From Patescibacteria group bacterium (GTDB lineage Bacteria > Patescibacteriota > Microgenomatia > UBA1406), in NCBI GenBank assembly GCA_041665145.1, contig JBAYJK010000002.1:232339-296338 (forward strand): a stretch of 64,000 bases of DNA. Direction: 5' to 3'. Both the position numbers and the translations under genes were made by a program. Under the pieces are notes generated by a model. That model ran no database searches. It saw only the letters and a list, made by a program, of their open reading frames with translations, and was not told where the DNA came from. This document shows positions 1 through 64,000 of this stretch, one piece after another. How positions within the stretch are numbered: the stretch's first letter is position 1; every line of letters begins with the position of its first letter.

Positions 1-99
1 AACCAGTTTAATTCCGACACGCTCAAGCCTGCTAATAATTTCGCCGACAAGCCCGCGTGCCACGGTGTCAGGTTTGAGAACAATCAACGTTTGCTCCAT
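1..99 (-). CDS. ndk: nucleoside diphosphate kinase, N-terminal 33 codons (gene runs off the window start)
   Basis: Reverse-strand translation from the ATG at 99-97 reads [33 protein letters not shown]. This matches the conserved Ndk N-terminus (hhhKPDxVxRxLhGxIhxRhE). It is absent from the ORF track because it is truncated. Confidence 0.75.
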
Positions 100-126
100 T
101 TATAAATATTTAATTAATAATTACTA

Positions 127-151
127 CTTTAGACTTTAGACTTTAGACTTT
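127..151. repeat. heptamer tandem repeat AGACTTT x3 upstream of ndk
   Basis: Perfect copies at 131-137, 138-144 and 145-151. Related TACTTT words occur at 160-185 and 4130-4172. Confidence 0.9.
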
Positions 152-190
152 CCTTTATACCTTCTACTTTTTACTTTAGACTTAACTATG

Positions 191-1477
191 TTACCCAAGT
201 ATATCCCCGAGTTCAAGTTCGTTTTTCTTCAACGGTCCAAGCACGGTAATGTTCAGATTCTTCTCAATAAACAAGTCTTTTGCAAGTGAGACTATCTCGT
301 CACGTGTTACTGTATCAATTGAGGAAATTACTTCTTCCGGGGTTTTGTAGGCTCCGAAAAGTAATTGTTCGCCAGCAAAAAAGTTAGCTACGCTATATGA
401 ATCTTCAAGTGATAGTAGCACGTGCCCTTTTATCATTTCCTTCGTTCGGGTTATCTCTTCTTCGGTCACCTTTCCCTGGGCGATACTCTTATGCTCAGCG
501 ACAATTACCGACAATGCCTGCTTGATTTTATGAATATCTGTACTCACGCCTGCCTGGGTGGAAATGTGCCCCACATCGTCATATTGATCTTTTGACGTGT
601 ATATATAGTAGCATAGACCTCTTTTTTCCCGAACTTCGTTAAATAATCGGGAAGACATACCTCCTCCCAAGAGACGAGAAAGAACGGATAGTATATACCG
701 TCGCTTATCAAAAAACGAGAACGCCCGATAACCGATTACAAAATGAGTTTGTTGCGTTTTTTTATAAACCACGTTAAGAACTGGTTTCTTTTGGTTTTCC
801 GACACCGGTTCGTGTCCCGAAACTTTTCCGCCTGTCCAGTGCGAGAAAATGTCGTGGACCGAATTTACATGCTTCACTTGCTCTACGTCTTTCCCCAGGT
901 TTCCCGCAAGAGCCACAATAGCGTTGTGACTGTGGTAGTATTTTTGAAGCCACCCGACAAAATCGCTTCTTTGCATCGAATTGACAGTTTGAGGCTTACC
1001 AGCAATGTCAAAACCAAGCGGGTTTTTCGGGTATAGTTGCTTCTCGTAGAGCTCGCCCACCTTGCGCTGAGGCTCATCTTCATACATATGTATCTCTTCT
1101 ACAATAACGCCCTTCTCGCGCTGTATTTCATCTTCCTTTAATAGCGGTTGAGTAACAGTCTCATACAATATTTTCCCTGCTTTTAATAAATGTGCTGTGG
1201 GCAGCTTTATCCAAAAACCCGTATATTCACGACTAGTGAATGCATTAGAGACTCCTCCAACACCTTCTATTGCCGAAGCGAGGCTAAAAGGTGTGGGGAA
1301 ACTCGGAATTGATTTTGATGTTGCGTGCTCTAAAAAATGAGATATACCATTGTTCTTTTCATCTTCGTATCGTGAACCAACTTTCACCATCACTAACATC
1401 GTAATTGAGCCGAATGTTTCCGTATTTATACTTATGACAGGTAGACCATTCGTCAGTTTATTGAGCGTGATGTTCAT
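191..1477 (-). CDS. M16-family (insulinase/pitrilysin-like) zinc peptidase
   Basis: 428-aa ORF. The inverted zinc motif HxxEH is present as HFLEH near the N-terminus. The length fits a two-lobed M16 peptidase. The start ATG shares one nt with the leuS stop (TAATG). Confidence 0.88.
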   Translation of the reverse strand: MNITLNKLTNGLPVISINTETFGSITMLVMVKVGSRYEDEKNNGISHFLEHATSKSIPSFPTPFSLASAIEGVGGVSNAFTSREYTGFWIKLPTAHLLKAGKILYETVTQPLLKEDEIQREKGVIVEEIHMYEDEPQRKVGELYEKQLYPKNPLGFDIAGKPQTVNSMQRSDFVGWLQKYYHSHNAIVALAGNLGKDVEQVKHVNSVHDIFSHWTGGKVSGHEPVSENQKKPVLNVVYKKTQQTHFVIGYRAFSFFDKRRYILSVLSRLLGGGMSSRLFNEVREKRGLCYYIYTSKDQYDDVGHISTQAGVSTDIHKIKQALSVIVAEHKSIAQGKVTEEEITRTKEMIKGHVLLSLEDSYSVANFFAGEQLLFGAYKTPEEVISSIDTVTRDEIVSLAKDLFIEKNLNITVLGPLKKNELELGDILG

Positions 1478-4107
1478 TACGATCCCTTTACAATAAAATT
1501 AATAATTTTTCCGGGAACATAGATTGTTTTATAGTTACCTGCTACATGTTTTTGTATACTCTCTTGCGCTAAAGCCGCTTGTATTATTGATTTCTCAGTT
1601 ATATCCATAGACTTGGTAACAACCGTACCGCGAAACTTTCCATTAATCTGTACCGCAACTGTAACGTCTGACTTGTTTATCTGTTTAGCGTCAGGAACCG
1701 GGAAGGTTGATAGATGGACACTTCCTGCCATTTTAAGGGTATTGCGCCAGAGATCTTCAGCAATAAATGGGGCAAACGGTGCCAGCAGTTGGACAAAAAC
1801 TGTCGCATGCTGTTTCTGGATCTTTCCACCAAGCTCCCAGACATTCAAAAGTTTCATGAGCGTAGCAATTGCAGTATTAAATTTAACGTTCGTTATATCA
1901 CTCTCAATTTTCGATATCGACATTTGAAGCTCTGAAACAACCTTTACATCCTCATCATCAACAGCATTTGCTATCTTAGCAGGATTATTGAATATCTGAT
2001 AAATTCGCCTCAGAAATCGCGCTGACCCTTGAAGAGCTTGGGTTGACCAGGCAATCTCCATATTGAATGGAGCCATGAACATCTCATAGACCCTGAGTGT
2101 GTCAGCACCATACTCTTTAACAACATCATCAGGGTTAATTACGTTGCCAAGCGATTTGCTCATCTTGCGGTGGTCTGTTGCAAGAACCATACCTACATTG
2201 CGCAGTCTCAAAAAGGGCTCCCTGAAGCCTAAAATACCCAAGTCATTGAGAACATGCACCCAAAACCGCGCATAAAGTAAATGAAGCACAGCATGCTCGG
2301 CACCACCCAGATACCAGTCGACCGGCAACATTTCTGCACCCTTCAATTCGGCTTTCCACTTCTCAACAAGATCACCGGGCGAGGCAACCTCGCCCCTACG
2401 TACTTGCCCGTTTTGTGCAAATTTCAAAAAATACCAACACGACCCTGCCCAGTTGGGCATCGTATCAGTTTCACGACGAGCAGTTGAACCGCATGCCGGG
2501 CATGGGGTCTCGAGCCATTTTTCACCCGCTTGCACGAGGGGCGACTCTCCATTTTCTGTCGGCTCATAGTGACTCATGTATGGCAGCTCCAGTGGCAGTG
2601 TCCCTTCATTGATCGGGTACCAGCCATAGCTCTTCTCTAGAGTACTTTGATCTAGTTTGGTAGTATTTTGATACTTTTTTTGAAAGCTTTTTCCCTCAGC
2701 TGTTGTGAACCACGAATTCTTTTCCGTGGCACACTTTTCGCAATAAACGAGTGGAATCGGTTCTCCCCAATAACGTTGTCGGGAAAAAATCCAATCGCGC
2801 AAATGAAAACTGACCACCCGTTTACCCCAACCCCTTGCTTCCAAGTGATCCATCATTTTGTCTTTAGCTTTCATGATGTCAAGACCGTCGAGAAAATCGG
2901 AATTAATCATAATTCCGGATTCTTCCTGAACTTGTCTGATATCAGTTATTGGAGACGTGTCGGCATCTGACCCCTTAACCACACGCATCACCTCTATCCC
3001 GAATTCTTGCGCAAACTCAAAATCTCGTCGGTCGTGCCCGGGAACACCAACAACTGCTCCCGTTCCGAAATCTCCGAGCACGAAATCTGAAATCCATATG
3101 GGAAGCGGTTTTCCGTTAAGATTATTAACCGCGTAGAAACCCGAAAAAACACCTGTTTTCTTACGACCTTCGGCAATTCTGTCAAGGTCGGTTTTTGATA
3201 GGGCTTTCTGAATATATAAGCTCACTTTTTTATGGATTGCTTCCGTTGTTACCAGTTTTTTTTCAACCACCTTTTTAGCAAAGGGATGTTCGGGTGCTAA
3301 TACGATAAAAGTAGCACCGAAGTTGGTGTCTGGCCTTGTGGTGAAGCACGTGATCTTATCGTCGCTTCCGCGCACCTCATATGCAATATTAATTCCTTCT
3401 TTCTTACCTATCCAATTGCGCTGCATTTCCACTATTCCGTTGGGCCATTGCAGATCTTTAAGGCTATCTAACAAGCTGTTTGCATATGTGGTTATTTTGA
3501 ATATCCATTGCGGAAGATCTCGCTTTGAGATAGTTGAACCGCAACGCTCATGAGTACCATTCGGAAGCACTTCCTCTTCCGCGAGTCCGGTTTTGCAAGT
3601 TGGGCAGAAGTAAACCGAGATCTCTTTTTTAAACAGAAGTCCCAGCTTAAAGAATAATAAGAATAACTCTTGAGTTTTGCCATAGTAGGCCGGATCGGTC
3701 GTTGCAAATTCCTTCTCCCAATCGTAAGACAAACCGAGCATTTGCATTTGACGCTTGAAATTGGCAATATTTGCCGGAACCATATCCATCGGATTCTTTT
3801 TAGCCTTAATTGCTGCGTTTTCTGCCGGCAAGCCAAAGGCATCCCATCCCATCGGATGTAATACAGAGAAACCTTTCATGCGAAAATAGCGTGCCAACAC
3901 ATCTGTGCCCGTATAAATCCGAACGTGGCCTACATGCAGACCAGCGCCAGACGGATAGGGAAACATGGATAAACAGTACATCTTATTCTTATTATTCTTC
4001 AAGTCTAAAGCAGAAGGTCTAAGGTCTGAGGTTTTGTATACACCGTCTTTTTCCCACTGTTCTATCAGCTTCGACTCAAACTCTTGGGGAATATATTTAT
4101 GTTCCAT
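1477..4107 (-). CDS. leuS: leucyl-tRNA synthetase
   Basis: 876-aa ORF with the class I signatures HVGH (HIGH motif) and KMSKS. It has a long CP1/editing insertion and the typical LeuRS N-terminus (PYPSGxLHVGH). Confidence 0.97.
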   Translation of the reverse strand: MEHKYIPQEFESKLIEQWEKDGVYKTSDLRPSALDLKNNKNKMYCLSMFPYPSGAGLHVGHVRIYTGTDVLARYFRMKGFSVLHPMGWDAFGLPAENAAIKAKKNPMDMVPANIANFKRQMQMLGLSYDWEKEFATTDPAYYGKTQELFLLFFKLGLLFKKEISVYFCPTCKTGLAEEEVLPNGTHERCGSTISKRDLPQWIFKITTYANSLLDSLKDLQWPNGIVEMQRNWIGKKEGINIAYEVRGSDDKITCFTTRPDTNFGATFIVLAPEHPFAKKVVEKKLVTTEAIHKKVSLYIQKALSKTDLDRIAEGRKKTGVFSGFYAVNNLNGKPLPIWISDFVLGDFGTGAVVGVPGHDRRDFEFAQEFGIEVMRVVKGSDADTSPITDIRQVQEESGIMINSDFLDGLDIMKAKDKMMDHLEARGWGKRVVSFHLRDWIFSRQRYWGEPIPLVYCEKCATEKNSWFTTAEGKSFQKKYQNTTKLDQSTLEKSYGWYPINEGTLPLELPYMSHYEPTENGESPLVQAGEKWLETPCPACGSTARRETDTMPNWAGSCWYFLKFAQNGQVRRGEVASPGDLVEKWKAELKGAEMLPVDWYLGGAEHAVLHLLYARFWVHVLNDLGILGFREPFLRLRNVGMVLATDHRKMSKSLGNVINPDDVVKEYGADTLRVYEMFMAPFNMEIAWSTQALQGSARFLRRIYQIFNNPAKIANAVDDEDVKVVSELQMSISKIESDITNVKFNTAIATLMKLLNVWELGGKIQKQHATVFVQLLAPFAPFIAEDLWRNTLKMAGSVHLSTFPVPDAKQINKSDVTVAVQINGKFRGTVVTKSMDITEKSIIQAALAQESIQKHVAGNYKTIYVPGKIINFIVKGS

Positions 4108-4115
4108 AAAAAATA

Positions 4116-4124
4116 ATTATAGCA
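4116..4124 (-). promoter_or_regulatory. extended -10 box TGCTATAAT 8 nt upstream of the leuS ATG
   Basis: The minus strand reads aaaaTGCTATAATtattttttATG, with no SD-like purine run. Confidence 0.5.
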
Positions 4125-4171
4125 TTTTACCTTATACTTTCTACTTTCAGTTCTACTTTGTGCTTTTTACT

Positions 4172-4450
4172 TTAAGCTTTCTGCTTCTCTTCTCTCGGTT
4201 TCGCTTCAGTGACCAAAATATTGCGCTCAGTTTCGCCTATTTTCATCGGCTTTCCATTCAGAACTGCAATAGCCTGCTCCGCGAGCTCGGGGGTACTCAT
4301 AGTCACAAAAGCAAACCCTCTCGATTTACCCGAATCACGATACCGAACCAAATTTATCTCGTCAACTTCACCCACCGTCATAAAGACTGTTTTAATATCA
4401 TCTTCTACAGCCCCATACGGAAGATTCCCGACAAATAATCTATTTCCCAT
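4172..4450 (-). CDS. RRM-type RNA-binding protein
   Basis: RNP-2 (LFVGNLPY) and RNP-1 (SRGFAFVTM) motifs are present. I prefer the start at MGNRLFVGNL (4450); the ORF track start is 4459. The 5' end overlaps the stop of the upstream gene. Confidence 0.88.
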   Translation of the reverse strand: MGNRLFVGNLPYGAVEDDIKTVFMTVGEVDEINLVRYRDSGKSRGFAFVTMSTPELAEQAIAVLNGKPMKIGETERNILVTEAKPREEKQKA

Positions 4451-5474
4451 GCATATCACCCCCTTTCTTTGTATGTTTTTTATGTCTCATAAGTCTTATA
4501 AGACTTATGAGACTAACAAGACTAATAAGTCCCATAAGACCCATGAGTCTTATGGGAAAAGCCCAGAATTCAGTAGTTGCGTAAATCTTCTTATCGGCAA
4601 ATTCGAATGTCATGGCAGCTGAGACTGTATACTTACCGAAAAACCAGCCTTTGAATACAGTGCTTACCGGAATCTTGCACCGCTTGCATTCCGGAAATTC
4701 CTCTTGAACCATTAACCTTTGTGAGTTTTTGAGCACATTTGCAGGAAACAGTTTTTTCGTTTCACTTTTGCCTAATGACGAAACGAGTTTAAGAGTTACT
4801 TGTGGTGTTACCATAAATTGTCCGGTGTTGGCAATTTTAACAACCACCGGGACTTCATCATTGCTCTCGACGATGGTGAATGTTTTTCCAAATAGCGATA
4901 ACGAATATCTCGGTATAACTTGCAATTGAGCTATTTTACCTTCGATCGGCATATTTCCTGAGTTAGTAACGCTCACTAAAATATTTGCCCCGATATATGA
5001 CCTCCCCAACCCCGCTGTAGTTTGAGTAACCGGCGGATCTGCCACAAAAAACAACGTATAGTAATAGTCGCCCTCGGGAGCATTTTCCACCGCCCTGATT
5101 TTAAGCAGCGCTTGTGTTTTCTCACGGGATTTGAGTACAAATTTATCTCCCAACCCCATTTGGCTGTTCTCCAAAGAGAATCTGAGCGGTCCTTCCGCTT
5201 TATCCTTAAAAACTCTTCCTCCCTGGTCGTCTGATGGTTCAAAAGAAAGAATGCTTGTGGAAAACACCATAGTATCACCGTTGTTTTTCAAATCAATAGC
5301 CTGCAGCAACGATTTACCCGGCTTAATAACTATCTCTACCTGTGGTGGATAGACGGATACATGGAGTTTTTCGGCATTGGCAGTGGTAGATAGTTGATGG
5401 TAGATAGTTAATAGTAAAATACCCACACAAACGAGCCTCATAACTCTGATTTGTGCGGATCTATTCAATAACAT
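4440..5474 (-). CDS. secreted surface protein with C-terminal membrane anchor, DUF916/DUF3324-like architecture
   Basis: 344 aa. It has an N-terminal signal peptide (…LSTTANA), beta-rich domains and a C-terminal TM followed by a basic tail (RLMRHKKHTKK). Length and layout match ORF 11877..12905. The family call rests on pattern resemblance only. Confidence 0.5.
   Translation of the reverse strand: MLLNRSAQIRVMRLVCVGILLLTIYHQLSTTANAEKLHVSVYPPQVEIVIKPGKSLLQAIDLKNNGDTMVFSTSILSFEPSDDQGGRVFKDKAEGPLRFSLENSQMGLGDKFVLKSREKTQALLKIRAVENAPEGDYYYTLFFVADPPVTQTTAGLGRSYIGANILVSVTNSGNMPIEGKIAQLQVIPRYSLSLFGKTFTIVESNDEVPVVVKIANTGQFMVTPQVTLKLVSSLGKSETKKLFPANVLKNSQRLMVQEEFPECKRCKIPVSTVFKGWFFGKYTVSAAMTFEFADKKIYATTEFWAFPIRLMGLMGLISLVSLISLIRLMRHKKHTKKGGDMHGK
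4484..4513. repeat. 30-nt perfect palindrome inside the C-terminal anchor codons of ORF 4440..5474
   Basis: gtctcataagtcttataagacttatgagac equals its own reverse complement. A second hairpin, cccataagac-ccatga-gtcttatggg, lies about 20 nt further on. Confidence 0.9.
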
Positions 5475-5533
5475 GTCAGTTTGACTATTAACTCTAAACT
5501 ATCAACTCTCAACCCTCAACTATTAACTATCAA

Positions 5534-6295
5534 CTAATACTTAGGTACTGCAATAAAATTAATAACTGTCTGGTAAGTGCCGGTTGCTTGAGCCCCGTCG
5601 ATATTCGCTAGAAATGTAACAGTTGAAATACGGTTTTTCGCGGCTATAGTAGAGGACATGAAGGTAACCGGACTATGTCCGGCTTCACGCGAAGCAAAAG
5701 GACGGTAGTATGTGTTATTTAAAAAATCTGCAGTTACGTCATGTCCTGATGCGTTGTACCCGAATCCCGTCGCAGCAGTTGACGTCCAGACATTCGCACT
5801 GGTTCGAGAACATGCTTGGATCCCTCCGTTACAAGTTGTGTCAGGAATAAAATGTAAGGAAAGCGTCCGGAGAGGATGGTCTTCTATGACTTGGACGTCA
5901 TAGCCACGACTCGGATTAGTAATTGTTACATCTAACGTCGGCAAAGGAGTCGGAAAAGTGTTCGGAATTAATGTCCCGAAATTTATAAGAGTTGATGAAA
6001 TTTCGAATTCAAAAGGCATGGTGGTAAAAATATATTGGAAACCCACTTTTACCACAAATCCCGATGAGGTAAACCGGTCGGCAAATGTTTGTCCGAGTGA
6101 AGTGGTCATGCTGTAATTCGGGGAATCATGCCGACCGCTTCCTATATTAAGGTTGCCGAAAATTATATTATAGTTTGTTGAGTTCATGTTCACCGCATAC
6201 ACTTCAGTTGATAGTTGAGAGTTGAGAGTTAAGAGTAATACGAAGACAATACTTACTCGTATGAGCATGGAGACTAAGTTATTGATTAAATTCAT
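5534..6295 (-). CDS. secreted WxL-domain-like surface protein
   Basis: 253 aa with a signal peptide (…STEVYA). The C-terminal region carries W-containing and terminal motifs (ANVWTSTAATGFGY … GTYQTVINFIAVPKY). These resemble the two WxL-type motifs and parallel the C-terminus of ORF 10409..11854. Confidence 0.45.
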   Translation of the reverse strand: MNLINNLVSMLIRVSIVFVLLLTLNSQLSTEVYAVNMNSTNYNIIFGNLNIGSGRHDSPNYSMTTSLGQTFADRFTSSGFVVKVGFQYIFTTMPFEFEISSTLINFGTLIPNTFPTPLPTLDVTITNPSRGYDVQVIEDHPLRTLSLHFIPDTTCNGGIQACSRTSANVWTSTAATGFGYNASGHDVTADFLNNTYYRPFASREAGHSPVTFMSSTIAAKNRISTVTFLANIDGAQATGTYQTVINFIAVPKY

Positions 6296-6391
6296 GAATT
6301 AAGTATCCGCCCTGCCAACTACTATCTACCATCTACTAACCACTATCAACCATTTACTATCTACTCTAAACTAGAGACTATCAACCCTTAA

Positions 6392-7078
6392 CTAAATCTT
6401 CTCAACATAATCACGAAAATTCTTGACCAAGTCTGCCATATTTTTTATTTTCCGACGAATATACTGCAAATCCAAGTCACCCATAAAATTATCTGCACGT
6501 TCCTTCAAGTCGTCTATTTGGCGGTAAAGTGCTGTTGTCAAAAAAAGTAACGTCTGTTCTTCTTGGTAACCCTTTTGACCTTGCAATTTCTTTTTTGCTT
6601 CCACAAGACGGCTCAGTTCTTCCTTCTGTTGATAGTACTTGCGTTGAATATCACCTAAATACTTTGCAAACGGGGCAATGAACGGTAATGAAAAAACAGG
6701 CAGTAAATCTTTAAGAGATTGGACAGTGCCCATAGTCCCTAGAAAAGCTATGACCAAAAGCAGTGTCAAAACAAAACTGGTACTCGAGTCCAATAAAAGC
6801 GACGTCGCAAATAGTAGAAAATAAAAGAGAAAAAAGAATGGTGATTGAGCTCCTCCGGTTGAGAACACGGTCGAGACTATTATAAAAACAAATACGAGTG
6901 TTTCGATAACATAGAAGTTCTTGATACGGTTGAATATGCCCCGAAATATAAAATAAACAATGAAAATTGCCGCAAGAAACTGAACATCGTAGTTGGCAAG
7001 CGGTGAAAGCGAAAAAAGAACAGCACCTATTGTAACAACAGCAACACCGACCATTTCCCACAAAAGCAATTTCGACAT
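6392..7078 (-). CDS. polytopic membrane protein with C-terminal coiled coil, function unknown
   Basis: 228 aa with about 5 hydrophobic helices followed by a charged, heptad-like tail. I recognise no catalytic motif. Confidence 0.6.
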   Translation of the reverse strand: MSKLLLWEMVGVAVVTIGAVLFSLSPLANYDVQFLAAIFIVYFIFRGIFNRIKNFYVIETLVFVFIIVSTVFSTGGAQSPFFFLFYFLLFATSLLLDSSTSFVLTLLLVIAFLGTMGTVQSLKDLLPVFSLPFIAPFAKYLGDIQRKYYQQKEELSRLVEAKKKLQGQKGYQEEQTLLFLTTALYRQIDDLKERADNFMGDLDLQYIRRKIKNMADLVKNFRDYVEKI

Positions 7079-7188
7079 ATGAATTCAGTATACACAAAAT
7101 TAAGTTACAAGTTAAAAGCCTAAAGTTCTAAGTAATGTGATGCATATAGACCGTGGTATTTGTTTTTTCCGCATGTCATATTCAATAC

Positions 7189-7803
7189 ATGGCGAAAAAA
7201 CAACAAACAGTATTCCACGAGTATTTATCGGAGATACGAAAGCTTCCGAAGAGCATTGTGATACTTTTTACCACTTCCCTCCTGCTCGGGGGAATCGCCA
7301 TCATCGGTTTATTGGTCATACACTCAATAAACCAGAAATTACAAGTTTCCGTAAGCACGAACGATTTTGTCATAACAAAGCCCACAACATCTCCCGTGCG
7401 TTTGTTCGTCGACATCGAAGGTGCAGTTGAAACCCCCGGGGTATACGAAGTTACCGAATCATCACGTTTAGTCGATGCGCTAAAATTGGCCCACGGGCTT
7501 TCTTCCCAGGCTGATCGTAACTATGTTGCTCACACATTTAATCTGGCCAAGAAATTGCAGGATGAAGACAAACTATATATCCCGTTTATCGGAGAAACTC
7601 AAGACAGTGACCAAACTCAGCAAACCACAGTCAACATCAATACAGCAAGCAGAACAGAACTTGAATTATTGCCCGGCATCGGATCGGTTACCACAGAGAA
7701 CATTATTGATCATCGACCCTACGCCGACGTATACGAGCTTGTTACCAAAAAAGTTGTCGGTCAGAAAATTTTTGACCGCATCAAGAACCTCGTAGGCATA
7801 TAA
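7189..7803 (+). CDS. comEA: competence protein ComEA (SLBB + helix-hairpin-helix DNA receptor)
   Basis: N-terminal TM, an SLBB-like segment (VDIEGAVETPGVYEV) and a C-terminal HhH pair (INTASRTELELLPGIGSVTTENIIDHRPY). I prefer the start at MAKKQQ (7189) over the track start at 7153. Confidence 0.9.
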   Translation: MAKKQQTVFHEYLSEIRKLPKSIVILFTTSLLLGGIAIIGLLVIHSINQKLQVSVSTNDFVITKPTTSPVRLFVDIEGAVETPGVYEVTESSRLVDALKLAHGLSSQADRNYVAHTFNLAKKLQDEDKLYIPFIGETQDSDQTQQTTVNINTASRTELELLPGIGSVTTENIIDHRPYADVYELVTKKVVGQKIFDRIKNLVGI

Positions 7804-7806
7804 ACT

Positions 7807-8589
7807 ATGCCGTTTCTTAACTGGGTTACTGAACCGTATTTTAAGTATCTTCCTCAAGAAGAGGCAGCGCTACTTGCCGGCATTGTGTGGGGTCAAAAGA
7901 CCTACCTGACAACAGGAAGTCTTGATTTATTCCGTCAGACTGGTTTATTACATCTCCTTGTTCTATCAGGACAGAATATCACACTCCTCCTCGCATTCTT
8001 TGATCCGCTAACACAATGGGTAAATTTCAGACTTAAACTGATAATTGTCGTCATGGTTGCTGGCTTCTATTGCATAGGTTTTTCTTCTGAGCCATCAATT
8101 GTACGTGCATCGGTAATGGCTATTGTTTCCTCGGGAGTGATCATGTTTGAGCGGCAGACACCGAGTATGTATGTTTTTCTTCTATCTGAGATAGTGCTTC
8201 TTATTTACCAGCCGATGTGGCTCTGGAACATTTCATTCTGGTTATCAACCGCAGCGACGTTTGGCATTATACTTTTATATCCGTCGTTGAGAAGTAAAAA
8301 CTACATACGTAATCAAATCGGACTTACGTTTGCTGCTCAGGTCTTTACAACACCCATAATTCTATTAAACTTCCGACAGTACCCATTACTATCTATATTG
8401 TCTAACCTTTTTGTAACCTGGCTGATCGAGCCCATTATGTTTTTTGGGGTCATATTAAGCTTTGCCGGACATATCGATTCATTCCTGGCAACAGTAATGA
8501 GCTACATCACTCTCGGCGTTGTGCGTATTTTTATTTTAATCGTCCAAGTGAGTTATTTCATAAGTAGTCTACCTATCCTCCGAATATAG
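7807..8589 (+). CDS. comEC: ComEC/Rec2 membrane channel domain (separate ORF)
   Basis: 260-aa polytopic protein carrying the Competence-domain signature region (LLAGIVWGQKTYL…FRQTGLLHLLVLSGQNITLL). It ends at the TAG at 8587-8589. Confidence 0.8.
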   Translation: MPFLNWVTEPYFKYLPQEEAALLAGIVWGQKTYLTTGSLDLFRQTGLLHLLVLSGQNITLLLAFFDPLTQWVNFRLKLIIVVMVAGFYCIGFSSEPSIVRASVMAIVSSGVIMFERQTPSMYVFLLSEIVLLIYQPMWLWNISFWLSTAATFGIILLYPSLRSKNYIRNQIGLTFAAQVFTTPIILLNFRQYPLLSILSNLFVTWLIEPIMFFGVILSFAGHIDSFLATVMSYITLGVVRIFILIVQVSYFISSLPILRI

Positions 8590-8591
8590 GA

Positions 8592-9410
8592 ATGAGAAAA
8601 ACTTTTTTGATCGCATGTGTTATCGGTATATTCACTTCGACTTTTTTGTGTATCGACAACGTCCGTCGATATCAGCCACGAGCCGTGTTTTGCGACATCG
8701 GTCAAGGCGATGGAACCTATATCCGCACATCGGACGGAATAGACGTCCTTGTTGACACAGGGCCAAACGATCGGATAATTACCTGTCTTGAGCATGAACT
8801 ACCCTACTTTGATCGGACAATTGAGGTTATGTTTCTTACTCACGCACAAAAAGATCATTCCGGTGGATTGGCTTCACTTGTAAGAAGCTTCTCCATTAAA
8901 CATATATTTACCGCTCCCGACTTCATCACCATTCCAAGCAATCAATATCAGACACTTATACAAACAATTCCTATTGAATGGCAGACGATCACTCAAGGAG
9001 ACGTACTTAATTTTCCCCGAAATATTATCACCGTTATTTGGCCGCCGGCTTTAACAGATAAAGATGCAGTGAACGCGAAGGAAGTAAATAATAGAGCGTT
9101 GGGACTTTCAATACGGTCCGAAAGCAAACATATTCTTCTGCTCGCTGATTTGGACGCTACTGAAGGCGAACGTGCACTTTCTAACATTTCATCTCCCAAT
9201 ACCATACTGAAAATAAGTCATCACGGCTCACAATACGGCACAAGCAAGAAACTATTATTGTTAGCAGAACCGATGCTTGCAGTGATAAGTGTCGGAAAAA
9301 ACAATTTTTATCATCATCCCCATAAATTAGTAATTGACTTACTGAAAGCCTTAAATATACCGTACAAACGAACAGATAGGGATGGAAGCATAACTATACC
9401 GTTGGAATAA
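8592..9410 (+). CDS. comEC: ComEC-type metallo-beta-lactamase-fold domain protein (separate ORF)
   Basis: 272 aa with an N-terminal TM and MBL-like motifs (DIGQGDGTYI, LTHAQKDHSGG, ISHHGS) typical of the ComEC C-terminal nuclease domain. It starts 2 nt after the previous ORF, in another frame. Confidence 0.8.
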   Translation: MRKTFLIACVIGIFTSTFLCIDNVRRYQPRAVFCDIGQGDGTYIRTSDGIDVLVDTGPNDRIITCLEHELPYFDRTIEVMFLTHAQKDHSGGLASLVRSFSIKHIFTAPDFITIPSNQYQTLIQTIPIEWQTITQGDVLNFPRNIITVIWPPALTDKDAVNAKEVNNRALGLSIRSESKHILLLADLDATEGERALSNISSPNTILKISHHGSQYGTSKKLLLLAEPMLAVISVGKNNFYHHPHKLVIDLLKALNIPYKRTDRDGSITIPLE

Positions 9411-9524
9411 ACTTCCAGTTTTCAATTTACAATTTTCAATCAATTTTTAAGGTTCAGTTTTTAACTGTAACTTCCCGGTATTGAAAACTGAATGAAAATT
9501 GAGAACTATAAATTGAAAATTGAG
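9411..9524. terminator. composite palindrome between convergent comEC-MBL and PaaX-like genes
   Basis: cagttttcaat (9415) and caattttcaat (9431) can pair in nested fashion with attgaaaactg (9479) and attgaaaattg (9512). Confidence 0.45.
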
Positions 9525-10265
9525 TTAAAGGAGTATTTTTCGCATTTCGTCGAATATATCGAACGCCTCGAATCCGATCCATGTTTTACCGACAAGCTCC
9601 TTGGGTAAACCAGGGTCTGTTTTGAGAATATCAAGGTACAGTTCAACCACTTGTTTCATCTTATCTTCTTTTTTGGTTGTGTCTGTTGAAAGCACCTCGT
9701 GCCATTTTTTGAAGATCTTTTTATACTGCTCTTCAAGCTTGCTAATACCCCATACTTTTTCCAGCAAAATTTTCGGGTCACCCAGTACCGGTGTACCCTC
9801 AAACGCTTGCACATATTCTGCTCCCTGCTCATTGTCCGTGATTCTTTTCAACTCCTCGGTGATGGGATGCGGCGTCAGCCAGAACGATCTGTGCCATGGG
9901 CCAAGACCCCAACCGCTTACTTCTCGCCGAAGGCTATCGCGTAACGAGCGTTTACGCTCGGGAATTTCGTATGAAACAATGCGCATTTTTTGATCCCACG
10001 GAAATACAAGAAAACGTACAAACGGAAAAGCAAGTGACAACTCTTTGACACCGTCTTCCGTTATACGAAACACACCCGTGTCTTCTTTTGTGATTACCTT
10101 GTCTGTCAACATAAGCCTGATTGTTCCTCGAGATCTGGGAGAATCTGCCGGCAACGAAAATACATGTTTTACCTCGCTACTGAATATATTGTGACCAGAA
10201 TCTCTCCCCAACAAAAATAGCGTGAGAAGAATTCTTTTTCGCCGTTCTTTTATTGCAGCTTGCAT
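9525..10265 (-). CDS. PaaX-like transcriptional regulator (C-terminal PaaX domain pattern)
   Basis: The motif WDQKMRIVSYEIPERKRSLRDSLRREVSGWGLGPWHRSFWLTP fits the PaaX_C pattern W..W.hV.Y.IPE..R..R..L...L...G. I prefer the start at MQAAIKERRK (10265) over the track start at 10346. Confidence 0.55.
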   Translation of the reverse strand: MQAAIKERRKRILLTLFLLGRDSGHNIFSSEVKHVFSLPADSPRSRGTIRLMLTDKVITKEDTGVFRITEDGVKELSLAFPFVRFLVFPWDQKMRIVSYEIPERKRSLRDSLRREVSGWGLGPWHRSFWLTPHPITEELKRITDNEQGAEYVQAFEGTPVLGDPKILLEKVWGISKLEEQYKKIFKKWHEVLSTDTTKKEDKMKQVVELYLDILKTDPGLPKELVGKTWIGFEAFDIFDEMRKILL

Positions 10266-10408
10266 AATCGCACTTATAATAGCAGACGTGAAAAAAATGT
10301 CAACACCAGTAGTGATTGAGCAATGTACTTGACAAATAAAAAGCATTGTACATAATGAATTAAGCGCAGTATTTTTATATTAGAAATCATTAATTAACAT
10401 TACATTAA

Positions 10409-11854
10409 ATGAAATCTGTTAAAGGGTTCTCTTCTTATTTTGTTGCAATCGTCTTTTTATTTGTTACGGTCGCGTTTCAACTAGTAAAGCCGGCACAGGC
10501 AGCTGTCCCATTCACCCAGGCATATAGTACGTTGACAAACTCAAGATTCTCATTTAAAGGATCTCTGGCAAGTGGAATTTCAACGGGCAATGCGGTTGCA
10601 ACTATTGCAGGGTCGGGTTTTTCTGACAACAACACACAAAACCTGTTTAATGGAGATGTGATCTGTCTAAATGGTAATACCGGCAAAGGTTGTATCGGAG
10701 GAACGACTTTCACTGTTAATAACGTGTTGAATGCAACCTCACTTGCCTTTACCCCTACTCTGACTGGGTCAGCAATGGCCGGAGATTCTGTCGTTTCCAC
10801 TCAGAGCGGCCAGATGACCATTTCGTTCAGACCGACTACAAATATTGCTTCGGGTTCAAAAGTCATTCTTTTGATTCCGGCAACATCAGTGGCAGCGCAT
10901 CATAATGATGGTATTCCAGACAGTAGCGGATTTGATTCTGCAGAGCTACCTGCCGACTTGCTTGCAGGAACGTGTGCAGCAAATGTTTGTTTCAGCCCCA
11001 GCGGGTTCACTGTCTCTGCGGTTGCTCTTGCCGCTGCAATAACGAATCACACCATTACTATTACAACAAGCGCAGCATTGAATAACTCTACAACCTATTC
11101 GTTCACCCTCGGTCATGCATCTAATGCCAAATTACGGTTTCTCAACCCATCACCCGCTGGCACTACTCACACCCGCGGCGTCTCCGATACGTACTCGTTT
11201 AATCTTACAACCAAGGATTCGGGAGAAACAATAACGTATGATGAGACGAATATGAAGGTAGCTCCTATTGACGGCGTGTTCGTTTCGGCAAATGTAGAAC
11301 TCAGTATTTCATATAGTATTAATGACGGTTCGAACGGGTATTCCGGCAACATTAACTCAGCCGTTACCATAACACAGTGTCCCGGAACATGGACAACAAC
11401 CTCAGCAACCACCGCAACAGCCGTACCGTTCGGTTCCATCTTGAACTTTGATTCTTTTTATCGGGCTGCGCAATCACACTACGTGGTAACCAACGCGACA
11501 AATGGTTTTGATCTGACGGTAAAATATGATAATCCGCTTACCAGCGGTGCAAATCAAATTGCAGACGGTGGGTGTGATACTTCGCCTTCATGTACGACCA
11601 CCAGTCAACAGGCATGGAGCACATCAACATTCAACGGTTTCGGATATACCCTCGGAAACATTACCGGTTCTGAAGCGGCGTGGACAGGTGATACTTACAG
11701 AATTTTCGGCTCAACGCCGGTTACCATTATGAGCAAAGCGACTCCATCAACCGGATCACGCATCGCTATGTGTTACCAACTTTCGGTAGATGCGACACAA
11801 CCAAACGGATTGTACTATAACAAGTTGACGTACGTCGCTACGCCGAAGTTTTAA
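10409..11854 (+). CDS. secreted WxL-domain-like surface protein (long paralogue)
   Basis: 481 aa with a signal peptide ending AQA and a Thr/Ser/Ala-rich beta region. The C-terminal motifs QQAWSTSTFNGFGY and GLYYNKLTYVATPKF parallel those of ORF 5534..6295. Confidence 0.45.
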   Translation: MKSVKGFSSYFVAIVFLFVTVAFQLVKPAQAAVPFTQAYSTLTNSRFSFKGSLASGISTGNAVATIAGSGFSDNNTQNLFNGDVICLNGNTGKGCIGGTTFTVNNVLNATSLAFTPTLTGSAMAGDSVVSTQSGQMTISFRPTTNIASGSKVILLIPATSVAAHHNDGIPDSSGFDSAELPADLLAGTCAANVCFSPSGFTVSAVALAAAITNHTITITTSAALNNSTTYSFTLGHASNAKLRFLNPSPAGTTHTRGVSDTYSFNLTTKDSGETITYDETNMKVAPIDGVFVSANVELSISYSINDGSNGYSGNINSAVTITQCPGTWTTTSATTATAVPFGSILNFDSFYRAAQSHYVVTNATNGFDLTVKYDNPLTSGANQIADGGCDTSPSCTTTSQQAWSTSTFNGFGYTLGNITGSEAAWTGDTYRIFGSTPVTIMSKATPSTGSRIAMCYQLSVDATQPNGLYYNKLTYVATPKF

Positions 11855-11876
11855 TAATTTAAAAACAAATAAGAAT

Positions 11877-12905
11877 ATGAGAATATTAGGTAGCATAGCA
11901 AAAAATGTAGCTAAATTAGCCCTATATTCCTATATTCCTATATTCCTATATTCTTTTGTATCTACTGTACATGCTCAAGCAAATTTTTCCATAACCGCGT
12001 TTCCGGCAATAATCGATCAGAGAGTCGAGCCCAATCAACAAACACGGCTACTTGTTCAATTCAAGAATAATTCTGATAAAACAATTATCGGATCAGTAAA
12101 GGTGGCGAACTACACTATCAAGAACAAAGAAGGCGATATTATGTTGGTCGATGATCCGAACGTTAAGCTGAAATATGCAGCCGCATCATGGATAACTCCC
12201 GATGTTGATCAGATTGCAATACCAGCCAATAACTATGTAGCGGTCAATCTCACGGTGAAAACACCCGCAGAACTTAATACCTGTGGGAACTATGCAATCG
12301 CCTATTTCGAATACGATCAAGGACTCCAACCCGGCGCATCGGCTATTACACAATCATCTTCAACACTTGCCGCAAAGATTGGATCGCTTATAAACTTAAG
12401 CACAGTAAGTAAGAGTTGCGTTGAGAAAGTTACTGTTTCGAGCTTTAAGTATCCGGGTTTTCTTGAATTCGGTCCGGTAAAAGTTGACTTTGATCTTTTG
12501 AATTCGGGAAATGTACACGCACAGCCTATGGGAAAACTTGTATTGAGAGATATGCTGAATAATGTTGTTGAAGAAGTGAAACTAAAGGATCAACGCATAT
12601 TCCCGGAGACAGCCAAAGCATATTCAGGCAAGATCGGACCCCAATGGCTATTGGGTCGTTTTGCCATCGAATTGAAAGCCGTATACGGAGAGAATAACAC
12701 CCCACTTACACATACCGCTTACTTATGGATAATCCCATGGCGGCTTGTTGTCGTAGTGCTTCTCGCGCTCTTGATAGTTGCAATAATACTGAGGAGTATA
12801 TTCGGCAAAGTTGTACATCGTGAAGAAGAGCTGGAAACTAAGCTCAAAGAGGAAGAAAAAGAGATTGATGAGCTCAAGAAAATACTTCGTGGAAAAAAAG
12901 AGTAA
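11877..12905 (+). CDS. secreted surface protein with C-terminal membrane anchor, DUF916/DUF3324-like architecture
   Basis: 342 aa. It has a signal peptide (…VSTVHA), a DUF916-like N-domain (FSITAFPAIIDQRVEPNQ…FKNNSDK…AASWITPD), a C-terminal TM (LVVVVLLALLIVAIIL) and a charged coiled tail. Confidence 0.5.
   Translation: MRILGSIAKNVAKLALYSYIPIFLYSFVSTVHAQANFSITAFPAIIDQRVEPNQQTRLLVQFKNNSDKTIIGSVKVANYTIKNKEGDIMLVDDPNVKLKYAAASWITPDVDQIAIPANNYVAVNLTVKTPAELNTCGNYAIAYFEYDQGLQPGASAITQSSSTLAAKIGSLINLSTVSKSCVEKVTVSSFKYPGFLEFGPVKVDFDLLNSGNVHAQPMGKLVLRDMLNNVVEEVKLKDQRIFPETAKAYSGKIGPQWLLGRFAIELKAVYGENNTPLTHTAYLWIIPWRLVVVVLLALLIVAIILRSIFGKVVHREEELETKLKEEEKEIDELKKILRGKKE
11921..11952 (+). repeat. octamer tandem repeat CCTATATT x4 in signal-peptide codons
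   Basis: Four perfect copies at 11921-11952 encode LYSYIPIFLYS within the signal peptide of ORF 11877..12905. Confidence 0.95.
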
Positions 12906-13821
12906 ATTCTTTATATTTCTTATAGGAATTGCCGGCAGTCTCGGTGGCATCTATACAGCGAAGTTCCCCATTACTCAACACAGGTCCCCTGAAGCTCGTC
13001 AAGTGCTCGCTGAAGTAGATGTATCAGCTTCAGTAGGTTATGCCCCAGTTGCGTATACATTGTTCGGGTACACCTCTTCACTTGCCCTCGTTAAGCTTGA
13101 GGGTGTAGGTGTTTCTGAGGAAACTCACGCACGATCAGATGGTTATTTTGAATTCACAAACTTTTATGCCCCGCGAAACAGCAATGAATTCTGTTTGACA
13201 CCGATTGACACTGACCAGCTTGTCGGCACACCTTTGTGCATTGTCGCCCCCGTAGACGTGCAAGGTAAGCGATTTGGGCCCTATTTGCTCTCACCGACGA
13301 TCTCAGTAGCCACTGGCAATCCCCAAACCGGGCAATCCGATGCAGTATCAGGCAAAACGATACCCGGAACACTTGTTACCATCAATACCTTTGATGATCC
13401 GGATCGTCAAACACTCGCACTTGTTCCACATGCCTACGCAGCACGAAGCAAAAAAATTACAGCAACATCAAATGCAGACGGAAGTTTTAGTACACAGATA
13501 ACAGCTGAACAATCCGGAAAGATACGGGTTTTCGCGCAGTCTGTTTTTGAATCTCAAAAAACACCAAAAAGTAACACACTAACACTCACTATTTTTAGCG
13601 CATGGTTCACCGCTTTCATGCTTATGCTGGGATTATTGAGGAACCTGATCAATTGGAACATAATTATATTATTGCAGGTTAGTGTTCTGTTGTTCATTCT
13701 CTATAAACGGATCCATATGCATCATGTCTACCGACATAAGCAACGCGCATTGTTGTTACGCAGACAAAATCTTCCAATGATCGAGCCCGAACGGGAATTG
13801 GTGAAGATTAATAGAACTTAA
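12868..13821 (+). CDS. membrane protein with carboxypeptidase-regulatory-like (Ig-like) domains
   Basis: N-terminal TM (FFIFLIGIAGSLGG). SDGYFEFTNF and ADGSFSTQI motifs are typical of CarboxypepD_reg-like beta-sandwiches. C-terminal TMs are present. The ATG at 12868 (or the GTG at 12889) is preferred to the track start at 12811. Confidence 0.55.
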   Translation: MSSRKYFVEKKSKFFIFLIGIAGSLGGIYTAKFPITQHRSPEARQVLAEVDVSASVGYAPVAYTLFGYTSSLALVKLEGVGVSEETHARSDGYFEFTNFYAPRNSNEFCLTPIDTDQLVGTPLCIVAPVDVQGKRFGPYLLSPTISVATGNPQTGQSDAVSGKTIPGTLVTINTFDDPDRQTLALVPHAYAARSKKITATSNADGSFSTQITAEQSGKIRVFAQSVFESQKTPKSNTLTLTIFSAWFTAFMLMLGLLRNLINWNIIILLQVSVLLFILYKRIHMHHVYRHKQRALLLRRQNLPMIEPERELVKINRT

Positions 13822-14230
13822 GTCGCACACCTTCTGTTGCTTTAGTTCCGTTTACCAGTGCTTCTACGAAATAATCCCCTTTTAGGCTTGTGTAAGCGTC
13901 AAACACAGCTCTACCATACGTATCAGTGGTGGATTGGACTGACTCCATGGTGAGTTCTTTGGTATAGTCGAGTACTACTTGTTTGCCCGGAACTCCCCTT
14001 CCCTGATTGTTCAGTAGAAAAACTGTGATACGTATTCGGTCATTGTTGTTGGCAAGCGCTTGCAATGGGCTAAGAAAGATATACGAATTATCTACTGAAA
14101 ATGAAGCCTCAGTTCCTACACCGCTTGCACGGCTTTGGAACAAGAAACGTACATTCAGCGAGAAGCTTAAGAGTAAAAGTAGTAGCAGCAATCCAAGCAA
14201 CATCACACTCGACTTACGAAGTAGTTCCAT
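13808..14230 (-). CDS. small secreted/anchored protein with bacterial Ig-like (Big_1/invasin-like) domain
   Basis: 140 aa with an N-terminal hydrophobic leader (LLGLLLLLLLL). The motif GRGVPGKQVVL…TDTYGRAVFDAYTS is typical of Big-type Ig folds. Confidence 0.5.
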   Translation of the reverse strand: MELLRKSSVMLLGLLLLLLLLSFSLNVRFLFQSRASGVGTEASFSVDNSYIFLSPLQALANNNDRIRITVFLLNNQGRGVPGKQVVLDYTKELTMESVQSTTDTYGRAVFDAYTSLKGDYFVEALVNGTKATEGVRLKFY

Positions 14231-14653
14231 ACATCCATTATATACGGTGGAAATCGGTTAGCAACAGACACTTAATACCGCAGGGTAACAGCAAATTTCA
14301 ATCAGCAAAAAGGCTTAGCAGCACAGATGCCCAAATGCTATTCGTTGCATAAATGCTTTCACCTACCCTAAGACCTTTCTTAAAAAGCGCGAAAATACAG
14401 AGAGTGTATTTCACAAAAACAGGTAGATGTTCTCAATCTATTGCAAGAAATTGCCCGAATTATGATCAGAATAGATGCAGTTCGTTATTACTATTATATA
14501 TATGCTATAGGATTGTAGTACAGTTTGATGCATTTGTAGAAGGCAGAAAAGTTTACGGGAATATGTAGAAATTCGTGAAAATACTACTACAGGATGTTAT
14601 ATGATGTTTTGAGCTACTATAACTAAGTATATCAATATAGTCACAAATGCCTC

Positions 14654-14682
14654 TTGACAATTAATCTCTCTCTATTAATAAT
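14654..14682 (+). promoter_or_regulatory. sigma70-type promoter of the giant-protein locus
   Basis: TTGACA at 14654-14659, a 17-nt spacer, then AATAAT at 14677-14682. The ATG at 14692 is only 9 nt downstream, so the leader is very short or absent. Confidence 0.5.
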
Positions 14683-14691
14683 GTACTTAAT

Positions 14692-15189
14692 ATGGATAAC
14701 CAGTATAATTTGTATAATTTCGAGTTCAAATTTGCAGACTATCTCCAAGCCAAGAAATATGGTCAGGTTACTGTCAAAAGCTACATCAGTGACTTGCATT
14801 TATTTCTTGAGTGGCTAGCTCAAGTGATAGACATGCAGTCAATAAGGCTTTCTGTCAGCCCCGAGCTTGCAGTGGTACAGTTAATGACTGTTCCAACGCT
14901 CCATGGATATTTTTCAGATCTGATTGCACGAAAAGCGCCAAATAAAACAGTTCTGAGACGGTTGAGTGGCTTACAGTTATTTTGCACGTTCTGTATCGAT
15001 CAACAATGGATAACCGTGAATCCTATCAAAGAACTCCGAAAAGCGCTTTACCCGGCCCGTCAAAACAATCCGTTTTCTGTCATGTCTGAGTTCAAAACCT
15101 TTCTACAATCTGAGCACACTTCAACCTCAACAATAAAAAATTATCTGGCCGATATCAGAGAGCTTATTAAAATTACAAGTTCAATCTAA
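14692..15189 (+). CDS. tyrosine-recombinase core-binding (phage-integrase SAM-like N-terminal) domain protein, no catalytic domain
   Basis: 165 aa. Residues 10-115 follow the XerC/D CB-domain pattern (F..YL…TVKSYISDLHLFLEWL … LRRLSGLQLFCTFCIDQQWITVNP). The last 35 aa start a second CB domain (FKTFLQSEHTSTSTIKNYLADIRELI) and then hit a TAA. Confidence 0.7.
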   Translation: MDNQYNLYNFEFKFADYLQAKKYGQVTVKSYISDLHLFLEWLAQVIDMQSIRLSVSPELAVVQLMTVPTLHGYFSDLIARKAPNKTVLRRLSGLQLFCTFCIDQQWITVNPIKELRKALYPARQNNPFSVMSEFKTFLQSEHTSTSTIKNYLADIRELIKITSSI

Positions 15190-15195
15190 CCAAAC

Positions 15196-15360
15196 ATGAT
15201 TGCACGTTTTCATCGCGTACTTAAGTCGGTAGTTTCCTATTTGGAGCTTCTTGATCCTGCAAAGGAAGGATCAGCATATTTAAAAAGAGAATTGGCCAGA
15301 CGAGGGCAAACCAATACAATGTCCATAGGTCTCAGAGGCAAAATGCTATTTTTGAAGTAA
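15196..15360 (+). CDS. 54-codon ORF between two in-frame TAA stops (doubtful as an independent gene)
   Basis: An ATG at 15196 and a TAA at 15358-15360, in the same frame as both flanking ORFs. I recognise no motif. Confidence 0.15.
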   Translation: MIARFHRVLKSVVSYLELLDPAKEGSAYLKRELARRGQTNTMSIGLRGKMLFLK

Positions 15361-15372
15361 CGACAGTTTTTC

Positions 15373-18300
15373 ATGACAGAGAACCTCTTTTCGCCAGAGA
15401 AAGTAAGCAACTATATCGCTGCATTGCGACAAAGTGGTAATTCTGAGGCTACAATTAAACGAAAACTGTCGTCCGTATCTAAATTTGCTCAATGGGCGCT
15501 ACAAAAAGGTATAATTACAAGCGAAGAACTTAAGCATTTGGAGTCTGAATCTGCTAAACTCCGTTCCGAGTTCGCACCTCAGCAAACCCATGTTCAGCCT
15601 CAACACGAACCAAAGCCTTTTGAGAAAGCCCAAAACCTGAAAAAGTTTTTATCGCCTCAACAGTATTTTCTTGTTACACGGCGCCATTTGCTCGCAACTG
15701 TCGGAACAATTGTGCTTTTGTTCGGTTTTGCTGTTGGATTGTATAATCAATTTTTCAGCAAGGCATCAATTAATCTTGCTTACCCATCGAGCCCGACCAG
15801 AGCGGGAAGAATTTTGAACTTTCAAGGTTTTCTTACCGACAGTTCCGCGACCCCGATTACCGCTCCCATCAATATGCGCTTCAGATTGTATGACGACCCT
15901 TCTGCTGGAACAATGCTCTATGATTCAGGAACCTGCTCGATTACACCTGACATAGCCGGAGGAGTTGTGAACGTTATGGTAGGTACGAATACGCCTGCTG
16001 GGTACAGCTGTGGCGCTGAAATTGACACTGATACATTTACTAGAAACACGAACGTATATTTAGGTGTGACTGTTGGAGGTGATCCAGAGATGGGTCCGCG
16101 TCAACAAGTAGCAAATGTAGGTTACGCAATAAACTCAGAAACACTACAAGGCTTGCCACCAGGGACAGATAAATCCACCATTCCCTTTATCAATCAATTT
16201 GGTAACTTGCTAATTGCCACGTCTACCCCCGGTATACGTTCAACACTGTCAAGTGAGACCTTCCAGATCTCAAGCGCCAACTCACTCACTCTCATGTCAG
16301 CCGGTGCTGGTGACATAACACTGAATGCAACTCAGAGCGGTGCCATTAAGTTCATAACAGCCAACTCTTCAGGTAATCAGATACAAGCGTCAGACGTTAA
16401 CCTTACTTCAGGTAGCTTGTATTATGGTTACGTTGGTAATGACCTTGGTGGATACAACTTACTGCAATTGCAAAGCGGTTCTGTGCCTGAAGACCAATTC
16501 ACCGTAAGTTCTTCTGGTCAAGGGTACTTTGCCGGAAATGTTGGAGTAGGAACTACCAATCCCTCAGCCCGTTTACATGTTGCAGGTAACCTTAAGGTGG
16601 ACAGCTATGCTACTGTTTCAGCAGGACTTAACGTAGGATATTCCACAATGTTACCGGGCGGAGGAAATGGTGTATTCTCAGGACGTGTCGGCATCGGCAT
16701 CTCGAATCCGACATACCTGTTGGATGTCCAGGGAGGTGCGGGTGTTGTTGGACAATTCAGCGGACGGGTAATTGGTGCGGGAGGACTTAATTCTAACGAG
16801 TTCGTAACCGTATCTCAATTAACCGCAGCTTCTCTCTGGCAGGAAAATTCAGGAGCACTCTCCCCTGTTCACATAACCAATGATTTGCTTATTGGCCGTA
16901 TTGCCACGCCTTCAGCCGCAACACACGATTACTTCCAAGTATTCGGAACCGGAGCAACTGCCGGGGATGCGTCTTCTTCTGGTATTTTAACACTTGGTAC
17001 AAACCGATCATCTGGACTTATTCATACCGAACGCATGCTTCCTCTTGTTCTAGGCAATGCAACCACCGGGTCAGTCCAGTTATCACCTAAAGGCACGACG
17101 GGATTGTTTGTTGCAGGAAATGGTAATGTCGGAGTGGGAACGATTGATCCGGCAGCTTCACTTGACGTAAACGGATTGATAAAAGTGCTCGGGACTGCGG
17201 CAGGAGGAATACAATTCGGAACCACAGGACAAGGTCAAATTTACCGAAACGGGTCATCCGGAGATCTGTACTTTACACCCCAAGCGGGGCACAACTTTTT
17301 AGTAGATAGCGGCAATGTAGGAATAGGAACAACCACACCAGGTAGTCCATTACAAGTTAATGGCTCAGCCGCCCTCGGGTACTCTGCTGCAACCGTCGGA
17401 CCGGCAAACGGACTTGCTGTTTCGGGAAATGTAGGAATAGGAACAACAAGTCCCGCTCAAAAATTGAACGTCGTGGGAAACATACAAGTCGAGGATGCAA
17501 ATAACAGGTATATTGGCTTTGCAAATGGTACCGGAACCTTTTACAGAGGGATGTATTCCAGTACTCTCACTTCGGGATTCGCGCTTCGCCTCATTACATC
17601 CGCTTCAGGCAATACTGACCCATTTATAATTCTTGGTTCCAGTGCCGGAGGTGTGACAAACGCGATGACGGTTAACGTGTTGACGGGAAACGTAGGTATC
17701 GGAACAACTGCTCCCACAGCTAAATTACAAGTTGTGGGTGATTTAAAAGTCGACTCGTATGCAACTGTTTCAGCAGGTCTTGCTGTTGGGTATTCATCTG
17801 TGGTTGCGGGCGGAGGAAATGGTGTATTCTCGGGAAGAATCGGCATCGGTACCTCTACCCCAGCCTATCTTCTCGACGTTTCAGGAGGGACAGGAATTGT
17901 CGGGCAATTTAGCGGCAGGGTAATTGGAGCGAACGGAATCAACTCAAATGAATTTGTAACCGTATCCCAATTGACCGCTAATTCATTGTGGCAAGAGAAT
18001 TTGGGTGCGCTCTCCCCTGTCCACATAACCGATGATCTGCTGATCGGCCGCATCGCCACACCTTCAGCTGCAACACAGGATTACTTCCAAGTATTCGGAA
18101 CGGGTACAACTGCAGGAGACGCATCTTCTTCCGGAATTTTGACTCTTGGGACCAATAGAGCTTCTGGAGTTATTGGTACCGCACGCATGCTTCCTCTGGT
18201 ACTTGGAAGTTCAACTACCGGCTCAGTTCAATTGTCACCAAAGGGTACGACGGGATTGTTTGTAGATGGTACGGGAAATGTGGGAGCGGGAACAAGCGCA

Positions 18301-21300
18301 CCACAAGACAAACTTGATGTTGCCGGCGCCATCAGAGTAACAACCAACACTGCTTTTTCAGCAAATGCCGGAGCAAGGTTTTATCGCCAATCTGATCTCG
18401 GGACGACGATTCAGGGTGTTACGGGCTCGACTAACGATTTTTCTCTTGTTACACCAGCGGGCCAGAGACTCATAGATAATCCAACAGGAACGAATAATTT
18501 AATACTTATACCCGTTGCAGCAGGCAATGTCGGCGTCGGCACCACTAGTCCAGTTGCACAACTAGATTTATACTCGAACGGCGCACGATACATCAGAGCG
18601 AAAAGCACCGTTGCCGACCTTGAAGTTGTCAGCGACAATAGCACAAACCCCTTACTGTATGTAAAAGGAACCGGCACCGCCGATCTCGTGAATATATATG
18701 ATAACACCACAAATGTTTTCACTATTCGTGACGGCGGGAATGTGGGAATTGGAGTAAGCAACCCAAGTTCTTTTAAATTGGAAGTTGCCGGAAATATCGG
18801 ACCTGAGGCACATAACACCCGCAGCCTCGGCTCATCTGCCCGATATTTCTTAAACGGGTACATTTCGAACATCTTCGCCGGTGCAACAGGCGTACAAGGC
18901 TTCTGGCAACGGTATGGACAAGCAGTTTCTCCGGCAAACATAACCGACGATCTGCTTATCGGAAACATCGCTACTCCATCTGCGGCAACAACAAATTACT
19001 TCCAAATATTTGGAACAGGTGCAAATGAAGGTGACGCATCTTCTTCCGGTATCTTGACTCTTGGAACCAATAGAACTTCAGGGATTATTCATACGGAGCG
19101 CATGCTTCCATTGGTGTTGGGAAGTTCAACTACCGGCTCAGTTCAATTGTCACCAAAAGGTACGACGGGATTGTTTGTAGATGGTACGGGAAATGTGGGA
19201 GTGGGAACTGTCTCGCCGATTGGAAAATTACAAATTGTAGGCGATGAAGTCAGAGTCGGAACAGCCGGAACAGTCGATTATGCAGCAGGCGACGGCGACT
19301 TGTACATTCAAGATGTATTAGAAGTTGACGGGACTCTTTTTGGGACAGAAATCAACCGAGGGTTATCAATAACAACGAACTTCGGTCGAGATACAACCGG
19401 ATTAGCCGAAGTACAAGCAGGAGTTACTAATAGTGTCACAGGATATGGGATGTTCACCGTTTATGGAAACGGTACAGGAGCAGCACCGGGACCATACGCA
19501 GACTTCAGCTTTCCTGGAACTACGTACGCCAAAATCGCTACATCAGGAACCACAAGTCTTGCCTTAATGTCAGGCGGCAATGTTGGTATAGGAACAACGA
19601 GTCCGATAACAGCTCTTCATTTTGGTGTCGCAGCAGGAACATTCGCAGCAAGCGGTTTGTCTTTTGGCGACGGTGACACGGGTTTCTATGAAAGTTCGGA
19701 TGATAATTTCATTTTCCGCGCAGCAGGAACTGACAGAATGACGTTCAATGGCGGTTCCGGATTCTGGAATATTCTTGGAACAACGACAGGTGGAGTTGGT
19801 ATACAAGCTGCGGCAGGAAGTGCCACAGTCCCGGTATATGCATTCGGCGATGACAGTAATACCGGTATAGGTCACGCGGGAGCTGACATTCTATCTCTAA
19901 TAGCAGGTGGCACGAATGTATTGAATGTGACTGCAGGAAATGTGGGTATCGGAACTACAAATCCAGCAAGCAACTTACATGTTGCAGTAGCCGGATCTTC
20001 TATTTTAACTCTTGAACGGGTTGATGCATCTGTTTCAGCTAATGATCCTGTCGGAAAACTTCAGTTTTATGCACATGACAGCTCTACGACAACCAATTTC
20101 ATTGTTGCAGACATTGAAGCACAAGCGACAAACACTATTGGCACCGATATCAATCCGGGAAGACTTATTTTCAGAACAACTCCAACAACAATTACAGCAA
20201 CACCAATCGAAAGAATGCGAATAAATGAAGATGGAAATGTGGGTATCGGAATCACAACCCCCGCGGCAAAACTTGACATTAACGGCAATCTTCAGGTTGG
20301 ATCATATGCCTCTGTTTCTGCCGGTCTCGCTGTTGGGTATTCATCTATGGTAACGGGCGGAGGAAATGGTGTGTTCTCAGGTAGGATCGGTATTGGTACC
20401 ACTACCCCAGCCTATCTTCTCGACGTTTCAGGAGGGACAGGAATTGTCGGACGGTTCAGTGGCCGTGTCGTTGGAGGTGAAGCAATAAGCGCAAATGAGT
20501 TTACTACGCTCGGGCAGATAGCCGCCGGTGCGGGCCAATATTGGCAGAGGTTATCCGGAGTTCTCTCCCCAACTTTTATTACCGATGATATGATTGTTGG
20601 ACGGGTTTCTACACCGTCAGCCGCAACGGATAATTACTACCAAATCATTGGATCTGGCACAAACGCGGGAGATGCATCATCTTCCGGAATTTTGACTCTT
20701 GGGACCAATAGGACATCTGGGATTATCCATACCGAACGTATGCTTCCTCTAATTTTAGGAAGCACAACTACCGGATCAATCCAATTGTCACCGAAAGGAC
20801 TTGCCGGATTATTTGTTGATCAGTTTGGAAACGTGGGAATCGGAACAACAAGTCCCGGTGCAACTTTAGATGTTGTAGGTAATCTCCGTGTTACCAATGC
20901 CTCTGTAACACCCTTACAATTCGGACCCGCTACAAATCTGGCAACCGACAATAGCTATATTCTCGTAAACAACCGTGCCCGATTTGGATACAATGGAACT
21001 TCCCAAGCGATTGCTATAGATGATAATGGTTCAAACAAGCACTTTATGATCTCCAATGGAGGAGCAGAAAGAATGCGAATTGACAGCCTTAACGGTAATG
21101 TAGGAATCGGAATAACCAATCCGACAGCCAAACTTCACGTCGCCGGAAACTTGAAAGTTGATTCTTACGCCACTGTCTCCGCTTCTCTTTCAGTTGGAAC
21201 ATTTAACGCTCCTGTAGGACCGGGAAACGCTGTGTTTTCGGGAAACGTGGGAATCGGAACAAGTGCGCCCGCTGCACTTCTCGCCATAGTACCCCCTTCC

Positions 21301-24300
21301 GGAGCAGCAGATGGATTCGGATTACGACTGCACAACGGAGGCGGTGGGAATACCTGGGAACTGAAAGCAGGAAGTCCGGGTATCAATAATAGCTTTTTCA
21401 CTTTGAAGGATATCACCAGTGGTAATACCCGGCTCACGGTTGATAACTCCGGTTATCTCGGTGTTGGAACTACCAGCCCCGGAGCTCTTCTTGATGTTGC
21501 CGGAAACATGAGATCAACTACGGGAACACTGCAGGTCGGCAACACCACAAATGCAGCATACAATAGAATGGGTACGGCCGCTACTGCACAGGGACTAAAT
21601 GCATCAGACGATCTGGTTATCGGGGATGACTTGGAAGTTCAAGGAACAATTTATGGAACTGTTGTCGGAGTTCCTATGGTTGGATTCACCCCAGGATCTA
21701 TCATTTATACCGGTCCAACCGGAGCGCTTGCACAAGATAATCTTAATTTCTTTTGGGACAGCACTAACCAGCGAATGGGACTGGGAACATCAACACCTTC
21801 TGCCCAATTACATCTCAGCAAAAATATCGAATCGCTTGGTGCTTACAATAATCCGCATGGTGGAATCGGTCTGTATCAAAACAGAATCACTCAATCCGAA
21901 GCTATTAATACATGGTCTGCAAACAATGTAACTTTCACCGCAAATTCAGTAGCTGCCCCCAATGGAGAAACGACCGCAGATACCATAACCAGCACTGTCG
22001 CAAACGGTTATGCTTATAACGGCACCACCGGGGGTACGGTCAGCGGTAACACGTATACATTCTCCTTTTGGGCACGAACCGCATCGGGTAATCAAACAAT
22101 GAGGTACAGTATCGCGGAATGCGGATATGATGGCGGCAATCTTACTACCAGCACCGTCACTCCGACGTGGCAGAGATATTCAGTAACCAGAAGCAGTTGG
22201 ACAAACGGAGCCGGAAGCCCGTGCCCGATTATCTATCCCGTCTCGGGCGGGACCGGTTCTATATATGTATGGGGTGCACAAAACGAAACAGGCGTAACTG
22301 TAGCCGGACCGTACGCAAAAACGTCAGGCACAGCAATAACAGGATCCAATGGCATCGTTGCATCAGCTTCAACCGGGAATTCGCTGTTTTATGGAAATGT
22401 TAACATTGCCGGTTATGCAACAGCTTCCGCGTCTCTCGCGGTCGGATACAATGGTGTACTTGGAGGGGTGGGAAATGGCGTATTCAGTGGTAACGTCGGA
22501 ATAGGAACTTCGGCACCTACATCAAAATTACATGTGTACCGGGCGGAAGCAACTGGAACAAACCTCGTGCTTTCAAATATACAAAGTGTACCGGCAAATG
22601 GTGGGGCAAGTGTAATTTCTCGGATATCTGCAGGCGCATACACCAGTGATTTTGAACAAAACAACGGAAGCACGGGTCCATTCAGATATGGCACATATCT
22701 TGATACAAACGTCGTAAATAACTACGTAACAGCAAGTGGTGCATATGGGAATATGAACTTTGTTACTAATGGTGCAATAGCCATGCGCGTCACCGGGGGC
22801 AATGCGGCGGGAAATGTGGGAATCGGAACAACAACCATCGGAAGCAGGTTGCAAGTGAATGGCACAACCGCCCTCGGGTACTCCGCTTCAACCACCGGAC
22901 CGGCAAACGGGCTTGCAGTTTCGGGAAATGTGGGGATCGGAACAACTGCACCCGGACAACTTCTTACTGTTGGTGCTCCGGTAGGAACATACGGAGGTGC
23001 CGGAACAGCATATACCATGGTCAACGGAGCAAATAACACAACTATTAACGGCGGTATGATGAGAATTTTTAGTACCGATACTGCAACTACCGATTTTGGT
23101 GGATCAGTTGCGTTCGGAGGAAATTATTCAGGCACTTCGAATAGCATTGATTTTGCAAGCATTGCCGGAAGGAAACAGGCAAGCATGACCAGCGGTGGTT
23201 ATTTGCAATTTGCCACTCGCGTTGATACCGGAAATATGACTGAAAAGATGCGGATTGCAAGCAATGGTAATGTCGGCATTGGGACAACAAACCCTGCAGC
23301 TAAGCTACAGATAGCAGGCGATTTGAAAGTAGATACGTATGCGACAATATCCGCTTCCCTTTCGGTGGGTACATACAATGCCTATGCCGGACCCGGAAAT
23401 GGTGTTTTCTCAGGAATGGTCGGAATCGGGACATCTGCTCCAACATCAAAATTACACGTAGTCGGAAGTTTGAATGGCAACATTTTTACTGTTAATGATG
23501 GAACATCCGACCTTGTTACCGTCGCCAGTGCGCAAACAACAATCAATAATCCGACTTCATTCACCTCGTCCGGTGATGTGTCTATCGCGTATGACATTAA
23601 TTTCACTAACCCGACTTCTTCATTTATTAAGTCCGCAGCGCCTTTGACTATTGCGTCAGGCGAAACATTTAATTCTTCAGATTTGACATTGAAATCATAT
23701 ATGAACGGCGACATCGTAATGGACGCCGGAACAAGTGGAAGCACCGGTACTATAACTTTTTATGATGCATATGTTAAAGCCGCAACAGTCACCACACCGA
23801 TAGATTTTTCACAGGCCAGTGCTGACATCAATGCATTCCGCACCAATTTTATCTCCAACCAGACGATCATCGGAGCACTTAACTCGTTGGCTGGAGGAAG
23901 CAGTGGTTCGTGGATTTATACTGGCGCATCCAATTACTATTTGTATCCGAATGATTACGCAAACGCCAAGGTGGGAATCGGTAACAGTAACCCGGTAAAC
24001 CGTTTGTCTGTTACCGGTGCTGCTTCCATCGGTTCGGCAGCGTACAATGTTGCTGCGCCGGCAAATGGACTGATTGTCGAAGGTAATGTGGGCATCGGCA
24101 CAACAAATCCAGCGAGTAAGTTGGATATCGATCCCAATTCCAATTCGCTTGGGATTCGTCTACGAGGACTGGCAGAGACTACCGAAATTGCAGATATGTT
24201 TGTCGGAGCAAATGGAAACCTTATTCTAACCACCCGCAACACAGGTGCATCTGCAGCATATGTTGAAATAGATCCTGAGGACGACGGATATGGCTTAGTT

Positions 24301-27300
24301 CTCCGTGATTCAAATATCGGCTCAAGTGTCTACGCTAACATGTTCATGAACGACAGCGCAGGGGTTGACTATTTGAATATTATTACCAATACAACGAATA
24401 GTACGACCGGATTAGTTATACAAGACGGAGGAAATGTCGGCATCGGGACAACAATTCCAACTGAAAAACTCCATGTTGCAGGTACGGTACGAAGTAATTA
24501 TGAGTACACCACATCAGTAACTTTCACGGACGGCTGGGCTATTAATGATTACCAAAATGTCGTGCAGGTAACTCCAGGATCCGCTGGTGCTTCTGGTCTC
24601 TATGAAATTACGATTGATTCTACAAGAAATGGCTTAGCAGAATCATCAACATACCTTTCAGCTATCGATCACGCAAACGGAAACACATGGAGAGAAACAG
24701 GTGTTGTCAATGATAACTCGTATGTTGCGGGTAGTCGTTGTTTCACTGTTGACACTAATGGTAACTCTGGAGCAGCACAACTGAGAGTTCGTGCCTTACG
24801 GGCAAGCGCATCGTGTGGTACTACGGGAAACCTTGTTGTTAACGTAAAAATTCGTTCCATTGGCAGAAATACCGCATGGACTGCGCTAGCCGGCGGAGGA
24901 TCCGGAGCATCGGTTACCGGTTTCCAATCTATGGCGGGTCAATCTTGGAATTTGTACACCGGAAACCCGTATAGCGGTGCAGGAAATCCGGCAATAAGCG
25001 CTAACGCTTCAGGAAACGTCGGCATTGGAACAACCGCTCCTGTTGCAGCGCTGTCTTTAGGTGGCGGCGCAAACACTCTTCCCACCAACACAAAACTCTG
25101 GGTCTCGGGAGCAGCTACCGGACCAGGTTCGGCCATTCAATCACGTATTAGCATCGGCGCCGATACAAATCTTGATTATGGCGCATATATGGCAGAGATA
25201 AATGCTGACGGAGGCGCGGGTCAAATAGCACAATTTGGCACGCGGTCTGGTGGAACAGATTTTGCAACTCTGAATTTGAGACAAGGAAATGTGGGTATCG
25301 GAACAACAAGTCCCGGATCATTGTTGGAATTAAGCAATGCCGTTGCCGATGGTCCTCAATTAATAATTAGAAACACCGGGACAAACGCCACACACGCAGG
25401 ATTGAGAATAAACACCGACAGCACCACAAGCGCCGACTCAAGAACCTGGTTGATGGGAACAAACAATACAGCATACGGCGATCTTGCATTTATTCAAAGT
25501 AACGCAAAAGGTGGCGACCCGATAGCCGCAGGAACAACAAGATTGTATATCGAAAATACGGGCGACATCGGTATCGGAAACACGGCTCCCGCATATAAAT
25601 TAGATGTTACCGGCGACATTCATACGGTAGGTGGAACAACGGGAGTCTTTGTTGCGGGCGGATGTACCGGCGGGTCATGTGGTTACACTCAGGGAGCAGA
25701 ATTATGGAATCATTTTGGTGCTGACGCTTTAAGTTTCGGCCCGGGAATTACCGGCGTTCTTACCAATGCAAGCGATGTATTTATCGGAGATTCTCTCGTA
25801 GTTGGTGGAAGTATGTACGGAAATGCGACAGAAGCAAACTACATTAATATAGCGTCAGCTGGCGTGGGAATGGTGCTCAGAGGCTCTGCTGCAATTGGAG
25901 CAACCGGAGACCCAAGTTCCATGTTTAACGTGGTAACCGGTGCATCAAAGGGTGTGACCATCGGAAATGCAGCCGCTTATACCAGTGTTGCCGGCCCGGC
26001 AAAAGGTATGATTATCGAAGGAAATGTCGGTATCGGTTCCACCAACCCTGCCTCCAAACTCTCTATGAATTACATTACCAACGGCGCAGGCGCTCCGGCA
26101 GGAACCCCCTCTGCTTCAGGAGGAAGTATGGCTACGGGGACATATTATTATGTTGTCACCGTTGTCGGAGCCGACGGGGAAACACAACAATCCGCACAGT
26201 CCGCCGCAAAAGCCGTAACCGGCCCGACCGGTTCGGTTGCATTAAGTTGGACTAACGTTACCGGAGCTGCATATTACAAAGTGTATAGAACTACAACATC
26301 TGGATCGTATGGTGCTACAAGCCTGATTGCCACCGGAACCTGTGCATTTGTTAAAGCAACAAGTTGTACTGACACTGCAGCGAGCACTTCAACCGGCGCA
26401 CCTCCAGCTGCTGCAAATGAGAATGCAAATATGTTTGCGGTTGACAACCTGGGTAATGCCACCACAACCGGAACGTTAACAATAGCTGGCAAGAGTCAAA
26501 CGGGAGGAACTGCACAAATACTCGGATTCGACCAAAAGAATTGGACTCCGATTGAACTCATGGGTGCGTCCGGCTCACGTACAAACACTTCTGTCTGTGT
26601 CAGCTGGTTCGGACAAGGTGGTACTAGCTGCGACGGAAAAATCGACGCCGGAACTGTCGACCCTCCATACACAATCGACGGTGAGAAATTTGCTACATAT
26701 TTGACGGCAATGACCGGCATAAAAGAAGAGACCACCGGAACTGTTGAAGTATCAAGCTACGTGCCGAATGTCGGATATCGCGCGATTGTTGATTTTAAAA
26801 CTGCCGAAAAGGGTTCTGATATATGGTTATTCTCTCAGGTCACGAATTTGGGAGCTAATATGGAAAAAATGATTGTGCTTCTTACTCCATCAAACAACGC
26901 ACGAACATGGTATAGCGTCGACATGAGTAATTACACGCTTACATTCTTCAGTTCCCGACCGACCACCATTTCATATCGCTTGAGCGCTCCACGGTTTGAC
27001 TCGGAAGAATGGGCAAATACCCGAGCTCCAGGTGCAATCGGTACCGGATTTATTATCGACTCGACAAAATATGCGTTGAATTTGAATAACTCAGGCGATC
27101 TCATGGAAGTGAGCACGCGTATTCAACAGACAACAGACGACAATCAACAAACAACGTTTAACCTCGTTGACACTGCAGGAAATATACTCACAGAGGTTGC
27201 AAGCTATGCACAAGCGACCATCGCTAAAATCGAGGTAGGGATAGTTACGACACAACAACTTGTCGTCAAGCAAGGTGCGACATTTCTTTCAGACGTAAAT

Positions 27301-28221
27301 GTATCTGGAACAATCACTGCTAAGAATATTCAATCAGACAACATACTGCAACTGGCATCAGACACTGCAACCCTCACTACCAACTATCAACTACTAACTT
27401 CCAAAGTAAATGATCTTCAAGGAACAATGGATGCAATCGTTTCAAAAGATGTAGCAAGCAGCGAGTATTATATGAGCGTTGATGGATTAACCACTATGAA
27501 TCTGACTGTCCAAGATACCGCAAATCTCAGTAGAGTTATTGCAACAAGTGCTCAAATCGGTTCAATTCAGATAAATGGGAATACCTTGAGCTCAGCTCTT
27601 TCCGATCTTCACTTTAACGCACTCGCTCAAATCACCTTCTTTGATAATGCAGTTACTATAGCCAAAGATGGGACAATAACAACCACAGGAACACTTATTG
27701 CAAAAGGCGGAGTCAAGACAGATACCATAACAACCACAAAGCCAGGAAACGATTTGGTAGTAACGCTCGCGAATGATCAGTCTGCAAGTGACTCGAGCCA
27801 ACTGGTAACCGATAACGGACAACCTAAATTCAAAATACAAAACACTGATGGAACAGACGTCGCCTCTATCGATGCGTCGGGTTCGGCATACTTTGCCGAC
27901 GGCGTCACATTCGATAAAAACATCGCGAGTTCTTCTGCGATAATTGATGCAAATACCGCATGGCAACAGTACGGTGTAGCAACTGCGGCAATCAGAACAA
28001 ATGGTGAATCATCAGGCCAGGCTGTTATACCGGCTGGAACAACGGAATTAACCATTCTTAATACCAAAGTAAAAGGAAATTCGTTAGTATATGTAACAGC
28101 ACTTTCTTCTACGAATAACCAAACCATCTATGTGGAAGCGAAGAAAGAAGGAGCGTGGTTCAAAATCAAGATCGATCAGCCGATCAGTACAGAAGTAACG
28201 TTTAATTGGTGGATATTATAA
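15373..28221 (+). CDS. giant (4282 aa) N-terminally membrane-anchored fibrous surface protein built from tail-fibre-like repeats
   Basis: The N-terminus looks like the second half of a CB/SAM-like domain (VSNYIAALRQSGNSEATIKRKLSSVSKFAQWALQKG). One TM follows (LLATVGTIVLLFGFAVGLY, about nt 15685-15750). I count 24 GNVG(I/V/A)G motifs plus about 9 degenerate ones, each followed by xxP…KL(H/D/Q)V. There are four large internal modules, a CBM-like module (…YVWGAQNE), an FN3-like module (YYYVVT…YYKVYR) and a coiled C-terminal region. Confidence 0.9.
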   Translation: MTENLFSPEKVSNYIAALRQSGNSEATIKRKLSSVSKFAQWALQKGIITSEELKHLESESAKLRSEFAPQQTHVQPQHEPKPFEKAQNLKKFLSPQQYFLVTRRHLLATVGTIVLLFGFAVGLYNQFFSKASINLAYPSSPTRAGRILNFQGFLTDSSATPITAPINMRFRLYDDPSAGTMLYDSGTCSITPDIAGGVVNVMVGTNTPAGYSCGAEIDTDTFTRNTNVYLGVTVGGDPEMGPRQQVANVGYAINSETLQGLPPGTDKSTIPFINQFGNLLIATSTPGIRSTLSSETFQISSANSLTLMSAGAGDITLNATQSGAIKFITANSSGNQIQASDVNLTSGSLYYGYVGNDLGGYNLLQLQSGSVPEDQFTVSSSGQGYFAGNVGVGTTNPSARLHVAGNLKVDSYATVSAGLNVGYSTMLPGGGNGVFSGRVGIGISNPTYLLDVQGGAGVVGQFSGRVIGAGGLNSNEFVTVSQLTAASLWQENSGALSPVHITNDLLIGRIATPSAATHDYFQVFGTGATAGDASSSGILTLGTNRSSGLIHTERMLPLVLGNATTGSVQLSPKGTTGLFVAGNGNVGVGTIDPAASLDVNGLIKVLGTAAGGIQFGTTGQGQIYRNGSSGDLYFTPQAGHNFLVDSGNVGIGTTTPGSPLQVNGSAALGYSAATVGPANGLAVSGNVGIGTTSPAQKLNVVGNIQVEDANNRYIGFANGTGTFYRGMYSSTLTSGFALRLITSASGNTDPFIILGSSAGGVTNAMTVNVLTGNVGIGTTAPTAKLQVVGDLKVDSYATVSAGLAVGYSSVVAGGGNGVFSGRIGIGTSTPAYLLDVSGGTGIVGQFSGRVIGANGINSNEFVTVSQLTANSLWQENLGALSPVHITDDLLIGRIATPSAATQDYFQVFGTGTTAGDASSSGILTLGTNRASGVIGTARMLPLVLGSSTTGSVQLSPKGTTGLFVDGTGNVGAGTSAPQDKLDVAGAIRVTTNTAFSANAGARFYRQSDLGTTIQGVTGSTNDFSLVTPAGQRLIDNPTGTNNLILIPVAAGNVGVGTTSPVAQLDLYSNGARYIRAKSTVADLEVVSDNSTNPLLYVKGTGTADLVNIYDNTTNVFTIRDGGNVGIGVSNPSSFKLEVAGNIGPEAHNTRSLGSSARYFLNGYISNIFAGATGVQGFWQRYGQAVSPANITDDLLIGNIATPSAATTNYFQIFGTGANEGDASSSGILTLGTNRTSGIIHTERMLPLVLGSSTTGSVQLSPKGTTGLFVDGTGNVGVGTVSPIGKLQIVGDEVRVGTAGTVDYAAGDGDLYIQDVLEVDGTLFGTEINRGLSITTNFGRDTTGLAEVQAGVTNSVTGYGMFTVYGNGTGAAPGPYADFSFPGTTYAKIATSGTTSLALMSGGNVGIGTTSPITALHFGVAAGTFAASGLSFGDGDTGFYESSDDNFIFRAAGTDRMTFNGGSGFWNILGTTTGGVGIQAAAGSATVPVYAFGDDSNTGIGHAGADILSLIAGGTNVLNVTAGNVGIGTTNPASNLHVAVAGSSILTLERVDASVSANDPVGKLQFYAHDSSTTTNFIVADIEAQATNTIGTDINPGRLIFRTTPTTITATPIERMRINEDGNVGIGITTPAAKLDINGNLQVGSYASVSAGLAVGYSSMVTGGGNGVFSGRIGIGTTTPAYLLDVSGGTGIVGRFSGRVVGGEAISANEFTTLGQIAAGAGQYWQRLSGVLSPTFITDDMIVGRVSTPSAATDNYYQIIGSGTNAGDASSSGILTLGTNRTSGIIHTERMLPLILGSTTTGSIQLSPKGLAGLFVDQFGNVGIGTTSPGATLDVVGNLRVTNASVTPLQFGPATNLATDNSYILVNNRARFGYNGTSQAIAIDDNGSNKHFMISNGGAERMRIDSLNGNVGIGITNPTAKLHVAGNLKVDSYATVSASLSVGTFNAPVGPGNAVFSGNVGIGTSAPAALLAIVPPSGAADGFGLRLHNGGGGNTWELKAGSPGINNSFFTLKDITSGNTRLTVDNSGYLGVGTTSPGALLDVAGNMRSTTGTLQVGNTTNAAYNRMGTAATAQGLNASDDLVIGDDLEVQGTIYGTVVGVPMVGFTPGSIIYTGPTGALAQDNLNFFWDSTNQRMGLGTSTPSAQLHLSKNIESLGAYNNPHGGIGLYQNRITQSEAINTWSANNVTFTANSVAAPNGETTADTITSTVANGYAYNGTTGGTVSGNTYTFSFWARTASGNQTMRYSIAECGYDGGNLTTSTVTPTWQRYSVTRSSWTNGAGSPCPIIYPVSGGTGSIYVWGAQNETGVTVAGPYAKTSGTAITGSNGIVASASTGNSLFYGNVNIAGYATASASLAVGYNGVLGGVGNGVFSGNVGIGTSAPTSKLHVYRAEATGTNLVLSNIQSVPANGGASVISRISAGAYTSDFEQNNGSTGPFRYGTYLDTNVVNNYVTASGAYGNMNFVTNGAIAMRVTGGNAAGNVGIGTTTIGSRLQVNGTTALGYSASTTGPANGLAVSGNVGIGTTAPGQLLTVGAPVGTYGGAGTAYTMVNGANNTTINGGMMRIFSTDTATTDFGGSVAFGGNYSGTSNSIDFASIAGRKQASMTSGGYLQFATRVDTGNMTEKMRIASNGNVGIGTTNPAAKLQIAGDLKVDTYATISASLSVGTYNAYAGPGNGVFSGMVGIGTSAPTSKLHVVGSLNGNIFTVNDGTSDLVTVASAQTTINNPTSFTSSGDVSIAYDINFTNPTSSFIKSAAPLTIASGETFNSSDLTLKSYMNGDIVMDAGTSGSTGTITFYDAYVKAATVTTPIDFSQASADINAFRTNFISNQTIIGALNSLAGGSSGSWIYTGASNYYLYPNDYANAKVGIGNSNPVNRLSVTGAASIGSAAYNVAAPANGLIVEGNVGIGTTNPASKLDIDPNSNSLGIRLRGLAETTEIADMFVGANGNLILTTRNTGASAAYVEIDPEDDGYGLVLRDSNIGSSVYANMFMNDSAGVDYLNIITNTTNSTTGLVIQDGGNVGIGTTIPTEKLHVAGTVRSNYEYTTSVTFTDGWAINDYQNVVQVTPGSAGASGLYEITIDSTRNGLAESSTYLSAIDHANGNTWRETGVVNDNSYVAGSRCFTVDTNGNSGAAQLRVRALRASASCGTTGNLVVNVKIRSIGRNTAWTALAGGGSGASVTGFQSMAGQSWNLYTGNPYSGAGNPAISANASGNVGIGTTAPVAALSLGGGANTLPTNTKLWVSGAATGPGSAIQSRISIGADTNLDYGAYMAEINADGGAGQIAQFGTRSGGTDFATLNLRQGNVGIGTTSPGSLLELSNAVADGPQLIIRNTGTNATHAGLRINTDSTTSADSRTWLMGTNNTAYGDLAFIQSNAKGGDPIAAGTTRLYIENTGDIGIGNTAPAYKLDVTGDIHTVGGTTGVFVAGGCTGGSCGYTQGAELWNHFGADALSFGPGITGVLTNASDVFIGDSLVVGGSMYGNATEANYINIASAGVGMVLRGSAAIGATGDPSSMFNVVTGASKGVTIGNAAAYTSVAGPAKGMIIEGNVGIGSTNPASKLSMNYITNGAGAPAGTPSASGGSMATGTYYYVVTVVGADGETQQSAQSAAKAVTGPTGSVALSWTNVTGAAYYKVYRTTTSGSYGATSLIATGTCAFVKATSCTDTAASTSTGAPPAAANENANMFAVDNLGNATTTGTLTIAGKSQTGGTAQILGFDQKNWTPIELMGASGSRTNTSVCVSWFGQGGTSCDGKIDAGTVDPPYTIDGEKFATYLTAMTGIKEETTGTVEVSSYVPNVGYRAIVDFKTAEKGSDIWLFSQVTNLGANMEKMIVLLTPSNNARTWYSVDMSNYTLTFFSSRPTTISYRLSAPRFDSEEWANTRAPGAIGTGFIIDSTKYALNLNNSGDLMEVSTRIQQTTDDNQQTTFNLVDTAGNILTEVASYAQATIAKIEVGIVTTQQLVVKQGATFLSDVNVSGTITAKNIQSDNILQLASDTATLTTNYQLLTSKVNDLQGTMDAIVSKDVASSEYYMSVDGLTTMNLTVQDTANLSRVIATSAQIGSIQINGNTLSSALSDLHFNALAQITFFDNAVTIAKDGTITTTGTLIAKGGVKTDTITTTKPGNDLVVTLANDQSASDSSQLVTDNGQPKFKIQNTDGTDVASIDASGSAYFADGVTFDKNIASSSAIIDANTAWQQYGVATAAIRTNGESSGQAVIPAGTTELTILNTKVKGNSLVYVTALSSTNNQTIYVEAKKEGAWFKIKIDQPISTEVTFNWWIL
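16570..17142 (+). repeat. giant-gene internal module, copy 1 (~190 aa)
   Basis: RLHVAGNLKVDSYATVSAGL…SSSGILTLGTNRSSGLIHTERMLPLVLG…LSPKGTTGLFVAGNGNVGVGT. Copy 2 starts 1152 nt downstream. Confidence 0.9.
17722..18294 (+). repeat. giant-gene internal module, copy 2
   Basis: KLQVVGDLKVDSYATVSAGL…LSPKGTTGLFVDGTGNVGAGT. Positions 18205-18293 match 19120-19208 at 87/89 nt by manual alignment. Confidence 0.9.
18901..19209 (+). repeat. giant-gene internal module, copy 3 (C-terminal half only)
   Basis: FWQRYGQAVSPANITDDLLIGNIATPSAAT…SSSGILTLGTNRTSGIIHTERMLPLVLGSSTTGSVQLSPKGTTGLFVDGTGNVGVGT. Confidence 0.9.
20269..20847 (+). repeat. giant-gene internal module, copy 4
   Basis: KLDINGNLQVGSYASVSAGL…SSSGILTLGTNRTSGIIHTERMLPLILGSTTTGSIQLSPKGLAGLFVDQFGNVGIGT. 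Confidence 0.9.
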
Positions 28222-28225
28222 TTCG

Positions 28226-31200
28226 ATGAAAGCATTAAAAAAAGCTCGCGTACAGTTTCTGCTTGTACTCATTCTTTTTATTGCTACTACATTAATATAT
28301 GTAAAGCTTCAGCCGAAAAAATCAGCTGAAGCCGCCTGGTACAACGACAGTTGGCAGTATCGCCAAACATTTACTGCAACAAACGGAAGCGCCTACTCTG
28401 CAACAAATGTCCCTTATCGATTAATTTTTGACACCGCTTCCCCCATCGCTGCCAACAAAATGCTTGCATCAGGTAATGATATCCGCATCGTCAATTCAAA
28501 GGGTGCGGTCGTACGTTTTCAGGTCGAGCAAAGTACACTCAACACAACCCAAACCGGAATATGGTTTGAAGCAACCATACCGGCAAATACTTCTGCGGTT
28601 TACTACATTTATTATGGCAATAACCAAGCAAGCGCACCTTCGTTCACTTCCGATGTCAGTACTGTTTCCGGAAGCGGAACCACTGTCGAAATGAAAGACG
28701 GCTCGGGATACACCACAAGTACGAACGGCGGCCAAGTCTCGGACATACGTAAAAATGGAACCAACCTGGGAGTGAACGGAAACGCTCATCACACAACCAG
28801 TTATCCCGGAAACTGGTGGGATGACCGGCCCTTTACCCAGACACTTCTCGCTTCCGGTCCTTTGTTTGTCGAGGTTAAATACACCGATTCGACATATGGT
28901 AGCTACTCTGATTTCGGAACGAATATTAAAATGTTCAAAAACAATTTCGCAGAGGTTCGGGTGTATATGACCTACAACACGGCCGGTTCGGAACAACTGT
29001 ATTACTATCTCAATTTTGATAATGGAACCCGCAATTCAGTATGGGTAAACGGAAGCGAAGTAGTTGTTGACCAAGCACCAGATTCTGGTGGACTTACCCA
29101 AGCCAGTCTTGGAGATAGTTGGTTTGGACAACGCTGGACAGGTACAGGTGTATACGGAGGCACGATAATACGAAAGAATAACTCCGATTGGACCTCCGGT
29201 TTCACCAGTGCACAGAGTTCATACTACCAAACAAATTATTCCAACAATTCTGCCTATACCAACGGCTCGAGTCGTGAAATTCGCTACGGGATATTTGCAG
29301 GCGACGGAGGTTTGAGTGAAATGACACAAAAAGGAAGCAGTTACGGTGATCAGACCACCACTATAAACGGATCCGAAGAAAAGTCTGTTGCCCCAGTTGC
29401 CTATTGGAAATTTGACGAAGGAACGGGAGGAAACGCTCACGACTCGACAGCTAATAAAAATGACGGCACGACCGGCGGAACGTGGACCAACGAAGACCAG
29501 TGTATTAACGGAAAATGTCTATACTTTAACGGCACTGATGTCTCCGTACCCGATACAAACAGCACACTGGATTTAACTTCAAAGATGAGTTTCAGCTTTT
29601 GGTGGCGTCCCATGTCCCAACACACGGGATACGCATATCAACTTTTGAGCAAGTGGTCAACTACAACCGATGCCAATCTTGCGTTCTATTTTTTCGGAGA
29701 TTATAACGGTACCCTTCCCGCAAACAAGGGATTGATGCGCATTTACGCAACCGCCGGAGGAACATGGAAAGTAATCTCAGGTTCATACTTCGTAACAGAT
29801 GCCGATCTGGGTAAATGGATGCATGTATCGTTCAACTACGATACTGCAACTGGTGGGCAACTATACATTAACGGCTCTCCGGTGGGAGTCAGAACCGGTT
29901 CGGGTGACTTGACCACAAACAATTTGCCGTTCAGAATCGGTGGCTATATTCCTAAGGCGTATTTTGATGAAGTTAAGATTTATGGATACGAACGAACTGC
30001 TACACAAATCAAAACAGATTACCAACTTCGTGGTTCTTCCAAGAGCACCTCGGTAGCCATGGGTTCGAGCAAAAGTAACAACGATGCATTTTCAAACGGA
30101 TTGGTGGGATATTGGAAGATGGATGAAAACACCGGAACAACAGTAGCTGATACGTCAGGAAACGGCGGTACCATGACTTTCACTGGAAATGCCCCCTCGT
30201 GGGTTGTCGGAAAATATGGTTCAGCAATTCGATACAACGGAACTAACAGCCTCGCAACCGTACCAAATTCCACTCCTCTTAATATTACCGGTAACGCCAT
30301 TACACTTTCTGCCTGGGTATACTTGACCGCATATCCTGCTTCGTATGGCGTTATTTATCAAAAAGACGGATACGCTGACGGATATCGGATGATGATCGCG
30401 TCAACCGGACAAATATATTCGGACATGAAAGCGTCCGAAAGAAGTATGTCGTCAACAGGAACGGTACCACTCAATACATGGACACTCGTAAACGTTACAT
30501 ATGATGGGGCTAAAATGTATACGTACATCAATGGAGCTTCTGCAGGATCGCTGTCCGTTACGCCCGGCAACCTCACCGGAACCACGGCAAGCATAAGTTT
30601 TGGACTTACGGAATACCCTCCTATTACCGGATCGATTGATGAGGCGCGTGTTTATAATCGTGCACTCTCTGCATCGGAAGTATCGTCCCTCTACAATTTC
30701 GCTCCCGGTCCGGTCGGTTACTGGAATTTTGATGCAAAAACAGGGGCGACTGTTGCCGATCTGTCAGGAAACAATAACGTCGGTGCTTTCATCGACTCCC
30801 CTTCGTGGACTGTCGGAAAGTACGGCGGAGGGCTCAAACTTGATGGTTCAAATGACGGAATACAAATAGCTCAATCTAATTCGATGAAACCCGCCAAGAA
30901 GTTCACGGTGTCCGCATGGATAAACATTCCTTCCTATCGTGCAGCCGGAGAATACGGACCTATCATAGAAGGCGCCGGCAATCTTAATTCATGGACTGGC
31001 TACTATCTCGGATTTGATACAAGCGCCAATCTATGGTTTTACGCGGGAAATGGAACAGCGTGGACAAATACATCTACCCCACAAGCGAGCATACCATTAA
31101 ACTCGTGGCACTATGTAACCGGTGTTGTCGATGATAGCACTATTTCCATCTATGTTGACGGGATACTCAAGTCTACCTCTGCACATACTTTGACGGCGAT

Positions 31201-33469
31201 CAGTTATTCCGCCGACCCTATTCGAATCGGCAGGCTTGCGTATTGCTGCACAACTAATCATGATTTGACCGGCTCTGTCGACGAAGTCAAAATCTATGAT
31301 TATGCGCGTTCGTCGAAACAGATAATCGAAGATATGAATGCTGGCCATCCCGCCGGCGGGTCCCCTGTCGGGAGTCAAGCCCTATATTGGAAGCTCGATG
31401 AAGGGATAGATGATACTGCCCATAGCTCCGGTGCGACAACGGTTGATGGTACGCTTACTTGTACGGGAGGAACGTGTACAAATCCCACATGGACCAATAA
31501 CGGAAAATTCGGCAAAGCCGTGACTTTTTCTTCTTCAGGAACTGATCGGGCATACATTACTGCAGCCACAGTCAGCCCAGTGAATTTACCTGTCGCAGTA
31601 GGATCAAAAATAACTATTTCGACGTGGATGAATCCTCTCGCAACACAATCAGGTGGGGGTTGGTATGTACGTAATGGGACCGGTGTAGATGAAAACTATG
31701 CGCTACACCTATCTAATTCACCCACAAACGGGAATTACCCTGTCAGTATGGAATACTATGACGGAACATGGAGAAGTATCAGCACAACCGGTCAACATGT
31801 TCCCCAGGCAGTTTGGTCGCACGTTACGGTAGTATTGTCTCAGGGACAGTGGATGAAAGTATATGTGAATGGTGTGTTCAAAGAACAGGTTACCTGGGTT
31901 GGCTCACCTTCCGTACTTTCAACGTCGTCATTCAACATCGGTGGTCATGCAGGAACAACCGGTCAGTATTTTAACGGATCGCTCGACGAATTTAAGGTGT
32001 ATGGAACAGAGTTGACTGCCGACGAAATTAAACTGGATTATAACCGCGGGCAGACTATGGTTTTAGGCTCTGCATCAGTTAATTCTTCTGGTGTTGTCGA
32101 CAATTCTTCAGCCGGACAATACTGTGTGCCAGGAGACGCAACTTCCTGCCTTGGTCCTGTTGGTGAGTGGAATTTTGAGGAAGGTTCGGGAACAACGGCG
32201 AATGATTCCAGCGAAAATGACAATGTCGGCAATTTCACCAGTTCGCCGGTTCCTTCGTGGACAATTGGAAAAATAGGTAAATCTTTGCGATACAATACGG
32301 GGGGATACCTCTCGGTCACCGATGCCGCTCCCCTCCAGACAACTGCGGCAGTTACCCTTGAGGCCTGGGTGAATTTTGCCAACATTACGAGTTTTATGGG
32401 AATTACGGGTAAAGAGAAAACAGGAACGCCGGGAGCGCTGGCATATGGGATGCGAATGAATAATGTCGGAACCGTATTTGGCGACTTTTACATAAGTGGC
32501 GTACGCAAGACTTTCGGCACATTTACCGCTGCACCAAATACATGGTATCACGTGACCGTAACGTTTGACGGGACTAACTTGGCGCTTTACAAAAACGGCC
32601 AACTCTCCGGCAGTGTAATGAATGCTCCCGGAACAATTGATTCTACGGTTGGCGTACCGTTACTCATCGGAAGAGACGGCGGGTATGGTTCATTTACCGG
32701 CCATATTGATCAAGTTCGCATATTTAACTACGCCCGTACTCCTGCACAAATTGCTTGGGATTACAATCAGGGTAAACCAGCCGTTCAATGGAAATTCGAC
32801 GAATGCCAAGGTACTACGGCAAATGATTCGAGCGGAAACGGAAATACAGGAACCATCACGATCGGTGCAACAGTCCCTCAGTCTTCTGCCGGAACATGCA
32901 CGGATGGATTGGGAACTTCTGCGTGGAATAACGGTGCAACAGGAAAATATAATTCAAGTTTGCGGTTTGACGGCGTGGATGATTATATGTCAAAACCTAT
33001 GACCGTCTCTGCTTCAAATGGAACCATTTCATTCTGGATTAAAGATTTTGCGATCGGGGTGGGCACGTATCTCTTCAGATCAGATGCAAATGTCCGTACC
33101 TATATCGGAGCAAACAGCAGTACGATTTACTTTTTCAAAGGCAATCCGGCAGTCGTAGTTCCCACTACCCCTGCCCTCACGGTAGGCAGTTGGAACCATA
33201 TCGTATTACGGTGGTGGACAACGGGAGGGGTGCAGTATGCAGAAGCTTATGCGAACGGAAAATCTACAGGGGCTCCCGTAACGTTTCTCGACTCAACCGT
33301 CGGCACATATGTTACCGTCGGCGGATTCGGACCGACAGGTACGCAAAATGCCGCAGGACAGTTTGATGATATACAAGTGTTTAACTACGCGCTGACCACG
33401 CAACAAATAAAGAATCTGTATAACCAAAATTCCGCAATACGTTTTGGTCCAGCAAGTGGAATGCCGTAG
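28226..33469 (+). CDS. 1747-aa membrane-anchored DUF2341 + 6x LamG (concanavalin A-like lectin) repeat protein
   Basis: N-terminal TM (FLLVLILFIATTLIYV) followed by a DUF2341-like start (WQYRQTFTATN…GNDIRIV…IWFEATIPANTSAVYYIYYGN). Six modules follow. Each opens with (V/G)YWKFDEGTG-type motifs and closes with IDE(V/A)(K/R)(I/V)Y…A..(Q/E)I motifs. Confidence 0.85.
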   Translation: MKALKKARVQFLLVLILFIATTLIYVKLQPKKSAEAAWYNDSWQYRQTFTATNGSAYSATNVPYRLIFDTASPIAANKMLASGNDIRIVNSKGAVVRFQVEQSTLNTTQTGIWFEATIPANTSAVYYIYYGNNQASAPSFTSDVSTVSGSGTTVEMKDGSGYTTSTNGGQVSDIRKNGTNLGVNGNAHHTTSYPGNWWDDRPFTQTLLASGPLFVEVKYTDSTYGSYSDFGTNIKMFKNNFAEVRVYMTYNTAGSEQLYYYLNFDNGTRNSVWVNGSEVVVDQAPDSGGLTQASLGDSWFGQRWTGTGVYGGTIIRKNNSDWTSGFTSAQSSYYQTNYSNNSAYTNGSSREIRYGIFAGDGGLSEMTQKGSSYGDQTTTINGSEEKSVAPVAYWKFDEGTGGNAHDSTANKNDGTTGGTWTNEDQCINGKCLYFNGTDVSVPDTNSTLDLTSKMSFSFWWRPMSQHTGYAYQLLSKWSTTTDANLAFYFFGDYNGTLPANKGLMRIYATAGGTWKVISGSYFVTDADLGKWMHVSFNYDTATGGQLYINGSPVGVRTGSGDLTTNNLPFRIGGYIPKAYFDEVKIYGYERTATQIKTDYQLRGSSKSTSVAMGSSKSNNDAFSNGLVGYWKMDENTGTTVADTSGNGGTMTFTGNAPSWVVGKYGSAIRYNGTNSLATVPNSTPLNITGNAITLSAWVYLTAYPASYGVIYQKDGYADGYRMMIASTGQIYSDMKASERSMSSTGTVPLNTWTLVNVTYDGAKMYTYINGASAGSLSVTPGNLTGTTASISFGLTEYPPITGSIDEARVYNRALSASEVSSLYNFAPGPVGYWNFDAKTGATVADLSGNNNVGAFIDSPSWTVGKYGGGLKLDGSNDGIQIAQSNSMKPAKKFTVSAWINIPSYRAAGEYGPIIEGAGNLNSWTGYYLGFDTSANLWFYAGNGTAWTNTSTPQASIPLNSWHYVTGVVDDSTISIYVDGILKSTSAHTLTAISYSADPIRIGRLAYCCTTNHDLTGSVDEVKIYDYARSSKQIIEDMNAGHPAGGSPVGSQALYWKLDEGIDDTAHSSGATTVDGTLTCTGGTCTNPTWTNNGKFGKAVTFSSSGTDRAYITAATVSPVNLPVAVGSKITISTWMNPLATQSGGGWYVRNGTGVDENYALHLSNSPTNGNYPVSMEYYDGTWRSISTTGQHVPQAVWSHVTVVLSQGQWMKVYVNGVFKEQVTWVGSPSVLSTSSFNIGGHAGTTGQYFNGSLDEFKVYGTELTADEIKLDYNRGQTMVLGSASVNSSGVVDNSSAGQYCVPGDATSCLGPVGEWNFEEGSGTTANDSSENDNVGNFTSSPVPSWTIGKIGKSLRYNTGGYLSVTDAAPLQTTAAVTLEAWVNFANITSFMGITGKEKTGTPGALAYGMRMNNVGTVFGDFYISGVRKTFGTFTAAPNTWYHVTVTFDGTNLALYKNGQLSGSVMNAPGTIDSTVGVPLLIGRDGGYGSFTGHIDQVRIFNYARTPAQIAWDYNQGKPAVQWKFDECQGTTANDSSGNGNTGTITIGATVPQSSAGTCTDGLGTSAWNNGATGKYNSSLRFDGVDDYMSKPMTVSASNGTISFWIKDFAIGVGTYLFRSDANVRTYIGANSSTIYFFKGNPAVVVPTTPALTVGSWNHIVLRWWTTGGVQYAEAYANGKSTGAPVTFLDSTVGTYVTVGGFGPTGTQNAAGQFDDIQVFNYALTTQQIKNLYNQNSAIRFGPASGMP

Positions 33470-33472
33470 TTT

Positions 33473-33500
33473 GTAAGGGCGCGGCGTGACGCGCCCGTCT
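33473..33500. repeat. REP-like hairpin R1 just after the LamG stop
   Basis: GTAA-GGGCGCG-gcgtga-CGCGCCC-GTCT, a 7-bp GC stem with a 6-nt loop. It lies 4 nt after the stop at 33469 and upstream of the rayT-like ATG at 33510. Confidence 0.6.
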
Positions 33501-33509
33501 TGCACAAAT

Positions 33510-34163
33510 ATGCATAACCGTCAATCAATCAGATTGAAAAATTACGATTATTCGCAATCAGGTTTGTATTTTATAACCATATGCACACAAAACAGAGAAA
33601 ATATATTTGGCAACATTGTAGGGGCGGACCCACGTGTCCGCCCGATATCAAACCCATGTGTCCGCCCAATATTAAAACCTGTCCGCCCAACATCAAATGC
33701 ACACATCGACACAATACGTATGACATTAAATAAATACGGGAATATTGTTGAAAAATGGTTAAATAAAATTCCTCATAAATTCCATGTTGTTATGGATAAA
33801 TGCCAAATTATGCCCAATCATATTCATATGATAATCAATATTATTTCTGACGATGGTTTGATCCAGAATTTATATTCAGGGCAGACACAAGGGTCTGCCC
33901 CTACATCAACGCCACCCACAACAATCGGCACAATAATCCAATGGTTCAAAACCATGGTAACGAATGAATATATCCAAAATGTACATAATAAGAATTGGAA
34001 ACCATTTGAAGGACGGTTGTTTCAACGCAATTATTATGAACACATTATCCGTTCTGATAATGATTTATGCAAAACACGCGAATACATCATGAATAATCCT
34101 GCCTTATGGTACCGTGATCGAAATAATCCAGAAAAAACAAACAACAATATTCTGTTACAATAA
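33510..34163 (+). CDS. IS200/IS605-family Y1 HUH transposase-like protein, RayT (REP-associated tyrosine transposase) type
   Basis: N-terminus RLKNYDYSQSGLYFITICTQNRENIFG, the HUH motif as HIHMI, and a catalytic-Tyr region QRNYYEHIIRSDNDL…YIMNNPALW. I prefer the ATG at 33510 to the track's GTG at 33486. No terminal inverted repeats or tnpB partner were seen. Confidence 0.8.
   Translation: MHNRQSIRLKNYDYSQSGLYFITICTQNRENIFGNIVGADPRVRPISNPCVRPILKPVRPTSNAHIDTIRMTLNKYGNIVEKWLNKIPHKFHVVMDKCQIMPNHIHMIINIISDDGLIQNLYSGQTQGSAPTSTPPTTIGTIIQWFKTMVTNEYIQNVHNKNWKPFEGRLFQRNYYEHIIRSDNDLCKTREYIMNNPALWYRDRNNPEKTNNNILLQ
33618..33690 (+). repeat. REP-like hairpin R2 plus two extra tandem half-sites, translated inside rayT
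   Basis: GTAG-GGGCGGAC-ccacgt-GTCCGCCC (33618-33643). GTGTCCGCCC recurs at 33658-33667 and GTCCGCCC at 33681-33688, about 23 nt apart. The region encodes VGADPRVRPISNPCVRPILKPVRP. Confidence 0.7.
33879..33904 (-). repeat. REP-like hairpin R3 translated inside rayT
   Basis: GGGCAGAC-acaagg-GTCTGCCC-CTAC, which puts GTAG on the minus strand. It encodes GQTQGSAPT. Confidence 0.65.
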
Positions 34164-34167
34164 AAAT

Positions 34168-34518
34168 ATGCAGAATATAAAAGTCATGCTCCTTTCAGCA
34201 GTAACTGTTTTTTTCCTGCTTTTTGCCATATCTGCAAAACCTGTAACTCTTGCCGTCCCCGGTCAGCTTATTTACGATGTCAATACACCCGCTATTGATA
34301 ACTCGCTCTGCAACGAGACAATCGCAAACTGCAAAAAAGAAACTGAAGCAACGTATTCACTTTATAACACCTGCGTGAGCCAAAAAGCCCAAACTGAAAA
34401 AATCAATACATTACTTGGGTTGCTTCTCGGCGCTGTTATACTAGCCTTGCTACTTATCACCGGAATAGCCCTGTTTGTTCTGAGAAAAAGACCTGCACCT
34501 CAACAAACTACGTCTTGA
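34168..34518 (+). CDS. small type-I membrane protein (signal peptide, Cys-containing ectodomain, C-terminal TM)
   Basis: MQNIKVMLLSAVTVFFLLFAISA leader, 3 Cys in the ectodomain, then the TM LLGLLLGAVILALLLITGIALFVL followed by RKR. I prefer the start at 34168 to the track start at 34114, which overlaps rayT. Confidence 0.55.
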   Translation: MQNIKVMLLSAVTVFFLLFAISAKPVTLAVPGQLIYDVNTPAIDNSLCNETIANCKKETEATYSLYNTCVSQKAQTEKINTLLGLLLGAVILALLLITGIALFVLRKRPAPQQTTS

Positions 34519-34548
34519 CAATTTCTTCAGATCTACTATTCTTAATAT

Positions 34549-36762
34549 ATGAGTCCAAAAAAAACTCTCAAAAATTATGGTCATGCAATTCCACGGTTTC
34601 TGGTAGCTTCATTTACGTTTCTCGGTTTAGCCCTTGCAGCAACGTTTTCGTATCAGATCATTCGTCAGGGAATTAAAGAGGCAACAGCCGTTCCCGGTGC
34701 CATTCAATTCGGAACAACGGGCGCAAACCCCACTCCGGCATTTCTCCGCTCGGGAAATGTGACGACTTTTTATGACACCACCTATTATTCTGCTCCTATT
34801 ATTGCTGGTGGCGGATCAAGTTCAAATTGGGCAGCAATTAATGCACCAGGAATACAGACAAGCAGCTATGTCTATTCATATGGGCCATTATGTACGAACA
34901 ATGCATCCGCAAGTTGTAATATGAGCGGAGGAGTCGGTATGTATCCGGGAGCCTTTCAGGGGACTCCAGGAGTAGCCATTGCCGGAACCGGCACAAGTTA
35001 TTTCAATGCCGGTAACGTGGGAATCGGAACAACGAACCCCTCTGGAAAGCTTGAGATATATAATGCCAGCGGGTGGTCTCCGGAAAACTCTAATCCCACT
35101 CCATTGGGTGGTTTGATCATAAAAAATTCAGCAAGTACGGCTCTGGTTATGGGTATCCAGCAGGGAACACCATACAACGGGTGGATACAGGTACGGCACG
35201 GTACCGTCGCAGGCAATTCATATCCATTATCGCTGCAACCGATCGGTGGCAATGTAGGAATTGGAATATCAGACCCCAAGGCAGTATTACATACCAGTCT
35301 CAGTGCATCAGGTCTTGTTCCCATGCTCTATTCACACAACACACTTCCGCAGTTTCCCCGGACCTTGCAAAACGTATCTGCTTCGATCACCACGAATGAT
35401 ACGACTGTCGCAACCGGACCTGTTATAGGGTTAAATCTTGAGAATTCTTCCATCACAAACGGGACATACTCTCCCCTCATAACTTTTTCAAGACGATCAG
35501 CTTCAAATAGTTACAACACTATATATGCATCGATCGGAGGTTATGCTGTCGGCAGTGGCGGAGATACGAATTGGACTTCTGGCGATCTGACTTTCGGAAC
35601 TGCACAGAGCAACGGTTACGGTCCGCTTGAAAGAATGAGAATTTCAGCGAGCGGCAATGTGGGTATCAATACAGCCAGTCCTCTTGCAAAACTTGATGTT
35701 GTAGGTATGACGTGGGTTCGGGATTCTGTAAGCACGGGAGCAACAGCTATCGTACAAGGTTATAATAGTGGAGCACTTTTCGCGAGTATGACTTCTGGTT
35801 ACCCCGTATTCATCGGAGGATCGAATAATTTCTATGCATTAACGGTCATGAATAGTGTCGGAAACAGCAATGTGGGAATCGGTACAACTGGCCCTACTCA
35901 AAAACTTGATGTAGCCGGAAATGTGCAGGTAACTGGTAATATAGTATCCATACCAACCAATGCATCTTTAGTTACGGACGCGCATGTAACTGTGCCCCGT
36001 ACAACTGCGGGATTTAATCAAATTTTTAACAAATATAACGCAGCGGGCGCATTTATTTTCAGAAGAGTACCTAACGCAGGAAGCACATCAGGTTATAATG
36101 ATTTGTTAAACATCGATAATGCAGGAACTGTTGTGTTCAACGGAGCATATTCAGCCGTCGGTTCTGGTACAAGCCAAATTTATTGGACACCAGGCGAGGG
36201 TCTCACGTTCAGAATGAATGCAAATAATGGAACCAACGTGCATATGGAAAATTTGAACGGAGTATGGAGACTTATAAATAGCCCATGGAACTTAGAAATG
36301 GCCAAAGTGAGTCAGACAGGAGATTTGACCATCGGTTCTCAAGGATACAAGCCAGGTGGTGGTAGTTGGGCTGCTTCATCTGATAGAAGAGTTAAAAGAG
36401 ACATAAATTCGTTTACTGACGGATTAAGTGTATTAGAAAAAATTAACCCAGTAAACTATACGTACAATGGACTTGCGGGTAACCCTGCAGGTTACAAAAG
36501 CATTGGTGTTATTGCCCAAGACATTCAACCGGTAGCTCCCTACACTGTTTCCAGTAAAATGGTTAAGCTCAATCCAACAGACAAAGATCTTACAAAAGTT
36601 CTCTATTTTGACCCAAGCGCACTGACATACATTAACATTAACGCAACAAAAGAATTAAACAAGAAGGTTGAAGATCTTACTATCAAACTTGATGCGCAAC
36701 AGAAAGAAATCGATGAACTCAAAAAGATTGTTAAAGACCTCCAGGAAAAGATTGGCAAGTAA
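34549..36762 (+). CDS. tail-fibre-like protein with C-terminal Peptidase_S74 intramolecular chaperone domain, N-terminal TM anchor
   Basis: 737 aa with an N-terminal TM (FLVASFTFLGLALAATF). Four GNVGIGT…KL(E/D)(I/V) motifs are like those in the giant protein. The S74 signature is SSDRRVKRDINSF…INPVNYTYN…IGVIAQDIQPVAPYTV, followed by a coiled coil (KELNKKVEDLTIKLDAQQKEIDELKK). Confidence 0.85.
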   Translation: MSPKKTLKNYGHAIPRFLVASFTFLGLALAATFSYQIIRQGIKEATAVPGAIQFGTTGANPTPAFLRSGNVTTFYDTTYYSAPIIAGGGSSSNWAAINAPGIQTSSYVYSYGPLCTNNASASCNMSGGVGMYPGAFQGTPGVAIAGTGTSYFNAGNVGIGTTNPSGKLEIYNASGWSPENSNPTPLGGLIIKNSASTALVMGIQQGTPYNGWIQVRHGTVAGNSYPLSLQPIGGNVGIGISDPKAVLHTSLSASGLVPMLYSHNTLPQFPRTLQNVSASITTNDTTVATGPVIGLNLENSSITNGTYSPLITFSRRSASNSYNTIYASIGGYAVGSGGDTNWTSGDLTFGTAQSNGYGPLERMRISASGNVGINTASPLAKLDVVGMTWVRDSVSTGATAIVQGYNSGALFASMTSGYPVFIGGSNNFYALTVMNSVGNSNVGIGTTGPTQKLDVAGNVQVTGNIVSIPTNASLVTDAHVTVPRTTAGFNQIFNKYNAAGAFIFRRVPNAGSTSGYNDLLNIDNAGTVVFNGAYSAVGSGTSQIYWTPGEGLTFRMNANNGTNVHMENLNGVWRLINSPWNLEMAKVSQTGDLTIGSQGYKPGGGSWAASSDRRVKRDINSFTDGLSVLEKINPVNYTYNGLAGNPAGYKSIGVIAQDIQPVAPYTVSSKMVKLNPTDKDLTKVLYFDPSALTYININATKELNKKVEDLTIKLDAQQKEIDELKKIVKDLQEKIGK

Positions 36763-36778
36763 AACTCTTGAGGCTATA

Positions 36779-37627
36779 ATGATAAATACTCGCAAATATT
36801 TCGTAGTTGATGTGGCGTTACTTGCTCTTGGAGCGTGCGTCACACTTGGGTGGCTATATTGGAAACGCAACCTTCCTCCCCCGACCCTGCCGAAAGACAC
36901 TCTTCCCCCCTTTGTTAAAAAACTTCCCAATACGGTATCTTCGATTTCCGGAAAAATAGCGAAGATTGAAAATAACTCCATAGATGTAGTTGTCAGCATT
37001 CCTCGCGTAAGCCCTACTTCAATCACTACCACCCCGGTACTTGAAGCCTCCTTTAAGATTATGGTGTCGAAGTCTACCCAAATATTATTACAGATTCCAC
37101 CTATTCCCTATCTTTACAAGGAGCCTGTCAATACCAAAAAGAGCGTAAACCTGAAAGATTTGCATGTCGGTCAATATGTCTCCATACAAACAACCGGTGA
37201 TGTGCGTTCACTCAAATCCGATAAGGTAGACGCAATATCTATACAGGTAACTATTTCAAACGCTATTGAAGGAACGGTTTTAGAAGTTACCAATGGATCT
37301 GTGATCAAACTGAGCGCTCTGCCGCCAGCACCGTTATATACATTTAACACTATGAATCAACAGCAAGCCAAAGTCGAATACCTCCTTACCATCACCAAAG
37401 ATACTGAAATTTCGTATTACGGTGAGAAGGACGGGATGGTGAAAAATAAGATGCGACTGACCCCCAGTCAGCTGAAAACCGGCATGCAGATTAAAGTTTA
37501 CACCGACGCTGATCTGCAATTTGCAAAGACAGGTAACACGTTACGGATAGAGCCGATGAATGTAATGCCTACCGGCGGTACAACTGACAATCCCACGTTC
37601 ATACTCCCCACGCTCGGAGCACAATAA
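36779..37627 (+). CDS. putative lipoprotein, function unknown
   Basis: Start at MINTRKYFVVDVALLALGAC, where the lipobox-like L-G-A-C follows a hydrophobic leader. I prefer 36779 to the track start at 36668, which overlaps the upstream gene. Confidence 0.5.
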   Translation: MINTRKYFVVDVALLALGACVTLGWLYWKRNLPPPTLPKDTLPPFVKKLPNTVSSISGKIAKIENNSIDVVVSIPRVSPTSITTTPVLEASFKIMVSKSTQILLQIPPIPYLYKEPVNTKKSVNLKDLHVGQYVSIQTTGDVRSLKSDKVDAISIQVTISNAIEGTVLEVTNGSVIKLSALPPAPLYTFNTMNQQQAKVEYLLTITKDTEISYYGEKDGMVKNKMRLTPSQLKTGMQIKVYTDADLQFAKTGNTLRIEPMNVMPTGGTTDNPTFILPTLGAQ

Positions 37628-37630
37628 AAT

Positions 37631-37753
37631 ACAGTTCTTATTTCTTAGTTCACAGTTCTCAAAGATTTCTCAAGTGACAGTTCTTAAGCAATTTGTTTGA
37701 TAATTAAGAATTGAGAACTCTTTAAGAACTGAAAAGTGTGAACTAAAAACTGT
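37631..37753. terminator. long imperfect palindrome between convergent genes
   Basis: The left arm acagttcttatttcttagttcacagttctcaaag pairs (with bulges) with ctttaagaactgaaaagtgtgaactaaaaactgt. It is built from GTTCT/AGAAC words and lies between the stops at 37627 (+) and 37757 (-). Confidence 0.45.
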
Positions 37754-37756
37754 ATG

Positions 37757-39739
37757 TTACGGTGTTGGAGTGACTGTGGCTGTCGGGATTGCCGGAGGAG
37801 CGCTGTCAGCAGGCAATTTAATAGGTGTTCCGCTGATGGTAGGAATTGGTGATGGTGAAGTTAACGTCTGTTCCCCAGTACCTTCTGTAGTAGTGTCTGT
37901 GGATGTTTCTTCTTCCTTCGGTAACATCGCCTTAAACTCCTCTAATTCCTTTTGGGCCTTTGTATAGTCTGCTGACTTTGCCTGGATGTACTGCAATGCG
38001 TTTTGCATCGCGTTTACTGCTTTGGAATAATCCTTTATTTGGTACGCAGCCCACGCAAGGTTATAAAAATAATTCGCGACATCCGGTTTCAGTGTGGCTG
38101 CCTGTTCAAAGAGAGTTGCTGCAGCACTGTAATTTTTCAAGCTATAGTACACGGCACCGAGATTAAAGTAATAACCGGGATTCTTCGGGTCGAGCGCAAT
38201 CGCCCGTTGGTAAGAAGATACTGTCCACACATCCGCTTGTTGCGCGAAAGACAAAACCAGTCGATAAACCTCGGCTAAATTCGCCCAATACACTGCCTTT
38301 TGAGGATTGAGGGCAACAACAGACTTTGCTTCACTTATCCCCTGTTGAATAAGTGTGGTGATGGTTTGTTTATCGGCATCAGTCAAATCTTTTTTTTGGG
38401 CGACGTTCTGCGCCAATAACATATTCGTTTGGCTGAACGTCAATCGGACTTTCTCATTATATGGGTTGACCGTACTTGCCTGACGTTGCAGGTCATACAC
38501 GTCTTGCGCTTTATTTTGTGATGCAGCATAAACCGATGATGCAAGTAAGTATTCAGAAGCAAAGACCTGATATGTAAGAAACCCCATGCCTCCCACAAAC
38601 AGCACAATTATTCCGGCAAGTCCGTATCCGATAAGCTCTACTTCTTTGAAATCAAGTTCTCGAACTTTGTGAGATTCTCGAACAAAGTAAATCATGAGAA
38701 ATAGCAGGAAGAAATACGTCGGAGACAGCGGGAAAAACACAGTCCAGACAAATATAACGAGCAATGGCAACCACATTTTTGATTTTCGTGCCGCATTCAG
38801 AAGAGGCAAGAACACCAGTGCGAGTGCCCCTGCTCCCAGAACGCCGACTTCGGTAATAAGCTGCAATAGTGAGCTGTGCGAGTATTCAACATTGACACTC
38901 CACAACGTTTGCAATGTGTTGTACGCATACGGTTTTGCAATAGTGAATAAAGACAGATAATTAGCAGGTCCAACGCCGAACAATGCGTTCTTGACATCCT
39001 TCAATCCCTCAACCGCAACCTGCCATGAAAACGTGTATGGTAAGAAAACGGGCTTAACGGTACGCACGACTATAAAGAGAGCAAGTAATATCGTCGGCAA
39101 AGCCAGAACAAACATTACGTTTACCAGTACTTTTTGAGTTTTATCTTGAACCGATTTTAAGTGTCTGAGCGTTTCCAATGCAACTGCCAAAAAGTAGCCC
39201 GCAAAGAATGCGAGGTCAAGCATACTCCCTATCGGGGTAAACATCGAATTATTCACGAATGAAAGTGACTGGGGAAGGAATTTAAATACTCCGAAAAATG
39301 AACCAAACGCCGTAACGGCAAGTACAAAAAGCGCACTCAAACTTCCATACAGCGCCAACATCTTATTACTCGGCAATAGCAGTTGTAATAGGATGAACAC
39401 AACAACCATCAGCGCACCGCGAGTAGGATCCAGTAGTCCTTCTATCTTGTTAGGTGATGATATGATCACCGAGACAAGATATGCAACGCCCAACAAAAAC
39501 AACGGACTGTCGAATGATGAGCTAAAAAGTTCGATCTTCCTGTTGATGACTATCTTAGCTGCTTTGACTGCTAGAAGAACAAGGAGTACGACTATCAACA
39601 ATAATAATTTTGTTGATGCAAAGATATTCGAAAATGCTGTCGAAAAAATGAGCGGGTAAAGAAAAAAAGTTGCGAATAACAGGACTTTTTCGATCACCTC
39701 CAAAAACCCATGAATTGCTTTTCTATCCATACGACTCAT
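37757..39739 (-). CDS. polytopic membrane protein with C-terminal TPR repeats (O-antigen ligase/polymerase-like)
   Basis: 660 aa with more than 10 predicted TM helices. TPR-like repeats follow (YWANLAEVY…YQRAIALDPKNPGYYFNLGAVYYSLKNYSAAATLFEQAATLKPD…), then a Thr/Pro-rich tail. Confidence 0.55.
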   Translation of the reverse strand: MSRMDRKAIHGFLEVIEKVLLFATFFLYPLIFSTAFSNIFASTKLLLLIVVLLVLLAVKAAKIVINRKIELFSSSFDSPLFLLGVAYLVSVIISSPNKIEGLLDPTRGALMVVVFILLQLLLPSNKMLALYGSLSALFVLAVTAFGSFFGVFKFLPQSLSFVNNSMFTPIGSMLDLAFFAGYFLAVALETLRHLKSVQDKTQKVLVNVMFVLALPTILLALFIVVRTVKPVFLPYTFSWQVAVEGLKDVKNALFGVGPANYLSLFTIAKPYAYNTLQTLWSVNVEYSHSSLLQLITEVGVLGAGALALVFLPLLNAARKSKMWLPLLVIFVWTVFFPLSPTYFFLLFLMIYFVRESHKVRELDFKEVELIGYGLAGIIVLFVGGMGFLTYQVFASEYLLASSVYAASQNKAQDVYDLQRQASTVNPYNEKVRLTFSQTNMLLAQNVAQKKDLTDADKQTITTLIQQGISEAKSVVALNPQKAVYWANLAEVYRLVLSFAQQADVWTVSSYQRAIALDPKNPGYYFNLGAVYYSLKNYSAAATLFEQAATLKPDVANYFYNLAWAAYQIKDYSKAVNAMQNALQYIQAKSADYTKAQKELEEFKAMLPKEEETSTDTTTEGTGEQTLTSPSPIPTISGTPIKLPADSAPPAIPTATVTPTP

Positions 39740-39775
39740 TCTATGATCTCAGGGAAAAAAGTCAAGGGCAGATTT

Positions 39776-39784
39776 TGTTATAAT
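39776..39784 (+). promoter_or_regulatory. extended -10 box (TGtTATAAT) 8 nt upstream of the ATG at 39793
   Basis: tgttataat at 39776-39784. No purine-rich SD lies between it and the ATG, which implies a leaderless or near-leaderless transcript. Confidence 0.45.
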
Positions 39785-39792
39785 AGAGAAAT

Positions 39793-40875
39793 ATGTTGAA
39801 GGAAGAGTCGTTACAAGAAGATATTCGATCTTTTATAACGTTCATCGGAACTTACACCAGAAAGAAAACCGTGAGAGCGGCTGTACTTTTCGAGAAAGCA
39901 AAAGATGCGTTAGTAACTCTTCTCGTGGCCAAGCGAGGAAAATATCAGCATTCATTCTTGAATACGTCATTTTTTCTGCTCGTCATAGCAATTTGGTTTG
40001 CCGGACCGATTATTGCTGAAAATAACCCTCTCCTCGGGCAGAATACCACATCAACCGCTACCTCAAGTTCCGTTGTCTCCGTGTACTCCCTGGGATCAGG
40101 AGACATGGTCACTACAAAGGTTTCACAAAAACCACGAGACAGCATTGTATATTATAAAATTCAATCAGGAGATACGCTCGCCGGGATAGCCCAGAAATTC
40201 GATATTTCCGTAAACACCATAAAATGGGCAAATGATCTGAAGTCCGAAACCATTAACGTGAACGATACATTAAAAATTCTTCCTGTCTCCGGAATTGCAC
40301 ACAAAGTAACAAGTGGTGACACTATTTATTCAATCGCGAAGAAATACAACACTGACGCTCAAAAGGTAGTAAACTTTCCGTTCAATGAATTTGCTGATCT
40401 TGATACTTTTGCAATAACTCCGGGTCAGATTCTGTTTGTCCCGGATGGAACACCTCAACAAGCACAACCTCTTGTTCAACCAAGCTATGCTCAATATTTC
40501 GCCGGCCAGGGCGGGACCGGTTCTTTTATCTGGCCGACAACCGGAATGATTACTCAGTATCCCATTTGGTACCATATGGCGCTGGATATCGCGAATCCCA
40601 GTTCACCCCCAGTTCTTGCTGCAGATAGCGGCACCGTCAGTTTTGCCGGCTGTATAAATTGGGGATACGGTTGTCATGTCATTATCAATCATCAATCAGG
40701 GTATCAAAGTTTATACGGCCATCTGTCTCAAGTGGCAGTCAGTGACGGCCAAGCAGTAACAAAGGGTCAACAGATCGGCAATATGGGTTCCACCGGCCGG
40801 TCGACCGGGACCCATTTGCATTTTGAAATTCGACAAGGTGGGGCCCTGCTCAGCCCGTTAAGTTTCTTACAGTAA
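39793..40875 (+). CDS. LysM-domain M23 peptidoglycan endopeptidase
   Basis: N-terminal TM and two LysM motifs (YKIQSGDTLAGIAQKF…, HKVTSGDTIYSIAKKY…). The M23 metal motifs are HMALDI and GSTGRSTGTHLHFEIR. Confidence 0.92.
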   Translation: MLKEESLQEDIRSFITFIGTYTRKKTVRAAVLFEKAKDALVTLLVAKRGKYQHSFLNTSFFLLVIAIWFAGPIIAENNPLLGQNTTSTATSSSVVSVYSLGSGDMVTTKVSQKPRDSIVYYKIQSGDTLAGIAQKFDISVNTIKWANDLKSETINVNDTLKILPVSGIAHKVTSGDTIYSIAKKYNTDAQKVVNFPFNEFADLDTFAITPGQILFVPDGTPQQAQPLVQPSYAQYFAGQGGTGSFIWPTTGMITQYPIWYHMALDIANPSSPPVLAADSGTVSFAGCINWGYGCHVIINHQSGYQSLYGHLSQVAVSDGQAVTKGQQIGNMGSTGRSTGTHLHFEIRQGGALLSPLSFLQ

Positions 40876-40879
40876 TTGT

Positions 40880-41506
40880 ATGAATATAAAACCGCTTATT
40901 TTATTTGACCTGGACTGGACTCTGATTAATGTTTCAAAACTCAAACAAGCTTTGTACGTTCTCCTTGCCGCCGTTTGCAAAACCGAAGCAAGCAAGATAG
41001 AAAAAGAGTTCGAGCAGTACATCTCCACCTTGGTAAGCAGAACAGATTTTAGTGTCGAGGAGTTAACGGAACACTTAACCCGGAAATACCAAGTACCGCA
41101 GAGTGCAATTCTTACAGCAATCACCGGTACTAAACAAATTTATTCCTCATCACTTTATCCAGAAGTAGCTGCTACAGTTGAAAAACTATCATCAAAATAT
41201 ACGTTGGGAATTTTTTCTGAAGGGACATCTTTGTGGCAAAAAACAAAAGTCACCCTCTCAGAGTTGCTGCCATTTCTTAATAAAGACCGAATCTATATTT
41301 TCAGACGTAAATGCGATTCGGTTTCACTTCAACAAATACCTGACAATGCATTTGTCGTCGACGATAAGATAGCAGTCTGTGAGACGCTACAAAGCAAAAC
41401 CGCACTCACCCCCATCTGGCTCAATAGAAAATCAGAAGAAAGTTCTTCGACTATTAAGACCATTCACAACTTGTCTGAGCTTACTGTAATCCTGCAATCC
41501 GAGTAA
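40880..41506 (+). CDS. HAD-superfamily hydrolase
   Basis: Motif I DxDxT is present as FDLDWTLI, with a cap region and later GIFSEG/DD motifs. The 3' end overlaps convergent gdh by 26 nt. Confidence 0.7.
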   Translation: MNIKPLILFDLDWTLINVSKLKQALYVLLAAVCKTEASKIEKEFEQYISTLVSRTDFSVEELTEHLTRKYQVPQSAILTAITGTKQIYSSSLYPEVAATVEKLSSKYTLGIFSEGTSLWQKTKVTLSELLPFLNKDRIYIFRRKCDSVSLQQIPDNAFVVDDKIAVCETLQSKTALTPIWLNRKSEESSSTIKTIHNLSELTVILQSE

Positions 41507-42812
41507 GAGCAACAGCAAAAGCCCCTTCTTTCATGTTTATTTTGAGGGTTTTTGATTTGTTCCATACCGCCTCAAACGCCAGTTGGAGTTGTCTTTCGAG
41601 CTTATCATTCACTTCTTTCTCGCTCCACCAATAACCGGCAAGACCCTGCACCCATTCAAAGTATGAAACAGTCACTCCCCCGCTGTTTGCCAGAATATCG
41701 GGGACGACAATAATTCCCATTTTATCGAGAATCGGATATGCGTCTTCTGCAATAGGACCGTTTGCCATTTCGATAATAATTTTCGCTTTGATTTTTCCGG
41801 CGTTTTCAGCAGTTATGACGTTCTCAAGCGCGGCAGGCACCAATATGTCTACCGGAAGTTCCAAAAGTTCTTCCTGACTAACTGTCCTCCCGTATTTGAT
41901 GTCGCAGACGGTGCCCTTGCAATAACACCCGGCAACACTTCCTTTTTTCTTTTTACAATCAAGTGTTGAGGCAACGCTCAGACCTTCTTTAACATAGACA
42001 CCTCCCTTGGAGTCAGATACGGCAACTACGGAAAAACCTTCTTCTTCGGCAATTTTGGCAAAATAGTAGCCGACATTACCGAATCCCTGGACCGCAATCG
42101 ATGGCGATTGCGGAATCTCGAATCTCGAATCTCGAATCTCGAAATTTCCTTTTTTTTGGGATTTTGTATTTGTTTCGGATTTCGGATTTCGGATTTCGGA
42201 TTTTAACTTTGAAAGTAACGCTTTCAAGACCATTACGCCGCCGCGTCCGGTTGCTTCGGTTCTTCCCAAGGATCCACCAAGCGCCACCGGCTTACCGGTG
42301 AATGTAGCGGGACTTTTTGCTCCCACGGCTTTTTCGTATTCATCGAGCATCCACAGCATTATCTGACCGTTGGTATTTACATCCGGTGCCGGGACATCCG
42401 TCCACGGTCCTATATATGAAGCGATTGCCCGTCCATAGGTGCGGGACAGAGATTCCAATTCTTCAACCGTCAATTCTTTGGGGTCAACAATAATCCCGCC
42501 TTTAGCACCTCCATAGGGCAATCCAGCAACTGCGCATTTTAAGCTCATGAGTGTGGAAAGCGCCATCACCTCTTCACGGCTTACATTCTGATGAAATCGA
42601 ATTCCACCTTTGTACGGTCCGAGCGTATTGCTATGTTGGCTTCGAAATCCTTGAAACGTTTTGATTGTGCCGTTTTTCATCTTAACGGGAAGCTTTACCT
42701 CAATAACCCGGTCAGGCTGCACGAGTTTTTCGGTAAGATCTTCCGCAAGACCGATTTTTTTGGCAGTTTTTCTAATAAGACCCTGAGCCGTTTCAAGCAT
42801 TTGATTGGACAT
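41481..42812 (-). CDS. gdh: glutamate dehydrogenase with ~27-aa in-frame insertion
   Basis: Catalytic region PYGGAKGGIIVDP and the Rossmann motif QGFGNVG. The insertion KSEIRNPKSETNTKSQKKGNFEIRDSRFEIPQS lies immediately N-terminal to QGFGNVG. Confidence 0.93.
   Translation of the reverse strand: MSNQMLETAQGLIRKTAKKIGLAEDLTEKLVQPDRVIEVKLPVKMKNGTIKTFQGFRSQHSNTLGPYKGGIRFHQNVSREEVMALSTLMSLKCAVAGLPYGGAKGGIIVDPKELTVEELESLSRTYGRAIASYIGPWTDVPAPDVNTNGQIMLWMLDEYEKAVGAKSPATFTGKPVALGGSLGRTEATGRGGVMVLKALLSKLKSEIRNPKSETNTKSQKKGNFEIRDSRFEIPQSPSIAVQGFGNVGYYFAKIAEEEGFSVVAVSDSKGGVYVKEGLSVASTLDCKKKKGSVAGCYCKGTVCDIKYGRTVSQEELLELPVDILVPAALENVITAENAGKIKAKIIIEMANGPIAEDAYPILDKMGIIVVPDILANSGGVTVSYFEWVQGLAGYWWSEKEVNDKLERQLQLAFEAVWNKSKTLKINMKEGAFAVALTRIAGLQ
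42113..42210 (-). repeat. ~98-nt imperfect-palindromic element inserted in frame in gdh
   Basis: 4x GAATCTC (42113-42140), a 32-nt spacer, then 4x TTTCGGA (42173-42200) and ttttaacttt. It is homologous along its whole length to 43251-43352 in trxB. Confidence 0.85.
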
Positions 42813-42836
42813 AAACTAAATTAAACTACTAATAAT

Positions 42837-42960
42837 AAGTTGTAACTTGTAAGTTGCAAGTTGTATTAAAGTCGTAATGATTAAGTTGTAAGTTTTAACC
42901 AGTCGTTTCAACTTACAACTTCAAGCTTTATTACAACTTACACCTTACGACTTTCAACTT
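42837..42960. repeat. ~124-nt intercistronic palindromic repeat, copy A (trxB-gdh spacer)
   Basis: Words AAGTTGTAA/TTACAACTT form two imperfect arms. It is about 93% identical (9 differences by eye) to 43997-44119. Its last 23 nt supply the trxB C-terminal codons EVESRKV and the stop. Confidence 0.85.
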
Positions 42961-43990
42961 CATCTAAATATTTCTCAATTTCTAATTCTGCTGCAACTCC
43001 CATTCCTGCAGCTGTCGCTGCTTGCCGGTAGACATGATCAACGCAGTCTCCTGCAGCAAATATTCCATCTACCGAGGTCGCATACTGAAACTTTTTGTCA
43101 AATTTTTCCCGTGATACACCCTCCGGTAATTCAAATGCAACCCTGGCGCCTGTATATATGTATTGCTTCGGATCAAGAAGCACACCCGAGCCCTCAAGAA
43201 ATTTAGTTGCCGGCGTATGACCAATAGCCACAAATACTCCGTCCAAGGGTAAATCTCGAAGCTCGAAGCTCGAATTTCGAAGTTGTTTTAGATCTTCGGA
43301 TTTTAGTGCTTGTTTCGGATTTCGGTTTTCGGATTTCGGAATTTTTAACTTTATTCCCGTTACTTTCTCTTCTCCGACTATTTCCAAAACCTCAGCGTTA
43401 AGAATAACTTCTATCTTCGGATGTTTTAATACTCTCTCCTGCATAATTTTTGATGCCCGAAAACTGTCCCTTCGATGAATTACATAGACTTTTGTCGCAA
43501 AACGTGTGAGTACCAATGCATCCTCCATGGCGGAATCGCCACCACCCAGAACCGCGACCACTTTATTTCTGAAGAAAAATCCATCGCACGTCGCACATGC
43601 CGAGACTCCTTTGCCTCGAAGTTTCTGCTCGGACGGTAACCCGAGCCATCGGGCATCTGCACCTGTCGCAACCAAAATAACCCGTGCAGAATACATCGTA
43701 CCACTGCTTACTATAACATTTTTGGCTCTTTTGTCTGACTCAATCTTTTGTACAGAATCGGAAATAAACCGCGTTCCAAATCGCTCTGCCTGTAATTTCA
43801 TTTCCTGGACAAGCTCAGGTCCAAGTATCCCTTTCGAGAAACCCGGATAGTTTTCTACATCTGAAGTAAGTGTTAATTGCCCTCCAGGAACAGAGCCTTC
43901 AATAACTAACGGTTTTAAATTTGCGCGGGCTGCATATGTTGCTGCCGCAAGTCCTGCCGGTCCTCCGCCGATGATGATAAGGTTTTCCAT
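42938..43990 (-). CDS. trxB: thioredoxin-disulfide reductase with ~22-aa in-frame insertion
   Basis: GGGPAG FAD motif, redox-active CATC, the GGGDSA NADPH motif and GVFVAIGHTP. The insertion PKSENRNPKQALKSEDLKQLRNSSFE lies between VTGIKLK and LPLDGVFVAIGH. Confidence 0.95.
   Translation of the reverse strand: MENLIIIGGGPAGLAAATYAARANLKPLVIEGSVPGGQLTLTSDVENYPGFSKGILGPELVQEMKLQAERFGTRFISDSVQKIESDKRAKNVIVSSGTMYSARVILVATGADARWLGLPSEQKLRGKGVSACATCDGFFFRNKVVAVLGGGDSAMEDALVLTRFATKVYVIHRRDSFRASKIMQERVLKHPKIEVILNAEVLEIVGEEKVTGIKLKIPKSENRNPKQALKSEDLKQLRNSSFELRDLPLDGVFVAIGHTPATKFLEGSGVLLDPKQYIYTGARVAFELPEGVSREKFDKKFQYATSVDGIFAAGDCVDHVYRQAATAAGMGVAAELEIEKYLDEVESRKV
43251..43352 (-). repeat. ~100-nt imperfect-palindromic element inserted in frame in trxB
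   Basis: aatctcgaagctcgaagctcgaatttcgaag … TTTCGGA/TTTCGGT/TTTCGGA/TTTCGGA (43313-43340) … tttttaacttt. It has the same orientation and the same end sequences as the gdh element. Confidence 0.85.
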
Positions 43991-43996
43991 GCTTTA

Positions 43997-44119
43997 AAGT
44001 TATAACTTGTAAGTCGTAAGTTGTATTAAAGTCGTAATAATTAAGTTGTAGTTTTAATCAGCTGTTTCAACTTACAACTTCAAACTTTATTACAACTTAC
44101 ACCTTACGACTTTCAACTT
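43997..44119. repeat. ~123-nt intercistronic palindromic repeat, copy B (csoR-like-trxB spacer)
   Basis: Direct repeat of 42837-42960. It starts 7 nt after the trxB ATG position and ends at the stop of the CsoR-like gene. Confidence 0.85.
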
Positions 44120-44363
44120 ATATTCGTGATATTTCTTTTAACACTGCTTCCAATTTTTCCTTATGCTCAGGCATAAGATTACACACCTCGCCTTTTGCAA
44201 TTTCAAGTCCTAAATTATTGACCGCCGCTTTTATGGCACCTATCTGGAGCAATACAGCAGTACAATCACGCTTGCCTTCAAGCATTTTTTGAATACCTTT
44301 TAACTGTCCGATGATCTTATTTATCCGTTGAATATGTATAGTGCTCTCATTTAAATCTTTCAT
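44118..44363 (-). CDS. CsoR/RcnR/FrmR-family (DUF156) metal- or thiol-responsive repressor
   Basis: 81 aa with the family pattern IQRINKIIGQLKGIQKMLEGKRDCTAVLLQIGAIKAAV. There are only two Cys (C34, C61) and no His at the usual Cu(I) ligand spacing. Confidence 0.75.
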   Translation of the reverse strand: MKDLNESTIHIQRINKIIGQLKGIQKMLEGKRDCTAVLLQIGAIKAAVNNLGLEIAKGEVCNLMPEHKEKLEAVLKEISRI

Positions 44364-44418
44364 AATTGCTTGTTACTTTAAACTTTTAACTTTTTACTTA
44401 CCCCGACTTTGTCGGGAT

Positions 44419-44441
44419 ATACCCCTACCCCCTAAGGGTAT
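44419..44441. promoter_or_regulatory. candidate operator for the CsoR-like repressor
   Basis: ATACCC-N11-GGGTAT inverted repeat with a C5/G5 tract (minus strand ATACCCTTAGGGGGTAGGGGTAT). It lies 56-78 nt upstream of the repressor ATG. An adjacent small hairpin CCCGAC-ttt-GTCGGG sits at 44402-44416. Confidence 0.45.
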
Positions 44442-44771
44442 CAATGTACTCAAGAAATGTCAAGCCAATGCGGTTCTTGACAACTACTGTATAATGGGAT
44501 ATAGTAAGGATGCTACTGTAAGGTTAAGAAGCGCATTGAAATATTTTCCTACACAAGAACTTATTTAGGGTAACCTCCAGCCTGAGAAGGCTGAAGATTA
44601 TAAAGTGTAGTTCTTCGATCCCGACTACGTCGTGGATTGAGACGCACTCACCTTTTGCAAACCGTGGGAAAACAACAATGCGACATTGCTTTATAGTAGC
44701 AATTTTATTGTCGATACTTATACATCAGGTTCTCGTTTCCAATTAGATTATCAATTTATTATTCCTTATTC

Positions 44772-46190
44772 ATGGTCAGATCAAAAACTGCTCCTGCAGA
44801 GCCTGCTAAAGAAGAGATGCTCGACGTCTCTACCCTTATTAACACGCCCGAGGACAAACGTATTGTGGCAGAACCAGAAGTTAAGAGTCCAGAGTTAATG
44901 GTTAATAGTTCAAGAGTTAATGAGACACCGAGTGTAGCTGAGGGACAACAAACTCCCAGTTCCAAACTACCCGCTTCGCAGCGAGGCGAGCCAACTACTA
45001 ATTACCAATCACCAGCTGCTCGACCGACAGGACCGGATGAAGGTATGTTTGAACGGCGCATTCAAGACGATCTTCGAAGCGCTTTTGAAGTTAAAGGATT
45101 TTTGGATATCGTAAATACAACATATGGATTTTTGCGACCGGGCTTTGCCCCATCAAGTGACGATATCTACGTTTCCATGTCACAGATCCGCAAATTTCAG
45201 CTTCGCCAAGGTGATCAGGTAGTCGGGCTCGCTCGACCACCGAAGCAAAACGAGAAATATCATGGTCTTTTGAAAATTACAAAAATAAATGATCTTCCCC
45301 TGCAAGGCGATACTATTAAACGTCGTAAATATGAGGAACTTACTCCTATTTACCCAGACAGACAGATTACGCTTGAGTATGATACAAAAATCGTGTCTAC
45401 CCGTATTATTGACCTTCTCTCTCCTATTGGTTATGGTCAACGAGGCATGATCGTATCTCCTCCAAAAGCAGGAAAGACAACCTTTTTGAAAGAAATTGCA
45501 CAAGGTGTGATCACCAACAACCCGAACTCGCACCTTATTGCCATTCTTATCGGCGAGCGACCTGAGGAAGTAACCGATATGAAACGAAACATAAAAGGTG
45601 AAGTGGTTGCTTCGAATTTTGACGAGTCGCCTGAACATCAAATCGCTGTTGCTGAACTCGGTTTGGCACGAGCGAAACGGTTGGTTGAAATAGGAAAAGA
45701 TGTTGTTATTTTGCTTGACTCAATAACACGTCTTGCCCGAGCATACAATCTTTCCGTTGGTCCGTCTGGTAAGACCTTGTCCGGAGGATTTGACCCGGCA
45801 GCACTCTTCCCCGCCAAAAAGTTCTTAGGAGCAGCGAGAAACTGTGAAGAAGGCGGTAGTTTGACCATCATTGGTACTGCGCTTATCGAAACAGGTTCGC
45901 GCATGGATGATCTTATCTACGAAGAATTCAAGGGTACCGGCAACATGGAGGTACATCTTGAAAGAAAACTTGCCGAAAAACGCATTTATCCGGCAATCAA
46001 TATAGAAAGATCAGGCACACGACATGACGAGTTGTTGCAAAACGACGAATTGTTTAAGAAAATTACAACACTTCGACACATGTTGCTGCTTCTCGACGAA
46101 GAACAGCGTTTAGTATCACTTATCGACAAGCTCGGCAAGTCTAAGACTAACAAAGACTTCCTTGAGACGCTGAATATGGCGAAAAAGTAA
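44772..46190 (+). CDS. rho: transcription termination factor Rho with non-canonical N-terminal extension
   Basis: CSD-like RNA-binding region (GFLDIV…YGFLRP…DDIYVSMSQIRKFQLRQGD), Walker A PPKAGKT, and Q/R-loop regions. The first ~100 aa are Pro/Glu/Ser-rich rather than a Rho_N helix bundle. Confidence 0.96.
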   Translation: MVRSKTAPAEPAKEEMLDVSTLINTPEDKRIVAEPEVKSPELMVNSSRVNETPSVAEGQQTPSSKLPASQRGEPTTNYQSPAARPTGPDEGMFERRIQDDLRSAFEVKGFLDIVNTTYGFLRPGFAPSSDDIYVSMSQIRKFQLRQGDQVVGLARPPKQNEKYHGLLKITKINDLPLQGDTIKRRKYEELTPIYPDRQITLEYDTKIVSTRIIDLLSPIGYGQRGMIVSPPKAGKTTFLKEIAQGVITNNPNSHLIAILIGERPEEVTDMKRNIKGEVVASNFDESPEHQIAVAELGLARAKRLVEIGKDVVILLDSITRLARAYNLSVGPSGKTLSGGFDPAALFPAKKFLGAARNCEEGGSLTIIGTALIETGSRMDDLIYEEFKGTGNMEVHLERKLAEKRIYPAINIERSGTRHDELLQNDELFKKITTLRHMLLLLDEEQRLVSLIDKLGKSKTNKDFLETLNMAKK

Positions 46191-46266
46191 ATTTAAGCTT
46201 AAATATTAAAGCTTAAAGATTAATTGAAGCCTAAACCTTAAAGCTTGAAGTTTCCTTGTTGCTTTG
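46191..46266. terminator. AAGCTT-word palindromic spacer between convergent rho and the SpoU gene
   Basis: tttaagcttaaa (46193-46204) is a perfect 12-nt palindrome. Further TTAAAGCTT words follow, with AAGCTT cores at 46196, 46210 and 46242. Confidence 0.4.
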
Positions 46267-46839
46267 CTATTTGTCCTCTAAGCTTAGAGTTCTCCGTATT
46301 TCATAGAGTGCTATTCCCGTGGATACAACCACATTGAGGGATTTGTTGATACCGTACATCGGAAGTTCGACAACAATGTCCGCAAGCTCTATCACCTCTT
46401 GCTTGACACCAAAGGTTTCATTGCCGGATATCAATGCGATATTTTGTTGTACGGGCAAGGCATGCCTTGCCCCTACGTTCCCCATTCTCATCCCTAATTC
46501 ATCAATTGAAATCGATTTCTCGTTCTGTTCCAGCACAATAATCGTATAACCTTCGACTTTCAGACTTTTGACAAGTGCCAGAATGTCTTGTTTGTATTCC
46601 CACGGAATATAGTTCACCAGCCCGACCGAGGCACGGACTATTTTCGGATCAGGCGGTACGGGAGTTTGTCCGCAATGATAGACTTTGGTCACCCCCGCCG
46701 CATCGGAAACCCGATACATACCACCCACATTGAATGTGTCGTACACATCGTCAAGAATGAGTATAAAATTACCGTTTTCTTTTGGAGTGCTCGGACTTTT
46801 TTGTATGTCCCCTTTTCTGAGAGATCGTGCAAACGCCAT
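46267..46839 (-). CDS. SpoU/TrmH-family RNA 2'-O-methyltransferase carrying an in-frame REP hairpin
   Basis: Motifs LILDDVYDTFNVGGMYRVSDAAGV and LISGNETFGV…ELPMYGINKSLNVVVSTGIALYE. The insertion reads MGNVGARHALPVQQN. Confidence 0.88.
   Translation of the reverse strand: MAFARSLRKGDIQKSPSTPKENGNFILILDDVYDTFNVGGMYRVSDAAGVTKVYHCGQTPVPPDPKIVRASVGLVNYIPWEYKQDILALVKSLKVEGYTIIVLEQNEKSISIDELGMRMGNVGARHALPVQQNIALISGNETFGVKQEVIELADIVVELPMYGINKSLNVVVSTGIALYEIRRTLSLEDK
46449..46476 (-). repeat. REP-like hairpin R4 inside the SpoU methyltransferase gene
   Basis: GTAC-GGGCAAGGCATGCCTTGCCC-CTAC, with a perfect 20-nt palindrome at 46453-46472. The minus strand reads GTAGGGGCAAGGCATGCCTTGCCCGTAC and encodes VGARHALPV. 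Confidence 0.8.
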
Positions 46840-47383
46840 GATTTAATTGTAAACTGAAAACTGTAAACTGAAAATTACTTATCGCATAGGCGATAAGTAT
46901 CCCTATTATAGCACCCGCAAGCACATCCCCTGCATAATGTACCCCCAAATACAGGCGCGAGAATGATATCAGGCCGGCTAATGTATAAAATAGCGCTTTC
47001 TTCTTCCTATGGTAGAAAGTTAACAACGTAGCAGCAAAAAAGGATGTTGCCGCGTGGGTTGAAGGAAACGAATAATCCGCGGGTTTGGCAATCGCATTCG
47101 CAAAAGACGGACGGGAACGATGAACAACCGGTTTAATAACAAAACTGGTGAGTACCGCAGTGACAATCAAGCCACCCAGGAAAAACAGGACAAACTCATG
47201 ATGCTTTTTTTCTTCAATGACAATAAGTATTATTCCCAACACTATCCAGATAACAGAAAATGATCCTACGGCAGAAAAGAACATAAAAAAAAGATTAGTT
47301 ATATAGGCGTGAGGTAAAAGATTATAAAGAAATTGAGTAATTAACTGATCAAGAATAAGCATAATACAACCATTGACTATCAA
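46769..47383 (-). CDS. PAP2-family phosphatase (undecaprenyl-diphosphatase/lipid phosphatase-like)
   Basis: PAP2 motifs RSRPS, FPSTHAA and SRLYLGVHYAGDV. The last ~35 codons read through a word-repeat spacer and overlap the SpoU gene start by 71 nt. Confidence 0.85.
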   Translation of the reverse strand: MIVNGCIMLILDQLITQFLYNLLPHAYITNLFFMFFSAVGSFSVIWIVLGIILIVIEEKKHHEFVLFFLGGLIVTAVLTSFVIKPVVHRSRPSFANAIAKPADYSFPSTHAATSFFAATLLTFYHRKKKALFYTLAGLISFSRLYLGVHYAGDVLAGAIIGILIAYAISNFQFTVFSLQLNHGVCTISQKRGHTKKSEHSKRKR

Positions 47384-47401
47384 CTAGTGACTATTAACTA
47401 T

Positions 47402-50400
47402 TCACGACTGGTTCTTCGAATCATCCATCTTCATTTCCTGCACCGGGAGCTCTGCTGTTACCGCCGGTTCTTTAGCTGTCGCCGGCAATTCTACATACTC
47501 GATTGCTTTTTCTTCAAGCATTTTCTTGAGTTCTTCCTCTTTCAAGAGGGCTTCACTTACTTCCTGAGCAGCTGCAAGCTTGGCTTTCAAGTACATGGCA
47601 ATGTCCTGAATAGTCATATCGGTCAACATAAAGAACGGAATAATATCGGAGACGGCAGTAAGTCCTTGCGCTTTAATTTCTTCGTTTGCTGACACGAGCT
47701 TGTTCAAGACGTTGGTGAGTATTACCGCATCCCGTTGTACCCAGACAATGCGAGAAGTTATTTCTTTGGTAAATGGTACTTCTCCATTTGTATAGTGTTC
47801 TATCCACATGCGTTTGAGCTCTTCATATTCGTCAATACCCATAGTTTTGGGTGTCGCGATCATTTTTCCAGAATCAAGTATTTTTGACCTCAAATTCACT
47901 CCCTTATCGAGCGGTTTCTTTCCGCGATCGGCCAGCGCAGCCGGTCGAAGTGCTTGTTGCACGAGCTGTTGTGTTTCCTTAACAGTTGTTTTCTCATTAG
48001 TTTTCTCTGTAAGCTTCTCCAGCATTCTTTCAACAGTTTCTTTAGTGGTTTCTGTTGCTTTTACGAGCGTTGAGATTACGTTTGCCGGCTGCTGTGTTGT
48101 GACGACCTGTGGAATTTTTTGTATAACCGCCTGTATAACATCCGCTTTCATTCCCGATGCTTGTGCAATGCTTTCCACAGCCACCTGGTCCACGGCAACG
48201 GCGGCAAGAGCCGATTGTAATGTTTGCACCAGTCCTTCGGGCTTCTGGTGCGTTTCTGCAGCTATGGACTGCAAGGTGGTTACCCCCGCCGCTTCGGTGA
48301 GCGTTGAATTTACTTTTTCAATTACATCCTTCACTATATCTGTTGTTGTGTTTTGAGATGTCGCAATACCGGTAAGAACTTCTTTGGAAAGTGCGCTTTC
48401 CGTTATTTTTTTAACAACTTGGGTAACCGTTTCTTTTTCTATATTGGTCTTCTCGGAAAGCACAGTCAGCATGTCTCGGGGTGTTGTTGTCGCACTGACC
48501 TCTGATAATGTCGTAAGAATACGTGCAACATCCGGTGTCGAGACATGTGTGATCTCAGACACTCTGGACAACAGTTGTTGATCGTTAGAGACACCCGTTG
48601 TCCATAGGTCCAGAATTTTTTGCACGTTGGAAACGGTAGATTTGGTTTCGGTTGAAACTGCGTCTGTCGTATTCATCAGCGACAATTCCTGATGAGATAA
48701 CTGTTGGATTTTTTCCTGGACAGCCTCGGTTGACTTATTGACCAATTGCTTATATTCCTGTGCAGACTGAGTGTTGGATTGCTCAGCCTTAACGATTGTT
48801 GTTTGTGCGCGGGCAATATCTGAAAGCTTTTGAATTTGGATATCCATGCGTTTCAAAATACTTTCGAATTCCTGCCTGTTGATGCCTTGATTTATAACAA
48901 CGGTTTTTGCTGACATGCCTGCAAATGACGAAACGTCAGCGGGCGAAGTAACTTCGCCCCTACTTGTGTTTTCATTGAATTGCGATTCTTGACTCGCGAC
49001 TCGCGACTCGCGACTCTTGGTCTGGACGTCTTCGATTTCCTGTTCGAGTTGCATTGTTTGCTCTTTAACCCCCTCGGCTTGCTGTTCTACATCCACAAAC
49101 TGTTCCTCGACTTTGTTACCCATTGCCTGCTGAACTTCTTCAACCGCCCCCATCTTGTTCTGGATTTCTTGTGCAGCAGAAACCTTCGCCTTCAAATATG
49201 CTGCGATATCCTGCATACTCATATTACCGAGCATGAAGAATGGAATAACATCGGCAACTTCTTGCAATCCTTCGGCACGAACTTCTTCGTTATCGGAAAT
49301 GAGCTTGTTAAGCGTATTGTTTAACGAGACCACATCTTTCTCAACCCAATCTTTACGCGTTTTAATTGTGTCACTGAGTGGTATCTCTCCCTTTTCATAA
49401 TGGTCGGTCCACATCTTCTTAACTTCCTCGTATTCATCTATCGACATTGTCTGTGGCCGAGCGATAAGCTCTGCGGGAGCGCTTACTTTCTGTGTAGCCG
49501 GCTTAGACAGCACTTCTTGTGCCACTTTCTTGACCTGATCGATATTGGTTTTTGTTTGCGATGCAATTCGTTCTGCTACCGCTGTTGTCTGTACATGCTC
49601 GGCAGCTTTTGTAAGAATTGTTGTTGCTTTGTCTGTAGTGATTCCTGCCGTTTGTGCTACCGATTTGATAACCTCCGACTGCTTCGACTCCTCGACCGCT
49701 TTCGGTATTGATTGCAACACTTGTGACGTTTGAGAATCCGAAACATGTGCATTATTGGCAATGTTGTTAACAACCTTCTTGTCACCTACAACGTCGTTTA
49801 CCATGGATTGCGTGATGTTTTTGACCTCGTTCTGGGATATGTTCACGTGTTGTGAAATATTCTGAATATTCGTTACCGTTTGTGCCTTATTCTGGGCAAA
49901 TTGCTGAATCGCCTGACGCACGCTTGTTGCCGTACTTGTTGTCGCATTGAGGAATTGTTGTGCATTCACATCACCCTTAACTGCCCGTTCGGACATTTCG
50001 GTCTTCAGTTTAATAAATTGAGACCGTTCTTCCTTACTTTCAGCTGCCATCGGATTGCGCATCTTTTCCATAAACTCACGCACGTATTCTTTTCGGTCTG
50101 TCTTTGTTTCAAACCGGGCAATATCCGAAAGCTTTTCGATCTGGACATCCATACGCCGAGTAATCTCGGACACATCCATTTGTTTCATATTTTGCATGTT
50201 TTCGATTGCCGATGTGGCACGCATACCTTGTGAGACTGCCTGCTCGTGCGGTATCTGCATTTTCTGTGAGAAGGATTGTTTTGGAATATTCGCAGGTCCT
50301 ATCGGTCCCGGTGTTGGTCCGTGACTCTGTTGTTCCAACATGTTTAAGAGTATGTTTTTCATGGCGTAAATACCTTCGCAACAATAATCTCTGAATATTC

Positions 50401-51475
50401 TCAGAAGCCACCACGGAAGAATCATAACTACCCACAACATAACAAGGGAAATAACGTACTCTGCAAACGTGTCGACATAGTTCGAGGTATTGATCGATCC
50501 GTCAGTTGATGATAACGGAGCACCCTGCGCACCCGGAGCTTGCTGCGGACCACCGTAAAGGATATTGATACTTAATGGATATACGACTTTGTCAGTTGAA
50601 CTTGCCGTAGTGCCGTTCAAAATACGGTAGAAATTAAACCTGAACGGAATTCCTGCTGACCAGATTGCAGTCAATGAACCCAGAAAAAGTGCAAATAACG
50701 GTCCGTAAAAAGCCCATTGAAAGAAAACCCCGATCCAGATCCACCCGGTATTTCTGATAAGCCGAAACGGAATAAGAAGTGCCAAAAACGGAGCGACAAT
50801 AAGCAAAAACCACAGAACAATTTTACGCAGTACAACCACAATTCCCATGACGAAGTAGGTATAAGAAGATACATCGATCAGAAACCAGGATGTTTTCACC
50901 ATTTCTTGCTTCAACGGATCAAAATCCCGATAACCCACAAAGTTTCGATACCCGTCCTCGCTGGTTGCGGCAAAGAAGATGCGGAAGAGTTTATCCGCAT
51001 TCAGCAATTTGATAAAAAATTGCATAAGAATATCCGTTGCCTGCATAAGACCAAGCACAATCCAGTATGAAAATGCGGTGTACACCAGAAGCAGTACAAC
51101 CTTCCAGAGAATCGGTGCGATGTCGACTTTAATTGAAATATCACGCTTTCGGGCAACCAGAACTCCTACACCCATCAGTATGACCGTTAGAAGAATCAGA
51201 AAGAACGTAACACCTGACGAGATAAGCCACACCTGGCGAAAAACTGCATGATTGTCGATGGAGGGATGAGTTAATATCCAATTTACAAATTGACGCGCAC
51301 GCTCTGCTCGCTTCCCGACTTCGGTCGTCACCGGGTCAAAACGCCATGCAGAAACTCCCGGTGCATCGGTGGGCATGGGAGTGATTTGTGCATAGACGTT
51401 ACCGGCACAAGACAGGAGTAACAAAAAGAACAAAATACCACTAAAAATACGTTTCTTCACCATTACTAACATCAT
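47402..51475 (-). CDS. 1357-aa membrane protein: VirB6/TrbL-like polytopic N-domain plus long repetitive hydrophilic C-terminal extension
   Basis: Signal peptide (…GNVYAQ) and about 7 TM helices in the first ~390 aa, with Trp/Phe-rich loops (IRNTGWIWIGVFFQWAFYGPLF). About 950 aa of Gln/Glu/Thr-rich sequence follow, containing a duplicated ~110-aa module. The VirB6/TrbL call is pattern-based only. Confidence 0.45.
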   Translation of the reverse strand: MMLVMVKKRIFSGILFFLLLLSCAGNVYAQITPMPTDAPGVSAWRFDPVTTEVGKRAERARQFVNWILTHPSIDNHAVFRQVWLISSGVTFFLILLTVILMGVGVLVARKRDISIKVDIAPILWKVVLLLVYTAFSYWIVLGLMQATDILMQFFIKLLNADKLFRIFFAATSEDGYRNFVGYRDFDPLKQEMVKTSWFLIDVSSYTYFVMGIVVVLRKIVLWFLLIVAPFLALLIPFRLIRNTGWIWIGVFFQWAFYGPLFALFLGSLTAIWSAGIPFRFNFYRILNGTTASSTDKVVYPLSINILYGGPQQAPGAQGAPLSSTDGSINTSNYVDTFAEYVISLVMLWVVMILPWWLLRIFRDYCCEGIYAMKNILLNMLEQQSHGPTPGPIGPANIPKQSFSQKMQIPHEQAVSQGMRATSAIENMQNMKQMDVSEITRRMDVQIEKLSDIARFETKTDRKEYVREFMEKMRNPMAAESKEERSQFIKLKTEMSERAVKGDVNAQQFLNATTSTATSVRQAIQQFAQNKAQTVTNIQNISQHVNISQNEVKNITQSMVNDVVGDKKVVNNIANNAHVSDSQTSQVLQSIPKAVEESKQSEVIKSVAQTAGITTDKATTILTKAAEHVQTTAVAERIASQTKTNIDQVKKVAQEVLSKPATQKVSAPAELIARPQTMSIDEYEEVKKMWTDHYEKGEIPLSDTIKTRKDWVEKDVVSLNNTLNKLISDNEEVRAEGLQEVADVIPFFMLGNMSMQDIAAYLKAKVSAAQEIQNKMGAVEEVQQAMGNKVEEQFVDVEQQAEGVKEQTMQLEQEIEDVQTKSRESRVASQESQFNENTSRGEVTSPADVSSFAGMSAKTVVINQGINRQEFESILKRMDIQIQKLSDIARAQTTIVKAEQSNTQSAQEYKQLVNKSTEAVQEKIQQLSHQELSLMNTTDAVSTETKSTVSNVQKILDLWTTGVSNDQQLLSRVSEITHVSTPDVARILTTLSEVSATTTPRDMLTVLSEKTNIEKETVTQVVKKITESALSKEVLTGIATSQNTTTDIVKDVIEKVNSTLTEAAGVTTLQSIAAETHQKPEGLVQTLQSALAAVAVDQVAVESIAQASGMKADVIQAVIQKIPQVVTTQQPANVISTLVKATETTKETVERMLEKLTEKTNEKTTVKETQQLVQQALRPAALADRGKKPLDKGVNLRSKILDSGKMIATPKTMGIDEYEELKRMWIEHYTNGEVPFTKEITSRIVWVQRDAVILTNVLNKLVSANEEIKAQGLTAVSDIIPFFMLTDMTIQDIAMYLKAKLAAAQEVSEALLKEEELKKMLEEKAIEYVELPATAKEPAVTAELPVQEMKMDDSKNQS
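48991..49018 (-). repeat. heptamer array GACTCGC x3 + GACTCTT, translated (SRESRVASQES)
   Basis: Perfect tandem copies at 48991-48997, 48998-49004 and 49005-49011. The same word family occurs in argS, at 53418-53440 and at 58143-58199. Confidence 0.85.
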
Positions 51476-51502
51476 ACATAATTTTCAGTATGAAGTCATG
51501 AA

Positions 51503-51591
51503 GTCATTGCGAGCGCAGCGAAGCAATCCAGAATAAGTACAAGAATAATTACGAGATTGCTTCGGCCGGTTCTATCGAGCCTCGCAATGAC
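51503..51591. repeat. nested inverted repeat between argS and the VirB6-like gene
   Basis: GTCATTGCGAG (51503-51513) pairs with CTCGCAATGAC (51581-51591). The inner CGAAGCAATC (51519-51528) pairs with GATTGCTTCG (51555-51564). Confidence 0.75.
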
Positions 51592-51596
51592 AATTT

Positions 51597-53399
51597 TTAC
51601 ATTCTTTCGACAGTCCGGATTCCCAAAAGATACAAGCCATTTTTGAGAACTTGTGAGACTGCTTGAGTAAGATTTATACGAAGTTCCATTTGCTCCCCAC
51701 TTAATATGGAATGTTTGTTGTAAAACGTATTAAACGTCTGGGCAAGTTCGTTTAAATATACCGCAACAAAATGAGGGTCATAACTCTTTGTCGCTGTTTC
51801 AACAACTTCAGGAAATTTGGCAAGAGCTTTAAGGATAGCGAGTTCTTCGTTGTTGTATTCGTATGCATGTGTCGCGGGTCTCGCGTCTTGGGTCTCGCGT
51901 CTTGGTTCCTTAGACTCGTGACTCGTGACTCGTGACTCAGGACTCTTTCTTAACACACTCTTACATCGTGCGTAGGTATATTGCAAATACGGACCAGAAT
52001 CTCCGCTCATTGAAACGCTTGAGGTAATATCAAATGCTAAGTATTTAAATGCACTCATTTTAAGAAACGAATACTTGACTGCTGCTAATGCGATCGCATC
52101 AACATCACTTTCTGGTAAAACTGATTTATTCTCCACAATTACCTTGGCAATTGCTTTGTGTGCTTCATCGAGAATCAACTCTGCTGTAACCACCTGACCT
52201 TTTCGTGAAGACATTTTCCCGCTTTTCAAACCGACAAACTCATATGCGTTGTGGTATTGCTTTCCCTTGAACAATTCCGGGTTCAAAAGCTCTTCAACTT
52301 TGAAGGTTACCTCGAAAAAACTTTTTTGCTCTACCGCGACGTTATGAACACACAAATCTATGTGGCCAAAGTCTTTAAACTCCATTTGTGCAAGACCAAG
52401 TTCTTTACCCTCGTACGTCGGCAGCCCTTCACTGTTAAGAAAAACCCTCGTATCGAGTTTATACGGCTCGCCGTTAAAAATAATCGCTCCCTTACTTTTG
52501 ACAAGAATTCCTTTTTTAATAGCTTCTTCGTTTTGTACTTTGGCAACTTCCAATGTTTCGCTTTCAAGATATTCCCGCTCGAAATGACTATCAAGACGAT
52601 CATAAATTTGGTGAAACTTTTCCAAACTCCACTTTACTCCGAGCTTCCACAATTCATGAACCTCTCCTTCCTTTTCCGTATATATCTTCTTGTTAACTTC
52701 GATGATTTCTTTTTTATTTTCCTCACTTTCTTCAAAGGCTTTTGCCCCCTCAACATAACATTCGGATAATAATTTGACACGTGCATCGGGCGAATCAAGA
52801 TTCGCCCCTACAACGTCCCCGTTTCGAATTTCGAATTTCGAATTTCGAATTTTCTTTTGCAACGCCCACACACATTTGGCAACATGCATTCCAACGTCAC
52901 CCTGGTAGTTCGTCCGTATGACTGTGGCTCCCGATGCCTCTAGAAGTCTGGCAATGGACACTCCTAAACAAAAATTTCTCAAATGTCCAATATGCATGAC
53001 TTTAAACGGGTTCGGATGCCCGTATTCGACCATAATTTTCTTATTCTTCAGCTCGGAATTCTGCCCATAGTTATCATTCTGAGCAAGAACCTCCTGTACA
53101 ACCTTGCTGTACGCTTCAGGCTTCAGGAAGAAATTTATGTATCCCGGCTTTGCTACCTCCACTCGAGCTACATGAAGGGTTGAACCCTTCATGCCATTAG
53201 AAAAAGATAGGTTTAGCTTGTCAACAAGAGCTGCAGCGAGTTGCATTGGATTCGTCTTGACGTGACGGGCTAAAATCATGGCAATATTCGTCGAATAATC
53301 TCCGTGAGCAACTTCAGGAGACACAAAGACCTCTATTAAAGAATGAAATTCTGCATCAACAACCTGTTTTAATAGATCAATTATCTGCTGTTTGAACAT
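51597..53399 (-). CDS. argS: arginyl-tRNA synthetase with three in-frame repeat insertions
   Basis: 600 aa with the HIGH motif as MHIGH and the KMSKS-equivalent GKMSSRKG. The N-terminal Arg_tRNA_synt_N-like region and a C-terminal DALR-like anticodon-binding region ending in M are present. Confidence 0.94.
   Translation of the reverse strand: MFKQQIIDLLKQVVDAEFHSLIEVFVSPEVAHGDYSTNIAMILARHVKTNPMQLAAALVDKLNLSFSNGMKGSTLHVARVEVAKPGYINFFLKPEAYSKVVQEVLAQNDNYGQNSELKNKKIMVEYGHPNPFKVMHIGHLRNFCLGVSIARLLEASGATVIRTNYQGDVGMHVAKCVWALQKKIRNSKFEIRNGDVVGANLDSPDARVKLLSECYVEGAKAFEESEENKKEIIEVNKKIYTEKEGEVHELWKLGVKWSLEKFHQIYDRLDSHFEREYLESETLEVAKVQNEEAIKKGILVKSKGAIIFNGEPYKLDTRVFLNSEGLPTYEGKELGLAQMEFKDFGHIDLCVHNVAVEQKSFFEVTFKVEELLNPELFKGKQYHNAYEFVGLKSGKMSSRKGQVVTAELILDEAHKAIAKVIVENKSVLPESDVDAIALAAVKYSFLKMSAFKYLAFDITSSVSMSGDSGPYLQYTYARCKSVLRKSPESRVTSHESKEPRRETQDARPATHAYEYNNEELAILKALAKFPEVVETATKSYDPHFVAVYLNELAQTFNTFYNKHSILSGEQMELRINLTQAVSQVLKNGLYLLGIRTVERM
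51877..51946 (-). repeat. tandem arrays inside argS: 14-mer x2 + heptamer x5
   Basis: GTCTCGCGTCTTGG at 51877-51890 and 51891-51904. GACTCGT x3 (51912-51932) is followed by GACTCAG and GACTCTT. The region encodes KSPESRVTSHESKEPRRETQDARP. Confidence 0.85.
52788..52811 (-). repeat. REP-like hairpin R5 inside argS
   Basis: GGGCGAATC-aa-GATTCGCCC-CTAC. The minus strand reads GTAGGGGCGAATCTTGATTCGCCC and encodes VGANLDSP. Confidence 0.8.
52822..52849 (-). repeat. heptamer array TTTCGAA x4 inside argS
   Basis: Four perfect copies, one substitution away from the TTTCGGA arrays in gdh and trxB. It encodes IRNSKFEIRN and lies 10 nt from REP R5. Confidence 0.85.
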
Positions 53400-53405
53400 G
53401 TGACA

Positions 53406-53414
53406 ATTATAGCA
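53406..53414 (-). promoter_or_regulatory. extended -10 box TGCTATAAT 6 nt upstream of the argS ATG
   Basis: The minus strand reads ttttTGCTATAATtgtcacATG. The identical 9-mer precedes leuS at 4116-4124, 8 nt from that ATG. Confidence 0.5.
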
Positions 53415-53581
53415 AAAAGTCGCGAGTCACGAGTCTAAGAGTCTAAAGGTCTGAATGTCTGATTGTCTGAAAGTCTTGTAACAATAATAGCCAGGCTGCG
53501 AAGATACCAATTTTCGGCGACTTGGGGAAACTAAGGGGCCCCCACGGAGCGTAGAAAACTGGGTATCGAGCTGCCTACAAA

Positions 53582-54472
53582 CTATGATTGTTCTCTTTTA
53601 ATTACTTTTATATTCGGCAGCGCGGCTGAAGCAACGATCAAGACCCCACCGATAATCGTACCGATTCCGAGTGTTTCACCGAAGAACATAATTCCGAATG
53701 TTACACCGAAAAGTATTTCCGCAAGCCCGATAAGACTTCCGATGCTCGCATCAAGGTATTTAAATCCTTCAATAACAGCCCAATTGGCAAGAAGCATTGC
53801 AGTAGCATATCCCAGTTGTGCCAACCAGGGGATCGATATGGCAAGTGACGGAAGCGGGTCGTGAAGGACAATTCCCAGAAAACCGTTTACTACAATCATG
53901 ACAATAAAATACCCTGCCATAATCTGGAATTCCGGATACTCACCAGACAATTTCTTCGGCATAACCGCTGCAGTCGCTCCCAATAATCCGGCAATCATCG
54001 TGAGAGCTGCCGGAATAAATTGATCGGGAGTGAGGGAAAACCGGTATACCGCACCGATTCCGATAAGTGCTAGAGCAAGACTTATAAGTTTTATTCCTGT
54101 TATCTTTTCCCGAAAAACGAGTTTTCCGATCACATATCCCCCAACAACCAGCGCAGCATAAAAAAGCATGGTCGCCGTACCGATGCTGAGATATTTAAAA
54201 CCGATAAAATATGGAGCCTGATTCAGTCCTCCGGCAAGCGCTATCCCAATAAACCACGGCCAGTCTTTTTTTTGTATTTTCTTGAAAATTCTAAATCGAA
54301 AATTGAGAATTAAGATACATGCAAGCAACATCGCTCCTCTTGTCCATGCCTGAGAAAATTCTCCGAACGAACTACTCATCAGTCGGGACCAGATTCCGTA
54401 CGTTCCATAGAAGAACGCCGAAACGAGTATAAAAGTTGTCCCTTTGTTTTTCATACGCTTGATTATAATCAA
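53582..54472 (-). CDS. EamA/DMT-superfamily transporter
   Basis: 296 aa with 10 hydrophobic helices in two EamA-like halves. The alternative start MKNKGTTF is at 54454. Confidence 0.8.
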   Translation of the reverse strand: MIIIKRMKNKGTTFILVSAFFYGTYGIWSRLMSSSFGEFSQAWTRGAMLLACILILNFRFRIFKKIQKKDWPWFIGIALAGGLNQAPYFIGFKYLSIGTATMLFYAALVVGGYVIGKLVFREKITGIKLISLALALIGIGAVYRFSLTPDQFIPAALTMIAGLLGATAAVMPKKLSGEYPEFQIMAGYFIVMIVVNGFLGIVLHDPLPSLAISIPWLAQLGYATAMLLANWAVIEGFKYLDASIGSLIGLAEILFGVTFGIMFFGETLGIGTIIGGVLIVASAALPNIKVIKREQS

Positions 54473-54494
54473 GGTACCTGATAATGTATACTTG

Positions 54495-55313
54495 ATGTCC
54501 GATCAAACAGACAATGCCATTGCTCTACTCAAGCCGTTCGGTCTAAGTACCGAGGAGGCTCAAATTTACCTCGATTTACTGGAAAAAAAATCCGCGACAG
54601 CCCTGAGTATCAGCAGAAGCATTCATATTGGTAGAACCAAAGTGTACAGAATTTTGGACAAACTGATTGAAAAGCGTCTTGTTTTGCAGAAATTTGAAAC
54701 AGCAGGGTTTAAATTTATTGCCAATAGTCCGTCTCAGTTCGATTTACTACTTGCAGAAAAGGAGCGCGAGCTTGTTGCGTTGAAATCAAGTCTTCCGAAA
54801 ACGGTTCAGACATTAGAACAGTATGTCGGTTCGAATAAACCGGGTTCACAGATTTTGTTTTATCGTGGTGAGCGCGGCCTTTCACAAGTAAACTGGAACC
54901 TTCTCCATGCAAAGCACGAATTACTCAGTTATGAAGTTGCAACAGCTGATGCGTATATGCCTCAGAAAGAGGCGGAAGAACTGAGAAAAGGACTTGTTGA
55001 GAATAAAATTTTTATCCGCTCACTTACAAACTCAAAAATAGTCAAACCGTTCACTAATGTTCTTGAACTTATCGCCCATTGGTGTGAATTACGTCACCTC
55101 AGTCCGTCAGTGCTCACTATTACGCAGGATATTTTTATATATAACAACGTGTATGCGGTGTGCAATTACCTTGATGATGGGGATATTTTTTGTTTTGAAA
55201 TCTACAACAGTCATCTCGCGACAATGCAGAAGGAAATATTCGAAAATTTGTGGAACCAAGGAAAAAAGATGCTCCTTCTCGATAAACACGGTTCCTGTGC
55301 GCTTTCTAAATAG
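54495..55313 (+). CDS. TrmB-family transcriptional regulator
   Basis: N-terminal winged HTH LKPFGLSTEEAQIYLDLLEKKSATALSISRSIHIGRTKVYRILDKLIEKRLV. I prefer the start at MSDQTD (54495) to the track start at 54444. It is divergent from the EamA gene. Confidence 0.8.
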   Translation: MSDQTDNAIALLKPFGLSTEEAQIYLDLLEKKSATALSISRSIHIGRTKVYRILDKLIEKRLVLQKFETAGFKFIANSPSQFDLLLAEKERELVALKSSLPKTVQTLEQYVGSNKPGSQILFYRGERGLSQVNWNLLHAKHELLSYEVATADAYMPQKEAEELRKGLVENKIFIRSLTNSKIVKPFTNVLELIAHWCELRHLSPSVLTITQDIFIYNNVYAVCNYLDDGDIFCFEIYNSHLATMQKEIFENLWNQGKKMLLLDKHGSCALSK

Positions 55314-55316
55314 CAA

Positions 55317-55616
55317 TTACTGTTGAAAAGTTCCGGAGGGGGTTGTTACTTCTGGAGTCGGCACATCCGTCGGCACAACAAATGTCGTCGGTATGCGGAA
55401 TTGGGGTGTCGGAGGTAAATCAGATGCTCGAGAGTTGGTTTTTGGTCCCTGAAAAAGCAAGAATGTGAAACTCCCTAAAACAACAAACAATGTAAGAAGC
55501 ACTCCCACCATCGCTTTTGTTGCAATTCCTACTCCGTTATTTTGATGTCCGGGTTGCTGAGCGTGTTCAAGAGAGTTAATAAGATACTGCGGGAGCGGCG
55601 TGTAATTCATACACAC
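55317..55616 (-). CDS. small single-pass membrane protein with Pro/Thr-rich tail
   Basis: 99 aa with the TM MVGVLLTLFVVLGSFTFLLF. It lies downstream of the VirD4-like ATPase on the same strand. Confidence 0.5.
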   Translation of the reverse strand: MCMNYTPLPQYLINSLEHAQQPGHQNNGVGIATKAMVGVLLTLFVVLGSFTFLLFQGPKTNSRASDLPPTPQFRIPTTFVVPTDVPTPEVTTPSGTFQQ

Positions 55617-55657
55617 ACGATAACAAAATACAGAGAAAAGTCAACATCGGAAACATA

Positions 55658-55735
55658 AGTACAAAGCTAGAATATTGAAGACAGAATAAAGCTTAAAGAC
55701 TGAAAATTGAAGCTTTAAGCTTAAAACTTTGTACT
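55658..55735. repeat. intercistronic hairpin built from AAGCTT/TGAA words
   Basis: AGTACAAAG (55658-55666) pairs with CTTTGTACT (55727-55735). The interior is aaagcttaaagactgaaaattgaagctttaagcttaaaa. Confidence 0.6.
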
Positions 55736-55766
55736 TTATTTGGGCTTAATTATTCAGCATTTGTAC

Positions 55767-57941
55767 TTATATTTTCCGGTAGTATTTTTCGAGAGATAGA
55801 CGAATAATTTTGTCCTTATTGGCATTAATTACTTTCGGCAATGGCAGCGTATTTGCGAAAAACGGGTCGGATGTGAGTCCACCTATCGACATCTTAAGAA
55901 GCGTCTGGAACTTCCCCAATGCAACAAGATCGTTGGCTGTGAATTTTCCACCAAATTCATGTTGAATAAGCTCTGCGTCACTTGCTCCAATAACAAACGT
56001 AATCATGGTACCGATGTTTCCGAATATTGCTTTTTGAATATCTTCCTCTACCTGACCGATGTACTGATTGGCGAGAACGAGATTCAAACGGTATTTACGT
56101 GCTTCCGAAAGAATTTTTATAAATGAGCCGGTCGCAAAATTCTGAAACTCGTCGACGTACAAGTAAAAATCTTTGCGCTTGTCCTTATTCATCCCCACTC
56201 GACGCATGGCGGTAAGCTGCATTTTGGTGATAAACATAGCGCCCAGTAGGGCTGTCGTGTCTTCTCCGAGTTTCCCTTGAGACAAGTTTAGAATAAGAAT
56301 CTTGCCGTTATTCATAATGTCATCAAGTGAAAACGTCGAATGCTGACTGCTGACAATATGACGAATACGGAGTGATGAAAGAAATTGACCGACTTTATTC
56401 TGGATTGGTGAGATTGCTTCGATTCGCAGTTTTTCGGTCATTTTTTCGTATTCATTATTCCAGAATTCGGCAAGGATAGTATCCTTTAACGCTATCTTTG
56501 CAACAACCTGTGCACGGAATTTCGGTTGAGACAACAAGCGGGGAATATCCGCAAACGTCCCGTCGCCGTAATAAAGCATTGTCAGAATCGTATTGCGCAG
56601 AATATATTCGAGACGTGGACCCCACGAGTCATGATACAACTTGTAAAAGACAGAAACGATGCCTGAAGCGATCACGTCCGTATGTTCTGCTGCCTCTTTA
56701 TCAAACAGATTTAAGGCAAAAGCACGTCCGTCGTCAAGTGTCGGGTCGAGATACACCACGTCCTGCATTCGACGTTTGGGAATATATTCGAGAATCATTT
56801 CCGAAAGGTCTCCGTGAGGATCGATTACCGCAACCCCTTCACCGTTTCTAATATCATTAATCGCCATATTGGCAATGAGGGTAGATTTTCCGGCACCTGT
56901 TTTCCCGATGACATACACATGTTTGGTTCTGTCCTCACGGCTCAAGCCGAAGATCGCATCATGATTATGCCATTCGGTTTTCGCAAAGAAATTGACTTCT
57001 TTCTTTTCTTCGTCGGTTTTCATCTCCTCCGCAACAGGCAAATTGTCCGGAGCTTCGGAAAGATATGTTTTACCCCAATGAATCGCTTTGATTTTTTCGA
57101 ATTTTTTATCGGGCAAATGCCACAGCGAACTTACTTCGTCAAGATTAAGCAATGTTTTCGGCTCCATGAAATAAAATTTCCGTTCGGCAATTTTGTTAAA
57201 TAAAGGCCGTTTGGTCATTCCGTTTGCTACTTGAAACTTGAAACTATTACCCTCAGATAATGTGTAAATACCGAATGATCCCGCAAGTTCTGCAAGCCGC
57301 GAGCGCGTTTCTTCTTTTTGGGAAGTAGAAAATACTAAACGTAACTGGCATTGCACGAGGGGTGCGGTTAATTTTTCCTGAATCAGTTTACTGAAGGGGT
57401 TGGCTTCTTCTTTTCCTTCGCTACCTGCAACTTTCATGGCTGAACGAAGCTTTTGTTGCTCTGCTGTTTGGCTTCCGGGTACCCGCAAAAGAAACTGAAT
57501 AAATGCTGCTTCGTTGTCTTTCAGGCGCGACAGAAACCCGAGAAGCGCCGTAAGCGGAGGCATGTCCGTAAACTGTTTATATGTCTTGAACGGATAATGA
57601 TACGTATGCACGAGTTGCAACGACGCAACTGAGCTTGTTTTTCCTTTTACGACTGCGTAGAGCGGATCTGTTTTTTCGTCGGTAACGAGTGTTTTCGGGT
57701 AATGAGACAAAACCTGGCTTACGAAATACCCTTTCAATTCTTCCGGCGGATACAAATAAAACCGGGTCTTTTGTTCGAAGTTTGCTATCTCAAAACTTAA
57801 ATACTTGTGCGGCTTCAATAAAAGAGAATCAACGAGCGACCGTTTGCCGATGTTAAGAAACGAAGAAATAAGACCCACCTGCGCACTGGGCGATATTTCT
57901 TCGGTTTTTGCAGGCCTTAATAATAGAAACGTGGAGTTCAT
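55767..57941 (-). CDS. VirD4/TraG/TrwB-like P-loop ATPase (type IV secretion coupling-protein-like), no N-terminal TM
   Basis: Walker A VIGKTGAGKST, Walker B FYLYVDEFQNFAT, and a region IDPHGDLSEMILEYIP typical of T4SS DNA-transfer ATPases. I prefer the start at MNSTFLLLRP (57941); the track start at 58097 overlaps the upstream gene. Confidence 0.65.
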   Translation of the reverse strand: MNSTFLLLRPAKTEEISPSAQVGLISSFLNIGKRSLVDSLLLKPHKYLSFEIANFEQKTRFYLYPPEELKGYFVSQVLSHYPKTLVTDEKTDPLYAVVKGKTSSVASLQLVHTYHYPFKTYKQFTDMPPLTALLGFLSRLKDNEAAFIQFLLRVPGSQTAEQQKLRSAMKVAGSEGKEEANPFSKLIQEKLTAPLVQCQLRLVFSTSQKEETRSRLAELAGSFGIYTLSEGNSFKFQVANGMTKRPLFNKIAERKFYFMEPKTLLNLDEVSSLWHLPDKKFEKIKAIHWGKTYLSEAPDNLPVAEEMKTDEEKKEVNFFAKTEWHNHDAIFGLSREDRTKHVYVIGKTGAGKSTLIANMAINDIRNGEGVAVIDPHGDLSEMILEYIPKRRMQDVVYLDPTLDDGRAFALNLFDKEAAEHTDVIASGIVSVFYKLYHDSWGPRLEYILRNTILTMLYYGDGTFADIPRLLSQPKFRAQVVAKIALKDTILAEFWNNEYEKMTEKLRIEAISPIQNKVGQFLSSLRIRHIVSSQHSTFSLDDIMNNGKILILNLSQGKLGEDTTALLGAMFITKMQLTAMRRVGMNKDKRKDFYLYVDEFQNFATGSFIKILSEARKYRLNLVLANQYIGQVEEDIQKAIFGNIGTMITFVIGASDAELIQHEFGGKFTANDLVALGKFQTLLKMSIGGLTSDPFFANTLPLPKVINANKDKIIRLSLEKYYRKI

Positions 57942-58023
57942 GCTGGAATTTATTATATACTTCTTACCAACTTTCACACAATCGAAACTATGATTGCCAA
58001 AACAGACGTGGTGCGCGGCACGT

Positions 58024-61000
58024 TTATTCCCTCTCCACTCGCCGCTTCGGAAACAGCACCACAACGAGCAACGTAACGACAACGAGCCCAAACCCAATAT
58101 ATTCCAAATACTGCGGCCAGAAGACTATAACTATATTTTGTTGACCCGTGACTCGTGCTTGCCGGCCGTAGTCTTGACGAAGGCTGGACCCGTGACTCGC
58201 GACTTTCCATCCGTTCGCCCAGTTATTGACCAAAACGTGATCAATCAGTTTCTTTCCCGATATATACGGGAAGTACGTATCGACAAATCCCGTACCCGGA
58301 ACAACATACGCATCCCAACCTTTATCGAACGCCTGGGGGATTTGTACTATTCCTCCTACGACACCAGTGATCATATACACGGAAGGCAGCGGATGATCTG
58401 TTGCTGTTACATCCGACCCCGCTACCTGCGTTTCGTTAACCACGGGGACCAAACGAATCGTCTTCAACCAGCGATATGGAATATATCCTTGATATAACCC
58501 TTGAATTTGAGTTTCAGAGATAGTCTGATCGTAAGAAACCGCGCGAGCATGAAAACCATAGCCTTCATAATCAAACGTGGTTGTCGGTGGAACAAGCAGT
58601 ACGCCCAACAATGAGTGGGAGCTGAGTTTTGAGTCAATAACATTTGTACTTTGCTGTGGGTTATCAACCACTACACGCAAAGTTAAGCCTCTTTGATAAT
58701 TTGTAACAATTGCAATAACCACCCCACTCGATTGTTTTGCCTGAGAAAAATACTGATGAAAACAGGTAGAAGCTGTTTTTGCGAGTAATGAAACTGCGGT
58801 ATCAGAGAGAATAGCAGTACTGATACCATCATCAATAAAACGTTCCGTTTCACTGCAGGGAGACTCTAATTTATAATTACCACTGTCCAGTATATTTTCA
58901 CCAATATTAATTGTGATACGAGATGCAGCACCAGGCAGTAATTCTCCCGATCGTTTTAATTCGGGATCTTTAAAAAGGTATTCGGAGGTGAAGGTAAGCA
59001 CATGCTGCCGTTTGCCTATAACTATGTTGGGAAACTTTGTCAAAGCACTCACATGTTTAGTTACTCCAAAAGGAATTGGCTCACCGTTAAAACTTATCTC
59101 ATCTATCCCCTTGGGCAATGATAAAATTACTTTGTTACGTACAAACGATTCATCCAAACGCAAACCAAAAACTTCCAATCCCGAGAATGCCGGCTCGATA
59201 GTCATCTTGTCATTTTCAACACGTACCAATGTGTCAACATACTGCTCGTAATCACTGTATTTACCGACAACCAGCGCCTGTCCCGCGTTTCGGTCTAATG
59301 TATAATCGAGTGGTACCGTTAATGTTAATGTTCCGTTTGTCAAACTACTGGTAAAATCAAGACTGTCTTGCGTCAGATTGGTGAATAAATTAGGAAACGC
59401 ATAAACGATTCCAGCACCTGCAGTATTTGCTACGTAGTCTCCAGAGTCATAATATGCCTGGTCAATATATTCATGCGTACCTGAATAACTTACTTCTTTA
59501 AGGTTATTCATAAATCCAACAGTTCTTTTTGGAGACAGCGTATACACAGTTATGTTGCCCCATTTTTCCACCTGAACAACCGGTAATGATGCGCGAATAA
59601 ATTTATCAAGCTTTAGGGATTCTTGAACCTTACTGTCAGTTTTAACCCAACCGTCAAGAACAATATGGGAAATCGCATACTTACTTATCACATTCTGCAG
59701 GAGACTGGAATCCTGCAGCTGCAGCGCATAATGAAGTTCGTTAAAATACTGTTCATTCAATTTGCTCCACGGATCGAATGGCCGTTCAAGAACCGCCTGT
59801 TTGACACCGTACCACCAAAAACCGGAACCCCTACCTCCCCATGTATAAAACATCCAGTTGCTATACGAAGGTTGCGGGAGTGTCATAATCCGACCGTCTG
59901 CCTGTTGTTTTTGAAAGAAACTGATCAGTTGAAAATACTCAGCAGGAATCGTCAGTCGTAAAGAGTCATAGAAGAAATTACCCTTGAAAATTTGCTGTTG
60001 CGCAACAAATAATACGAAGATAAAAGCAAGAATAAGCATACGGGTAAACTTAACACTCTTAATGAACGAGAGCAATCTCTCAAGCCCCAAAGATATAAAT
60101 GTACTATAACAGAAAACAAAAAGTAGAGAAAATTTCGTAAACGGGAAGCGGAATGCCTCACCAAAAAGAGGTATTTTTCCTCGCAACCACCAATTGAACT
60201 CGCCAAGCAGCGGGATTTGAGTTCCTAGCATGAAAAACGCAACAGCAATCGCGGGCACCAGATACAACTCTTTCTTTTGAATTGCACTAATAACACCAAG
60301 AAAAGCAAGCGCTGCAAATACAAAACCAACTACCATATACCAAGATGAATTGGTAATTTCACGCCACGTACTCATAATGTAATTGAACTCTCCATTTTTA
60401 TCGGATTCTGTGGTATCGAGCATAAAGCCGCGCAAATTTACCACATCAGACACCGCTCCTCTGCGGTTATTCTTCTCAAGAATCTCCTCCGACGAGAGTA
60501 GATTGATCTTCGTGGTGCGGATATTGTCTCCCTGTGTCATTGCAGCATGTGCAAACGGCAACAACCAAAAGCTATTAACCAGCACAATGACACTTCCTAC
60601 CAACAGAACGTACTTAAATTTCTTGAACGTATCTTGGAAAAGAAACGCCACACAAACGGAAATAACCCCCACCATGTACGCTATAAATACTGTCGGTACA
60701 AAACCCTGCGGAGTGAATAGTATGTTCAGTAAAGCAAGAACGAATAACCTTTTCTTTGACGGTTTATGTAAGTAATGTATGAGAATCCCTATCAGTATCG
60801 GCAAAGCGGCAAAATGTACGGAGAATACTTCGAGCGGTGCATAAAACATTTGGACAGTTGCCAAATTGAGCTGGTAAAAGAGACCTCCTACCAATCCATA
60901 TTCGCGCGGACGTTTCAACGTGTGGGTCAGGAAAAAAAACATTCCGATTCCCCCGACGAGATGCATTAAAAATTGAAAGAAATAACGGATGATCGGCAAC

Positions 61001-61278
61001 GGAAGAATTTTGACGAGAAGAAAAATAAGTAGCGTATGCATAATGTTAGCTGCGTGTGCCAAGCCATCCTCAACCCCCAGCCCTCGGTATTCCTGCCACA
61101 CGGAGTTGAGATTCATGGTAAATGCGTGAGAGGGGTTAAGTTCTGAAAAAACATTATCCCAACCGACCAAAAAAGTTCCCGGTTTATAGTTAACCGCCAC
61201 AATGACTAATTCCAATAAAACAAATATCAATAACATCCAATACGAACGTATTATTTTCTTCATTGTGTTATGCTCCAA
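58024..61278 (-). CDS. 1084-aa polytopic membrane protein with large extracytoplasmic C-domain (GT-C-like glycosyltransferase candidate)
   Basis: About 13 TM helices in the first ~480 aa with an early acidic loop (WDNVFSELNP…EYRGLGVED). A beta-rich domain and a final TM follow. The alternative start at 61263 forms an ATGA overlap with the upstream stop. Function is inferred from architecture only. Confidence 0.4.
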   Translation of the reverse strand: MEHNTMKKIIRSYWMLLIFVLLELVIVAVNYKPGTFLVGWDNVFSELNPSHAFTMNLNSVWQEYRGLGVEDGLAHAANIMHTLLIFLLVKILPLPIIRYFFQFLMHLVGGIGMFFFLTHTLKRPREYGLVGGLFYQLNLATVQMFYAPLEVFSVHFAALPILIGILIHYLHKPSKKRLFVLALLNILFTPQGFVPTVFIAYMVGVISVCVAFLFQDTFKKFKYVLLVGSVIVLVNSFWLLPFAHAAMTQGDNIRTTKINLLSSEEILEKNNRRGAVSDVVNLRGFMLDTTESDKNGEFNYIMSTWREITNSSWYMVVGFVFAALAFLGVISAIQKKELYLVPAIAVAFFMLGTQIPLLGEFNWWLRGKIPLFGEAFRFPFTKFSLLFVFCYSTFISLGLERLLSFIKSVKFTRMLILAFIFVLFVAQQQIFKGNFFYDSLRLTIPAEYFQLISFFQKQQADGRIMTLPQPSYSNWMFYTWGGRGSGFWWYGVKQAVLERPFDPWSKLNEQYFNELHYALQLQDSSLLQNVISKYAISHIVLDGWVKTDSKVQESLKLDKFIRASLPVVQVEKWGNITVYTLSPKRTVGFMNNLKEVSYSGTHEYIDQAYYDSGDYVANTAGAGIVYAFPNLFTNLTQDSLDFTSSLTNGTLTLTVPLDYTLDRNAGQALVVGKYSDYEQYVDTLVRVENDKMTIEPAFSGLEVFGLRLDESFVRNKVILSLPKGIDEISFNGEPIPFGVTKHVSALTKFPNIVIGKRQHVLTFTSEYLFKDPELKRSGELLPGAASRITINIGENILDSGNYKLESPCSETERFIDDGISTAILSDTAVSLLAKTASTCFHQYFSQAKQSSGVVIAIVTNYQRGLTLRVVVDNPQQSTNVIDSKLSSHSLLGVLLVPPTTTFDYEGYGFHARAVSYDQTISETQIQGLYQGYIPYRWLKTIRLVPVVNETQVAGSDVTATDHPLPSVYMITGVVGGIVQIPQAFDKGWDAYVVPGTGFVDTYFPYISGKKLIDHVLVNNWANGWKVASHGSSLRQDYGRQARVTGQQNIVIVFWPQYLEYIGFGLVVVTLLVVVLFPKRRVERE

Positions 61279-63341
61279 ACTTCGCGTTCAGAATCCTGGT
61301 ATTCCAATTGTAAACCGTTCATTACCGGTATTTTTTTCTTTATATCAGAAGTCGGTGTGAACGCATAAGTGACCGTAAAAAAAGACGGTTGCATCACTGA
61401 ATACATACTTGAGAAATCCAGGAAATCGCCTGCCCGAAGCGCGAGACGATATGGATATGAGTCGTGCGGGGGCGCATGCCAAATATTCTTACCGGACGGA
61501 ATTATCTCATCTGTTACAATCCATTTATCCAGAGCCATGGGATTTCCATTGAGTGAAATAGTTATGAGTGGTGAGCCATTTACATATGTGTAGTGAAGAC
61601 TCCATAAGTCTAGATATCCGTCCTGCGGAAAATACCAACGTTCAGTTAACGCACCCATGTCCCAATGATATTCAAGAAGCGACTCTGGTGGAGCAGGGTC
61701 AATTTCCGTAACATGAGGAAACAGCTCTTTATAGCGGCGGACTACATCTACGCATTCCGGCCAATTCCACCGATCGTCTTTGTGCACAACAATGGTATCT
61801 ACACCGTTCCTCGATAAATTCCCAAGCAGTTGCGAGAACCACGCTTTTGTGTCAATAATGGCAGGAGCATTACTGTAACAGGTAAACCAAACCAATTGAT
61901 TCTGGTTCAAAAACAGTTGTGCATCTGACGTGTCCCCTGACCAGTGAATATATCCACCGATAATTGGCTTTTTGTAATACGAAGGCAGTACGTCGTATCG
62001 GGGAGAAGCAATGGGAATATCCAGAACCGCTCTGCTAGGTAGTGACTGTGCAACAGAAAGAAAATCTCCTTTAAACGTATCAGAAAGTGCGTACGTGAAA
62101 GTAAGTCGTTCAAGAATCAACAAACAAAAAACCGTCGCAACCACCATTTTCCCGATGACTGAGCGATGATACAGCCTCCCCAGTACCACACTGATGCCAA
62201 GGGTGATCCCCACATAAAAAAGAATGTAATAGCGCCCGGTTTCCACAATCGCTTTAAAAGGCAACACAGATATTAACAATACGTACGGCATCGGTAAACC
62301 GGTTTCGGGGTTTCTTACTCCCAACGAGAAAAGAAAAAAGATTCCGATTAATAACACCAACGGTCTTTTAAGTCTCATGCCACGGGTTTTTATCAAAAAC
62401 CAAACAAAGAGAATGAGCTCCACAAACCCGATAAATACACCCTCTTCCACATGCTTTGCCGCACCAGACAATAAGTTCACGTACCACATTGGGAAAAGCT
62501 TATTGGGAATAAAATAGTCGCGAATCCACGGATTGTACACCCATTTCTGAGCAAAAAGAAAATCCCCCTTTATAAGCGCGACTACTTGGCTCGTAAACAA
62601 AATACAAAAAACAGTAACGATCGCGACAACAAACCAGACCAGTGCCTGACGATGCGAAAGCAATTTTTTAACCAGTTCCATCACCACCTCCCGATGTGCC
62701 GCAAAAAATACCAATCCTCCAACAATAACAGCAATCGAAAGAAGTGCGGTGTATTGCAGAGAACTCATAAACACAACAACCAGAGCAACTGCTACAAAAA
62801 AGAGGTTTCGTTTAGTTGATTGATGATAATATTGCAGGAGACAAAATAAAAGAAACGGAAAACCTCCGGTTACAATAAGGTTCGGGTGTCCAAAACCCCG
62901 CAAGAGCGAATAGAATGACAATCCATATATCATTCCACCGATAAATCCGACAAAGCGGGATTTACTGATATAGCGAAAAAGAAAATAACTTAAGAAACCG
63001 TTTAATGCCAACAGAAACAAGACTGTCAGATTGTAGGAAAGCACGATGTTTTGAAACAATCCAAATAAGAGCGCCCCCGTCAGAGTACTTAAGACACCAT
63101 CGAATCCGCGACTGAAATCAAAACCGACCGGAAAGCGCCAGAGCGCAGTATGACTAAACGGCCAATGCCCTGCGCGCATACTCTCATACGCGACATGTTG
63201 AAAACCGGCATGCTGATAGTTATCTACTCCGTCACCGATAAATTTATCCGTAAGATGCAAAACAGAGGGAAAGGTAAACAATAGTGCCAGGAAAAAAAAC
63301 AGAGCAAAAAGAATTACATAACCAATGATACGCTTACGCAT
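61260..63341 (-). CDS. ~690-aa polytopic membrane protein with extracytoplasmic C-domain (GT-C/YfhO-like candidate)
   Basis: Start at MRKRIIGYVILF (63341) rather than the track start at 63395. There are about 12 TM helices and then a soluble domain. It lies in tandem with the preceding GT2 gene and the following GT-C-like gene. Confidence 0.4.
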   Translation of the reverse strand: MRKRIIGYVILFALFFFLALLFTFPSVLHLTDKFIGDGVDNYQHAGFQHVAYESMRAGHWPFSHTALWRFPVGFDFSRGFDGVLSTLTGALLFGLFQNIVLSYNLTVLFLLALNGFLSYFLFRYISKSRFVGFIGGMIYGLSFYSLLRGFGHPNLIVTGGFPFLLFCLLQYYHQSTKRNLFFVAVALVVVFMSSLQYTALLSIAVIVGGLVFFAAHREVVMELVKKLLSHRQALVWFVVAIVTVFCILFTSQVVALIKGDFLFAQKWVYNPWIRDYFIPNKLFPMWYVNLLSGAAKHVEEGVFIGFVELILFVWFLIKTRGMRLKRPLVLLIGIFFLFSLGVRNPETGLPMPYVLLISVLPFKAIVETGRYYILFYVGITLGISVVLGRLYHRSVIGKMVVATVFCLLILERLTFTYALSDTFKGDFLSVAQSLPSRAVLDIPIASPRYDVLPSYYKKPIIGGYIHWSGDTSDAQLFLNQNQLVWFTCYSNAPAIIDTKAWFSQLLGNLSRNGVDTIVVHKDDRWNWPECVDVVRRYKELFPHVTEIDPAPPESLLEYHWDMGALTERWYFPQDGYLDLWSLHYTYVNGSPLITISLNGNPMALDKWIVTDEIIPSGKNIWHAPPHDSYPYRLALRAGDFLDFSSMYSVMQPSFFTVTYAFTPTSDIKKKIPVMNGLQLEYQDSEREVWSITQ

Positions 63342-63348
63342 ATCATCA

Positions 63349-64000
63349 TTATGCCATGAACACGGAAGCAAATACACGGGCTTTTTGCAGCACAAGTGAC
63401 GGAAAACGCAGCTGTTCTTTTAGATAGGCTACTAGTAACTGACGATCGAGTATTTTGCGAGCAAACAGATAGATGAAGTAGGTTATACTTTCGGGCAATA
63501 AAAGCACCACTGCACATTGCGTGAGATTCTGTACCACCGTCCGCAGATCCAACGGATATCCATAGGTTTTATATATACTCCAACGAGCACGAAGAGTGTT
63601 AAGGAAACTCTTTTTGATGTGCCTCAAAGAATCGTTTTTTCCATAAATCCGATAATGTAAGAGATGCTCGGACATATTGGCAAATTTCAATCCTTTGCTG
63701 ATAAATTCAAAAAAAGTGTAGTAATCGTTATTGGTCGGAAGCACTGTTTTGTAAAACGGCTTTTGTTTTACGACACCATTTCTAAACATAATCGTCGGAT
63801 GAATCATAGGGTGGAACGTAAAATACTCACGGTAAATCGCCTCGTTTGTCGTCGGCATGTTCTTTTCACCCGTTCGTTTTCCGTCGCCGTTGATAACATA
63901 TGCAGAAGAACCAACCATAAAAATATCCTGGTGTTTTTGCAGATAAGCAACTTGTTTGGCTAAGCGTTCAGGGTGGGATATATCGTCAGCATCCATACGA
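63349..64000 (-). CDS. family 2 glycosyltransferase, C-terminal part (gene runs off the window end)
   Basis: DADD (DxD) motif followed by ISHPERLAKQVAYLQKH…FMVGS…HPTIMFR, typical of GT2 enzymes. The ORF is still open at 64000. Confidence 0.8.
   Translation of the reverse strand, partial: RMDADDISHPERLAKQVAYLQKHQDIFMVGSSAYVINGDGKRTGEKNMPTTNEAIYREYFTFHPMIHPTIMFRNGVVKQKPFYKTVLPTNNDYYTFFEFISKGLKFANMSEHLLHYRIYGKNDSLRHIKKSFLNTLRARWSIYKTYGYPLDLRTVVQNLTQCAVVLLLPESITYFIYLFARKILDRQLLVAYLKEQLRFPSLVLQKARVFASVFMA

Follow-up and report, generated by a model that had tools for sequence, protein, structure and literature searches.

A palindrome within a SpoU methyltransferase gene

The window (the whole 64-kb stretch of DNA that was analyzed) carries, at positions 46267 to 46839 of the minus strand, a gene for a 190-residue RNA 2'-O-methyltransferase of the SpoU/TrmH (SPOUT) family. 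The encoded protein matches SpoU_methylase (PF00588) with an E value of 7.5e-29 (101 bits), and its relatives in the PDB are TrmH and RlmB. Residues R43, D46, E104, G139, E141, N165, S167, and N169 are invariant in an alignment of its orthologues (alignment A1).

Inside this gene, the plus strand at positions 46449 to 46476 reads GTAC-GGGCAAGGCATGCCTTGCCC-CTAC, in which GGGCAAGGCATGCCTTGCCC (positions 46453 to 46472) is, as the original prediction had stated, a perfect 20-nt palindrome. Extended by its flanks, the core becomes a 28-nt palindrome in which one of 14 pairs is mismatched; the overlapping arms of 16 nt are 94% complementary. Read on the coding (minus) strand, the hairpin gives GTA GGG GCA AGG CAT GCC TTG CCC GTA, which specifies V122-G-A-R-H-A-L-P-V130 of the 190-residue product, i.e., the nonapeptide VGARHALPV that had been anticipated. 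The reading frame is uninterrupted, and the SPOUT motifs that follow the hairpin (G139, E141, N165, S167, and N169) are in frame and invariant across orthologues, in agreement with the earlier claim that the hairpin is translated inside a SpoU methyltransferase gene.

Along the coding strand, the structure consists of 5'-GTAG, followed by GGGCAAGGCA TGCCTTGCCC and then by GTAC-3'. The GTAG foot (positions 46476 to 46473, minus strand) lies directly 5' of GGGC and conforms to the GT[AG]G foot of REPs, while the stem, GGGCAAGG(CA)/(TG)CCTTGCCC, is perfect, 8 to 10 bp long, and GC-rich, with three G-C pairs at its bottom. In RAYT loci of other genomes, 133 hairpins have this same stem bottom, GGGC...GCCC. 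REPs of the published "double-foot" type combine a 5' GT[AG]G with a 3' C[TC]AC (PMC6006769). The element at 46449 to 46476 (minus strand) was annotated as a GTAG-tagged REP hairpin close to that type, its 3' foot, GTAC, fitting C[TC]AC at three of four positions and not representing a strict double foot; an imperfect second foot is also present at L135:3506-3525 (gtaa...ctac). In single-stranded DNA form, the site folds with -11.1 kcal/mol (z score of -3.9), a value equaled by none of 200 shuffled sequences.

The window contains two perfect palindromes of 20 nt or longer, against a mean of 0.093 in 300 simulated first-order Markov sequences, of which 24 contained at least one. The second is an AT-rich 30-mer (positions 4484 to 4513) which is unrelated to the SpoU site. 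A perfect 20-nt palindrome by itself is, therefore, only moderately unlikely, and it is the family pattern described below that makes the case.

Two other identities for the hairpin were considered and rejected. An intrinsic terminator was excluded for want of a T-run next to the stem: after GCCC, the coding strand continues with GTACAACAAAATATCG and the plus strand with CTACGTTCCCC. A Rickettsia palindromic element (RPE) or CGTC-tagged repeat was likewise ruled out, the tag being GTAG and the length 28 nt.

Library artefacts can yield perfect palindromes, and an origin of the hairpin in a chimeric join or in palindromic read-through during sequencing was, therefore, weighed. The site has, however, the same sequence in two assemblies that were deposited separately (ENA ERZ27249449 and JGI 3300037810) and whose contigs differ at 1 of 21,419 positions, outside the hairpin; no strain polymorphism of the hairpin was observed between these two near-identical assemblies. 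The intact reading frame and downstream motifs, together with sibling copies in four other genes, also contradict an artefact, the probability of which is considered negligible.

A RAYT-like transposase gene 12.8 kb away

An ORF on the plus strand at positions 33507 to 34163 (open from 33486) is predicted to encode a 218-residue Y1 HuH transposase of the RAYT (TnpA_REP) type, similar to those of subclass 2.4. A gene of this kind had been noted in the original prediction, and that description is supported by profile matches, motifs, and a relative in the PDB. The match to Pfam Y1_Tnp scores 28.4 bits, above the cutoff of 23, whereas that to NCBIfam REP_Tyr_transpos reaches 58.9 bits, below the cutoff of 80, and is split by insertions. 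A profile built from an alignment of homologues (A3) identified E. coli TnpArep (PDB 4ER8) as the best relative in the PDB with an E value of 1.6e-4, compared to 0.19 for IS200-type transposases; a search of the PDB with the single RAYT sequence returned nothing. Residues H105, Y176, N197, and P198 are invariant in A3, and at least 7958 homologues were detected.

Subclass 2.4 transposases, as defined by Quentin et al. (2018, PMC6006769), are characterized by the motifs NH[IFV]H, WQ, and YIxNNP and by REPs with three G-C pairs at the stem bottom; they are also unique in that their own genes harbor in-frame REPs, located between HuH and Tyr. In the window ORF, the motifs PNHIHMII, FQRNYYEHIIR, and YIMNNP supply NH[IFV]H, the catalytic-site tyrosine motif (Tyr), and YIxNNP, while the conserved WQ preceding the tyrosine is replaced by FQ (LFQRNYYEH); phenylalanine at this position is common to the close homologues P0110, P0113, P0118, and P0119. 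In most respects, the ORF matches the published description of TnpA_REP subclass 2.4.

The gene contains canonical REPs of the corresponding type. The first (positions 33618 to 33646, plus strand), which has the form GTAG GGGCGGAC CCACGT GTCCGCCC and encodes VGADPRVRP in frame, is placed at a further published insertion site, the end of helix B; its 3' arm and spacer are triplicated across positions 33628 to 33697 (TRF: period of 24, 3 copies). The second (positions 33876 to 33904) is in the opposite orientation (minus strand), lies between the HuH and Tyr motifs, and encodes GQTQGSAPT. A degenerate REP with a GTAA foot and a 7-bp stem (positions 33473 to 33499, plus strand) is situated between the stop codon of a 1747-aa ORF and the rayT ATG, 8 nt upstream of rayT, such that two canonical REPs within the gene and a degenerate one before it associate the transposase with REPs of the same type. 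No REP was found downstream of rayT.

Similar arrangements are present elsewhere. Homologues of the transposase carry hairpin-encoded peptides (VGADPCVRP and G.THGSAPT) at fixed sites, and 80 homologue loci from the candidate phyla radiation (CPR), Chloroflexota, Desulfobacterota, Bacteroidota, Planctomycetota, and other phyla contain 174 GTAG/CTAC-tagged GGG...CCC hairpins with the consensus GTAG-GGGCNNNN-CYNYGT-NNNNGCCC. Inside rayT there are 80 of them, another 73 lie no more than 500 bp from the gene, and the remaining 21 are more distant, approximately half of these last in long open frames. One such case is a REP dimer in frame in a class-I aaRS gene of a Doudnabacteria metagenome-assembled genome.

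The window rayT may itself be inactive, as suggested by its NCBIfam score below the cutoff, the substitution of F for W, the triplicated insertion, and a public gene call of 147 aa.

A lineage-specific family of GTAG-tagged hairpins

In total, seven hairpins of the form GGGC...GCCC with a GTAG (or GTAA) foot are present in the window. In addition to the SpoU copy and those of the rayT locus, the leucyl-tRNA synthetase (LeuRS) gene (positions 1477 to 4107, minus strand) harbors an in-frame REP at positions 2374 to 2399 (minus strand), encoding RRGEVASPG. A REP at positions 48938 to 48963 (minus strand) encodes SRGEVTSPA in frame in a 1357-aa ORF (positions 47402 to 51475, minus strand), where it is placed in the linker between two diverged internal duplicates. 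The arginyl-tRNA synthetase (ArgRS) gene (positions 51597 to 53399, minus strand) contains a REP at positions 52785 to 52811 (minus strand), which encodes VGANLDSP in frame and is located 11 nt from a TTTCGAA x4.4 array; this ArgRS copy amounts to +11 aa relative to the L003 orthologue. The LeuRS loop that carries the REP is, however, only approximately 6 aa longer than that of the solved LeuRS (PDB 3ZIU), so that an "insertion" is not equally clear for every copy. An eighth, intergenic copy follows ndk, 8.5 kb past the window (L162:14610-14638, 24.5 bits), and six of the eight copies in 72.5 kb of the genome are thus intragenic.

The four dispersed copies (LeuRS, the 1357-aa ORF, ArgRS, and SpoU) have a common stem, GGGC[GA]A[GA][GT], in which every change is compensated on the other arm, and loops of 3 to 4 nt, compared to 6 nt in the canonical REPs. 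The GTAG foot of each is on the coding (minus) strand, i.e., in sense orientation, and the frames used are GTA-GGG-GCx and xGT-AGG-GGC, while the third frame would read TAG. The original prediction, in which the SpoU hairpin was said to share an outer consensus with the rayT hairpins but to differ in its inner stem, is consistent with these comparisons, the GGGC/GCCC bottom being shared and the stems being different.

Perfect heptanucleotide tandem arrays were observed to be enriched in the same stretch of DNA, with 6 in 64 kb versus 14 in 746 kb of other CPR loci; tandem arrays of period 5, 6, or 9 were absent from the window. Coding sequences, housekeeping genes included, contain the heptanucleotide arrays as translated in-frame segments, namely those for glutamate dehydrogenase, thioredoxin reductase, and ArgRS as well as the 1357-aa ORF. 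Two of the arrays lie within 30 nt of a GTAG hairpin.

RAYT loci of other genomes supplied 133 distinct GTAG-tagged hairpins, which were aligned (alignment A4) and used, with no window sequence included, to build a covariance model (R1). Since the sequences of A4 were picked for perfect stems, a covariation test on this alignment would be circular, and covariation statistics were not used as evidence. R1 detected six copies in the window, all with E values of 2e-4 or less: the REP inside rayT in the opposite orientation (43.5 bits, E = 1.7e-11), the plus-strand rayT REP (42.9 bits, E = 2.6e-11), and those of ArgRS (28.7 bits, E = 7.9e-7), the 1357-aa ORF (21.8 bits), LeuRS (21.3 bits), and SpoU (21.2 bits, E = 1.9e-4). 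The SpoU match (positions 46450 to 46476, minus strand) covers the full model length on the correct strand, and its modest score is attributable to the shortened loop. With the ndk copy included, 72.5 kb of the genome holds seven significant copies, while the degenerate REP upstream of rayT scores 9.6 bits (E = 0.87). No R1 match above 15 bits was obtained in 746 kb from 81 related CPR loci, in which GGGC...GCCC hairpins with stems of at least 7 bp are also absent (0 versus 7 in the 64-kb window), and no RAYT homologue was present in the sampled loci of these 81 genomes. The pattern GTAGGGGC-N12-GCCC, with up to one mismatch allowed, occurs four times in the window against 0.05 expected, and none of 100 shuffled sequences reached four. 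The SpoU hairpin is, accordingly, a lineage-specific member of the GTAG-tagged family, and the GTAG-type REP identity that had been claimed for it is borne out by R1 and its control. It is not a REP in the literal sense of lying between genes, being within the SpoU ORF; because intragenic exceptions have been published (PMC3733652, PMC6006769), this position does not exclude family membership.

The R1 result also bears on the proposal that the palindrome is local and nonmobile, having arisen through template switching or quasi-palindrome correction in a variable loop, and that its likeness to REPs is coincidental. The inner stems do differ among all window copies, a 20-nt perfect palindrome alone has a chance of approximately 8% per window, the loop is length-variable in the clade, with unrelated extras of 3 to 17 aa at the same point, and the portion shared with the closest orthologue (P0001, described below) is limited to the half that the 3' arm specifies. 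Coincidence would, however, have to account for a GTAG foot, a GGGC/GCCC bottom, and a G next to it, all of which are common to six other window copies and to the 133 RAYT-associated hairpins, for the E value assigned to the site by a model trained without the window, and for the lack of such hairpins in 746 kb of relatives. We regard a local origin as very unlikely.

A second proposal assigns the hairpin a role as a host-selected nucleic acid signal, whereby an mRNA hairpin pauses ribosomes, stabilizes the transcript, or binds a protein, thereby regulating SpoU or the convergent rho gene, with the REP origin being secondary (exaptation). As RNA, the site folds with -20.3 kcal/mol and is the most stable hairpin of the set; for REPs elsewhere, effects on mRNA stability and binding of proteins have been reported (PMC3733652), and all four dispersed copies are in sense orientation. 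A strand bias of insertion would, however, explain the sense bias equally well, because the four host genes are on the same strand. The missing T-run after the stem, the absence of the site from all orthologues but possibly one, and the occurrence of copies in unrelated genes at unrelated positions also weigh against such a signal, which is considered very improbable.

The hairpin-encoded loop in orthologues and in the structural model

Judging by how its homologues are named, the organism belongs to Candidatus Roizmanbacteria (CPR). In 35 of 54 orthologues, the spacing between the conserved LEQ and GNETF segments is 28 residues, whereas it is 41 in the window protein (+13 aa); a minority of orthologues carry unrelated extras of 1 to 17 residues at the same point. 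The nearest orthologue for which DNA was available (L001, approximately 80% nucleotide identity) does not have 21 nt spanning the 5' arm and the center of the palindrome, and the same residues without a palindrome, which would have spoken against the hairpin as their source, are thus not found there. The relatives recovered by a metagenome scan had 57% identity or less and included neither the source contig nor that of P0001, the closest orthologue.

The closest orthologue, P0001 (81% amino acid identity), is 5 aa shorter and has AKHALPL where the window protein has ARHALPV; the segment MRA-KHALPLQQN of P0001 aligns with MRMGNVGARHALPVQQN of the window and corresponds to the window sequence minus 15 nt (AATGGGGAACGTAGG) with two point changes. 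Judged from its protein sequence alone, P0001 has probably retained the palindrome minus the sense-strand foot, and the comparison suggests that the ancestral element had a true double foot, one foot of which was lost in each lineage. As P0001 shares AKHALPL and is only 5 aa shorter, the element probably predates the split between the window lineage and P0001, and the net insertion is not a clean one of 9 to 11 aa. The insertion of 9 to 11 aa that had been predicted from the sequence is, therefore, supported insofar as most orthologues are without the loop extra, which amounts to +13 aa relative to them, but its exact size is not.

The possibility that the loops of other orthologues contain decayed copies of the hairpin was also considered. 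The 17-aa extra of L003 is partly self-complementary but has no GTAG/GGGC signature, R1 finds nothing there, and the idea was rejected.

An AlphaFold2 model of the SpoU protein (pLDDT of 89.1, pTM of 0.86) places residues 121 to 130 in a loop which connects the helix at residues 112 to 120 to the strand at residues 133 to 138, the latter leading into SPOUT motif 2. This loop has a mean pLDDT of 49, with values below 50 at residues 125 to 128, and the nonapeptide segment is the sole low-confidence stretch of an otherwise confident SPOUT model. TrmH from A. aeolicus (PDB 1ZJR) has a 13-residue gap at the position of the hairpin-encoded loop. The location of the hairpin is a dispensable loop, and on the simplest reading, translation of the hairpin yields a disordered surface loop.

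This reading was compared with one in which VGARHALPV is a functional addition to the enzyme, e.g., as a contact with substrate RNA or within a dimer, the palindrome being incidental. The peptide immediately precedes the strand running into SPOUT motif 2, and AKHALPL is kept in P0001. However, the segment has a pLDDT below 50 in the model, it is absent from 52 of 54 orthologues, and "VGA...P" appears in unrelated proteins purely as the translation of GTAGGGGC...GCCC; a functional peptide is, therefore, deemed highly improbable.

Proposed origin and implications

Given the above, it is probable that the SpoU site represents one copy of a GTAG-tagged REP family belonging to the subclass-2.4-type RAYT (TnpA_REP) tyrosine HuH transposase encoded 12.8 kb away. 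A local palindrome, a host signal, a functional peptide, and an artefact are each less well supported than this REP interpretation.

By analogy with characterized systems, we infer that the SpoU hairpin was mobilized by a RAYT. Deposition would occur through RAYT-mediated cleavage and joining of single-stranded DNA at a hairpin extruded on the lagging-strand template, a cleavage and joining step for which the biochemistry of the E. coli, Stenotrophomonas, and Marinomonas TnpA_REP enzymes provides precedent. The near-symmetric feet (GTAG...xTAC) would fit the published double-foot type, which can be derived from an inverted REP dimer by central deletion (PMC6006769). The sense-strand bias of the four dispersed copies and a plus-strand GC skew that takes negative values across most of the window offer no more than a hint that the GTAG feet are on the lagging-strand template, given that only four copies are concerned and that both features are confounded with gene orientation. 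Recognition of the dispersed copies by the window RAYT is not certain, because their loops are short (3 to 4 nt) and their stems are unlike those of the rayT-internal REPs; their R1 scores are modest (about 21 bits). Persistence of the SpoU hairpin is presumably explained by the survival, in a gene-dense reduced genome, of only those insertions that are free of stop codons, preserve the frame, and fall in tolerant surface loops. The protein would merely carry 7 to 13 extra loop residues, and no host function would be required.

A more far-reaching proposal holds that the RAYT-REP system of this Roizmanbacteria-like lineage has moved almost wholly into coding sequence and constitutes, together with the in-frame heptanucleotide arrays, a recurrent and still-active generator of surface-loop insertions in essential proteins, the SpoU palindrome being a live RAYT substrate. 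We consider this unlikely; if true, it would tie transposase nicking to the integrity of host genes.

The SpoU hairpin opens no new mechanism, and its significance lies instead in extending to the candidate phyla radiation a documented phenomenon, the survival of selfish GTAG palindromes as in-frame parts of essential genes. The hairpins are also of practical relevance to annotation, as gene callers mis-start or split genes around them: in public gene calls, rayT is cut to 147 aa (P0109) and the SpoU protein is given as 153 aa with a later start (P0002). Occurrences of "VGA...P," "..RGE..SP," and "G.T.GSAPT" in CPR proteins are to be read as REP translations and not as lineage-specific functional motifs, and GTAG hairpins mark loops that are tolerant of insertion.

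Comparison with known systems

The principle of in-frame intragenic GTAG REPs has already been published (PMC3733652, PMC6006769), and the new details are that the host phylum is CPR, that a SpoU gene serves as host, and that a high fraction of the copies is intragenic. The literature searched yielded no paper linking RAYTs to the CPR, and a full-text search for "GTAGGGGC" returned unrelated primer sequences only.

The closest counterpart of the transposase and its REPs is subclass 2.4 (PMC6006769), whose distribution is patchy across many phyla. Shared features are the GGG stem bottom, the in-frame REPs within the transposase gene, and the NH[IFV]H and YIxNNP motifs; some of the published copies carry, besides the 5' GT[AG]G foot, its complement at the 3' end. 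The SpoU copy differs in its 3' foot (GTAC) and in its loop of at most 4 nt, compared to 6 nt, while the window RAYT has FQ in place of WQ; furthermore, CPR genomes are not among the phyla named in that survey.

With respect to location, the nearest parallel is that of Di Nocera, De Gregorio, and Rocco (2013, PMC3733652), who described in-frame intragenic REPs of the GTAG and CGTC types in several species. Their host genes include those for tRNA synthetases and for RNA-modification enzymes (pseudouridine synthases), and such insertions were proposed to be neutral and to lie in flexible or tolerant loops. An unpaired GTAG foot, a GC-rich stem of 5 to 13 bp, and an in-frame position in genes for known proteins are common to those cases and to the present one. 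The published cases are from Proteobacteria, Verrucomicrobia, and similar groups, in which most copies lie outside genes, whereas the lineage studied here belongs to the CPR (Roizmanbacteria-like) and has six of eight copies within genes. No SpoU/TrmH gene is named as a host in the main text of that publication.

Rickettsia palindromic elements (summarized in PMC3733652) are similar in being selfish palindromes of a reduced genome that have entered essential genes without disturbing the frame and are apparently tolerated in surface loops. They differ in that RPE-1 is much longer (100 to 150 bp), while RPE-4 and RPE-6 belong to a CGTC-tagged super-family that has no transposase and is not of the GTAG/RAYT kind.

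Finally, in the REPIN-RAYT systems described from Pseudomonas and E. coli (Bertels and Rainey 2011, PMC3116915; Nunvar 2010, PMC2817692; Corneloup 2021, PMC8266576), GTAG hairpins are likewise associated with a Y1 HuH transposase present in single copy, and the single-strand substrate that is recognized consists of the hairpin together with GTAG. In vitro, TnpA_REP enzymes were shown to act on REPs in single-stranded form, their structure and the GTAG motif being the determinants (Corneloup et al. 2021, PMC8266576). Those systems, however, involve RAYT groups 2 and 3 (subclasses 2.2 and 2.5) and hundreds of extragenic copies, usually arranged as inverted doublets flanking the gene, whereas the copies described here are singletons, mostly intragenic, and the RAYT gene carries its REPs inside rather than around it.

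Heptanucleotide arrays and internal duplications in coding sequences

Perfect heptanucleotide tandem arrays, which are short and comprise about 3.7 to 4.4 copies each, were located in the window at positions 126-151, 42113-42143, 42173-42203, 43255-43282, 43313-43340, 48991-49016, 51871-51945, and 52822-52852; no arrays with a period of 5, 6, or 9 were found there. On the coding strand, the array units, which are related to one another, read TTCGAAA, TCCGAAA, TTCGAGA, and TTCGAGC; the arrays are hosted by housekeeping genes in which they are read in frame, encoding KSEIRNPKSE...FEIRDSRFEI in glutamate dehydrogenase, KSENRNPK...SSFELRDL in thioredoxin reductase, and IRNSKFEIRN together with SPESRVTSHESKEPRRETQDARP in ArgRS. 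Two arrays are situated 11 and 19 nt from GTAG-tagged hairpins. The density of perfect period-7 arrays was 0.094 per kb in the window, compared with 0.019 per kb in other CPR loci and 0.007 per kb in the RAYT loci of other phyla.

An array is also harbored by the 1357-aa membrane-associated ORF (positions 47402-51475, minus strand), which is an internal duplication. Its relatives are approximately 820 aa in length, and its residues ~870-1357 re-align to the region ~330-815. The two copies have diverged, and the linker that joins them contains both a GTAG hairpin (aa 838-846) and the heptamer array. Within the rayT ORF, the internal REP has its 3′ arm and spacer repeated three times in tandem with a period of 24 (positions 33628-33697), encoding the peptide repeat PRVRPISN / PCVRPILK / PVRPTSN; one public gene call for this ORF (P0109, 147 aa) places the start downstream of the triplication.

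The SpoU loop and additional palindromes

The SpoU orthologue at L003:7401-7976 (FWPV01006781.1) carries, in the same loop as that occupied by the hairpin in the window, an unrelated extra segment of 17 aa (IIAGHSTQAAGKPSMLAG), the DNA of which displays strong self-complementarity and lacks the GTAG/GGGC signature. The SpoU loop seems to represent a recurrent acceptor of insertions. In the region 46191-46289, the spacer of the convergent rho/spoU pair, 76 nt in length, is built of AAGCTT-centred 14-nt repeats (ATTAAAGCTTAAAG, 2.4 copies), and the 3′ end of spoU contains one more palindrome, CTCTAAGCTTAGAG. A similar sequence, TTAAAGCTTAAA, is present in the SpoU loop of a second orthologue (L001).

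A perfect AT-rich palindrome of 30 nt, GTCTCATAAGTCTTATAAGACTTATGAGAC (positions 4484-4513), is embedded in period-9/18 CTCATAAGA repeats, after which comes another inverted repeat (4530-4557); this region (4475-4557) is intergenic and adjoins the RRM-domain gene upstream of LeuRS. This palindrome bears no relation to the GTAG family.

Family copies outside the window

An eighth copy of the GTAG family, GTAGGGGCGAACCGAAAGGTTCGCCCC, was identified 8.5 kb past the left end of the window (L162:14610-14638), in an intergenic position 23 nt past the ndk stop codon; its stem of 9 to 10 bp is closed by a GAAA loop, and its score is 24.5 bits under R1, the covariance model built from hairpins of RAYT loci in other genomes. 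In a Candidatus Doudnabacteria MAG (JBAZQX010000019.1; L084:7815-7972), an inverted REP pair, located 2 kb from the RAYT of the same genome, lies in frame within a class-I aminoacyl-tRNA synthetase of 1272 aa, where it encodes VGADPCVCP... / ...GRTHWSAPT. Intragenic REPs in aminoacyl-tRNA synthetase genes therefore occur again in other CPR lineages.

Follow-up and report, generated by a model that had tools for sequence, protein, structure and literature searches.

In the argS gene of a Patescibacteria genome, four repeat-derived stretches were identified, all of them in frame and all located in variable loops of the encoded arginyl-tRNA synthetase (ArgRS). It is probable that these loops, the three most variable ones of the protein, were filled, in the manner of passengers, by two kinds of small repeats pervading this genome, namely heptamer microsatellites and GTAG-tagged REPs. 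No benefit to ArgRS is proposed for any of the repeats; their persistence would be due to their position in permissive loops, the hydrophilic nature of the peptides they encode and the lack of stop codons. The window referred to below is the whole stretch of DNA that was analyzed, comprising 64 kb.

Repeat-bearing loops of the argS gene

The argS gene is located at positions 51597-53399 (minus strand) and, as deduced from its open reading frame and Pfam matches, encodes an intact protein of 600 aa featuring all three ArgRS domains (Arg_tRNA_synt_N, tRNA-synt_1d and DALR_1). This protein is identical to P0001, originating from a Patescibacteria MAG, and keeps every invariant column of an alignment with 24 homologues; judged by its sequence, argS appears to be a normal, functional synthetase gene. 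The original prediction had described an array, a hairpin and a second array within argS. All three are located at the positions claimed, a chance match was excluded for each of them, and the reading frame stays open throughout. Moreover, alignment of 116 homologues showed that the segments do not represent conserved ArgRS sequence and are lineage-specific. Among these homologues, P0001 features the longest N-terminal loop (30 aa vs. a median of 23 aa), the second-longest loop 1 (32 vs. 20 aa) and, in a tie, the second-longest loop 2 (40 vs. 26 aa). A model of three clean insertions was rejected for loop 1, since codons covered by its array are ancestral. Neither terminal inverted repeats nor target-site duplications, the hallmarks of MITEs (50-500 bp), were found around any of the four features. 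Programmed frameshifting or bypassing of the arrays is unneeded, the frame being continuous and homologous on both sides. A HIP1/cyanobacterial origin, suggested by GCGATCGC at position 52093, was rejected because protein homologues place the organism in Patescibacteria.

In the AlphaFold (AF2) model of ArgRS (mean pLDDT 87.4), values below 50 occur solely at residues 492-499 and 501-511, both within the loop-2 array, and the other two repeat sites show lower block values of 70-82. The KMSKS-type loop is also weak (block 391-400, pLDDT 50). With the exception of the latter, the predicted structure is poorest at the repeat-bearing loops.

Errors are common where short reads are assembled across short tandem repeats, and the two assemblies compared over 21.8 kb (ENA MEGAHIT vs. 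JGI/NCBI) possibly originate from the same reads. An assembly or sequencing artefact is nevertheless extremely improbable: both pipelines yielded identical sequence except for one SNP outside argS, with identical array copy numbers and no out-of-frame alleles, none of the four separate features disrupts the frame, and no array exceeds 77 nt, which is less than the length of a read. Furthermore, similar in-frame arrays, flanked by Pfam domains on either side, were seen in many unrelated contigs.

The loop-2 array extends over 51871-51947 (minus strand; residues ~484-510), as delimited by TRF (51871-51945) and codon alignment. TRF detected GGGTCTCGCGTCTT x2.1 at 51876-51905 (100% identity) as well as GACTCGT x3.7 at 51913-51938 (100% identity) plus two degenerate units. 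These repeats had been predicted as two copies of a 14-mer and five heptamers at 51877-51946; in heptamer phase, the more complete reading is a single array of 11 units with the sense consensus NNGAGWC, in which unit 6 is degenerate. Its sense units are AAGAGTC CTGAGTC ACGAGTCx3 TAAGGAA CCAAGAC GCGAGAC CCAAGAC GCGAGAC CCGCGAC, encoding ...KSPESRVTSHESKEPRRETQDARPATH. The array does not reside in the linker before the anticodon-binding domain, as had been supposed, but within the Pfam DALR domain (residues 472-600), where it lies in the loop after the first helices (469-484 and 487-493; coil up to 516). Directly upstream of argS, an intergenic degenerate array with a period of 7-8 (53418-53476, plus strand) includes GCGAGTC ACGAGTC TAAGAGTC TAAAGGTC and shares its unit family with the loop-2 array, ACGAGTC being located on the opposite DNA strand.

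Loop 1 harbors a GTAG-tagged hairpin at 52788-52811 (minus strand), consisting of a perfect 9-bp stem and a 2-nt loop and encoding VGANLDSP. Its stem and loop, GGGCGAATC-aa-GATTCGCCC, occupy 52788-52807 and are abutted by CTAC (52808-52811), so that the sense strand reads GTAG-GGGCGAATC-tt-GATTCGCCC. At a distance of 10 nt, the array (TTTCGAA)x4.4 follows at 52822-52852 (minus strand; sense unit AAATTCG; TRF identity 100%), encoding IRNSKFEIRN; its unit contains no stop codon on either strand. The hairpin is missing in the orthologues P0002, P0006, P0010 and P0008. Two of these, P0006 and P0010 (57% and 56% identical), possess a 4-unit array (TAAGAAT TCAGAAT TAAGAAT TGAGAAT) that coincides with it in both codon position and phase. 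Since orthologues devoid of the REP already hold the same-phase array, the array is older than the REP, and an origin of the arrays at hairpin insertion sites, or their seeding by such sites, is not supported at argS. Across lineages, the unit sequence of the loop-1 array changes and its 4-unit length is kept. Loop 1 exceeds that of the nearest relatives by only 5 to 6 aa, and its length classes of 27 and 20 aa are exactly 7 aa, that is three units, apart.

Based on these comparisons, heptamer microsatellites would be old residents of loops 1 and 2, with 4-unit or 14-mer arrays already present in related lineages. The arrays appear to turn over in sequence and to keep their position, as expected of slipped-strand or hairpin-mediated misalignment, and selection would pass only those changes that keep the frame. 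Since 7 and 3 have no common divisor, the 7-residue cycle encoded by an array is identical in all frames, and three units correspond to 7 codons. Slippage by a single unit shifts the frame of an essential gene, and therefore putative 3-unit steps or putative paired compensating events are required, which counts against the passenger interpretation.

An adaptive role, in which the peptides serve as flexible charged linkers, the arrays as contingency loci or the hairpins as regulators of the argS mRNA, is improbable. The position and 4-unit length of the loop-1 array are kept across lineages that are ~57% identical, but its units and peptides vary between lineages and the loop-1 extension is absent in 101 of the 116 homologues. 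Likewise, the mRNA region, in which the argS hairpin forms the strongest helix of the RNA fold, folds moderately better than shuffles (z = -2.2). Against such a role, the same repeats occur in unrelated proteins, copy numbers are the same in the two assemblies, and on/off switching by frameshift would be lethal in a presumably single-copy essential gene.

A fourth feature, absent from the original prediction, is a perfect 23-nt palindrome, CATGAAGGGTT-g-AACCCTTCATG, at 53171-53193 (minus strand) in a loop of the N-terminal domain. It encodes NGMKGSTLH, adds 6 aa relative to P0002 and shows block pLDDT values of 79 and 71 at its site. Most likely, this palindrome originated from a local fold-back (template-switch) duplication.

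Heptamer arrays, GTAG hairpins and a RAYT-like gene in the window

In total, six exact arrays of at least three units with a period of 7 were counted in the window, vs. none in shuffles. For the other periods between 5 and 15 the corresponding count was ~0, and the enrichment concerns period 7 alone. TRF reported ~30 arrays with differing units. Period-7 repeats cover 14.7% of the intergenic vs. 0.85% of the coding DNA. No sense-strand stop codon is present in any multi-copy array located well within a gene, and among intergenic or gene-edge arrays stop codons occur on at least one strand in 14 of 15. With head-to-tail 7-nt units in at least three copies (x4.4 in loop 1, x3.7 in loop 2), a period-7 excess, varied units and a mainly intergenic location, these repeats correspond to heptanucleotide SSRs/STRRs. 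The repeats in argS are not special to this gene but exemplify, at one locus, repeats found throughout the genome. A second length mode of 30-34 nt among perfect period-7 arrays was seen in array-selected loci and was absent from hairpin-selected loci; it was not relied on because of possible ascertainment bias from inverted partner arrays.

Hairpins of the GTAGGGGC type were found six times in the window, compared to 0.58 expected, and perfect hairpins with stems of at least 9 bp eight times, compared to 2.2 expected. The former are hosted by leuS, a SpoU-type gene, a 1357-aa ORF, argS and the RAYT gene (two copies); all six are located inside ORFs, not extragenically. The GTAG tag is placed at one palindrome end in the argS hairpin and its five siblings, the latter having stems of 8-10 bp and loops of 0-6 nt, within the ranges used for REPs (6-13-bp stem, short loop; PMC3733652). 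The stems of the six copies differ, and only GTAGGGGC and GCCC are common to them; such heterogeneity, unlike a young homogeneous REP family, was counted against the passenger interpretation. Classical REPs exceed 100 copies per genome; here, six copies, a significant excess, were counted in 64 kb, representing 13% of the 480-kb contig.

Among the siblings, the REP in leuS (2377-2399, minus strand; GGGCGAGG-caa-CCTCGCCC-CTAC) encodes RGEVASP and adds 5 aa vs. T. thermophilus LeuRS, and another one, GGGCAAGGCATGCCTTGCCC-CTAC, is located in the SpoU-type methylase gene (46453-46476, minus strand). In the 1357-aa ORF, the segment 48941-49016 (minus strand) combines a REP (48941-48963) with a GACTCGC x3.7 array (48991-49016) and is arranged as loop 1 of argS, with the array on the GTAG side.

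Furthermore, the window contains a gene for a RAYT-like Y1 (HUH) transposase (33510-34163, plus strand). Its product matches PF01797 (28.4 bits, cut-off 23) and NF047646 (NCBIfam REP_Tyr_transpos; 59 bits at E 4e-16, less than the equivalog cut-off of 80) and features the HUH motif NHIHMI and the Tyr motif RNYYEHIIR. The gene holds two in-frame GTAG hairpins (33618-33643 and 33879-33904) as well as a 24-nt x3 repeat (33628-33697), and a hairpin of this type is likewise spanned by homologous RAYT genes at four other loci (L014, L123, L098 and L071). The resident RAYT, scoring below the equivalog cut-off and broken up by inserts, may be inactive; both properties were likewise counted against the passenger interpretation. 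Searching PDB with the RAYT sequence gave no meaningful match, and in a literature search no publication dealing with RAYT or REP in Patescibacteria turned up.

A contig scan for GGGCGAA..TTCGCCCCTAC across 596 Gb returned at least 120 loci from many phyla. Since ~150 chance matches to the 18 specified bases are expected in 596 Gb according to an own estimate, this breadth of phyla is no evidence in itself. Informative matches are only the multi-copy loci and those within RAYT genes.

The predicted assignment of the argS hairpin to the GTAG-type REPs holds: in view of its tag, perfect stem and short loop, the five siblings and the Y1/HUH gene, the sequence identifies it as a real REP. It would represent a copy of the hairpin family tied to the resident RAYT, which landed after the loop-1 array was in place, beside this array and with its GTAG guide end toward it.

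Association of hairpins with arrays and related inserts in other genes

Period-7 arrays located no more than 40 nt from a GTAG hairpin were on its GTAG side in all eight cases (binomial p = 0.008), loci in other phyla included; by a rough own estimate, ~1.4 cases per side are expected by chance. In the window, four of the eight perfect hairpins are within 25 nt of an array. In general, an array is close to only ~3% of GTAG hairpins, and of 125 (TTTCGRA)x4 arrays in metagenome contigs only one is accompanied by such a hairpin at a distance of up to 100 nt. Of the link between hairpins and arrays hinted at in the original prediction, a weaker, polar association survives. Array units carrying the RAYT cleavage dinucleotide CT or CA were considered and dropped, as the units are inconsistent in this respect.

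REP, arrays and palindrome may alternatively be mechanistically unrelated and cluster since few sites of an essential enzyme tolerate extra residues. Other lineages carry unrelated inserts at the same ArgRS loops (P0011, P0089 and P0094), including different repeats in P0011 and P0089; P0011, for example, features a PHFAEATRGK insert in loop 1, whereas its loop 2 contains heptamers. This observation and the low frequency of REP-array neighborhoods fit such a coincidence, the uniform GTAG-side placement and the proximity of hairpins to arrays in the window do not, and this explanation is regarded as possible but unlikely.

Composite inserts were detected in two further genes of the window. The GDH insert (42092-42203, minus strand; ~27 aa net) consists of a CCGCAATCG-atgg-CGATTGCGG hairpin, GAATCTC x4.4, a spacer and TTTCGGA x4.4, and the TrxB insert (43255-43340, minus strand; ~21 aa net) of CTCGAAG x4, a spacer and TTTCGGA x4. 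Both are homologous over ~100 nt, spacer and TTTTAACTTT flank included. Beyond this genome, (TTTCGRA)x4 was found in at least 120 metagenome contigs with GC contents of 0.34-0.69. Among the matches listed, 116 of 121 arrays comprise exactly four units, with a steep drop from four to five copies. In unrelated metagenomic organisms, these arrays are in frame in LeuRS, CarB, PNPase, GatA, PolA, LigA and others. A full-text literature search for SEIRNPK, FRISDFG and TTTCGGATTTCGGA retrieved no paper.

The recurrence of an AT-rich four-unit array in unrelated genomes whose GC content reaches 69%, together with the drop after four copies and the GDH/TrxB homology, argues for copying or mobility over independent local slippage and hence against the passenger interpretation. 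Accordingly, hairpin-plus-array modules or arrays of ~30 nt such as (TTTCGRA)x4 could be copied as units, by RAYT-mediated strand transfer or microhomology-mediated template switching, and could have been inserted in argS instead of having grown there. The clean gap of +10 aa in LigA agrees with insertion of a unit, but the array in GatA replaces a loop of similar length without adding any. In argS, the loop-1 array is in phase with its orthologues and overlies ancestral codons, the loop-2 array is built of different units, and neither target-site duplications nor terminal repeats were seen. Insertion of a composite mobile module into argS is thus considered rather doubtful, and growth of the arrays by slippage within the loops and mobilization of the REP by a RAYT, both tolerated as neutral passengers, remain the preferred interpretation.

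A more far-reaching proposal is put forward with considerable reserve. Heptamer arrays of ~4 units (~30 nt), e.g., (TTTCGRA)x4, could constitute an undescribed cross-phylum class of in-frame micro-insertions in housekeeping genes that are made or copied by a fixed-amount process and not by unit-by-unit slippage, and that are preferred landing sites of GTAG REPs, with the guide (GTAG) end against the array. If true, such arrays would be natural target structures of RAYT transposases.

Relation to known repeat systems and biological significance

The repeats belong to known kinds, namely intragenic GTAG REPs and heptamer microsatellites, to which the argS case adds a new member. GTAG REPs and their RAYTs (TnpAREP) have been described previously (Nunvar 2010, PMC2817692; Di Nocera 2013, PMC3733652; Corneloup 2021, PMC8266576); in-frame GTAG REPs within genes for known proteins are documented as a minority class (PMC3733652), and GTAG guides RAYT cleavage (PMC8266576). 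As in GTAG REPs, the tag abuts a perfect, GC-rich stem of 8-10 bp with a loop of at most 6 nt and a total length of 23-26 nt, and the argS-type hairpins match the dimensions of the S. maltophilia group-3 REP (8-bp perfect stem, 3-nt loop, 23 nt; PMC8266576). Several copies per region and association of a Y1/HUH gene with hairpin copies are further common features. In contrast, the copies described here are all located inside ORFs, differ in their stems and reside in a Patescibacterium, and two of them lie within the RAYT gene instead of flanking it.

An excess of heptamer SSRs and a hypothesis of polymerase slippage for them were reported by Rehm 2015 (PMC4692102), who cite Mrazek 2007 and Mazel 1990 for heptanucleotide SSRs and cyanobacterial STRRs; according to this paper, the bacterial heptamer excess had been reported in 2007 and not been studied in detail. 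Varied 7-nt units, a period-7 excess, a strongly intergenic location and some inverted pairs able to form hairpins are features shared with the repeats of the window. Unlike the known examples, the latter also form in-frame multi-copy arrays inside essential or housekeeping genes, one argS loop keeps its array in phase across divergent lineages, and the units are AT-rich without G-quadruplexes.

Small dispersed repeats (SDR) of Nostoc (Elhai et al. 2008, Genome Res 18:1484, as cited in PMC3116915) are reported to be 21-27-nt hairpins in or next to tandem heptamers, sometimes inside genes. Hairpins within or beside heptamer arrays, some of them in genes, were likewise found here; phylum and hairpin sequences differ. 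GTAG-end polarity and the link to RAYT are observations of this analysis.

Rickettsia palindromic elements (RPE; Ogata 2000, via PMC3733652) are referred to in the latter source as "longer palindromic insertions". Like these, the argS repeats represent selfish palindromic DNA in frame in protein genes, including housekeeping ones, that is tolerated on protein surfaces. Elements of the RPE-1 type reportedly measure ~100-150 bp, unlike those described here, which are 23-31 nt long or are microsatellites of up to 77 nt and hence do not qualify as RPE-1. In SSR contingency loci of Haemophilus and Neisseria, frameshifts turn the expression of non-essential surface genes on or off. The present case resembles these loci in having short tandem repeats within ORFs and, presumably, in mutation by slippage; unlike there, the host genes are essential or housekeeping genes in which only in-frame states survive, and the ArgRS host, an aminoacyl-tRNA synthetase, has all conserved residues intact.

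The inserts lengthen loops and create low-complexity peptides, and both effects can lead to errors when CPR proteins are annotated, aligned or modelled structurally. Since only in-frame states survive, arrays inside genes act as a natural filter, and the filtered arrays reveal how heptamer microsatellites change with respect to step size, concerted unit evolution and stop-codon avoidance. Moreover, the polar link between REPs and arrays and the cross-phylum occurrence of (TTTCGRA)x4 lead to testable hypotheses on the choice of REP targets. A REP/RAYT system is present in the little-studied Patescibacteria, and the essential synthetase of an ultra-small, genome-reduced member of this group gathers selfish and, presumably, slippage-derived DNA in its variable loops.

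Repeat features in the argS gene

Four repeat features were located within argS (51597-53399, minus strand; 600-aa ORF). At the site termed loop 2, GGGTCTCGCGTCTT x2.1, GACTCGT x3.7 and two degenerate units were detected with TRF and a repeat finder, and in heptamer phase these form a single array of 11 units (51871-51947). At loop 1, a hairpin (52788-52811; GGGCGAATC-aa-GATTCGCCC followed by CTAC) accompanies a TTTCGAA x4.4 array (52822-52852). Both tools recovered these three features where the original prediction had placed them; a fourth, a perfect 23-nt palindrome in the N-terminal loop (53171-53193), had been overlooked. Period 7 was the sole enriched tandem period, with six exact arrays of at least three units versus none in shuffles and 16 tolerant arrays versus 0-2 at neighbouring periods. 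Perfect hairpins were likewise in excess, eight having a stem of 9 bp or more versus 2.2 expected. The argS repeats are not a product of chance, and two assemblies originating from different pipelines were identical across 21.8 kb except for one SNP.

The argS product features all three ArgRS Pfam domains, aligns with solved ArgRS structures over its entire length and keeps every invariant column of a 24-sequence alignment, including HIGH and the KMSKS-type loop. argS is a working synthetase gene. An identical protein (P0001) is encoded on a 479,716-bp contig of a MAG designated 'Patescibacteria group bacterium'. Its next relative, P0002, shares 70% identity, and the remaining ArgRS relatives, Roizmanbacteria and Dojkabacteria among them, share at most 59%. 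The order T4SS coupling protein, argS and giant ORF is also kept in the Roizmanbacteria contig L246; within the window, the coupling-protein gene and its large unannotated neighbours occupy positions 55767-63395. Directly 3' of the argS stop codon, a nested inverted repeat, represented once in the window (51503-51591; outer arms GTCATTGCGAG/CTCGCAATGAC, inner arms CGAAGCAATC/GATTGCTTCG), folds as an 89-nt hairpin (dG -37 kcal/mol, z = -4.3) and is a candidate terminator or MITE-like element.

When loop lengths were compared across 116 ArgRS homologues, P0001 ranked first for the N-terminal loop (30 aa vs. a median of 23), second for loop 1 (32 aa vs. 20) and, tied, second for loop 2 (40 aa vs. 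26). Since these loops are length outliers, the repeat segments are lineage-specific and do not represent conserved ArgRS sequence, in agreement with the earlier view of them as extras. An AlphaFold2 model of ArgRS built on the homologue alignment (mean pLDDT 87.4) showed values below 50 only at residues 492-499 and 501-511, both within the loop-2 array peptide. Block pLDDT was also lowered at the palindrome site (71-79) and loop 1 (70-82), and the KMSKS-type loop was likewise weak (block 391-400, pLDDT 50). In other lineages, the same loops carry heptamer arrays of their own plus a PHFAEATRGK insert (homologue P0011) or a tandem peptide repeat (homologue P0089), and the argS loops are permissive hot spots. 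In the P0011 lineage, another CPR member (GC 36%), heptamer arrays are located upstream of and within argS (L004:6414-6536, 6971-6998 and 8329-8362), and PHFAEATRGK in loop 1 is encoded by an imperfect hairpin insert; this case shows that argS loops have been colonised repeatedly.

GTAG-type REP hairpins and their order of arrival

The octamer GTAGGGGC occurs six times in the window versus 0.58 expected, and each copy heads a perfect 8-10-bp hairpin. Hosts are leuS, a SpoU-type methylase gene, the gene for a 1357-aa ORF, argS and, with two copies, ORF 33510-34163 (plus strand; in-frame hairpins at 33618-33643 and 33879-33904). The latter encodes a Y1/HUH transposase resembling REP-associated tyrosine transposases (RAYT): NHIHMI (HUH motif) and RNYYEHIIR (tyrosine motif) are both present in the translated sequence, and it matches Pfam PF01797 (28.4 bits, over the cut-off) and the NCBIfam model 'REP-associated tyrosine transposase' (59 bits, E 4e-16), in the last case under the equivalog cut-off because the inserts split the match. 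At positions 33628-33697, the 3' arm of the first hairpin is repeated in tandem (24 nt x3). RAYT homologues were found in four loci among those retrieved by the hairpin pattern, and in the two examined closely (L014 and L071) a hairpin of the same type resides inside the RAYT gene.

The argS, leuS and 1357-aa-ORF hairpins consist of GTAG, a perfect 8-9-bp stem and a 1-3-nt loop (approximately 23-24 nt in total), which is the architecture of the biochemically studied group-3 REPs, where GTAG guides cleavage-site choice (PMC8266576). In-frame GTAG REPs within known protein genes were previously catalogued (PMC3733652). Octamer excess, RAYT gene, group-3 architecture and catalogued intragenic REPs thus support the label 'GTAG-type REP' assigned beforehand to the argS hairpin, with the caveats that all six copies are intragenic and that their stems differ. 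The leuS REP (2377-2399) adds 5 aa (RGEVA) relative to the T. thermophilus LeuRS. Elsewhere in leuS (1477-4107), a 35-aa segment missing from that LeuRS (aa 461-495, ~2620-2727) overlaps a 12-13-nt repeat (2666-2692).

In codon-level alignments of loop 1, the Roizmanbacteria-like homologues P0010 (56% identical) and P0006 (57% identical) carry TAAGAAT TCAGAAT TAAGAAT TGAGAAT and TAAGAAT TCAGAAT TAATAGT TGAGAAT, respectively, at codons matching those of TCGAAAT x4 in P0001 and in phase with it, and the hairpin is absent from loop 1 of both. Since the in-phase array is shared without the hairpin, it is old, its position and 4-unit length kept and its units homogenised differently per lineage, and the REP is a later, P0001-specific arrival. 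This contradicts, at least for argS loop 1, the original idea of hairpin insertion sites as seeds for arrays. The 27-aa class of loop 1 is longer than the common 20-aa class by precisely three units (7 aa), and P0001 has 5 aa more than the 27-aa class, at the position occupied by the GTAG arm of the REP. Loop 2 repeats this pattern, with (TTTAGAATTAAAAA)x2.4 in P0010, a degenerate nnnnGTC array in P0002 and TTCCCGT-type units in P0011 at the same place.

In the window, four of the eight perfect hairpins have a period-7 array no more than 25 nt away, a proximity that could result merely from shared permissive loops. A survey of the window and ~1.5 Mb of other retrieved loci yielded 255 GTAG-tagged perfect hairpins. 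Eight of them, including Chloroflexi, cyanobacterial and Zoogloeaceae cases, have an array within 40 nt (rough estimated chance expectation ~1.4 per side), invariably on the side that bears GTAG (p = 0.008, binomial test); in a ninth case, locus L179, the REP likewise faces the array. Only one of 125 (TTTCGRA)x4 arrays (TTTCGAA/TTTCGGA) has a REP within 100 nt. The arrangement is echoed in Nostoc, where heptamer arrays were reportedly found by Elhai et al. 2008 to have small hairpin repeats embedded in them. As the most economical reading, REPs would occasionally integrate beside pre-existing arrays with the guide end facing the array, by analogy with IS200/IS605 elements, whose insertion takes place 3' of a guide-recognised target (background in PMC8266576).

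Heptamer arrays in the window and across phyla

Approximately 30 period-7 arrays of many different units were detected by TRF in the window, covering 14.7% of intergenic versus 0.85% of coding DNA, and some intergenic regions consist mostly of such arrays. Besides argS, multi-copy arrays occur in the genes for glutamate dehydrogenase (GDH), thioredoxin reductase (TrxB) and the 1357-aa ORF. Multi-copy arrays well within genes are all stop-free on the sense strand, and stop codons occur on one or both strands in 14 of 15 intergenic or gene-edge arrays; gene-internal arrays are filtered by selection. As 7 and 3 have no common factor, an array of at least three units translates into one and the same 7-residue cycle in any frame (FEIRNSK, SEIRNPK and TSHESRV, among others), so that the sole demand on the array is a total length divisible by three.

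The in-frame GDH and TrxB modules (42092-42203 and 43255-43340), located in neighbouring genes, are homologous across ~100 nt, spacer and flank included, and comprise four nCTCGAA units, a ~30-nt spacer, four TTTCGGA units and the flank TTTTAACTTT. They account for net inserts of ~27 aa immediately before the GXGXXG strand of GDH and ~21 aa in TrxB. In GDH, the conserved 'SIAV' before GXGXXG is encoded by one arm of an adjoining hairpin. TrxB contains a second insert of ~19 aa relative to solved structures (aa ~277-295, ~43105-43160), with no obvious repeat associated. Near-identical ~100-nt intergenic elements upstream of GDH (42835-42937) and TrxB (44013-44120) represent inverted heptamer arrays, (TAAGTTG)n ... 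(CAACTTA)n.

(TTTCGRA)x4 was found in at least 120 metagenome contigs (GC 0.34-0.69). Among the matches listed, 116 of 121 arrays stop at exactly four units, TT(T) being the usual sequence that follows, and 83 of 121 lie within long open frames, about equal to random positions (274 of 360). In unrelated organisms, in-frame arrays are flanked on both sides by Pfam domains of LeuRS (two arrays), CarB, PNPase, GatA, DNA polymerase I, both DNA ligase types (LigA, ATP-dependent) and an aminotransferase. Example array-bearing ORFs among loci L126-L245 are L183:294-3320, L189:973-4242, L180:72-2291, L132:355-1797, L212:3122-6052 and L219:1-1347. In LigA, the array forms a clean +10 aa insert; in GatA, it substitutes for a loop of similar length. 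Heptamer SSR excess and a polymerase-slippage hypothesis were already published (PMC4692102). Three observations fit poorly with simple local slippage: the presence of an AT-rich unit in genomes of high GC, the steep fall between four and five copies, and the module-level homology between GDH and TrxB. A literature search found no paper mentioning these array sequences.

Further repeats reside in the window. Near the 3' end of ORF 4440-5474, a perfect 30-nt palindrome (4484-4513) is accompanied by another hairpin, whose stem measures 11 bp (4530-4557); both are built of 9-nt repeats (CTCATAAGA). A perfect period-8 array, CCTATATT x4.1 (11921-11953), lies near the 5' end of ORF 11877-12905, whose true start codon may be downstream of it. 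ComEA- and ComEC-like competence genes are present at 7153-9410. Of two giant ORFs (15373-33469), the first (4282 aa) has only a weak N-terminal Phage_int_SAM match and the second (1747 aa) has six LamG-type domains; ORF 14692-15189, just upstream of the first, matches Phage_int_SAM, too.

Probable origin of the argS repeats

The argS features are real, in frame and lineage-specific, and passenger status is their best explanation. Heptamer microsatellites of long standing would have been held in permissive loops under frame selection, a RAYT-associated GTAG REP would have arrived later, and the 23-nt palindrome may be of fold-back origin. Intragenic REPs and heptamer microsatellites are already known kinds of element. 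New are Patescibacteria as host, arrays that persist in phase inside an essential gene, the polarity with which REPs and arrays are arranged, and the reappearance of a single array type in different phyla.
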